A stretch of DNA of 34,779 nucleotides, from NCBI GenBank assembly GCA_964404805.1, contig CAYOLJ010000002.1:1-34779 (forward strand), in the 5' to 3' direction. Each line of letters opens with the position of its first letter. Positions within the stretch are counted from its first letter, which is position 1. A program made the translations under genes and the position numbers. Origin of the DNA: an uncultured Candidatus Peribacteria bacterium (GTDB lineage Bacteria; Patescibacteriota; Gracilibacteria; Peribacterales; Peribacteraceae). Shown piece after piece: positions 1-34,779 of this stretch. The notes beneath the pieces are model-generated. The model made no database searches. It was not told the origin of the DNA and was given only the letters and a program-made list of their open reading frames with translations.

Positions 1-765
1 ATCGCTCTGCTGCGACCGGATTTCCAAATCCAAAACGCGTATTACGGCTTCGTACTGCGAATGGGAGAAATGAGTTTTCTCATCCCTACGTTCTTGCTCA
101 ACTCCATCTTGCCCATCGTGAGCGAGCGCAGAGAGAATGGTAAGGATACTCGTGACCTTTTAGGAAAAACATTCCTCGTCCTTCTTCTTTTGGGAACAAC
201 CGCCGGACTTTTTGCTGCGCTGTGGCCACGACCGCTCATTGCCCTGCTCACGACACGGGAATATCTCTCGACAGTGGATCATCCCGGTGCCGACACTGCC
301 CTCCGTCTCGCCAGTGTGCCAATGTTCCTCTACGGATTCATTCTCTTTTCGTTTTATATGGCATTGGTGCACGGGGAATGGCGGCGCCTGCTCGCCACTC
401 TCACTATTGGGGCCATTATCTCGGTGAGCAGTAACATGCTTCTTATCCCGCAACTCGGATTTGTCGGCGCGGCGACAACGGCCATCATTGTGCAATCACT
501 CTTAGTGAGCCTTCTCCTCCCTGCCACGCTCAAATACTCACGACCGTACTTTCCTCCATGGGCTTTTTTGCGTTGGTTTATCTTCACGCTCCTTCTTGCG
601 ATGATCCTCTGGCTCACGCGACCATTCCTTGCAAATGATTACCTGACATTCCTCGGGCTTGCCCTCGCCAGCCTTGTACTGGGAATTCTGCTCTGGGCTA
701 CGGGATTCATAAAGCTTCTAAGGGCTCTACATCGCCATTCGCTCGGCCTTGGGGAAACAGGCTGA
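1..765 (+). CDS. MOP-superfamily flippase, C-terminal part (MurJ/MviN-like); 5' end lies outside the window
   Basis: Frame 1 is open from nt 1, with no stop before the ATG at 61. The product is a series of hydrophobic helices (FLVLLLLGTTAGLFAAL, GFVGAATTAIIVQSLLVSLLL, FIFTLLLAMILWL, LALASLVLGILLWATGF) like the last TM segments of MurJ/Wzx flippases. Stop TGA at 763-765. Confidence 0.55.
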   Translation: MALLRPDFQIQNAYYGFVLRMGEMSFLIPTFLLNSILPIVSERRENGKDTRDLLGKTFLVLLLLGTTAGLFAALWPRPLIALLTTREYLSTVDHPGADTALRLASVPMFLYGFILFSFYMALVHGEWRRLLATLTIGAIISVSSNMLLIPQLGFVGAATTAIIVQSLLVSLLLPATLKYSRPYFPPWAFLRWFIFTLLLAMILWLTRPFLANDYLTFLGLALASLVLGILLWATGFIKLLRALHRHSLGLGETG

Positions 766-768
766 ATC

Positions 769-777
769 TGCTATAAT
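769..777 (+). promoter_or_regulatory. extended -10 promoter element TGCTATAAT
   Basis: Exact TGnTATAAT match 24 nt upstream of the ATG at 802. The same motif class recurs at 9588-9596 (+) and 13433-13441 (-). Confidence 0.45.
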
Positions 778-801
778 AGTACGAAAGACACACCCAATCC
801 C

Positions 802-2175
802 ATGACTCGCCGAACTCTCTTCGCACTTGCTCTTGTCTGGGGCTTCATTGTCCCAGCATCTGTGTTTGCAGAAATGCCAGGGACCGTAACCGGCCTGCAG
901 GCTTACGGGCAGGATGATGGCTCCGTCATCGTGGAGTGGGTCCAAGTCGAAGGAGATATCGCCGAATATCGTGTGTATTTCAGCCAGAAATCCATTCTGG
1001 AAAATGATGGGTACTACGATGCTGTCGAAACGACCGAAGGTCCTGTCTCCATGCATATTCTCCAAGATGTTCCGTCAACATTCTCAACTGTGTACGTGAG
1101 CATAATGGCAGTGAATGCGTCAGGAGAAGAAAGCCCCTTCTTCACTGAAGAAGTGCGCGTAGACCGTGCAGTCAACCCGACATCCACTCCTTCATCTTCC
1201 GACCCCGATACTCCCGTCATGCCTCCAGCAGACACCCAGGCACCCATGTCTGCTTCTTCGGCACAGACAATGCCTCGCACAGATGCTCTGCATCTGCTTT
1301 CTGTACAAGCGCTCTCTGCGACCCGTGTCGTTCTTGCGTTTTCGGCAACGCCAATAATTGATCCTGCCTCTGCCCCCACTGCGTTTTCGATTATTGATTC
1401 GCAAGGATCCTCGCTACCTATCGAACAGCTCACTATTGATGGGAGAACTGCCATGGTGCAGACCATGCGTCAGGCCGCAGGAATGGTCTACCAAATGCGT
1501 CTGAGTGAGCCTCTTGCTGGTGAGGGAGGACTCATCCTTGACCCCATTGATCGCACGGCTTTCTTCACTGGGCATGGTACAGGGATCTCCCCTGAAGAAG
1601 CCGCTGCCCGCGCAGAAAGCCTGCCGCAGAATACTCCTTCTCAGCAGCCGACATCTCCTCTGCCAGGTATGTTGCAGCCTCAGACAGGAAGCCTACCCGA
1701 TGTGGTGAATTTCCGTCTCAATGCATCTCCGCAAAAAAATCAGCGCTTTATGGTGACCGGCCAGTGGGAGCTTGATCCCGCTACGCCCGATGGCGCCTTC
1801 ATTGTTGTGCGCCAGAGTCGTGATGGTGGCCGCACATTTAATACTCCAGAGTTTCTCTCTGGAGACCTAAACGGCGTGCAGATTCCCGATGTCACACCAC
1901 AGAACTTTGGTCTTGTGGTGTACGTAGCGAACGCCGAAGGAGAATCCTCGCCAGGTGTTTTCAAGGCTCTCTTCACTTGGAACACTCCTCAGCCGCCTGC
2001 ACCAGCCGCGGCAGTGGTATCAAGTGCATCCTCTCCCTCATCTTCTCCCTCATCTGTCACAGCACCTCCTACACCCAAAGTGAATAGCTTGTCGCAAACA
2101 GGGGCAGGCGCCATGGTTGGTATTGCCGCCCTCGGAGCACTTATGGGCTGGAGAAAGAGTAGGAAAAAGAAGTAG
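802..2175 (+). CDS. secreted cell-surface protein with FN3/Ig-like domains and a C-terminal LPXTG-like (LSQTG) sorting signal
   Basis: Signal peptide MTRRTLFALALVWGFIVPASVFA. FN3-like segments (PGTVTGLQAYGQDDGSVIVEWVQVEGDIAEYRVYF...MAVNASGEESP and VVNFRLNASPQ...YVANAEGESSPG). Pro/Ser/Thr linkers. C-terminus is LSQTG plus a hydrophobic stretch plus RKSRKKK. Confidence 0.75.
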   Translation: MTRRTLFALALVWGFIVPASVFAEMPGTVTGLQAYGQDDGSVIVEWVQVEGDIAEYRVYFSQKSILENDGYYDAVETTEGPVSMHILQDVPSTFSTVYVSIMAVNASGEESPFFTEEVRVDRAVNPTSTPSSSDPDTPVMPPADTQAPMSASSAQTMPRTDALHLLSVQALSATRVVLAFSATPIIDPASAPTAFSIIDSQGSSLPIEQLTIDGRTAMVQTMRQAAGMVYQMRLSEPLAGEGGLILDPIDRTAFFTGHGTGISPEEAAARAESLPQNTPSQQPTSPLPGMLQPQTGSLPDVVNFRLNASPQKNQRFMVTGQWELDPATPDGAFIVVRQSRDGGRTFNTPEFLSGDLNGVQIPDVTPQNFGLVVYVANAEGESSPGVFKALFTWNTPQPPAPAAAVVSSASSPSSSPSSVTAPPTPKVNSLSQTGAGAMVGIAALGALMGWRKSRKKK

Positions 2176-2202
2176 TTCGGTTTTTTCTCTCCCCTTTTCT
2201 CC

Positions 2203-2355
2203 TCTCTTTTTTTTCACTGAACCTCTCCCCCTAACCCCCTCTCCACGAGAGAGGGGGAATATGTATGTGTTTGTGATTGTCCCACTGTTTGAGGTACCCC
2301 CCTTCCTCCACAGGAGGAAGGGGGTCGGGGGGATGGAGGTTTGAAAAAAAAGAGG
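2203..2355. repeat. structured intergenic element: 14-bp outer stem enclosing two GC-rich hairpins
   Basis: Positions 2203-2216 (tctcttttttttca) pair with 2342-2355 (tgaaaaaaaagagg), with one G-U pair. Hairpin 1 is ccccctctc/cacga/gagaggggg at 2235-2257. Hairpin 2 is cccccttcctcc/aca/ggaggaaggggg at 2298-2324. A 35-nt homopyrimidine run at 2181-2215 extends into the 5' arm of the outer stem. Confidence 0.5.
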
Positions 2356-2368
2356 AAAGGGCTGGGGG

Positions 2369-3277
2369 ATGGAGGAAATTCCAGTAAATGAGACCGAAAG
2401 AAATGTGGCATTCCTAACCGAAAATTGTAAAGTAGCCTGCTCTATGCAAGTGCCTCCTCACTTTCGACGTCCGCTCCTCATCTGCTGCGTCATCCTTCTT
2501 GGGGCATCGCTCGTTCTCATCCGTGAGCTTAAGCGAATTCCCAAAGGGAATCTGACAGTGCAATTCTTTGATGTAGGGCAGGGCGACGCCGCCCTTCTCA
2601 CGACTCCCTCAGGAAAAACTGTGCTCATTGATGGCGGGCCCGATCTCTCTGCTCTGGAGGCATTGGGGAAAAGCCTACCCCTCTCGCGCCGATCCATTGA
2701 TCTGCTCATCCTCTCGCATCCCGACCCCGATCACTTCACGGCGTTCCCGGAGGTATTTCGAAGGTTCAAAGTAGGTGCGCTCCTGCTCCCTGCAATACAG
2801 AATGACGAAGAGCCGTATAAGGCATTGCTCGCAATCGCGCGCGAGCAGGGCGTACCGCTCGTTGCTGCAGACCCGCAGCGAGATATCGATCTACAGGATG
2901 GCGTAATGCTCGACATTCTCTGGCCTCCGAATCCCGTACGCGGCGCCGAGGACAATGACAACTCCATCGTATTCCGCGCAATCTACGGTACCGGATCCAT
3001 TCTTTTTACCGGAGACCTCAGTGAAAAAGGAGAGGAGGTATTGCTCGCTTCCGGCATCGACGTCTCGGCACAGGTGTTGAAAGTTGGGCACCACGGCAGC
3101 CGTTTTAGTTCCTCCGAAGAATTTCTTGCCGCCGTCCATCCCCGTCTCTCCATTATTTCTGTAGGAAGAGACAATGACTACGGCCACCCACATCCCGATA
3201 CTCTGCAACGGTTGCAAGATGCCCACATTCCCGTGCGCAGCACGGCCCAGGATGGGGAAATTCAGCTCGTGTTTTGA
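2369..3277 (+). CDS. ComEC/Rec2-family metallo-beta-lactamase-fold protein (stand-alone MBL domain with N-terminal TM anchor)
   Basis: TM segment LLICCVILLGASLVLI. Motifs VQFFDVGQGDAALLTTPSGKTVLIDGGP, LILSHPDPDHF and VGHHGS are typical of the ComEC C-terminal MBL domain. Alternative ATG at 2444. Confidence 0.8.
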   Translation: MEEIPVNETERNVAFLTENCKVACSMQVPPHFRRPLLICCVILLGASLVLIRELKRIPKGNLTVQFFDVGQGDAALLTTPSGKTVLIDGGPDLSALEALGKSLPLSRRSIDLLILSHPDPDHFTAFPEVFRRFKVGALLLPAIQNDEEPYKALLAIAREQGVPLVAADPQRDIDLQDGVMLDILWPPNPVRGAEDNDNSIVFRAIYGTGSILFTGDLSEKGEEVLLASGIDVSAQVLKVGHHGSRFSSSEEFLAAVHPRLSIISVGRDNDYGHPHPDTLQRLQDAHIPVRSTAQDGEIQLVF

Positions 3278-3318
3278 TGGGGAAGAACTGGCTTCTATAA
3301 GCCTTTAGAGCGTACGAT

Positions 3319-4623
3319 ATGCCCGTGAAAGTCTTTCTACTTCTCGCAGGCTTAAGCAAGCGCTTCTGGCCGCTGGCCGAAAAATCCCTCTTTCCTCTCT
3401 GTGGAAAAACCTTGCTTGAAATCCAAATCGAGCACCTGCGCGCCGCAGGCATCCAGGAAATAATCTTGATTGGAGGTAAACACAACATCGACCTCGCGCG
3501 TGCGGCGTGCCCTGACGTGCCTTCGATTGAACAAGAAGATCTCTCGCTCGGTATGCGCGGAGCAATGCTCAATGCCCTGCCAACCAGCAAAGAGCCTGTG
3601 ATGATTGTCGGAGGAAATGATGTCGTGGAACCTGCTGCCTACACAGCCCTCATTCAAGAGGCAACAACGAAAGGCGTTGATGGGGCGCTGCTCGCGAAGC
3701 GTGTTACGTCGTACTTTCCGGGAGGATATTTGGAGCTTACAGGGAATCGTATCTCGTCCATCATTGAGAAACCTGGCGCAGGCAAAGAGCCGAGTGATCT
3801 GGTCACTATTGTGGCGCATGTTCACAATCAACCGGCACTACTGCTCGATACTCTGCACAATGTGACAACGAACGACGACGACGGATACGAGCGCGCACTC
3901 GATACACTCTTTAAAACGAAGACGTACCACGCTGTGCCGTATGAAGGAGCTTGGCATCCAGTGAAATACCCCTGGCACCTGCTCTCCCTGCTGCAACATC
4001 AGCTTGCTGGGATCAGCAAGCCCGTCATCCATCCTACGGCCACTATCCACTCAACTGCCGTGATTGAAGGCAATGTCATTCTTAAAGAAGGCGTGCGTGT
4101 ATTCGCTCATGCCACAGTGGTTGGCCCGTGTGTCATCGGTAAGCGCAGTATTGTCGCCAATAACGCTCTTGTACGCGGTGCGAGTGTGGGTGACGATTGT
4201 GTTATTGGTTATTCTACAGAAATCAAATCGTCTGTACTGGCCTCGCATGTATGGACGCACATGACGTACATCGGCGATAGCGTCATTGGTTCGAATGTTT
4301 CTTTTGGGGGCGGGAGTCTTACGGGAAATTTGCGCTTGGATGAGGGAGACATTTCTTCGTTAGTAGGAGAGGAAAAAGTTTCTACAGGGCTCACGAAGTT
4401 TGGCGTGGTGGTCGGTGCCGATTGTCGCTTAGGAATTCGAACCATCATAAACCCTGGCATGAAGATTGGGGGAGGGACGTTCGTCGCAAGTGGGGTTCAA
4501 ATCAATAAAGACGTTCCTGAGCAGAGCTATGTTTCCATGCGGGAAGGGGAGATGTTCATCCGCGAAAATCGCATGTCCGTGCCTCTTCCTGAAGCGCGAA
4601 AAGGGTTCAAAAAAGGTATCTAG
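3319..4623 (+). CDS. sugar-phosphate nucleotidyltransferase with C-terminal left-handed beta-helix (GlmU/GCD1-like)
   Basis: N-terminal NTP-transferase signature (VFLLLAGLSKRFWPL...PLCGKTLLE). C-terminal hexapeptide repeats (VIEGNVILKEGVRVFAHATVVGPCVIGKRSIVANNALVRGASVGDDCVIG...). Confidence 0.75.
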   Translation: MPVKVFLLLAGLSKRFWPLAEKSLFPLCGKTLLEIQIEHLRAAGIQEIILIGGKHNIDLARAACPDVPSIEQEDLSLGMRGAMLNALPTSKEPVMIVGGNDVVEPAAYTALIQEATTKGVDGALLAKRVTSYFPGGYLELTGNRISSIIEKPGAGKEPSDLVTIVAHVHNQPALLLDTLHNVTTNDDDGYERALDTLFKTKTYHAVPYEGAWHPVKYPWHLLSLLQHQLAGISKPVIHPTATIHSTAVIEGNVILKEGVRVFAHATVVGPCVIGKRSIVANNALVRGASVGDDCVIGYSTEIKSSVLASHVWTHMTYIGDSVIGSNVSFGGGSLTGNLRLDEGDISSLVGEEKVSTGLTKFGVVVGADCRLGIRTIINPGMKIGGGTFVASGVQINKDVPEQSYVSMREGEMFIRENRMSVPLPEARKGFKKGI

Positions 4624-4655
4624 AAGAGAAAAAACGTACTTTTTGTGCAAAAAAG

Positions 4656-4980
4656 TTATCCACACACTTGTGGAAAGCGGAGGAGGGACGTTCTCCCCCC
4701 TCCACCACTCTTCTCCACGTAAAGCTTGGTATTTCCGCTCTATGAAGCTAAAAACCAGTTGTTTGACCTACTCTACATCTTCTCTTCTTCTTCTCCACAA
4801 GTTTTCCACACCTCCTCCACAATGAGAGAATCACCCAAAAAACGAGATTGGCTTGTAAAGAGGAAAAAATGAAACTATTACTCCCTCTTTCCACAGACTA
4901 CAATGGAACTCATGAATAGTTGTAGAGAGTCTACGATGATGACTAATTATATAAGTACCTTTTATTTATTTATCTACTAG
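4656..4980. other. DnaA-box cluster plus AT-rich tract (candidate oriC or DnaA-regulated dnaN leader)
   Basis: Perfect TTATCCACA at 4656-4664, with an inverted partner (CTTTCCACA on the minus strand) at 4669-4677. Further boxes: TTCTCCACG 4711-4719, TTCTCCACA 4791-4799, TTTTCCACA 4802-4810, TCCTCCACA 4813-4821, CTTTCCACA 4887-4895. AT-rich stretch gactaattatataagtaccttttatttatttatctactag at 4941-4980, directly upstream of dnaN. Confidence 0.5.
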
Positions 4981-4991
4981 GAACAAACCTT

Positions 4992-6173
4992 ATGAAGCTT
5001 CTGTGTAAAACCTCCGATCTTCTTCAAGCACTCACGCTCGTGAGTCGTGCTATTAGTGGGCAGCAAGCACTCCCAATTTTAGGAAACATTCTTCTTGAAG
5101 CAGAAGGAAAGCGCTGCAAAGTGAGCGCAACCGATTTAGAGCTGAGTATTGTCACAAGTTTTGAGGCGTCGATTGAGAATGAGGGTTCGATCACTATTCC
5201 TTCCAAAGCAATTCTTAACTTTGCTCAGTACAACTCCGATCAAGAAGTTCTTCTCGAAACCAGCGAAGGCACACAACTCAAGTGCACATCTAAACACGCC
5301 AAAACTCTCATCGCAGGAGAAGCGGCCAGTGAGTACCCCACCATCACCCCCATTGAGAAACAAATCACGTTCACTCTTGATGCGATTCCCCTTCTTGATG
5401 CACTTCATCATGTGACATTTGCTTCAACAAAAACATCGCTTCGTCCCGTGCTTTCCGGTGTTTACCTTCATGCCGAAAAAGGCCACCTTACCTTTGTCGC
5501 AACAGATAGTTATCGACTTTCGGAATACAAGATCCTCACAAAAGCGTCGAACATTGATATTTCTTGCATCGTCCCCACCAAAGTTCTTGAAGAGCTAAAA
5601 TCAATCCTCTCTTCACGTAAACCAGAACGCGAAGAGAAAAGTAAGGATGGTGAAAAGGAGAAAGAAAAGAAAGCCAAAGCAGAGCCAACACTTTTGCCTG
5701 TTGAAGTGGCACTCAGCAGTCAACAGATCGAAATTCATATCGGCCCTACACACCTTCTTTCTCGTCTCATTGACGGCCGGTTCCCCGACTACAAGCAAAT
5801 CATTCCTAAAGAAGAAAAGACTACCATTCACCTCTCTGTGCGCGAGCTTGTGCCTATCGTCAAACGTATGCATTACTTTGCAAAAGAGATTAACAACAAT
5901 CTCACCTTTAATTTTTCGAAAGAGTCCGTACATGTAAAAACCCCTCAAACCCAAGCAGGCCGGGACGAAGCGACGTTCCCAGCCAAAATAAAGGGTGATG
6001 TGAATAAGATCGCCCTCAGCTCCAGTTATCTCCTTGATTTTCTCAGCCATACTGATGGCGAGAGTGAGGTGGAGCTCACGCTGACCGATAGTATGCATCC
6101 TGCCGTGTTTCGCTTCCCCAGCAATTCACTCTATCTCCATCTCATTATGCCGCTTCGCATACAGGAAGATTGA
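4992..6173 (+). CDS. dnaN: DNA polymerase III beta subunit (sliding clamp)
   Basis: The N-terminus MKLLCKTSDLLQALTLVSRAISGQQALPILGNILLEAEGKRCKVSATDLELSI and the segment RPVLSGVYLHAEKGHLTFVATDSYRL are classic DnaN. Length is 393 aa, including a charged insertion. Confidence 0.95.
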   Translation: MKLLCKTSDLLQALTLVSRAISGQQALPILGNILLEAEGKRCKVSATDLELSIVTSFEASIENEGSITIPSKAILNFAQYNSDQEVLLETSEGTQLKCTSKHAKTLIAGEAASEYPTITPIEKQITFTLDAIPLLDALHHVTFASTKTSLRPVLSGVYLHAEKGHLTFVATDSYRLSEYKILTKASNIDISCIVPTKVLEELKSILSSRKPEREEKSKDGEKEKEKKAKAEPTLLPVEVALSSQQIEIHIGPTHLLSRLIDGRFPDYKQIIPKEEKTTIHLSVRELVPIVKRMHYFAKEINNNLTFNFSKESVHVKTPQTQAGRDEATFPAKIKGDVNKIALSSSYLLDFLSHTDGESEVELTLTDSMHPAVFRFPSNSLYLHLIMPLRIQED

Positions 6174-6215
6174 GATTGGTGGGGTGAATTTTGCAGTGGA
6201 AAATAAGGCATGACC

Positions 6216-6243
6216 TTGATTTTCTTCCTATTTCTTCTATACT
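6216..6243 (+). promoter_or_regulatory. possible sigma70-type promoter (TTGATT, 16-nt spacer, TATACT)
   Basis: TTGATT at 6216-6221 and TATACT at 6238-6243, about 100 nt upstream of the mfd ATG. This is a motif match only. Confidence 0.25.
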
Positions 6244-6344
6244 GACGCTGTCGACGCCTGGAAGAACAGGGCGACTCACATTCAGTATTCTCTCCTCATT
6301 TTTTGTGAGGGGAGTCAAAGTTTAGGTTCCTTAAACATCGTTTT

Positions 6345-9300
6345 ATGCAACCTTCTCTCCTCCTTGGGAGAGACACTCACCGGGAACTCAGCGAACTCCT
6401 GAAAAAGGAGCGTCGTCTTGTGCTTTCTGGAGCCAGTAATGAGACAGCGAAAGCGCTGCTTCTCTCACTCTTTCTCGAACAGCACCCACAGAGAACCCTA
6501 CTCCTCACTGGGCGAGAGGAGGAAACCGAAACACTCCAGCACTGGTTGCAGTTTTTTGACCAGGAAACTCATATCCTCCAACCAATCGAAAATGGAGAGG
6601 GTGAAGTACTCCCTGATGCTCTGCAGGTGTTTTTACAGTTTATGCAGGGGGAGGAGTCAACGAATGGAATTTTTCTGTGCGCGCGCGCGACGTGGGATCA
6701 GTCGTTTCCTCGGTTTGCGGAACTCATGGAACGGATACTTACACTCACGGTCGGTAGCGATATTCATTACACCACATTCATTGAAGATCTCATTGAGCGC
6801 GGATATCAGCACGGCGAAGATCTCTATCTCTCGCCCGGTGAATACCGACGCATTGGGGACGTATTCGACATCTTCCCTATTCAGTCCGACCATCCGTACC
6901 GCGTGTCATTCAATGTCGATCGTGTCGAGAAAATACTAACAGTGGATGCTGTCGATCTCTCGAAAACGAAAGACAACGAAAAGAAATTGCAGATTTTCCC
7001 TTTGCTCTATGAACACATGGTATCGCTGGCCGAACAGCTACCGGCAAAGGCACTTCTGGCAGTTGATGATCAGGATGATGTGGAGTTTCCGATGACGGCG
7101 ACGGCTCTACGGTTCACGCCGTTTCCGGAAACCGAAGATCACCACGCGCACTTGCGGTATCTCTCAGTATTGAAGTTCTACACGCTCACCGACTTTCTTA
7201 ATGATGTGCGCGATAAACTCACGCAAAAGTGGGCGATTTTCGTTGTGACCAAGCGATTGGATGAGTTGGAAAGCATTTGTAAGGAAGAACGCATTCCCTG
7301 TACGACGGAAGAGAAACGCTCACCGGGGACACTCACCTTGATCGGAGCGGAAGATGACGAAGTTCTCCCTCATTCACTACAAAATCCCGACCTCAAATTT
7401 GCCCTGCTCACGGATCGCGAGATTTTCTCACTCAAGAAAGCAGGCAAGCAACGCAGTATTCAGAAGCTTGCTCTCGATTTTATCACTTCGCTGGTTCCAG
7501 GTGACTACGTGGTTCATATGGAACACGGCATTGGTCACTTTGAAGGGATGACGCAGAAGGAGGTGGACGGGACAAATCGTGAGTATTTGGAATTAACCTA
7601 TGCCGAGGGTGACAAACTCTTCGTGCCTGTGGAGCAAGCAGATAAATTGAGTAAGTTCGTCTATGAGGAGGGCCAGGAACCGATTCTCACCCAGCTTGGG
7701 ACCAATGAGTGGAAGCGCGTGATGAAGAAAACAAAAGAAGAGACCGAGCAGATCGCAAAGGAACTTCTTCTCCTCTACGCCAAGCGCGCCAAGGCCAAGG
7801 GATTCGGGTTTGATGAGGATTCAGAGAAGCAGCGCAAGTTCGAAGAATCATTCCCGTACGAGGAAACACCAGGGCAGCGCAAGGCGATTGAGGATCTCAA
7901 GAATGATATGGAAGGTCCTCACCCGATGGATCGTCTTGTCTGTGGGGATGTGGGATTCGGTAAGACAGAAGTGGCCATGCGTGCTGCGTTCAAAGCTGTG
8001 CAGGGCGGTAAACAAGTTGCCGTTGTCGCGCCTATTACCATTCTCGCCGACCAACACTACCACAGCTTCCGCGAACGCATGTTGCCATTCGGTGTGCGGG
8101 TAGAAATGCTCAGTCGATTTAGAACGGTCAAAGAGCAAAAGGTCACGCTCGAGAAATTAAAGAAAGGACAGGCGGATATTGTCATTGGTACACATCGGCT
8201 TCTACAGGATGACGTGAAATTCCATAACCTTGGTCTCGTGATTGTGGATGAGGAGCAGCGATTCGGTGTGAAACAGAAAGAAAAGTTCAAGGACATGCGT
8301 GCGTCTGTAGACATTCTCACGCTCACAGCGACACCCATTCCCCGTACATTGAATTTAGGGCTCCACAAACTGCGCGACATCACTACCATCACTACTCCAC
8401 CTCCTGGCCGACTTCCCATTATCACTGAAGTCCGGCGCTATTCTAATTCTCTCATTCGTCACGCAATCATCTTTGAGCTCAATCGCAAGGGGCAGTCATT
8501 TATTCTCCACAATCGTGTCGAGACGATCGACGCCTTTGCTGACAAGCTTCGATTACTTATTCCTGAGGCCAAGTTCATCGTTGCACATGGGCAGCTCAAG
8601 GCCGATGATCTCGAGGCACGTGTTCTGGAATTCAAAGAAGGCAAGGTGGATGTGCTAGTGAGTTCAACAATTATTGAAAACGGTATCGACCTGCCGCGGG
8701 CCAATACGTTGGTCGTGGATCAGGCAGAACACTTCGGTCTTGCCCAGCTCTATCAGCTCAGAGGTCGTGTGGGGCGCAGTAAGGTGCAGGCGTACGCTTA
8801 TTTCCTCTATCATGGGCAGAGACTGCAGGACGACGCCAAGAAGCGTCTGAGGGCGATTGTGGAGGCCTGCGAATTGGGGAGCGGATTCCAAGTAGCCATG
8901 CGTGATCTCGAGATCCGCGGAGCCGGCGAGATTCTGGGGGCCAGTCAGTCGGGCACCATGAACACCGTAGGGGTGAGTCATTACCTGCGTATGCTCAAAG
9001 CAGCCGTGGAAGAGATGAAGGCCGGCGAGAAGAGCGAAGTCGAAGAAGAAATCTCTCCAGAGATTCTGTTGCCGGTGGAAGCCATGCTGCCTTCGTTCTA
9101 CATCACTGATGAACAGGAGCGCATCTCGGTGTACCAGAAACTTGCCGGCAGTGAAGATGAGGCGACGCTCAAAGAATTCGAAGAGGACCTACGTGATGAG
9201 TTTGGTGAGCCGCCACAACCAGTAAAGAACCTTCTTGCAGTGCTTCAGCTGAAACTCGTGTGCCGTCAGGTAGGAATTCTGCGCATCAAAATGGAGCACG

Positions 9301-9524
9301 AGGCGCGGCAGGACTTCGTCGTGCTCACGCTCGCCAGCCGCGTAACAGCCAAAGAGATCATGCAACTCATCAAGGAGCATCCGCAGTGGAAAATCTCAGG
9401 ATCCACGCTCAATCTGCCGTTTGAGGAGCTTCTCAAGAAGCATAGTGGCGACGAATCGTTATGGGTGGCGGCACTCACGAAGCAAGTGCACATTCTTGCC
9501 GGAAAAACGAAAGAGAAGAAATAA
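6345..9524 (+). CDS. mfd: transcription-repair coupling factor
   Basis: CarD/TRCF RNAP-interaction domain (GDYVVHMEHGIGHFEGM...GDKLFVPVEQADKLSKF). SF2 helicase motifs GDVGFGKTEVAMRAAF, DEEQRFG and QLRGRVGRS. C-terminal TRCF domain. 1059 aa. Confidence 0.93.
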   Translation: MQPSLLLGRDTHRELSELLKKERRLVLSGASNETAKALLLSLFLEQHPQRTLLLTGREEETETLQHWLQFFDQETHILQPIENGEGEVLPDALQVFLQFMQGEESTNGIFLCARATWDQSFPRFAELMERILTLTVGSDIHYTTFIEDLIERGYQHGEDLYLSPGEYRRIGDVFDIFPIQSDHPYRVSFNVDRVEKILTVDAVDLSKTKDNEKKLQIFPLLYEHMVSLAEQLPAKALLAVDDQDDVEFPMTATALRFTPFPETEDHHAHLRYLSVLKFYTLTDFLNDVRDKLTQKWAIFVVTKRLDELESICKEERIPCTTEEKRSPGTLTLIGAEDDEVLPHSLQNPDLKFALLTDREIFSLKKAGKQRSIQKLALDFITSLVPGDYVVHMEHGIGHFEGMTQKEVDGTNREYLELTYAEGDKLFVPVEQADKLSKFVYEEGQEPILTQLGTNEWKRVMKKTKEETEQIAKELLLLYAKRAKAKGFGFDEDSEKQRKFEESFPYEETPGQRKAIEDLKNDMEGPHPMDRLVCGDVGFGKTEVAMRAAFKAVQGGKQVAVVAPITILADQHYHSFRERMLPFGVRVEMLSRFRTVKEQKVTLEKLKKGQADIVIGTHRLLQDDVKFHNLGLVIVDEEQRFGVKQKEKFKDMRASVDILTLTATPIPRTLNLGLHKLRDITTITTPPPGRLPIITEVRRYSNSLIRHAIIFELNRKGQSFILHNRVETIDAFADKLRLLIPEAKFIVAHGQLKADDLEARVLEFKEGKVDVLVSSTIIENGIDLPRANTLVVDQAEHFGLAQLYQLRGRVGRSKVQAYAYFLYHGQRLQDDAKKRLRAIVEACELGSGFQVAMRDLEIRGAGEILGASQSGTMNTVGVSHYLRMLKAAVEEMKAGEKSEVEEEISPEILLPVEAMLPSFYITDEQERISVYQKLAGSEDEATLKEFEEDLRDEFGEPPQPVKNLLAVLQLKLVCRQVGILRIKMEHEARQDFVVLTLASRVTAKEIMQLIKEHPQWKISGSTLNLPFEELLKKHSGDESLWVAALTKQVHILAGKTKEKK

Positions 9525-9587
9525 GAGTATTGGCGATCTACACTCTTCTACTGCTTTTGTGCGAGGATGGCGGAAAACGTGAAAATT

Positions 9588-9596
9588 TGGTATAAT
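9588..9596 (+). promoter_or_regulatory. extended -10 promoter element TGGTATAAT
   Basis: Exact TGnTATAAT match 28 nt upstream of the ATG at 9625, in the 100-nt gap after mfd. Confidence 0.5.
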
Positions 9597-9624
9597 TAGT
9601 AAGAAAGGTTCCATACCAATATCT

Positions 9625-9975
9625 ATGCCTGCTGCTCAACAGAATTCTGGTGCTCCTACCGTTCCGGCCAAGCGTACAGGTGCGGAAATTTACAACAGCA
9701 TCATGCGTGAGATCGAACCAGAGCTCACCCTCGATCAGATTCCGCTGATGAAGGAGAAGTATAAAAATGAGACACCTGAGCAGAAGAGGGCGCGCAGTGA
9801 ACGCTATGCCAAGGCGATGGAGGAATACGAGCAGCGCTATGCGAAGTATTTACAGGAACAGGATGCCAAGGTGCGCTCGTTTAAAATCGGAACCATCCAC
9901 TTCGTTGAAGAGAAGGCTTCGGAGAGTGACCAACAGAAGCTCAAGTCCATCGAGGCTTCATTCGATACCAATTAA
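9625..9975 (+). CDS. hypothetical small charged/helical protein
   Basis: 116-aa ORF with its own promoter motif. Its stop lies 5 nt before the next ATG (9981), suggesting coupling. I recognise no family. Confidence 0.6.
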   Translation: MPAAQQNSGAPTVPAKRTGAEIYNSIMREIEPELTLDQIPLMKEKYKNETPEQKRARSERYAKAMEEYEQRYAKYLQEQDAKVRSFKIGTIHFVEEKASESDQQKLKSIEASFDTN

Positions 9976-9980
9976 TTTTC

Positions 9981-11711
9981 ATGTTGTTTCATCCCACATT
10001 TAGCACAGAGAAAGAACGGAGATTGATATTCGATGGTGGTGCGCCTGCCGCAGCTCCCGGCGAGGCCCCTGTTGCACCGCCTGCCGCGGAATTAACTCCC
10101 GAACAAAAAAAGATTCAGGGGCAGATTGAGAAGATCGCGGCGAATCCTGATGTGGCAAAAGAGTTGGCGGCTTTTCAAGTGCAGAAAGCGAATGAAGACA
10201 ATGCCCAATTGCAGGAGCGATACAAGGCAGCGCTCGTGAATGCGGCGAATGCGTATCATCAAGAACTTATAGCCTTGGCCACCCCAGATTCCCTCCAAGT
10301 GGTTAACGAAGCGTTTGCAGAAACTGGTGTTACATTTGAACTTGGGGTTGATGGAAAGCTTGCGATCGGGGCTGAGGTGCCAGTAGATCGAGAAGAGAAA
10401 GGCCGTGAGCTTACTGATGTAGAAAAGACGATGATTCAAGAAGCCTTTGCATCTAATCCCCAATTAGCTGCCGCAGCCGAGGTCCTGATGGGACGCATGA
10501 CTGAAGACAGCCCAGATCTTGCCGTGGCCCAAGGGTTCTTTGAAAACTTTAATAAAAAGAGCCCAAAAGAGAAACAAGAGATCCTCACCAAAGATCCGGC
10601 ATTTCAAGAGTTTCTGCGTGAGATTCCTGCAGATCAGCAGGAGCTTGTGAAACAGATGCGCCAAACGATGATTGAAACAACACGAGAAGAAGCGACAGAA
10701 CTCTCTGACGAAGAGCGCGCAGATATTATTGATGGCGCAGAGAAAGAACTGGAGAAATTCGATGCCACCAAAGCCTCAGAGATCGATAAAAATATTATGC
10801 TCGCACGCATGCAGATGCGCGGCATCGATACCAGTAATCCCGACGAGATCTTCGCCAAGCCTCCTATACTCAAGGTGACCGAAGGCTCACCTATGGAACG
10901 TGGATTCAGTAAGATTATGGGTCTGATCGGTTACGTTCTACTGAGTATTCAGAAGATGAAGGGGAAGTTGAATCCAGAGACGAAGACGGGCGCAGATGCG
11001 CCGGCGGGTAAGCCTGGTACGGGCGCGGAGGCTCCGGCCCCGGGACAGGATGCGTTGAAACAGAAGCTGAAAGAGCAGATGAAGACGAAGAAGGGTGATG
11101 CACTTCTCTCAGAGAAAGGAGCCCAAAAAACTACCTTAGAGGGAGAGATTCAGGCTCTGAAAACAGAGGTGGATGACCTTAAGGATAAAGAGGATGAGGA
11201 GAATAAAGGTGCCTTTGAATACAAGAACGGAGAATTACAGCAGAAACAGCAGGAAGTAGCCCAACTAACACAGGAAGTTACAGTGCTACAGGAGATGAAA
11301 ATCACAACAGAGAACCAGAAAAATATCCTCAATGGAGGCAAGGATGCACTTACTTCGTATCTTGGGAGGTCAGATGCGCGCACTAGAGTTCCAGGCGGCG
11401 TGAAGATATGCGACGGTCTAAAGAAAACAGTTTTTGTGGTAAATGATAGTTTTGAGCTCTCTCTCACAAATGAAACAGGCGGCCCTGTTGATCGCACTAT
11501 TCTTGGTGATCTCTCGGGAGCTATTACCTTCAGAATGGGCACTGGCATAGACTACTTTGCCATCAATGAGCAGGCTGTTCTTAAGCAGCCAACTGAACTA
11601 CAGACGGTTTTCCGCCAGTTGCTTGATGGATTTAAGGCGGATGTGAAAGCAGATGAGCCACCGCGCCCAGCTGCTCCTGCGGTGCCAGCTGTTCCACCGG
11701 CTGCTCCCTAA
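9981..11711 (+). CDS. hypothetical 576-aa protein with Pro/Ala-rich termini and a central/C-terminal coiled coil
   Basis: Long ORF. N-terminus GGAPAAAPGEAPVAPPAAE and C-terminus PPRPAAPAVPAVPPAAP. Heptad-like segment LEGEIQALKTEVDDLKDKEDEENKGAFEYKNGELQQKQQEVAQLTQEVTVLQEMK. One hydrophobic patch, FSKIMGLIGYVLLSI. No recognisable domain. Confidence 0.7.
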   Translation: MLFHPTFSTEKERRLIFDGGAPAAAPGEAPVAPPAAELTPEQKKIQGQIEKIAANPDVAKELAAFQVQKANEDNAQLQERYKAALVNAANAYHQELIALATPDSLQVVNEAFAETGVTFELGVDGKLAIGAEVPVDREEKGRELTDVEKTMIQEAFASNPQLAAAAEVLMGRMTEDSPDLAVAQGFFENFNKKSPKEKQEILTKDPAFQEFLREIPADQQELVKQMRQTMIETTREEATELSDEERADIIDGAEKELEKFDATKASEIDKNIMLARMQMRGIDTSNPDEIFAKPPILKVTEGSPMERGFSKIMGLIGYVLLSIQKMKGKLNPETKTGADAPAGKPGTGAEAPAPGQDALKQKLKEQMKTKKGDALLSEKGAQKTTLEGEIQALKTEVDDLKDKEDEENKGAFEYKNGELQQKQQEVAQLTQEVTVLQEMKITTENQKNILNGGKDALTSYLGRSDARTRVPGGVKICDGLKKTVFVVNDSFELSLTNETGGPVDRTILGDLSGAITFRMGTGIDYFAINEQAVLKQPTELQTVFRQLLDGFKADVKADEPPRPAAPAVPAVPPAAP

Positions 11712-11759
11712 TCAGGGGAAGCCATTCTCTGAGCGAGGAGCAAAGCACTGAGTTTCAGG

Positions 11760-12299
11760 CTACCTTTTTCTTCTAGTGAATTTGAATACTAGAAATTCAT
11801 TATTAATTAGCCAAAGTAAACCAGACAAGAGCTGCAAGAACACACCAACATGAAATGTCTGTTTTTCTATTCTATATGCTGGGCTATGTAACAAAGCATT
11901 ATTGATAACATCTTGTAAATCTGTGATCTGAACTTGCTTGGTCTCTTCAGTATTCAAAACAACATCAAAAATACAGTGATTATGTGTTTTGCCATCCATT
12001 GTAAGAGATGCACCATTGCAATCTAGTTTACTAATTTCACTAATTCCAAGTTCCTTTAAACTAGGATCCTGATTTTCCAATAGTGCTTCATAAATCCAAA
12101 ACATTAAATCTCCTTTTGCAACTTTTGTCCCCGTTTGTAATGATTGTGCAGATGAAATAAAGGTATCATAATTCGGAGCAATCCTTCTTCTATAAATAGG
12201 ATCTTTGTCAGCATTAGAAGCCCAAAAACCAATATTCATAAGAATAAATCCAATGATTCCAAATGTTACGGTGGCCAGTGCTAACCCGTGTTTTTTCAT
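11760..12299 (-). CDS. hypothetical two-TM membrane protein encoded by a low-GC (about 33%) gene
   Basis: ATG start. N-terminal TM LALATVTFGIIGFILMNIGFW and C-terminal TM VGVFLQLLSGLLWLI followed by KFTRRKR. My hand count gives 180 G+C in 540 nt, while neighbours are far more GC-rich. It starts 20 nt downstream of the tRNA-Leu 3' end. Confidence 0.65.
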   Translation of the reverse strand: MKKHGLALATVTFGIIGFILMNIGFWASNADKDPIYRRRIAPNYDTFISSAQSLQTGTKVAKGDLMFWIYEALLENQDPSLKELGISEISKLDCNGASLTMDGKTHNHCIFDVVLNTEETKQVQITDLQDVINNALLHSPAYRIEKQTFHVGVFLQLLSGLLWLINNEFLVFKFTRRKR

Positions 12300-12319
12300 A
12301 ATAACCAGAAACTTATATG

Positions 12320-12406
12320 TGGTGCCGAGGAGAGGGTTCGAACCTCCATGGGATTGCTCCCACCAGCTCCTAAGGCTGGCGCGTCTGCCAATTTCGCCAC
12401 CTCGGC
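12320..12406 (-). tRNA. tRNA-Leu (anticodon UAG), type II with long variable arm, CCA encoded
   Basis: The reverse complement folds as acceptor GCCGAGG/CCTCGGC, D stem GCG/CGC, anticodon stem CCAGC/GCTGG with loop CTTAGGA, variable arm GGGA-GCAA-TCCC, T arm GGAGG-TTCGAAC-CCTCT, discriminator A and CCA. Length 87 nt. Confidence 0.93.
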
Positions 12407-12436
12407 ATACCTATACTGTAGCAAGCTTTCTATCGT

Positions 12437-13426
12437 TTATGAGGGGATTTCTTCCTCTCCCCGTGCGATACGATCTGCGCGGCGGGCAGCCTCCTCTTCA
12501 CGGTGTATGGCCTCCTTACCGGCCTGATCGCCCTTCTGCTTCGCTTCAGTCTCCACCCCTTGTAGGGTTTCGCGTTCGTGTACCGTGGCCTGCTCGCGCT
12601 TGCGGTGGGCGAGTGCCTCGAGTTCTAGTTTCTTCTTTGTGGTTTCAGTATCAACTGCTGTCTTCTTGGTGCGCTTGTCTTGCTCAATCTTTTCGCGCTC
12701 ACGACGTTCATCCGCATCAATCTTACGTTGCTCTGTGTCGCGAACACCCATGGGCAGGCTTGCGGCGGCAAGGCGTCGTCTACGAATATCACCTTCCATT
12801 CGGGCCGTTGCCTCCCGCTCCTGCGCATCGAGCTTGGCCTTCTTCTGCTTTGCCTCTTCATCAGCTGTTTCCTTCAGGCGCTGCTCTTCTTGATCAGCAT
12901 CTGAGCGCTTCTTACGCCCCTCTGTCTCTGTTTTACTCCGGTCTCGTTTGGCCCAAAGCTCTGCCTGCTGACGTGCAAGCAGGGCGCCCCACTCTGCCTG
13001 CTCGCGGGTGTTATTCATGAGTTTTCTGGCCTCATTTTTTCTACACTCTTTCAAAACCATGCGCGCGTTCTGTTCCTGCATTTGTTTCATGTACTCACGG
13101 CGCTTCTTCATACGCTCTTCGTGTTCTGCAGCCTGATCTTCCCAAAATTTCTTCTCCTCTGCCTTCTTTTTTTTCATCTCTATCACCGCCTTTTTTCGTT
13201 CGACCTCCGCTCCGCTCCATTCTTTGAGTTCCTGCTTTTTGCGTTCTTCTGCCAGGATATCTGCTTCGGCAAATGCATGTTGGCGTTCGCCGCGTTCCAC
13301 TCCCTCCCGCTCGCGTCCTGCGCGGTGCTCCTTATCCTTTTCCAGCTGCTTACGCTTGAGCTCCTGAGCACGCTCAAGTTCTCTCTGCATGTCAGCCTTC
13401 TTGGGGTCCACAGGATCGTTCGACAT
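12437..13426 (-). CDS. hyper-charged E/K/R-rich helical protein, unknown function
   Basis: 329-aa ORF. My count gives 166 D/E/K/R residues (about 50%). No TM segment or signal peptide. ATG start sits 6 nt after a TGCTATAAT motif. Confidence 0.7.
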   Translation of the reverse strand: MSNDPVDPKKADMQRELERAQELKRKQLEKDKEHRAGREREGVERGERQHAFAEADILAEERKKQELKEWSGAEVERKKAVIEMKKKKAEEKKFWEDQAAEHEERMKKRREYMKQMQEQNARMVLKECRKNEARKLMNNTREQAEWGALLARQQAELWAKRDRSKTETEGRKKRSDADQEEQRLKETADEEAKQKKAKLDAQEREATARMEGDIRRRRLAAASLPMGVRDTEQRKIDADERREREKIEQDKRTKKTAVDTETTKKKLELEALAHRKREQATVHERETLQGVETEAKQKGDQAGKEAIHREEEAARRADRIARGEEEIPS

Positions 13427-13432
13427 CTGATT

Positions 13433-13441
13433 ATTATAGCA
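13433..13441 (-). promoter_or_regulatory. extended -10 promoter element TGCTATAAT (minus strand), spacing suggests a leaderless mRNA
   Basis: The minus strand reads ctgcTATAATaatcagATG. Only 6 nt separate the -10 hexamer from the ATG at 13426. Confidence 0.45.
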
Positions 13442-13483
13442 GAAAGGGCTCTCTGATGCACTCTATCGCAAACAGGCAGGATA

Positions 13484-15250
13484 TTACTTTTCCTCGACAA
13501 CGCGGATGCCCAGCTCGTTGAGCTGTGCGTCAGAAACAACAGACGGAGCCCCCATCATGACATCCTGCGCCTTACCATTTTTGGGGAACGCATAAATATC
13601 ACGAATACTTAGGCATTCCCATAGCACCATCATGAGGCGGTCAATACCCGGAGCGATGCCGCCATGCGGCGGGGCACCGTATTGGAAAGCGCGGATCATG
13701 CCGCCAAATTTTCGATCAACATCCTCTTTCGTGTATCCGGCGATACCAAATGCTTTGTACATGATATCCGGACTGTGATTTCTGATGGCTCCTGAGCTGA
13801 TCTCGAAGCCGTTGCAAATAAGGTCGTACTGGAAGGCAAGAATCGAAAGAGGATCTTTCGCTTCCAGCGCCTCCATCCCACCCTGTGGCATCGAGAAGGG
13901 GTTATGCGAGAAATCAATTTTCTTCTCCTGCTCATTCCACTCGTACATGGGGTAATCCTTTATCCATGCCCACGCGGCTACCTTAGGATCAGCCAATTTG
14001 AGTTTTTTGCCGATCTCGGCGCGAACCTGACCGATTGAGCGACATGCGGTGAGCCATTTATCCGCCGTGAAGAAGGCAATATCTCCTTCTTCTAACTTGA
14101 GCTGTTCGGCGATTTTTCCAGCAAGATCGGGTCCTAACTTCGCCGCGGGCACACCTTCGAGTTTCCCCTTAGCCATCTTCATCCACGCGAGTCCCTTGGC
14201 ACCGAATGTCCGAGCGGCCTCTGTGAGATCATCAATTTCCTTGCGAGAGAATTTTGCACCGCCGGCGACTCTCAACGCTTTTACTGCTCCCCCCTGAGCA
14301 ACGGCATCGGCGAAGATGGAGAATCCGCATCCCTTGCAGAGAGACGTAACATCCGAGAGCTCCAAGCCGAAGCGCAGATCGGGCTTGTCTGATCCGTAGC
14401 GGTCAAAGATCTCTTTCCATGTGAACTGAGGAAATGTTTTCTGTAGGACCTTTTTATCACTAAAGCGTTCCGTGAGTTCCACCATGAGAGGTCCCACAAC
14501 TTCAAATACATCCTCTTGTGTGACGAAGCTCATTTCCAGGTCAAGCTGGTAGAACTCACCTGGGTGTCGGTCTGCACGGGGGTCTTCGTCACGGAAACAA
14601 GGGGCGATCTGAAAGTAACGGTCGAGCCCCGCCACCATAAGGAGCTGCTTAAACTGTTGTGGAGCTTGTGGAAGGGCATAAAACATGCCACGGTGCAGTC
14701 GGCTCGGGACGAGATAGTCACGCGCTCCCTCTGGCGAAGAATTGGCGAGAATGGGGGTCTGCACCTCAGTAAAATTCTTGCTGTGCATGTAGGTGCGGAT
14801 ATGTCCAATGAAGGCATCCCGCTTCTGCATCATTTTTTGTAGGGTAGGGCGCCGAAGATCCAAGAAGCGATACTGGAGCCGGAGTTCCTCGTTGACCTCC
14901 TTCTCCTGATCGATTTCGAAAGGTGGGGTCTTTGCCTCACTCAGGACCGCTAGTTCTTCCGCGATCACTTCTATCTCTCCTGTAGGATTCTCTCTCCGTT
15001 CTGCACCATCAACGCGCTTGCGCACCGTCCCGGTGATTTTGAGTACCCACTCGGGGCGGATCTTTTCGACCGTGGTGAAGACTGCCTTGTTCTCAGGATC
15101 AAACACAATTTGGGTGAAACCGTAACGGTCTCGCAGATCAATGAAGATAAGCCCTCCGTGGTCACGGCGCCGGTGCACCCAGCCGCAGAGCGTTGTTTCT
15201 TCCTTCGCGTTCTTTGCCGTGAGTTCGCCACAGGTGTGCGTACGGAGCAT
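13484..15250 (-). CDS. aspS: aspartyl-tRNA synthetase
   Basis: Bacterial-type AspRS. N-terminus MLRTHTCGELT. Class II motifs FYQLDLEMSF, QIAPCFRDEDPRADR and GGIAPGIDRLMM. The ORF stays open upstream to a GTG at 15286 and an ATG at 15280. The ATG at 15250 gives the canonical N-terminus. Confidence 0.93.
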   Translation of the reverse strand: MLRTHTCGELTAKNAKEETTLCGWVHRRRDHGGLIFIDLRDRYGFTQIVFDPENKAVFTTVEKIRPEWVLKITGTVRKRVDGAERRENPTGEIEVIAEELAVLSEAKTPPFEIDQEKEVNEELRLQYRFLDLRRPTLQKMMQKRDAFIGHIRTYMHSKNFTEVQTPILANSSPEGARDYLVPSRLHRGMFYALPQAPQQFKQLLMVAGLDRYFQIAPCFRDEDPRADRHPGEFYQLDLEMSFVTQEDVFEVVGPLMVELTERFSDKKVLQKTFPQFTWKEIFDRYGSDKPDLRFGLELSDVTSLCKGCGFSIFADAVAQGGAVKALRVAGGAKFSRKEIDDLTEAARTFGAKGLAWMKMAKGKLEGVPAAKLGPDLAGKIAEQLKLEEGDIAFFTADKWLTACRSIGQVRAEIGKKLKLADPKVAAWAWIKDYPMYEWNEQEKKIDFSHNPFSMPQGGMEALEAKDPLSILAFQYDLICNGFEISSGAIRNHSPDIMYKAFGIAGYTKEDVDRKFGGMIRAFQYGAPPHGGIAPGIDRLMMVLWECLSIRDIYAFPKNGKAQDVMMGAPSVVSDAQLNELGIRVVEEK

Positions 15251-15316
15251 AGGCAAAGTGTAATTGTTCCATTGTCGCATTACCACAGAGTTCCGTAGCC
15301 TTCTTCCACCGGTTTG

Positions 15317-15763
15317 CTATTTGAGGAGCTGCCCCAATTCCTTCTTAAATTCCTGCACATCTTTAAATTCGCGATGCACAGAAGCAAATCGGATGTAGGC
15401 GACGGTATCGAGCTTCTTCAATTCCCGCATCACATCAGTGCCGATGGTGGAACTCGATACCTCCTTACGGTTACCGCCCCATTTCTCTTCCAATTTGGTG
15501 AGCAGACGGTCAATCTTCTCCTGCGAAATCGGGCGCTTGGAACAGGCGAGCCAAATACCGCGCTCAAGCTTGGTGCGACTATACGGTTCACGGGTGCTGT
15601 CACGCTTGATGACGATGAGGTTGCTAAGTTCCTGGCGCTCAAACGTTGTGTAACGATGATTACACTTGGTGCACTCGCGCCGACGGCGAATTGCCCGACC
15701 ATCCTCTGCGAGACGCGAGTCGATAACCGCCGTGTCGGTCGCTTTGCATCGCGGGCAGTACAT
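15317..15763 (-). CDS. nrdR: transcriptional repressor NrdR
   Basis: MYCPRCKATDTAVIDSRLAEDGRAIRRRRECTKCNHRYTTFE zinc ribbon followed by an ATP-cone region. 148 aa. Confidence 0.93.
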   Translation of the reverse strand: MYCPRCKATDTAVIDSRLAEDGRAIRRRRECTKCNHRYTTFERQELSNLIVIKRDSTREPYSRTKLERGIWLACSKRPISQEKIDRLLTKLEEKWGGNRKEVSSSTIGTDVMRELKKLDTVAYIRFASVHREFKDVQEFKKELGQLLK

Positions 15764-15826
15764 ACCAAGAGCTTACTCGGCTCTTCTTGTGTTGCGGAAG
15801 AGACTTTGCAGGGTTCTTCAGCGATC

Positions 15827-16441
15827 TTAGACGGAAAGGTCGCCCTGACGATGTGTGCGTGACTGCCCTGCAGATGAAAGGTTGATAATGGTTGAGGGCG
15901 GAGTTAGTGGGAGCGTACCGCTGTCGAGGATGAGGTCTGGCTGGACATTGGCGGAGGCAAACTGCTGCTCAATTTTCTGTACCGAGTAGGGATTGGGCCT
16001 GCCGTGTACGTTGGCCGATGTTGTCGAAAGCGGCTTGCCGAAGCGCCTGACGAGCTCCATAGCCAAAGGATGACTCGAGATACGAATGCCAAGAGAGGGT
16101 GTAGGGGGTAGAGGGTAGGGGGTAGGGAATATTTGCTGGGTATCTTTGCGAAGCGAAAGAATGAGCGTGAGGGGGCCTGGGAGGTGCTTCGAGGCGAGCT
16201 CTTCGGCCTTCGTGTTCCATTCAACGTATTTCTTTGCTGTGGCTATTGATGCAAAGAGCCCGCTCACCGGTTGATCCTGCGGACGATTCTTGATCGCAAA
16301 GAGTTTTGTAACCGCCTGCGGATTAGTGAGATCGCAGGCAAGTCCGTAGCAGGTCTCTGTTGCATGGGCGACTACACCCCCTGCAGCAAGAATGCGTAGA
16401 GCCTCTTCGAGCGCCTGTGGCGAAGCAGTGACCAAGAGCAT
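15827..16441 (-). CDS. tsaC: L-threonylcarbamoyladenylate synthase (YrdC/TsaC family)
   Basis: YrdC-fold signatures (GGVVAHATETCYGLACD, KNRPQDQPVS, LPGPLTLIL, STTSANVHG, PSTIINL). Its start overlaps the dnaE stop as TAATG at 16439-16443. Confidence 0.85.
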   Translation of the reverse strand: MLLVTASPQALEEALRILAAGGVVAHATETCYGLACDLTNPQAVTKLFAIKNRPQDQPVSGLFASIATAKKYVEWNTKAEELASKHLPGPLTLILSLRKDTQQIFPTPYPLPPTPSLGIRISSHPLAMELVRRFGKPLSTTSANVHGRPNPYSVQKIEQQFASANVQPDLILDSGTLPLTPPSTIINLSSAGQSRTHRQGDLSV

Positions 16442-19400
16442 TACACAGCAGAAGACGCGTACGCGCTCAAAACATCTTCGATTTTCTTTTCGAGAATTGT
16501 CGACATGTTAATCGTGAGAGGAAGAGGAATGAGCTGTTCGCCGATCTTCAGCTGCACTTTCTCTTTTCCTGGGAATGTTTCGAGCACGTGCTTGAGATCC
16601 AACAGGAGTTTTTTCGGTGCCCGTTCTGGTAACGTAATAGTGTGGATGGAGATTTCCGTGGCATAAGTTTTGGGCTCCGTAGAGGGCTCTTTCTCCTTTA
16701 TCTTCGTCGTCTTTTTCTTGGTTTGAGGAGAAGGCGTTGCTGCTGCGGTGTTCTCTAATTCGAGTGTCCGGAGCAGATCGGTAATGGGCATGTCGTGCAA
16801 CAGCCAGGCACTTAGCGGACCGTGGAATTCGTTTTGTTCTTCCTTCCCTTTTCCCATCGCGACCGTTTCTCCGGCAATGACGTTACCTTCTTCATCGACT
16901 GCCTCAACTTCCTCCACCTCTTCGAGGCGTTTGCGTGTGATCGTGAGCCCCTGGCGCGCCTCCTCCTCATCGAAGAACCCTGCTTCTTTGGCGTGCGCGA
17001 TCATCGTCGATAGGACGGCACGCTTGAGGGCATCGGCGCGGATCTGTAATTGACCGGCACGCACATCCATCGTGCCGCCTACAACCAACACAGAATCGGG
17101 TTGCTCCAGTAGCGTGGCGAATTCTGCATAGATGCGGGGGAAAAGTGTCGCCTCAATTTTACCTGTCGGATCCTCGATCAGAATCACGGCCATGGTTTCA
17201 CCTTTTTTCGTCGTGATGCGCTTAATATTCTCGACGAGGCCAGCAATTTTCACTTTCTTGCCACTGTCCTTCATTGTGAGGTCGGTAATGAGTTGTGCCT
17301 TCTTGCCGATGTACTTCTTGAGCCCTGCAAGTGGATGACTGCTTACGTACATGCCAAGGGTTTCCTTTTCCCACTGAAGCTTTTGAAGCGTTGTTGCCTC
17401 TAGGGTTTTAGGAAAGTTGATGAGTGCTTCATCCATTCCACCATCCGATAAGGCGAATAGATCATGCTGTGCAGCCGAAACATCGCCACAAGATTTCGCG
17501 TAGTCCACGATACGCTCGTAGTGATCGACCAGTGTTCTTCTTTCGCCAAGGGAATCGAGTGCCCCCGATTTCGCCAGCGCCTCAAGGAGTTTTTTGTTGA
17601 GAACTTTCGACGGAACGCGTCGGGCAAAATCTTCTATTGAAGCGAATTTTCCTCCCTCCTCACGTACTTGCATGATTTGCTGTACAGAGCTGTCACCAAT
17701 GCCCTTAATCGCACTTAAGCCGAAACGGATTTCCCCTTTCTTTGCGGTGCCATGGACCAGCTTGCCTTCTGGTGGCGGAAGAGCGGTGAAGTGACGGAGG
17801 GATTCATTGATATCCGGAGGAAGAACCTGAATGCCCATAGCACGGCACTCCTCAATTTCGATCATAACGCGATCAGTACGCTGCGCATCAGACGACAGCA
17901 GCGCAGCCATGAATTCCGTGGGGAAGTGTGCCTTGAGATAGGCGGTCTCAAAGGCAATGCGTGCGTAGCCAGCAGCATGAGCTTTCGGGAATCCATATCC
18001 GGCGAATGGCATGATGACATCGTCGAAGATTTTCTCTGAGAGTGCCTTATTGTGCCCCTTCTTAGCTGCCCCCATGATGAATTTATCGCGTTGCGCGTCG
18101 AGCTCTTTCTTAATTTTCTTTCCGATAGCGCGACGCAAAAGATCCGCTTCTCCAAGAGAGTAGCCAGCGAATACTCTGGCAAGCTGAAGGATTTGCTCCT
18201 GATAAACGCCGATCCCATACGTCTCGCGGAAGATGGGTTCTACGTCTGCGTGGAGGTACTCCACTTTCTCTTTCCTGTGTTTTCGTTTGATGAAGCTGGG
18301 GATCCACTCCATAGGACCCGGACGGAAAAGAGCCGCCATAGCGGTAATGTCATTGAACGTGGTAGGAATGAGTTGCTTTAAATATCGGCGCATTCCTGCC
18401 GATTCCAGTTGGAATACCCCCGTTGTGTCCCCGCGCTGAAGAAGCTCATATGTAGCCTTGTCGTCTAGGGGTAGTTTTGCCATGTCAATCTGCGTGCCAT
18501 AGAGACGTTGGATAATCTCTAGCGTAGTTTCAATAACAGTGAGGTTTGTGAGCCCTAAAAAGTCCATTTTCAATAGGCCGAGAGCCTCCAAAGGCTTCGC
18601 TTCATATTGCGTGATGATGATTTTATCGTCCTTGGGAGCGCGCTGGAGGGCGGAGTAGAGGACGGTTGGTTCTGGGGTGATGATGACGCCACATGCATGA
18701 ACCGAGACGTGACGAGCTTTTCCTTCCAGCTTAAAAGCGGTATCAATAATCTTTCGATATGTTTCATTGGCATCGTAGGCAGCTTTCAATTCTGTAGTTT
18801 CCATGGCGTCCTTCAGTGTGGTACCGGGACGCTCGGGAATGAGTTTCGCCAATGCATTCATCTCAAGAAACGGCACACCGTAGGCGCGTCCAACATCTTT
18901 CACTGCCGCTCGTGCGGCCAGTGTTCCGAATGTACAGATCTGTACGACACGATCGCGACCATACTTGTCGCGGACATACTCCAGCACCTCATCTCTTCTT
19001 GTGTCGGCAAAATCCGTGTCAATATCTGGCATCGTGATGCGCTCAGGGTTGAGGAACCGCTCGAAGAGCAGGCCATGCTCCAGAGGATCAAGCGTCGTAA
19101 TATTCAGGCTGTATGACACAATGGATCCGGCTGCGGACCCTCTTCCCGGTCCCACTGCGATTCCCCTGCGCTTTGCTTCGTTAATGAAGTCGGCGACAAT
19201 AAGGAAATACCCAGAAAACCCCATACTATTGATAATCGAGAGCTCATGCTCCAGGCGCTCTTTCTGTTCCTGTGTGGCGTTGGGATACCGCTGCACGAAA
19301 CCTTCAGCTGCAAGACGAGTGAGTTCAGCTTCCTCTGTAGTGCCCTCCGGCATGGGATAACGCGGGATGTGGTATTTTCCTAATTCCAGCGTTACCGAGC

Positions 19401-20223
19401 ATCGATCAGCAATAACGCGAGTATTTTCCAGCGCTTCTGGCACATGTGCAAATGTCTGTTCCAACTCCTCAAATGGTCGCATAGAGAAATCACTGTCTCG
19501 CATAGAGAAGCGTGTAGTGTCAGCGACATTGGCGTTCTTCTGAATGCAGAGCAGCACATCGTGAGCCTCACTGTCACCAAGATGGCAGTAATGGCTGTTG
19601 CAGGTGGCGACGAGAGGAACATTTAGTTTTTTTGCCCAAGCGATGAGCTGTTGATTCACTTCGTTCTGCCCTGTTACGTTTGGCAGATCCATGAGCTCAA
19701 AGTAGAGATTATCTTTACCGAAGAATGAACGGTACTGCTCTGTGAGCTCTTGGATGCGTTCGCCATCCTCCACCAGGGCAGCTTGCGGAATAGCTCCTCC
19801 GATGGGCCCCGTGAACGCGATGAGGCCCTTGCCATAAGTGCTGAGCAGCTCGCTGTCGACACGTGGCTTGTAGTACATTCCTTCGAGTGAGGCGAGCGAA
19901 GCGAGGGCAAGCAGATTACGGTACCCCTCTTCATTCTCGGCAAGCAGTACCAGTGGGTATCGTTTGGTGTCGGTACCACTTTCTTGATCAAAGCGTGTTC
20001 GCACAGCAACGTAGGTTTCGAGGCCGAGGATCGGCTTGAGATCAGCCTTTTTTGCTTCACGGTAGAAATCAACGAGGCCGTAGACGTGCCCTTTGTCTGC
20101 GAGACCCACAGCTGTTTGCCGCAGCTCTACAGCACGCCGGACGATCTCTTTGGGGCTTGGGAGTGCCTCAAGGAGGGAGTATGTCGAGTGACAGTGCAGA
20201 TGGACGAAATCGGAAGCGTTCAT
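16441..20223 (-). CDS. dnaE: DNA polymerase III alpha subunit
   Basis: PHP domain (FVHLHCHSTYSLLEA). Polymerase core motifs (GPGRGSAAGS, MPDIDTDF, LLKMDFLGL). OB fold and C-terminal region. 1260 aa. Confidence 0.95.
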   Translation of the reverse strand: MNASDFVHLHCHSTYSLLEALPSPKEIVRRAVELRQTAVGLADKGHVYGLVDFYREAKKADLKPILGLETYVAVRTRFDQESGTDTKRYPLVLLAENEEGYRNLLALASLASLEGMYYKPRVDSELLSTYGKGLIAFTGPIGGAIPQAALVEDGERIQELTEQYRSFFGKDNLYFELMDLPNVTGQNEVNQQLIAWAKKLNVPLVATCNSHYCHLGDSEAHDVLLCIQKNANVADTTRFSMRDSDFSMRPFEELEQTFAHVPEALENTRVIADRCSVTLELGKYHIPRYPMPEGTTEEAELTRLAAEGFVQRYPNATQEQKERLEHELSIINSMGFSGYFLIVADFINEAKRRGIAVGPGRGSAAGSIVSYSLNITTLDPLEHGLLFERFLNPERITMPDIDTDFADTRRDEVLEYVRDKYGRDRVVQICTFGTLAARAAVKDVGRAYGVPFLEMNALAKLIPERPGTTLKDAMETTELKAAYDANETYRKIIDTAFKLEGKARHVSVHACGVIITPEPTVLYSALQRAPKDDKIIITQYEAKPLEALGLLKMDFLGLTNLTVIETTLEIIQRLYGTQIDMAKLPLDDKATYELLQRGDTTGVFQLESAGMRRYLKQLIPTTFNDITAMAALFRPGPMEWIPSFIKRKHRKEKVEYLHADVEPIFRETYGIGVYQEQILQLARVFAGYSLGEADLLRRAIGKKIKKELDAQRDKFIMGAAKKGHNKALSEKIFDDVIMPFAGYGFPKAHAAGYARIAFETAYLKAHFPTEFMAALLSSDAQRTDRVMIEIEECRAMGIQVLPPDINESLRHFTALPPPEGKLVHGTAKKGEIRFGLSAIKGIGDSSVQQIMQVREEGGKFASIEDFARRVPSKVLNKKLLEALAKSGALDSLGERRTLVDHYERIVDYAKSCGDVSAAQHDLFALSDGGMDEALINFPKTLEATTLQKLQWEKETLGMYVSSHPLAGLKKYIGKKAQLITDLTMKDSGKKVKIAGLVENIKRITTKKGETMAVILIEDPTGKIEATLFPRIYAEFATLLEQPDSVLVVGGTMDVRAGQLQIRADALKRAVLSTMIAHAKEAGFFDEEEARQGLTITRKRLEEVEEVEAVDEEGNVIAGETVAMGKGKEEQNEFHGPLSAWLLHDMPITDLLRTLELENTAAATPSPQTKKKTTKIKEKEPSTEPKTYATEISIHTITLPERAPKKLLLDLKHVLETFPGKEKVQLKIGEQLIPLPLTINMSTILEKKIEDVLSAYASSAV

Positions 20224-20284
20224 GCGAGGAGAGCTAGTATGCAGTATTCACTGCGGAGTATACAGTCCTCCTCAGGTTTTCCTC

Positions 20285-21844
20285 TTAGAGTCCTGCTGCA
20301 TTTTTGCACTGTTTTGCGACCTCTGATTCAAGAGGGGCTCCTCTGGCGTACGGAAAACACTCATCCTTGAAAATAATTTTCAATATGCGATCTAATTGCT
20401 TATTGCATGGGCGGAAAATGCAGGATGTACGCAAGAAGGATGCGTAGTCACGCACAAATTTTCGTAGGCCAACATTCGAGCTCTGTACCGAAGACGCAAG
20501 TTTGCGCACTTCTGCGCGAAGCGGCGTGAGCGTGTTGAGTACACGCAGTGGAGCATCGATAGTCTTTGCGATCTGTGCGCTCTCTTTCTTCGCTTGTTGC
20601 AGGCTGAATCCCTGCAGATACAACTGTACATCGTAGCGAGCACCGAGCAGCCAGAAGAGCATGTTATCTTCCATCTTTCGCGCAGCCTCTTTCTCGGGGC
20701 CGTCTGGCAATTCATCGGAGTCGCGGATGTACGTAGGAGGCAGGCGTTGCTGGCCCCATCCATCCCAGAGCGCTGAGAGCTTGGGCATGAGAGACGTCTC
20801 ATTCGATGAGAATGCAAACGGTCCACGACGTTCCCAGAAGGCGACACCTGTGGGGAGCTGCTCATCCTCCGCAAGGCAGCCACTTTTCACTTCGTGGTTA
20901 CGCTTGTTGCTTGCTCCCATACCAAAATTCGAGAGATCCATCGTTCCTCCTCCCAAACGTTGTTCCAGTTGTACGATGGTATCCTTTGCGGTGCCAATAT
21001 CTTCAATGGCTGTATCACGGTCCTGAATGAGTTTTCGCAGCCCTTCGATTTCTTTTCGAATGCCTTCTGGTCCATCGCGGCTTTCGAGAACAGAAAGGTC
21101 GCAACCATATCCCGCTCCGGTTGGCGGAAGGTAATCTGTACTGAATGGACAGAGCTCTCCGTCGTCTTCCCCTTCTCCGCCCGATGCAGTGCAGCCGGCA
21201 TTCACACAGGCATACTGCCTCTTAAATGCGAGCCCCTGCGTGTTGATGCAATCAGAATACTCCGTGCCTTCCCCTATCTGCCGGCACTCAATATTTCTCG
21301 TGTCATCCTCTTCCTCTTTGCCGGGGCAGCACCAGTAGGGTGGGGCATCAAATCCGTACAATGATCCCTCTTCTTCATCGACGTACGTGGGGTCTCTTGC
21401 TCCTAGAAGAAGAGCCTTATAGCGGTTATTCAGGTAACGTTGCATCGAAATGAGGCGCGCAGCTTCACTCACACGCCCCGCTTCAATGGCGTCATTCTTT
21501 CGTATTCTTGCTCGCTCCATCCATCCTTCAAGAATGAGAGTGTCGAGTCTCAGACAGGGTGTGTTTTCTCGTAGGTCGCGCTCTTGCTCCACAATGCGCA
21601 GATCTGTATCAACCAACAACAGAATCATTCCGGTGATCTGATCGAGCCAGAAGAGCTTGAGCAGTTTATCTACGGTTGCGTCTCCGCCTCCGGCATTATC
21701 GAGCCCGGCACTCACGCGACGCACCACACGCTCTATGTACGGAGAAACGGGGGCGATATCTGCATACTGATCACCTGCCGCCATTGCCGGAGAAGCAATG
21801 GAGCAGATCAATATGCCGGTGAGCAACAGAGGAACAGTTCTCAT
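20285..21844 (-). CDS. exported Cys-rich protein E of the five-gene cluster, unknown function
   Basis: Sec signal MRTVPLLLTGILICSIASPAMA. Cys cluster WCCPG...ECRQ...DCINT...ACVNAGC...LCPF...YGCD. The ATG overlaps the upstream stop (ATGA at 21841-21844). Confidence 0.8.
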   Translation of the reverse strand: MRTVPLLLTGILICSIASPAMAAGDQYADIAPVSPYIERVVRRVSAGLDNAGGGDATVDKLLKLFWLDQITGMILLLVDTDLRIVEQERDLRENTPCLRLDTLILEGWMERARIRKNDAIEAGRVSEAARLISMQRYLNNRYKALLLGARDPTYVDEEEGSLYGFDAPPYWCCPGKEEEDDTRNIECRQIGEGTEYSDCINTQGLAFKRQYACVNAGCTASGGEGEDDGELCPFSTDYLPPTGAGYGCDLSVLESRDGPEGIRKEIEGLRKLIQDRDTAIEDIGTAKDTIVQLEQRLGGGTMDLSNFGMGASNKRNHEVKSGCLAEDEQLPTGVAFWERRGPFAFSSNETSLMPKLSALWDGWGQQRLPPTYIRDSDELPDGPEKEAARKMEDNMLFWLLGARYDVQLYLQGFSLQQAKKESAQIAKTIDAPLRVLNTLTPLRAEVRKLASSVQSSNVGLRKFVRDYASFLRTSCIFRPCNKQLDRILKIIFKDECFPYARGAPLESEVAKQCKNAAGL

Positions 21845-24357
21845 TCAGGAACGTACGGAGAGTCAGGCACGTATGGGGGTGTGTCACAGAAATCGGGAGT
21901 TTCTGCCGCATTCCGCGGACATGTTTGCTGCGGGAACTGGGTTTTTGCCATTGCACCCATCAACTGGTTACCTGCCCGCAGAGTGTCAGACAGCGCGCGA
22001 CCGGCCCAAGAGAGATAGCGCGTAAGAAGTGATGTGCCAATACGCGTCGCGATACTCTGGGTCATGCGTTGCAGTGATTCGGTGGGCTCTAGATTTTCCT
22101 CGATTTGTCCTGCAAAGCTGAATGAAGTTGTCACATAGCTATCGGTGGGAATATTCAGTCTGCGCTCGTAGTTGAACTGACAGAGGATAGGTGGGGTGGC
22201 GGCAGGAAGACCGTTAATCTGGCACAGCGCGCGATCGAGAGATTCGATCAGCAAACGTGGGTTGTAGGCAGGCATGAGCGGTGGAGAAATGGCAGGTAGT
22301 GCGATGAGTCCCGCGGCTTGTGTATTTTCTACCGCACAGGAATCCCACGGGAACGCCTCGTCTTCGACGACCAACCCCATGCGGCCGGGGATGACGCGCG
22401 ATTGTTCGATGGATTGTTCTACGCATTGGCCGATGTAGCAGAGGTTGTTCCCGATGGTGTTCTCATACTTTGTCGGGCAACTGGGCGTACAGGCACCGTT
22501 CAGGCCCTCGATCATCGAGACGATGCGGCTATCGAGGCGCGCCAGTGCCTCTGTCCCCCTAGCCTGGATCATTGTAGAAGTACCTGCCCGATCTTCTGTT
22601 TTTCCTATCACCTCTTCGCATGAAGGAAGGTTTCCACCAGATTCGCGGTCTGCCTTTCGTAAGGCATCCAAGTATTTTTCTAAAATATCTTCGGTTTCAA
22701 GACTTGAACACGGCTTCTCGCCGTATTTTCTGCAGCTGATGTTACTCAGGCCACCTATGCATTCCTCGAGTGAGAAGCCAATGGCATCCAAGATTCCAAT
22801 CTCTGCATCCACACGGCAGGAAACCCTAAAGGCTTCTGCTTCATGAGCACAGCAGCGCTCAGCCGTGTAAGATACTTTGGTTTTCGGTTTGAGGTTACAA
22901 TATTGCTGCGCATGGACGAGTTCATGGAGCAGGCTGGATCGAAGCATGATACGAGGAGCGCTGTTCTGGACACATATATGGATAACACCGTTCTCATCCT
23001 TCTCCTCTGTTGTTGCTGAGTTTCCGTTGGGACAATTGTCTTTGCATTGAATATCCACCGTGCATAGACTGCAACCAAGTTTGCCTTCTGGGCTCAAGAG
23101 TTCCTTACTCGGAATGCGCCACCATCCCGTGCGACAGATATCAGGGCCGGATTCGGTGAGGGCGATCGGCTGCTTCGCCTGCGTCGGTTTACACTCCGTG
23201 AGTACGATCGCACGAGGATCTTTATCCTCAATTTCTGCATTACAGCGGTCGTGCCGCATCAGGCGGCACATGTAACCGTCTCGGGCGAATGCTAAATGGC
23301 AAATCCCCTCGTCCTCATCCGGTTCTTCGGGGGGGTCTTCATAACGGCCGCCCGGGAGGATTCCGAATCGATCGACAACAGTGCAGTAGGCCTTAGAGAA
23401 CTTTCCGGAATCACAAGGGTCACCACCCAGTATTTCAATGGAGGGAGAAGAGAGGGTTAGATCCCATCCCAATCCCACATCACGCTTAATTGTTCCGTCG
23501 AAATTCTCTGCCATCATCCAGACAACGGCATGTTCCGGCGTATCGAGCTTGCGCAGAGGGAAGATGACGATCTCTCCATGTTGAAGTGGAGGGGCGTATT
23601 CCAATGCAGATGCCGGAAGTGCGTCTCGCAGAGCGCGCAATTTGTCTTCGACTTTGCAGTACCGTTCGCGGATTGCCGGATACAACTCCGAGGCGTCCCT
23701 GACGTTGTAACAGTAATCAGAGAACGGGGTGATTCCGTAACGGTACCGCCACACGGCAGTCGAGCCGGCACTCTCGAGTTCGGCCCCCAGGTCGTTGAAC
23801 ATCCCATCCGTCACACTATCGGGCCGGGGAACCGCACGTACGAGCGGAAAAACCTCAGGTGTGAACAGGACATCATCTTGGCTGCGCCATAAATTCCGGA
23901 TGGTCAGTGTGCGCTCCGCGACGGTGAAGATCTCTCCCATTCGTCCGCTCACACCCGTTTCGTATCCTGTAGCAATGTGCAGAAGATCTGTTGAAAGCGT
24001 GAGTGTTTCGAGGATGTCACGTCCCCAGTCGCGGAACATCTGATACGCCTGAGGGCAGCCATCGAAAGTGTTGTTGTATTTTTGACAAAAATCGTTGAGT
24101 CGTGATTCAAACGCCGCTTTCACAATTGATTGAATCTCTGCAGAGGTTTCATCTTTCAAGAAAAGGTTTTCCTGAGACACCATTTGAACGACATAGCTAA
24201 TAATGGAATCGTTAACTCCTTCCAAAGTCATTTCCTGCTCTGTGAGTGCATGCATTTTTTCGTAGAGTTGCAGGCCACCAAGCCCCTGTTGTGCGTGGGC
24301 ATGCGTTGCGATGAGCAGCGAGCCGACAATGCCGAAAATGGCGGAAGAATATTTCAC
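21841..24357 (-). CDS. exported Cys-rich protein D of the cluster with a zincin-like HExxH motif
   Basis: The GTG start overlaps the upstream stop (GTGA at 24354-24357) and yields signal peptide MKYSSAIFGIVGSLLIATHAHA. 838 aa with many Cys. SSLLHELVHAQQ is encoded at 22912-22926 (HELVH). Confidence 0.8.
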   Translation of the reverse strand: MKYSSAIFGIVGSLLIATHAHAQQGLGGLQLYEKMHALTEQEMTLEGVNDSIISYVVQMVSQENLFLKDETSAEIQSIVKAAFESRLNDFCQKYNNTFDGCPQAYQMFRDWGRDILETLTLSTDLLHIATGYETGVSGRMGEIFTVAERTLTIRNLWRSQDDVLFTPEVFPLVRAVPRPDSVTDGMFNDLGAELESAGSTAVWRYRYGITPFSDYCYNVRDASELYPAIRERYCKVEDKLRALRDALPASALEYAPPLQHGEIVIFPLRKLDTPEHAVVWMMAENFDGTIKRDVGLGWDLTLSSPSIEILGGDPCDSGKFSKAYCTVVDRFGILPGGRYEDPPEEPDEDEGICHLAFARDGYMCRLMRHDRCNAEIEDKDPRAIVLTECKPTQAKQPIALTESGPDICRTGWWRIPSKELLSPEGKLGCSLCTVDIQCKDNCPNGNSATTEEKDENGVIHICVQNSAPRIMLRSSLLHELVHAQQYCNLKPKTKVSYTAERCCAHEAEAFRVSCRVDAEIGILDAIGFSLEECIGGLSNISCRKYGEKPCSSLETEDILEKYLDALRKADRESGGNLPSCEEVIGKTEDRAGTSTMIQARGTEALARLDSRIVSMIEGLNGACTPSCPTKYENTIGNNLCYIGQCVEQSIEQSRVIPGRMGLVVEDEAFPWDSCAVENTQAAGLIALPAISPPLMPAYNPRLLIESLDRALCQINGLPAATPPILCQFNYERRLNIPTDSYVTTSFSFAGQIEENLEPTESLQRMTQSIATRIGTSLLTRYLSWAGRALSDTLRAGNQLMGAMAKTQFPQQTCPRNAAETPDFCDTPPYVPDSPYVPE

Positions 24358-25151
24358 TGTGGCAAGTCACGGAGAGGATCCTTGGCGTTCCAGATGCGCG
24401 GCAGACAGGCGCTGGCCTCTGCTGCCAGAGCGAGAGCATTGCGGATATCGAGAGATGCTCGCTCAATACACTGAAGCTCTGAATGGAGCGGGAGTAGACG
24501 ACTAAGGCCGGCGAGAACAGAGAGTGTCCGGTTGAGGGAGGGGCGGGCCGTTGCTAATTCCGTGGCAATTGTCTGGTCTTCTTCCGAAACCTCGGCGGTG
24601 AGGAGAGAGAGATAAATATCGGATTCGTCCCCTTCCTCTTGCATTGCCATCTCAAGCTGTAGGAGTGCATCCGGGTGCAGGAAGTAAAGCCTCTCTTCTA
24701 AAGCGCATTCGTAGGCCCGCAAGAATTCAAGGAGCACGGAACTGGCTTCCCATTGGCTGACAGAAGATTCCTTCCAGCTGGGGAGGCTTTTCGCGAGTGC
24801 ACTCAACTTCGTTCCGCCAGGCAGCACATCGTTCCCTGTTGCGGCATTGCATTTCGGGGGACGCGAAAAGGATTGCATGTGTTCGTCGACAATTTCACCG
24901 ACAATGCGATGGTATTCCGTTGACCATTGCGAGAAACTACCGTCTCTGAAAGGCAGTTGTGCGTATGCGTAATTCTCTGCAAAGCGGGAGCAGGGGGTGA
25001 GGATGGAGTTTTCTTCTTCTTGCTTGATGAGCAGATCGACACTGGTGGCAGCAAATTTTTTGGGGTCTTTCACTACAACAGCGATAACACTGAGAGCCAC
25101 CAACAAAAGGACGATCATCGAGCCAATGGTGCGCTTACGGAGAGAGAACAT
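24354..25151 (-). CDS. membrane-anchored protein C of the cluster, unknown function
   Basis: N-terminal anchor MFSLRKRTIGSMIVLLLVALSVIAVVV, then a mostly helical ectodomain. The ATG is 5 nt after the stop of gene B. Confidence 0.75.
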   Translation of the reverse strand: MFSLRKRTIGSMIVLLLVALSVIAVVVKDPKKFAATSVDLLIKQEEENSILTPCSRFAENYAYAQLPFRDGSFSQWSTEYHRIVGEIVDEHMQSFSRPPKCNAATGNDVLPGGTKLSALAKSLPSWKESSVSQWEASSVLLEFLRAYECALEERLYFLHPDALLQLEMAMQEEGDESDIYLSLLTAEVSEEDQTIATELATARPSLNRTLSVLAGLSRLLPLHSELQCIERASLDIRNALALAAEASACLPRIWNAKDPLRDLPQ

Positions 25152-25156
25152 GATTC

Positions 25157-25969
25157 TTAATTGGCGGGGGGACTTTCATCACAGCTGCCGATGAAACAGG
25201 GAATGCGGTAGAGGGATCCAACGAGCTGCGCGGCTTTGCGAAGCGAATTCGCAAGAGGCCAGCGGAACTCCTGTAGGAAGGCATCGATTTGTCCTGAGAG
25301 CTGCAAAAGAGAGCGATACGCCGCATCGTACTCAGTGGCTTGCTTAAGTAGATCTTTCTCACGCGAGACCAGATCATCTCTTACCAATCGACAGTGGGTG
25401 AGCAGTTCACCCTCTTCCACTTTGCTCCCTTCGGCAGCCGCGAGGTGGCAGCTGGGGATTGATTGTCGTTTGTCCTCGATGCACCCCGGTACCACTATGG
25501 TTAGTTCCTGCGGTTCCATACTTTCCAACTTAAGAGAATTTTCCACAACCTTGCAGACAATGGTTGAACGGCATTTGAGTGAGCGGTAGGCCTGTGTGAG
25601 GTAGGGCACCAAGTCAGACGTCATCACTTTGCGCGTTTCGAAGATGCCTTTGCGCGGCTTTAGCTCATCCTTGCCATCCATTTCGTCATCGCTGCGTTCC
25701 TCATCCTCTTTCCTCGGCGATACTGAGCGCCACACATCCTCCTTCTCCTTGATCCATGGGATTCCCTCATTGTCGAAGTACACTTCGTTGAGCGCGGCAT
25801 CTTGCGCTTTCTTGTGTCCGAAGAGCACGCTGCGGTACAGGCGTTGCTCCTGCGAGAGCTGTTGCACCATGAGTGTCTGGCATGTGTCAGTAGCCTGCGC
25901 ATGACCTTGCAGTGGCATGATGATGAATGCGAGAACAGTGAGCCAGAGAAGAGAAGTGTGGTGCTTCAT
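25157..25969 (-). CDS. exported protein B of the cluster, unknown function
   Basis: Sec signal MKHHTSLLWLTVLAFIIMPLQGHA. 270 aa. The ATG overlaps the stop of gene A (ATGA at 25966-25969). Confidence 0.75.
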   Translation of the reverse strand: MKHHTSLLWLTVLAFIIMPLQGHAQATDTCQTLMVQQLSQEQRLYRSVLFGHKKAQDAALNEVYFDNEGIPWIKEKEDVWRSVSPRKEDEERSDDEMDGKDELKPRKGIFETRKVMTSDLVPYLTQAYRSLKCRSTIVCKVVENSLKLESMEPQELTIVVPGCIEDKRQSIPSCHLAAAEGSKVEEGELLTHCRLVRDDLVSREKDLLKQATEYDAAYRSLLQLSGQIDAFLQEFRWPLANSLRKAAQLVGSLYRIPCFIGSCDESPPAN

Positions 25970-28900
25970 CGGGAGGAGGAACTACTCTGATTGAATCGGG
26001 TTGTGGGCAGAATGATGGGGGTGGGGACATTGAATGAAGGCAGCATGTCGTCCGGTGTCACGATATAGGGGAAGGAGCTGCTGCTTCCTATGGGGATCGT
26101 TGTCTTCCAGAGCCTGTTACGCAAATTCGCCAGGTCTTGTTGCCCAATTCCTTCCTTTACGCCTTCTACACGCCACCCTTCGCGTGCGAACGTTTTTTCG
26201 ACGTTGTAGATATGGCAGGCCCAGTCTTCGCGCGGGCAGGGAGGCACAGCTGTTGGGGGGTTGAGGTCCATGCTGCGAAGTACGCCTGCAACCTTGGAAT
26301 CAAGAATCACATCTGTTCGGAATGGTCCATACGACGAGAAATCTTCTCTGAGCTGCACGGCAGGGCGCGCTCCAATACGCGTGAAGCGCTCGAGCAGGTC
26401 CATCTCCACATGCACGCACGGCATTTCATCGAGACGCTCACAAGACCACATACCGTAGAAGTTCCTTTCAGGGAAATCCGTAATGCTCTCCCAGAATTTC
26501 TTGTACGTCTCATCCATACTGGTGATCATCGATAGCATGCGTCTCATTACTTCTTCAACTTCGGGCGGTACATCGGCAATGGTCGTCTCTACTTTTGATG
26601 GAGAAGAGAGGTGCTGCACTTCGCTCGGGAAGAGGTTTCCTAAAACTTCTTCATAGATGGAAGGAACAGGTGGGAGATCGGGTAATTCGATTATTTTATC
26701 CAGACGCTCAGAGACCAGATCAAGCCCCTCACGTGAGGCTGGAGGATCAAAGAGCGACTGCTGGAGCCGGATTTGGATGGGCGTGATGACCGGAAGGATC
26801 ACGGTTCCCGTTGAAACGCGTAGAGCCGTGAAGTCGTAAACGAGATCAGGAAGTGTTTCGATCAACAAGCGAGGAAGACTGTAGGGTGTGAGGTCGTTGG
26901 CAGGCTGATCATCAATGTTGAGCATCAAATTGCGTGGCTCTGGCGGACCGGGCATCCAATCATCCAGGAATGAGTAGATGGGTGTGGTGAAGCGATCATT
27001 ACGACACCACGGCATGTTCGTGCGATCGTGAAAGGCACGGTACTTCTGTTGGGTTTCTTGCCAGAGCGGTTTGAGATCCAGGCCCTGATGATGCACGGTG
27101 GCATATCGTTCCCATGTCTGCAGATTGGTCATTAGCCATTCACCAATGGCACGCATCATCGTTCCTTGGTACGTGAGCAGGCGACCGATGTACTGCGCCA
27201 GTTCGCCACGCAGCGCCCGCACCTGATCAATGCGCTCTGCGTAGTCTTCGAGTTTCTGTACAGCCTGTTCTGCTTTCGATTTTCCGTCTTCGTGCTCTTC
27301 GCCCCAGCGTTTCCATCCTTGTGCAAGTGCGCGAAGTTCCACAGGCGATGCTAATGGAACAACCAATGGCACTGGTTCTTCTCGTACGTGAAGGAGGAGG
27401 CCATTTTCGAGGTAAGCGCTGACCTCTGAAAGCAGATCTTCGGGAGCGGCGTGGATCTGAACATCGATAATCTGCTGATTAATCTTTTTCCCATTACTGG
27501 AGCTACTGCCCTGTGGGGTCAAGAATGGATCAGAGAGGTCTAATCCAATTGATGCGGGGGTTGGAAGTACCAGACGCAGTAGGGGGGAGCTGAAGAGCTT
27601 GTGTGCTTGTGTCTCCTGCTCCTGCCACCACTCGATGATCGTGCGGCGTCCTGGGTCCTCAGTGTGAACGGTATCATCGGTGGAGCGAATAAGGCTGCCG
27701 CTCGAATAGGGGCGCTGTATATCTAGCTGCGCCGTCGGCATGATGTCGGTGTTGTCGAGCTGCATCAGTGGAAAGAGATTGTCTTTCGGTGATTCCTTAA
27801 ACTTTTCACTATTTAAGAGTGAGAAGGTATCACTGAAATCATTCACCCACAGGTTTTTGCGCGTATCGCGTACCGCAGTGTGTTCATAGGCAGGATCTGG
27901 GAGGTTGGAGTTTTGGCCGTACTCTCCTTTGCCAAGCTGAGTTTCTTTCATGCGGTTGAATCGCTTTCCTTCGTCCTCCAGATTGATGATACATCGATAG
28001 TCAGGCGCATTGGTGCGACGAGCCTTGGGATCGAACTCTTCATAACGGCAGTAGCAGTCAACTGGCACATCGAAGCGCGATGTATCATCGCGGGGCACTA
28101 CGGCTACGGGATCCCGGGTATATGTCACCATATGGCGTCGATAGATCGATACGTACTCCCGCCCATTGGGGGCATTCTTTCCATCGCGGCATCCCGTGAA
28201 TTCAAGATCTTGAGGACGCTCGCCGTTGAAGTCGAACCCCGGATTATTGCGGTCTTCGAGGCCGTCTCCGTGGCAGGCAATGCAATTGCCCTCTGGGTCT
28301 CTGTCGCGGTCGACCATCAGCGCGTTTGAGCAGCAGTACAGTAGCTCGTCGACATCGCACCAGACTGCTATTCCCTGATTGCCACCGTGCAAATTCCACA
28401 AACGTGCATCCACACTCACCCATCCCGCATCACCCGGATGGCACCAGTCACCATTATCAATGTTCCGGCATGGGCTTGTGTCTCCGAGAAAATCGAACAC
28501 TTGGAATGGACCTTTGTCATCCCACTGAGTCCATTCTGCAGTGCACTCTTGATGACGCCGTACCCAAGCATTCAGATCGTGGCACATTTGCTGACACTCG
28601 TCGGGGTTTCTGCATGGCGGATCATCTGGGCACTCGCGGATGTAGGGATAACTGTTTTCGCACTCATGGACGTTGCAGACGGTTGACCAACCGCTTGTGC
28701 GACTGGAGTCGGGGAAAACGAAGCCATCTTCCAGCGCCCCTGTACGTTCTTCACGTTGGGCGAGGCCTCCCGCCGCTACTTCGGACATCAGTTTGCCGTC
28801 CGCGCCGAGAAATGAGCCCCTACGGCCGGGAGCACCACTGACATAGGGGATTTTGTTATCGACGTGGTCGTTGAAATCCCAGCCACCACACTGGGCGCTT

Positions 28901-29151
28901 TCGAGGTCCCCGCGAACCTTACTCACGTTCCCCTGTACAGTTTCGAAGTCGGTTGGCTCATCAATCTGCAGGGCGCGCACAGGAAGCACTCCAAGAGAGG
29001 CTGCTATGAGCAGGCCTACCACGACCGGGACGGCAGATTTTAAGTGTGCATCCATCGTGGGAGCTATCGTACCGTTTTTTCCTGCTTTAGCGCCACAGAA
29101 AGACATTGCGCGCATGGTCACATCGGTCCTGTAACCAGGGCATATTGCCAT
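25966..29151 (-). CDS. large exported Cys-rich protein A of the cluster, unknown function
   Basis: 1061-aa ORF. The internal ATG at 29055 gives a clean signal/anchor, MDAHLKSAVPVVVGLLIAASLGVLPVRA, and is the likelier start. The N-terminal 300 aa hold 19 Cys (CENSYPYIRECPDDPPCRNPDECQQMC, LYCCSN, NCIACHGDG). Confidence 0.8.
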   Translation of the reverse strand: MAICPGYRTDVTMRAMSFCGAKAGKNGTIAPTMDAHLKSAVPVVVGLLIAASLGVLPVRALQIDEPTDFETVQGNVSKVRGDLESAQCGGWDFNDHVDNKIPYVSGAPGRRGSFLGADGKLMSEVAAGGLAQREERTGALEDGFVFPDSSRTSGWSTVCNVHECENSYPYIRECPDDPPCRNPDECQQMCHDLNAWVRRHQECTAEWTQWDDKGPFQVFDFLGDTSPCRNIDNGDWCHPGDAGWVSVDARLWNLHGGNQGIAVWCDVDELLYCCSNALMVDRDRDPEGNCIACHGDGLEDRNNPGFDFNGERPQDLEFTGCRDGKNAPNGREYVSIYRRHMVTYTRDPVAVVPRDDTSRFDVPVDCYCRYEEFDPKARRTNAPDYRCIINLEDEGKRFNRMKETQLGKGEYGQNSNLPDPAYEHTAVRDTRKNLWVNDFSDTFSLLNSEKFKESPKDNLFPLMQLDNTDIMPTAQLDIQRPYSSGSLIRSTDDTVHTEDPGRRTIIEWWQEQETQAHKLFSSPLLRLVLPTPASIGLDLSDPFLTPQGSSSSNGKKINQQIIDVQIHAAPEDLLSEVSAYLENGLLLHVREEPVPLVVPLASPVELRALAQGWKRWGEEHEDGKSKAEQAVQKLEDYAERIDQVRALRGELAQYIGRLLTYQGTMMRAIGEWLMTNLQTWERYATVHHQGLDLKPLWQETQQKYRAFHDRTNMPWCRNDRFTTPIYSFLDDWMPGPPEPRNLMLNIDDQPANDLTPYSLPRLLIETLPDLVYDFTALRVSTGTVILPVITPIQIRLQQSLFDPPASREGLDLVSERLDKIIELPDLPPVPSIYEEVLGNLFPSEVQHLSSPSKVETTIADVPPEVEEVMRRMLSMITSMDETYKKFWESITDFPERNFYGMWSCERLDEMPCVHVEMDLLERFTRIGARPAVQLREDFSSYGPFRTDVILDSKVAGVLRSMDLNPPTAVPPCPREDWACHIYNVEKTFAREGWRVEGVKEGIGQQDLANLRNRLWKTTIPIGSSSSFPYIVTPDDMLPSFNVPTPIILPTTRFNQSSSSSR

Positions 29152-29250
29152 GAGCGTTCAAGGCCATTCATTTGCATGGGATGGTTGCCGGTGTACCGTG
29201 CCTTTCCACGGCTCTGTGTGGCCTCCTCTATTTTCATTCCTCTCCGTGAC

Positions 29251-30108
29251 ATGTTTTCTCTCAATCGTGTACATATGATCGGCTATCAAACCCAACCAGC
29301 CGAAGTGCGTCAAACCCCCAGTGGAACGAGTGTCGTAGATTTGAATCTTGTCGTTCCATACTCATTTCAGTCTGAGCAGGGAGAAACCTTGCAGGGACGT
29401 GCATTCCATACCGTTACCCTTTGGGGCTCCATGGCCGATTTTGCTGGTCAGTACGTGCGTCCGGGCTCGCAGATTTTCATTGGCGGGCGACTGCAGACGG
29501 ATTCCTGGGAAGATCAAAGCTCCGGCGAGAAGCGCAGCAAAACGAAGATCGTTGCACTCGATATGATCCTCCTTGATCCTAAAGATGGGCAGACTCCCAC
29601 TCCCGAAGCAGCCAAACTCACACTCAGTGCGGTAAATCGTGCAGATGTCGTTGGCAATGTGACGCGCGATCCCGAGATCCGTACCACGACTGGTGGCAAG
29701 CAGGTGCTTACACTTGGTGTTGCGACCAATGATCGCTGGAAAGAGCGTTCGACTGGCGAGGCCAAAGAACGTGCAGAGTTCCACAATGTTGTGATTTGGG
29801 GTGCGCTGGCAGAAGAGGTTGGCAAGGTTGTACACAAAGGCAGTCGCGTCTTCGTTTCGGGCCGCGTACAGACTCGCGGTTGGGAGACGAAGCAAGGTCA
29901 GAAGCGCACCACTACCGAGATCATTGCCGATCAGTGTGCTCTGCTCGGTGTGCGGAACGCTTCGGCCCTCGAGGCCGTTGAGTCCAGTGCTCAACGTCGT
30001 GCATCTCCTCAATCACAGGAATCTCCAACGGCTGCGGCTCCGGCATCAGCCGATATCCCCGAGATTCAGTATGCCTCAGAGGTGAAGGTGGAAGATCTTC
30101 CTTTCTAG
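29251..30108 (+). CDS. ssb: single-stranded DNA-binding protein with two tandem OB folds
   Basis: Two SSB-type OB domains (NRVHMIGY...FHTVTLWG...GGRLQTDSWEDQ and NRADVVGNVTRDPEIR...FHNVVIWGALAE...GRVQTRGWETKQG), a P/A/S linker and an acidic tip VEDLPF. The ATG at 29251 is chosen because the GTG-extended ORF (29044) overlaps gene A. Confidence 0.9.
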   Translation: MFSLNRVHMIGYQTQPAEVRQTPSGTSVVDLNLVVPYSFQSEQGETLQGRAFHTVTLWGSMADFAGQYVRPGSQIFIGGRLQTDSWEDQSSGEKRSKTKIVALDMILLDPKDGQTPTPEAAKLTLSAVNRADVVGNVTRDPEIRTTTGGKQVLTLGVATNDRWKERSTGEAKERAEFHNVVIWGALAEEVGKVVHKGSRVFVSGRVQTRGWETKQGQKRTTTEIIADQCALLGVRNASALEAVESSAQRRASPQSQESPTAAAPASADIPEIQYASEVKVEDLPF

Positions 30109-30361
30109 CCTTTCCTCATCGGGGTGGATTAAAGTTCCTTTCTTCATACGAAGTACACTGCGCGAGCATCTGTCGAGTCAGCGCATGCCGACGGGCAACG
30201 GCTTGCTGGACTTGTGAAGCTGTATCGCAGCTTTCTCTCCCATAAGCAGCTTCGCGGCTTGAGCGGAGAGGGTCTGGTTTTTGTGAGGGGAATGCGCGAA
30301 TCATCAGAGAATCTATACCCCTCTCCTGTCTCAAGGCAAAGGGGCATCAACCACTACACAT

Positions 30362-31225
30362 TTACCTCAACAGTGAGCCCGATTCTTCGATGAGGCGCAT
30401 TTCGAGCTCGAGGGGTTGGCCGGTACGTTCCCGGATTGTCTCGATCAGCGAACGTGCATCGGCGAAGGTCCCCTGCTCGGCATTGATGAGGAAGTTCGCG
30501 TGCTTCTCGCTCACCTGCAGGCCGCCGACGGTCAGGCCTTTGAGCCCTGCGGCATCAATAATTCTCCATGCAGGGGTGCCATCAAGCGTCTTGAAGCAGG
30601 AGCCAGCCGTGCGCGTAAATGGTTGAGCAACAGACCGTTTCTTGAGCAGCGTACTGATATCTTTTTCGATTGCTTCGGTCGCACGCGAAGGTACAGAGAT
30701 CGTCACTTTCCAGAGGAGAGGATTGTGGAGCCGCTTGAACACGCTCTCTCGGTAATGGAAATCACACTCTTCACCTGAGAATATTTTCCACTCCCCCTCA
30801 ATGAAGGCCGATACAGTCTGAATGTAATGATCGAACCACGTGCCCTGCGGGCCCTGACCGGCATTGCCGAACACCGCCCCACCAACCGTTCCTGGAATAC
30901 CAGTGAGTGCAGAGAGGTCTAGGCCTTGTTTCGCCAGCTGTGCAATCAGGGTAGCCAGTGGCAGACCCGCCTCCGCTCGTACGGTATTGCCACTCACTTC
31001 CATGGCCTTCGCGAGTACGCGAACAACAAGCGCCTCGATCGTTTTATCAGCAAAAATGGTGTTGGATCCTGCTCCCAAGACGATCATGGGCACACCTTTG
31101 CCCTGTGCAAACTGCCAGGCCCCCTCGACGTCACTCTTCGTCAGGAGCTCGGCGAAGTAGCGGGCGTTGCCACCAATGCGCATGGTGGTTTTTGGCGCGA
31201 GAGGGACAAGTTCCTGTATCTGCAT
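30362..31225 (-). CDS. murB: UDP-N-acetylenolpyruvoylglucosamine reductase
   Basis: MurB signatures: PLAPKTTMRIGGNARYF, VLGAGSNTIF, GIPGTVGGAVFGNAGQ, GSCFK, EKHANFLIN. Confidence 0.92.
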   Translation of the reverse strand: MQIQELVPLAPKTTMRIGGNARYFAELLTKSDVEGAWQFAQGKGVPMIVLGAGSNTIFADKTIEALVVRVLAKAMEVSGNTVRAEAGLPLATLIAQLAKQGLDLSALTGIPGTVGGAVFGNAGQGPQGTWFDHYIQTVSAFIEGEWKIFSGEECDFHYRESVFKRLHNPLLWKVTISVPSRATEAIEKDISTLLKKRSVAQPFTRTAGSCFKTLDGTPAWRIIDAAGLKGLTVGGLQVSEKHANFLINAEQGTFADARSLIETIRERTGQPLELEMRLIEESGSLLR

Positions 31226-31278
31226 GAGAAGGCGCTATTTTCCTCTAATCTTCGCTCTTCGCCCACCTGCTTTCTCCA

Positions 31279-31776
31279 CTATTTTTTCGAGAGGAACTGC
31301 GCGGCGCGTTCCATGGTATCTGCGATGCGCTGACCTCGCGTGATTCTCTGTAATCGGGCAAGAACAACGGCGAGCACGGCCAGTCCTATAAGTCCTCCGA
31401 CGATAAGCATGAGTTCGCGCTCGCCCAACGTGTATCCCATGGCCGAGAGAACAACTTGGACTAATGCGAAGACGAATATGCCGAAGAGCGTTCCTACACC
31501 CAGCGTCACGATGACGAGGTGCGTGCGGTTTTCTTGGCTGTCTTGCGGGGCGCTTGCGAGCTGTGTGAGGAGCTCACTCGAGAGAATTACAGGTTCCTTA
31601 TCCCACTGCTTGAAGAGCTGAAAGACTTTGCGTTGGAGCACGAGACCGACGAATGTGCGAAACGGTACGGAGGTCTTGCCGGTAATTACAGCTTTATTAC
31701 TCTCGGTCTTCAATTCAACTTCGAGGTCGACGGTTTCGGGCATGACAAGGAGGGGAAAGCAGAGAGATATTAGCAT
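31279..31776 (-). CDS. hypothetical membrane protein (two C-terminal TM helices)
   Basis: 165-aa ORF. TM segments LVIVTLGVGTLFGIFVFALVQVVL and LMLIVGGLIGLAVLAVVLA. Alternative ATG at 31743. No family recognised. Confidence 0.55.
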   Translation of the reverse strand: MLISLCFPLLVMPETVDLEVELKTESNKAVITGKTSVPFRTFVGLVLQRKVFQLFKQWDKEPVILSSELLTQLASAPQDSQENRTHLVIVTLGVGTLFGIFVFALVQVVLSAMGYTLGERELMLIVGGLIGLAVLAVVLARLQRITRGQRIADTMERAAQFLSKK

Positions 31777-31793
31777 GAATTTGGTTTTTCTTT

Positions 31794-31838
31794 GTCAGGG
31801 GACCAGGGAACCTTGTTCGGTTCCCTAGGTCCCCTGAC
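31794..31838. repeat. 19/20-bp near-perfect palindrome (long hairpin)
   Basis: gtcaggggaccagggaacc / ttgttc / ggttccctaggtcccctgac, with one bulged base. It lies between the gltX stop (31937) and the ATG at 31776. No U-run follows it on either strand. Confidence 0.7.
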
Positions 31839-31936
31839 ACCCCCCTTACCCTCCTAACAGTAAACTTCATCAATCTGACTAATATTTTGTTGATTAGACA
31901 CTCTCTTGTTCTCAACGGACGTATGTGTTTGTATTA

Positions 31937-33409
31937 TTATTTTTTTACGGATGCCTGCGCAGCTTTCAGTCGCTTAAGTGTTGTTGGGCGTCCGAGAGCG
32001 AGAGCCACCTCAAAGGCTCCGGGGCTGTAGGGGAGACCGGTGAGGGCAGCGCGGAGCGGCCAGAGGAGTTGGCCCTGAGAGAGCTCCTCAGTCTTAGCGC
32101 TGGCGAGTAATTTCTCTTTAAGAGTATCGACCGTCCACGCATCTTCAGAAATCTTCTGGAGTGTTTCCTTCAGTGTTTTAAAAATCTTTGGGAGGAGATA
32201 TTCTGTCACTTTCTGTTTGGCATTGGCGAGGAGATCGACCGAAACCTTTGGTTCCTCATAGAAGAAGGAAAGCATATCTGGCCCATCTTTCAGAAAAGTA
32301 ACACGCTCGTGGATGAGAGCTGCCCGCTCTTTGAAGTGCGGATCGTTTATAGCCCCTGGGAATCGTTCGGCGGTGAGCGTCTGTAGACGATCGGCGAATT
32401 CCGCGAGTGGCAACTTGCGGATCCACTGGCCCTGTAGCCAATCGAGCTTGGTGAGGTCGAAAATGGCGCCGGCTTTCTGCACGCGTTCCAACGAAAAAGC
32501 CTCGGTGAGTTCCTCTAGTGAAAACATTTCCTGCTCCGAGCCAGGGTTCCAGCCAAGCAACGCAAGAAAATTGATCAGTGCCTCGGGCAGGTAGCCTTTT
32601 TGAATGTAGTCCTCGGCTGCTACATCCTGTTGGCGTTTGCTTAACTTGGTCCGGTCTTTGTTGAGCAAGAGGGGGACGTGAGCATACTGTGGCGGTGTCC
32701 AGCCAAGGCGCTCGAAGAGGAGCAAATGTTTGGGCGTAGAGCTGAGCCACTCCTCCCCGCGAATGACGAGGTTAATATCCATCAGATGATCATCCACAAC
32801 ATGTGCGAGATGGTACGTGGGGAAACCATCGCTCTTGAGGAGAACCTGATCATCAACGGTATGGCCCTGGAAAGCCATTTCTCCGCGGATTTCGTCTGTG
32901 TAAGTGAAGACATGTTCGTGTGGTACCAGAAGCCGGATGACATGAGGCTCTGTTCGTGCAAGACGCTCCTCCACTTCTTTTTTCGGTAGATGAACGCAAT
33001 GTCGGTCGTACATAGGTGCCTGCTTGCGTGCCATCTGGCCTTCACGCATCTTTGTGAGGCGTTCGGGTGAGCAGAAGCAAGCGTAGGCATGGCCGTCTTT
33101 TAGGAGCTGCTTTGCATATTTTTGATACAGTTCCAGCCGCTCTGATTGAATGTAGGGCCCTTTTGCTCCTTCCTGTTTCACTATTCCCTTGCTAATCATC
33201 AGGCCTTCATCGGGATCGAGCCCTGCCCAATGCAGTGTGCGCAGAATGTTCTCAACTGCTCCTTCGACACTGCGTTGCTGATCGGTGTCTTCGATGCGCA
33301 GCAAGAAACGGCCTCCCGTTTTCTTGGCCATCAGGTAAGCGAAGAGGGCAGTACGCAGGCCTCCGACGTGCAGAAAGCCGGTGGGGGAAGGCGCAAAACG
33401 CGTTCGCAT
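31937..33409 (-). CDS. gltX: glutamyl-tRNA synthetase
   Basis: MRTRFAPSPTGFLHVGGLRTALF (HIGH region) and KLSKRQ (KMSKS-type motif). 490 aa. Confidence 0.95.
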   Translation of the reverse strand: MRTRFAPSPTGFLHVGGLRTALFAYLMAKKTGGRFLLRIEDTDQQRSVEGAVENILRTLHWAGLDPDEGLMISKGIVKQEGAKGPYIQSERLELYQKYAKQLLKDGHAYACFCSPERLTKMREGQMARKQAPMYDRHCVHLPKKEVEERLARTEPHVIRLLVPHEHVFTYTDEIRGEMAFQGHTVDDQVLLKSDGFPTYHLAHVVDDHLMDINLVIRGEEWLSSTPKHLLLFERLGWTPPQYAHVPLLLNKDRTKLSKRQQDVAAEDYIQKGYLPEALINFLALLGWNPGSEQEMFSLEELTEAFSLERVQKAGAIFDLTKLDWLQGQWIRKLPLAEFADRLQTLTAERFPGAINDPHFKERAALIHERVTFLKDGPDMLSFFYEEPKVSVDLLANAKQKVTEYLLPKIFKTLKETLQKISEDAWTVDTLKEKLLASAKTEELSQGQLLWPLRAALTGLPYSPGAFEVALALGRPTTLKRLKAAQASVKK

Positions 33410-33485
33410 AGAAAGAGGATACCGAATAAACCAAAGAAACCGAAGATACCAAGAAAATGTTCAGAAAAAGAGTCTCTCGTTCCTT

Positions 33486-34208
33486 CTAATTCAGAACCTC
33501 TACAGTGAACGTAATAGGCTCTAATGGCCTCTCGAGCTCCCCGGTCACCACCTCGCTGATAGCATCGATGACATCCATCCCTTCCGTTACACGACCGAAT
33601 CCAGTGTGCTTACCCACGAGCCACGGCGTGCCATCAGCCCGTGTGATAATGAAGAACTGACTGCCGTTTGTATTCGGACCACGGTTGGCCATGGCGATGA
33701 CACTGCGGACGAGTGGGATGGGATTGTTGTCAACTTCATCTTCGAATGTGGGACCGTAAATACTCTCGCCTCCGGTGCCATCACCATTGGGATCGCCTCC
33801 CTGGATCATGAAGTCCTGAATGACACGGTGAAATGTAAGCCCATTGTAGTAGCCGGAGCGGCCCAGTAAGACAAAGTTTGTCACGGTCTGCGGGGCGCTG
33901 TCGGCATCCAGCTCAAGGGTGACATCTCCCATACTCGTCTGGAGCACAACGGTGTGCATACCAGAGAGCAGGGTTCCGTCGAAGCTGATGGGATCGGGTT
34001 CGGGCATAGCATCATCGGGGACAGGTTCTTCAGAAGCAGGCTCTATAGCATCTTCTTCAGGGGCAGGTTCCATGGCTCCTTTTTCAGGAGCAGGCTCCAT
34101 GATATCTTCTGCAGGAGTCCCCTCGTCTGCCGGAGGGGTCTTCTGACCGCATCCAACAAGGAGGGCAAGCGCAAAAAGCGGAATAAGGAAGACGTAATAC
34201 TTTTTCAT
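33486..34208 (-). CDS. cyclophilin-type peptidyl-prolyl cis-trans isomerase, lipoprotein
   Basis: The ATG at 34208 gives [20 protein letters not shown] (lipobox LVGC). An acidic Pro-rich repeat linker (MEPAPE-like) precedes the cyclophilin core [15 protein letters not shown]...GTGGESIYG. The ORF track start at 34247 is a TTG. Confidence 0.9.
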
Positions 34209-34243
34209 AAAGTGACCGCGGCAGAGTACCCGCCGAGCACGGA

Positions 34244-34779
34244 TCAAGCAAGTTGCTGTGCAATGACTTTGGCAATCTGTCGAGCAGCGTCGGGATGGTG
34301 CAGGGCATGAATAGCTGTACCCATGGTGCGACGAGAGTCAGTTGCCTTGATGAGATGTTGAACACTTGAGACGAGTGATGTAGAGAGTCGGCTCTGTTCC
34401 AAGAGGATGCACCCCCCCGATCGCACTGCAACTTCGGCGTTTCTTCGTTGGTGATTATGTGCCACCCCCTCCAATGGAACGAGAATCGTAGGGAGGCCAA
34501 TGGCCGCCAGCTCAGCCAGAGTTCCCGCGCCAGCTCTACTTAGAGCAAGATCTGCTGCAGCCAGTAGATGCGGATACTCTTCGTCGGCAAATGCGCATTG
34601 CCAGTACCCCGGTGGATTCTGTGCCACGACACTCTTGCCATGCCCAGTGAGATGAATGATGTCGCAAAATTCCAGTAGTGCAGAGAGGTGTGTCGCAATG
34701 GCGCGATTGAGAGACAGAGCCCCCTGACTCCCTCCGAGCACGAGAAGTACGGGGTGCATGCGCGAGAGCCCCGTGATGG
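34244..34779 (-). CDS. murG: MurG glycosyltransferase, C-terminal part; 5' end outside the window
   Basis: [10 protein letters not shown]..., [19 protein letters not shown] and HQRRNA match the MurG C-terminal domain. The frame stays open to the window edge (…[10 protein letters not shown]…). Confidence 0.85.

Follow-up and report, generated by a model that had tools for sequence, protein, structure and literature searches.

What do five adjacent genes, all encoding exported proteins of unfamiliar sequence and lodged between two genes for DNA replication, contribute to a bacterium of the ultra-small Candidatus Peribacteria? The window studied here is the whole stretch of 34,779 nt that was analyzed, which stems from a Peribacter-like representative of the Peregrinibacteria within the Candidate Phyla Radiation, and an earlier, sequence-only reading of it proposed, as a working hypothesis, that these genes, here called A to E, specify a surface assembly for envelope structure, attachment or host interaction. 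The features concerned are the following:

25966 to 29055, minus strand: gene A, counted from the ATG at 29055, 1029 aa (the listed ORF, 25966 to 29151, comprises 1061 aa and is open to 29151)
25157 to 25969, minus strand: gene B, ORF of 270 aa
24354 to 25151, minus strand: gene C, ORF of 265 aa
21841 to 24357, minus strand: gene D, ORF of 838 aa with a GTG start
20285 to 21844, minus strand: gene E, ORF of 519 aa
22603 to 23082, minus strand: zincin-like domain of D, residues ~426-585, with HELVH at 478-482
29056 to 29250, no strand assigned: divergent intergenic region between A and ssb, 195 bp, presumed promoter site
20224 to 20284, minus strand: spacer between E and dnaE, 61 nt, containing no terminator-like hairpin

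The coordinates of the five minus-strand ORFs and their junctions, as proposed earlier, matched exactly in the ORF list and in a junction check. The genes A and B, C and D, and D and E share 4-nt overlaps (ATGA, GTGA and ATGA, respectively), and B and C are separated by a gap of 5 nt. The internal ATG at 29055 is supported as the start of A by a 96%-identical orthologue (P0029) and by the orthologue of Candidatus Peribacter riflensis, which both start there. The flanking genes are also as described before, with dnaE 61 nt downstream of E and ssb divergent upstream of A; the actual start of ssb is at ~29251, as deduced from orthologues of 285 aa. No sigma-70-like consensus was found in the A/ssb intergenic region, where the promoter signal was not above chance, and no Shine-Dalgarno motif precedes any of the genes A-E. 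In orthologous loci, the gap between E and dnaE is often shorter than 120 nt and sometimes negative, and A-E may be co-transcribed with dnaE-tsaC.

Related loci were located via the NTIGNNLCY motif of D. The 67 genome matches are MAGs of Peribacteria/Peregrinibacteria, barring a few with the generic labels "bacterium" or "Patescibacteria group" and one contig bearing the label Kiritimatiellales; an exact look-up of the E protein of the window retrieved no record in public assemblies. The order ssb (divergent)-A-B-C-D-E-dnaE is intact in 61 of the 76 Peribacteria loci fetched, and the remaining 15 are cut by contig ends yet consistent with it, so that the order is broken in none. Conservation of the set beyond the genome of the window was thereby found in every related locus long enough to judge, and in these loci all five genes are always present together. 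Stop/start overlaps or gaps of 0-2 nt recur even in loci sharing only ~30% identity, which, together with the invariant gene order, upholds the earlier view that the genes form one translationally coupled unit.

The presence of a large block of orphan genes between core genes could also suggest a horizontally acquired island of mobile, phage-derived or defence nature. Yet, its GC content (0.52-0.565) agrees with that of the flanks, the block occupies the identical position in every lineage, and the relationships of A-E are congruent with those of the housekeeping genes. Furthermore, PHROG and PADLOC searches gave no matches, tblastn returned nothing when A was compared with phages and D with plasmids, no tandem repeats were found, and the flanks of the block are devoid of repeats, tRNA genes and integrases. 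Such an island is therefore extremely improbable, and a phage, plasmid or defence origin is ruled out by the composition, the fixed location and the absent library matches. The comparison rather indicates that A-E constitute a vertically inherited operon across the sampled Peribacteria.

Conserved order by itself is no proof of a functional unit, since the entire neighborhood (murA…gltX, murB, ssb … dnaE, tsaC, nrdR, aspS) is syntenic throughout the group. For the same reason, the location of A-E beside ssb and dnaE, which the sequence-only reading had described correctly, is uninformative on function. The synteny would also suit five secreted or anchored proteins that are independent of each other and form no complex, being co-transcribed and staying adjacent only through frozen gene order. 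The overlaps retained at ~30% identity and the constant co-presence of the five genes argue against this possibility, and so do the evolutionary rates. The evolutionary distances of A-E co-vary mutually (r 0.69-0.89, phylogeny ignored), and more so than with those of housekeeping genes, although the residuals of dnaE and ssb correlate too in this test; the covariation is weak evidence for an assembly. The dN/dS ratios of 0.05-0.17 for A-E are comparable to the 0.12 of dnaE, indicating that purifying selection acts on each of the five genes. Their median identity amounts to 29-39%, vs. 53-70% for the neighboring housekeeping genes, with insertions concentrated in A, D and E. The faster divergence suits surface proteins, but equally any weakly constrained set.

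Export signals were judged by inspection and hydropathy, i.e., by a positive n-region followed by a hydrophobic h-region, with either an uncleaved anchor or small residues at -3/-1. The window proteins A-E all show these Sec-type N-terminal features, and a hydrophobic N-terminal segment is kept in 50/56, 66/67, 43/43, 68/69 and 68/75 orthologues of A, B, C, D and E, respectively, with a further transmembrane-like segment in almost none of them. Thus, the claim that every product begins with an export signal is supported. Cleavable AxA-type signals, as predicted before, are recognizable in B (AQA), D (AHA) and E (AMA), and A, when counted from the ATG at 29055, has a cleavable-looking signal as well (…LPVRA|LQ). 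The anchor of C (residues ~12-27, nt 25071-25118) is probably uncleaved, in line with the earlier assignment, and would make C a bitopic protein.

To which families do these proteins belong? Scans of the window proteins against Pfam, NCBIfam, PHROGs and PADLOC gave no match for A, B, C and E. When 29-34 orthologues of each family were scanned against Pfam, nothing consistent emerged save weak matches of D to M76 and DUF6782. PDB sequence and profile searches with A-E returned nothing below an E value of ~0.1; the rows with tubulin, syntaxin and SNAP25 represent noise from helical segments. The statement that no family is recognizable thus holds for A, B, C and E, and D is M76-like at a sub-threshold level; no confident match that would place the proteins in a characterized family appeared in the profile searches. 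Four of the five families consequently have no detectable relative in the libraries searched. An all-against-all comparison with hhalign revealed only similarity of signal peptides (probabilities ≤6%), so A-E seem to be five distinct subunits rather than hidden paralogs. In the literature searched, no paper describes the genes, and the single publication that lists them, as genes 963-967 of Peribacter riflensis, gives them just the label "hypothetical" (PMC4736985).

The last-mentioned organism encodes a set of "large, Cys-rich extracellular proteins", which contain 2.4-11% Cys (at least 4.8% in 17 of 20), are mostly 1000-3900 aa long, show weak pappalysin/FG-GAP-like matches, and vary between strains (Anantharaman et al., 2016, PMC4736985). 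A-E occur in the same group of organisms and are likewise exported, Cys-containing and proposed to act at the surface or in attachment. However, Cys accounts for only 2-4% of A-E, no repeat family includes them, and they are conserved group-wide under purifying selection. Membership of this set was rejected, as genes 963-967 are absent from Table S4 (PMC4736985), the Cys content stays below the 5-11% of most members, and pappalysin/FG-GAP/DUF4215-like repeats are lacking save for a DUF4215 insertion in a single orthologue of E.

Protein A consists of a β-rich, Cys-rich N-terminal domain with large lineage-specific insertions and a conserved C-terminal half with long helical hairpins; hydropathy analysis revealed no C-terminal hydrophobic segment. 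Its AlphaFold model has a mean pLDDT of 69 and a pTM of 0.64, with values of 80-94 for residues ~60-370, whereas residues ~376-453, although conserved, are modeled with low confidence in the monomer. No significant fold match resulted when PDB and BFVD were searched with this model by Foldseek. Class III viral fusion glycoproteins (rhabdovirus G, herpesvirus gB) recur among the rows, but at E values of 0.07-1.5, probabilities ≤0.05 and TM-scores ≤0.08; they are statistically insignificant, are not counted as evidence, and were rejected as relatives, which would also need a C-terminal transmembrane anchor. B contains eight conserved Cys and a conserved C-terminal motif, RIPCFxxSCD, and C five conserved Cys. 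E has 14 Cys in its mature form, and CPFxSDYLPPTGxGYGCD and RSCxxRPCN…CFPY are its conserved motifs; one of its orthologues carries an inserted Cys-rich DUF4215 module, and no other matches to repeat families were found.

The size of A (~1000 aa), its Sec-type export, and the combination of a variable N-terminal with a conserved C-terminal part are reminiscent of PilY1, and Peribacteria encode type IV pili (PMC4736985). Moreover, E and dnaE are separated in 12 of 62 non-redundant loci by a pilin-like gene of the same orientation (…GFTLLE…INPTKQLNDARG; Pfam N_methyl in L005). A-E could then form an accessory module of type IV pili, e.g., a complex exported by Sec that acts as tip, adhesin or platform, with a role like that of PilY1 and minor pilins. 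This is improbable, as the five proteins possess Sec-type signals throughout, and neither a prepilin leader G|F-T-L-x-E (N_methyl) nor PilM/N/O/P/Q, PilY1/PilC or secretin domains were matched in A-E, with no Pfam or NCBIfam hit at E ≤1 for the leader, PilM/N/O/P/Q or PilY1. Also, the pilin gene is limited to one sub-clade; neither the deep branches nor the window, which contains no pilus genes at all, possess it, so that its linkage to A-E is secondary.

D is a multidomain protein with 33 Cys, and its profile search resulted in 287 clusters at 50% identity. Its AlphaFold model is mostly of low confidence (mean pLDDT 59). The most conserved stretch, residues ~623-726 including NTIGNNLCY, has a pLDDT of only 30-50 in the monomer, and the best-predicted part is the zincin-like domain (pLDDT ~80-87). 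This domain contains the HELVH motif at residues 478-482 (nt 22912-22926) and, further downstream, Glu506 in the sequence CCAxExEA, which is kept in 167 of 192 orthologues and is a candidate third zinc ligand. The Pfam profile Peptidase_M76 (PF09768) matched D with an E value of 1.1e-3 and 19.2 bits vs. a gathering cutoff of 25.2 bits, and DUF6782 (PF20573) with 13 bits vs. a cutoff of 27. Among 29 orthologues scanned, 16 matched DUF6782 and 11 M76; the best E values were 1.9e-4 and 4.2e-4, and none was shown to reach the cutoff. A profile search with the zincin-like domain retrieved no sequences, known orthologues included, and is uninformative. Foldseek with the whole model of D gave only E values of at least 0.6; M61 aminopeptidase and ACE were among the top rows but not significant. 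The domain may thus be weakly related to the Atp23/M76 or DUF6782 zincins, at a level below the thresholds. With these mini-gluzincins, D shares the HExxH motif, a Glu ~24 residues further on, a Cys-rich frame (HELVHAQQxC…CCAxExEA), and probably an oxidizing, extracytoplasmic setting. In contrast to them, the domain sits inside an exported bacterial protein of 838 aa with unrelated flanking domains.

Atp23 acts as a protease and chaperone in an oxidizing compartment and is itself rich in disulfides. By analogy, A-E might constitute an extracytoplasmic machine for maturation or quality control, in which D, fixed to the membrane through C, acts both as a processing peptidase and as a chaperone of assembly, with A, B and E as cofactors or substrates. 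D carries the only enzyme-like signature of the set, which is also its best-folded domain, and the universal presence of the operon and its purifying selection would suit a housekeeping envelope function; the peptidoglycan genes murA, ftsW, murG and murB are close by. Such a machine would assist in folding or processing the Cys-rich exported proteins, in which the Peribacter proteome is unusually rich (PMC4736985), or wall components. We consider this explanation unlikely, because the HExxH motif is kept in only 137 of 192 non-redundant orthologues and lost in 55 (29%), in which the rest of D persists, and because M76 was not matched at the gathering score, Foldseek gave no significant zincin match, and the Pfam and NCBIfam searches detected no thioredoxin-like or Dsb-like domain in any of A-E. 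Since the motif is lost while the Cys skeleton persists, the core function conserved in D cannot be catalysis. Of the two motifs that had been pointed out in the window, HExxH and CxxCH, both are indeed present, but the latter is unconserved. It corresponds to CIACH at residues 290-294 of A, and a haem c site was rejected, as orthologues have N, T or Q in place of the His, one of them lacks the first Cys, and no cytochrome profile of Pfam matched.

Cys residues make up 1.9-3.9% of A-E as compared with 0-1.3% of the other proteins in the window. The earlier description of A, D and E as strikingly Cys-rich needs qualification; the enrichment is modest (2-4%), and the whole Peribacter proteome is Cys-rich (PMC4736985). 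The number of Cys varies widely among orthologues, yet its parity is kept in 92-97%. The count is even in 48 of 52 mature A orthologues (range 20-40), in 58 of 62 for B, and in 60 of 63 for E (range 10-28), and it is odd in 60 of 63 for C and in 57 of 59 loci for D (range 23-37). In contrast, parity is random in the cytoplasmic controls dnaE (29 even, 32 odd) and murB (23 and 22). Because parity is conserved, essentially all Cys of A-E are likely paired in disulfides, which agrees with the disulfide-bonded, extracytoplasmic nature proposed for these proteins before. By the same reasoning, C and D would each retain one unpaired Cys. Both counts are odd in 53 of 58 genomes, and the odd parity of D does not depend on the HExxH motif (77 odd and 5 even when it is intact, 44 odd and none even when it is lost). 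Conservation did not single out the unpaired Cys of C and D; hmmalign and MAFFT disagree in the variable regions. Homodimers (C-C and D-D) or free thiols with a function would account for the odd counts just as well. The shared odd parity of C and D and the conserved segments of A and D that are predicted to be disordered in the monomers add to the arguments against five proteins acting independently, which makes that explanation, too, an improbable one.

The reading we prefer, though tentatively, is that A-E are the subunits of one disulfide-stabilized complex at the outer face of the cytoplasmic membrane, forming a constitutive structure of the envelope or cell surface. All five proteins would be exported by the Sec pathway, after which oxidative folding would pair their Cys. 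C would remain held in the membrane by its N-terminal anchor, and the most economical interpretation of the unpaired Cys is an intermolecular C-D disulfide tethering the large D to the membrane. A, B and E may join non-covalently through the highly conserved segments that fold poorly as monomers. In the lineage of the window, where HExxH and Glu are intact, the domain of D could process or chaperone partner subunits; as this activity appears dispensable in many lineages, the core role of D would be structural. The variable N-terminal domain of A would be the distal, exposed part. The complex might serve, e.g., as a spike or attachment scaffold of the presumably episymbiotic cells, rather than consist of free secreted enzymes. 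The surface assembly proposed in the sequence-only reading would fit the data and draws indirect support from the parity, the coupling and the poorly folding conserved segments; no sequence or structural relative points to a role in the envelope or in adhesion.

The operons for GldKLMN/PorKLMN, which occur throughout the Bacteroidota, encode envelope machines whose subunits are bitopic or exported and were orphan families until studied. A-E are similarly a coupled set of one N-terminally anchored and several Sec-exported proteins that is universal in one lineage. They differ in being disulfide-rich, in lacking sequence or profile similarity as well as a cytoplasmic or polytopic motor subunit, and in having a host that presumably possesses a single membrane.

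In a far more speculative version, which is very improbable, A-E would be a new, Peribacteria-specific surface machine contacting the host cell. Disulfide-linked C and D would form a membrane-tethered stalk. A would be the elongated, β-rich and Cys-rich head; it would possess a helical hairpin at its center and engage the host envelope, or even remodel it or fuse with it. The sole hint for remodeling or fusion by A is the insignificant fold-search rows with class III fusion glycoproteins. If true, this would be a bacterial apparatus of a new type, serving episymbiosis.

The parity of Cys counts is a cheap route, requiring only sequences, to predict which subunits hold an unpaired Cys, and here it leads to a sharp prediction, that of a disulfide between C and D. 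These families also lend themselves well to structure determination, as the model of A is moderately confident and has no neighbor in the PDB. Peribacteria have genomes of ~1.25 Mb, and each sampled member devotes ~9 kb to A-E, under purifying selection. Their products, as a conserved and apparently covalently tethered extracytoplasmic complex, would be a concrete and testable candidate for the structure that forms part of the envelope or contacts the host in this major uncultivated lineage.

The sequence-only reading placed genes A-E between ssb and dnaE, and ORF calling found them at the same coordinates:

25966-29151, minus strand, ORF of A
25157-25969, minus strand, ORF of B
24354-25151, minus strand, ORF of C
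21841-24357, minus strand, ORF of D, with a GTG start
20285-21844, minus strand, ORF of E

The junctions described there were found too, i.e., a 4-nt ATGA overlap between A and B, a 5-nt gap between B and C, and 4-nt overlaps at C/D (GTGA) and D/E (ATGA). Its export signals also hold: AxA-type sequences (AQA, AHA and AMA) close the h-regions at the N-termini of B, D and E, respectively, C starts with an uncleaved hydrophobic anchor, and the signal of A sits after an internal ATG at 29055. This ATG is the true start of A, since its orthologues P0029 (96% identical) and that of Candidatus Peribacter riflensis, of 1029-1030 aa, start there. The Cys content of A-E is 1.9-3.9%, vs. 0-1.3% in the window's other proteins. 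Downstream, dnaE begins 61 nt beyond E, and no terminator-like hairpin was found in this gap.

The ssb ORF was also called too long. It is open from 29044, running into the over-long 5' end of the oppositely oriented A ORF, and exceeds its orthologues of 285 aa by 69 codons. With the start at 29251, the divergent A/ssb intergenic region measures 195 bp. The ssb product (29251-30108, plus strand) has two SSB/OB-fold matches within one 285-aa polypeptide, a tandem-OB architecture resembling that of Deinococcus-Thermus SSB.

Homologues of A and D were found exclusively in metagenome-assembled genomes (MAGs) of Peregrinibacteria/Peribacteria, including Candidatus Peribacter riflensis (63-68% identity). 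Scanning one genome per GTDB species for D motifs yielded 67 loci, all from these groups except for one contig assigned to a Kiritimatiellales MAG and a few MAGs under the generic names 'bacterium' or 'Patescibacteria group'. The Kiritimatiellales contig (L030; JAIPIN010000018.1) carries a whole Peribacteria-type locus (ssb, A-E, pilin, dnaE, tsaC) and is probably mis-binned. A profile search with D gave 287 clusters at 50% identity among 1.84 billion representatives.

All 76 fetched loci went through ORF calling, and the ORFs were searched using A-E profiles plus dnaE, ssb, murB, tsaC and gltX. The order A-B-C-D-E on a single strand was present in 61 loci, in 52 of which divergent ssb and dnaE flank opposite sides; the other 15 are truncated at contig ends, yet compatible with this order, and none of the 76 deviates from it. 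Gene set and order are thus conserved beyond this genome. In public gene calls, most A-E junctions are stop/start overlaps or 0-2-nt gaps, down to ~30% identity. Comparing the window with its nearest relatives gives dN/dS values of 0.05-0.17 for A-E, 0.12 for dnaE and 0.09-0.30 for murB. Median identity across the group is 29-39% for A-E vs. 70% for dnaE, 66% for ssb and 53% for murB. A-E constitute a translationally coupled five-gene module under purifying selection, present in all sampled Peribacteria. In the comparison of the window with L010, the relative nearest to it, dS is 0.44 for D, which exceeds the values for the other operon genes (0.11-0.22) and for dnaE (0.15) two- to fourfold, possibly due to recombination or a separate gene history.

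The entire neighbourhood, i.e., murA, lspA, ftsW, murG, cyclophilin, gltX, murB, ssb, A-E, dnaE, tsaC, nrdR and aspS, is syntenic. The location of A-E beside replication genes, which had been pointed out earlier, is therefore real but uninformative on function. Related loci show some peculiarities. In L006 (14209-17965) and L020, dnaE consists of two consecutive ORFs (896 + 342 aa and 470 + 843 aa), which a frameshift, misassembly or a true split of the gene could explain. L007 contains a PIN/PhdYeFM toxin-antitoxin pair between gltX and murB (1745-3344) in an otherwise frozen neighbourhood; adjoining it, a 155-aa protein with a Phage_holin_3_6 match takes the place that the conserved, unannotated ORF 31279-31776 has in the window. 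In one Peribacteria locus (L006:1-871), an LpxC-family gene adjoins gltX, which is unexpected if Peribacteria cells lack an outer membrane. Within the window, no Pfam match was found for six other ORFs of 165-576 aa:

61-765, plus strand, Pfam-less ORF
802-2175, plus strand, Pfam-less ORF
9981-11711, plus strand, Pfam-less ORF
11760-12299, minus strand, Pfam-less ORF
12437-13426, minus strand, Pfam-less ORF
31279-31776, minus strand, Pfam-less ORF

The one of 457 aa has a signal peptide and, unlike A-E, zero Cys.

The claimed lack of a recognisable family was borne out for A, B, C and E, which gave no match in Pfam or NCBIfam at E <= 1; no recurrent Pfam family was found across 31-34 orthologues of each, and PDB sequence and profile searches gave a best E of ~0.1. 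Comparison of the five profiles with hhalign detected no hidden paralogy. PHROGs and PADLOC returned nothing for A-E, tblastn gave no match of A to phages or of D to plasmids, and the GC content of A-E is the same as that of the flanks; a mobile or defence island is hardly conceivable and effectively refuted. No known system passed the membership tests and, consequently, A-E are far from known kinds.

In D, residues 426-521 match Peptidase_M76 (Atp23) below threshold (E 1.1e-3; 19.2 bits, cutoff 25.2 bits) and, also weakly, DUF6782. Among 29 orthologues, DUF6782 was matched in 16 (best E 4.2e-4) and M76 in 11 (best E 1.9e-4). This zincin-like domain, with the motif HELVHAQQxC…CCAxExEA, is the most confident part of the D model (pLDDT ~80-87); Foldseek with the complete D model found nothing significant, the top rows being M61 aminopeptidase and ACE (E >= 0.6). 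HExxH is kept in 137 of 192 non-redundant orthologues and variously replaced in the other 55, while the CC pair persists and the downstream Glu is kept in 167. The domain is thus degenerate. Versions without HExxH (e.g., P0018, P0028, P0068, P0087, P0105, P0144 and P0157) keep the Cys framework and look like pseudo-peptidases that arose by independent loss, many times. Whereas D in the window's lineage is plausibly an active mini-gluzincin, catalysis is not the conserved core function of the family, because HExxH is lost so often while the CC pair and the Glu persist. The M76 matches and these losses pull in opposite directions on an Atp23-like maturation or chaperone machine, which seems rather unlikely.

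A new result came from counting Cys downstream of the signal or anchor segment in every full-length orthologue, which revealed strict parity in A-E:

Cysteine parity in full-length orthologues
A: even in 48/52; 20-40 Cys
B: even in 58/62; 6-10 Cys (8 in 49)
C: odd in 60/63; 4-11 Cys (5 in 50)
D: odd in 57/59; 23-37 Cys
E: even in 60/63; 10-28 Cys

In contrast, parity is random in cytoplasmic controls from the same loci (even/odd: dnaE, 29/32; murB, 23/22; gltX, 13/11). Cys in A-E are therefore gained and lost in pairs, the pattern expected of proteins whose Cys would all form disulfides, and C and D each retain exactly one unpaired Cys. In 53 of 58 genomes, the two share odd parity. The spare Cys of D is not linked to an intact catalytic site, since D is odd with HExxH (77 odd, 5 even) and without it (44 odd, 0 even). 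The most economical reading is an intermolecular disulfide between C and D, as their genes are neighbours with coupled translation and only C is anchored in the membrane; homodimers of either protein (C-C, D-D) or free thiols are possible instead. In the C-terminal regions of B (258-263, PCFxxSC), D (640-645, LCYIGQC) and E (475-480, SCxxRPC), a conserved C-x4-C pair lies within a most-conserved segment of each protein and may form a common small disulfide loop.

The A model (mean pLDDT 69, pTM 0.64) comprises:

residues ~60-370, beta-rich, Cys-rich N-terminal domain (pLDDT 80-94)
residues 376-453, conserved linker of low confidence
after the linker, alpha/beta region
residues 571-680, long helical hairpins

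Foldseek against PDB and BFVD gave nothing below E 0.06; recurrent rows for rhabdovirus G and herpesvirus gB are non-evidence (TM-scores <= 0.08, probabilities <= 0.05). Orthologues of A range from 966 to 1837 aa, with big lineage-specific insertions in the N-terminal half. The lengths of D and E vary too, and one E orthologue has an inserted Cys-rich DUF4215 module. The most conserved stretch of D (~623-726) has a pLDDT of only 30-50 in the monomer model; like the conserved low-confidence linker of A, it behaves in the models as a segment that would fold only upon partner binding.

Twelve of the 62 non-redundant loci contain a type IV pilin-like gene (GFTLLE…INPTKQLNDARG; Pfam N_methyl in L005) between E and dnaE, for example:

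L005:14498-14932, pilin-like gene
L003:7158-7622, pilin-like gene
L007:13908-14432, pilin-like gene
L019:12116-12589, pilin-like gene

Its position beside E speaks for a type IV pilus accessory complex, but a prepilin leader is absent from all five A-E proteins, and this minority rival is improbable. In the dnaE tree, pilin-bearing loci are scattered inside one large sub-clade, and the gene is missing from deeper branches, the window and its clade, which suggests that it was inserted secondarily and subsequently lost more than once.

The pairwise distances of the five proteins are more strongly correlated among themselves (r 0.69-0.89) than with those of housekeeping genes, an observation of little weight as the test lacks phylogenetic control; that A-E are unrelated proteins that are merely co-transcribed is judged improbable as well. 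Their export signals are conserved. With slightly less than even confidence, the five proteins may come together at the membrane's outer face as a single disulfide-stabilised complex, in which C would be the anchor, D would be attached to C, and A would supply a variable exposed head. Such a complex would be a constitutive envelope or surface structure.

In Candidatus Peribacter riflensis, the orthologues are genes 963-967, annotated as 'hypothetical protein' and outside the list of Cys-rich extracellular proteins (PMC4736985). They carry the tags RIFOXYC2_FULL_PER-ii_58_32_963 to _967 and correspond to the PeribacterA2_1005 region. No other relevant paper was found by locus tag or by the two Pfam families. 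The sequences are thus public with hypothetical-only annotation, and no description of the operon was found in the literature. Conserved orphan genes are numerous in uncultivated Candidate Phyla Radiation genomes; while not yet a surprising mechanism, A-E are a well-defined, testable lead on the cell biology of a lineage with no cultivated members.
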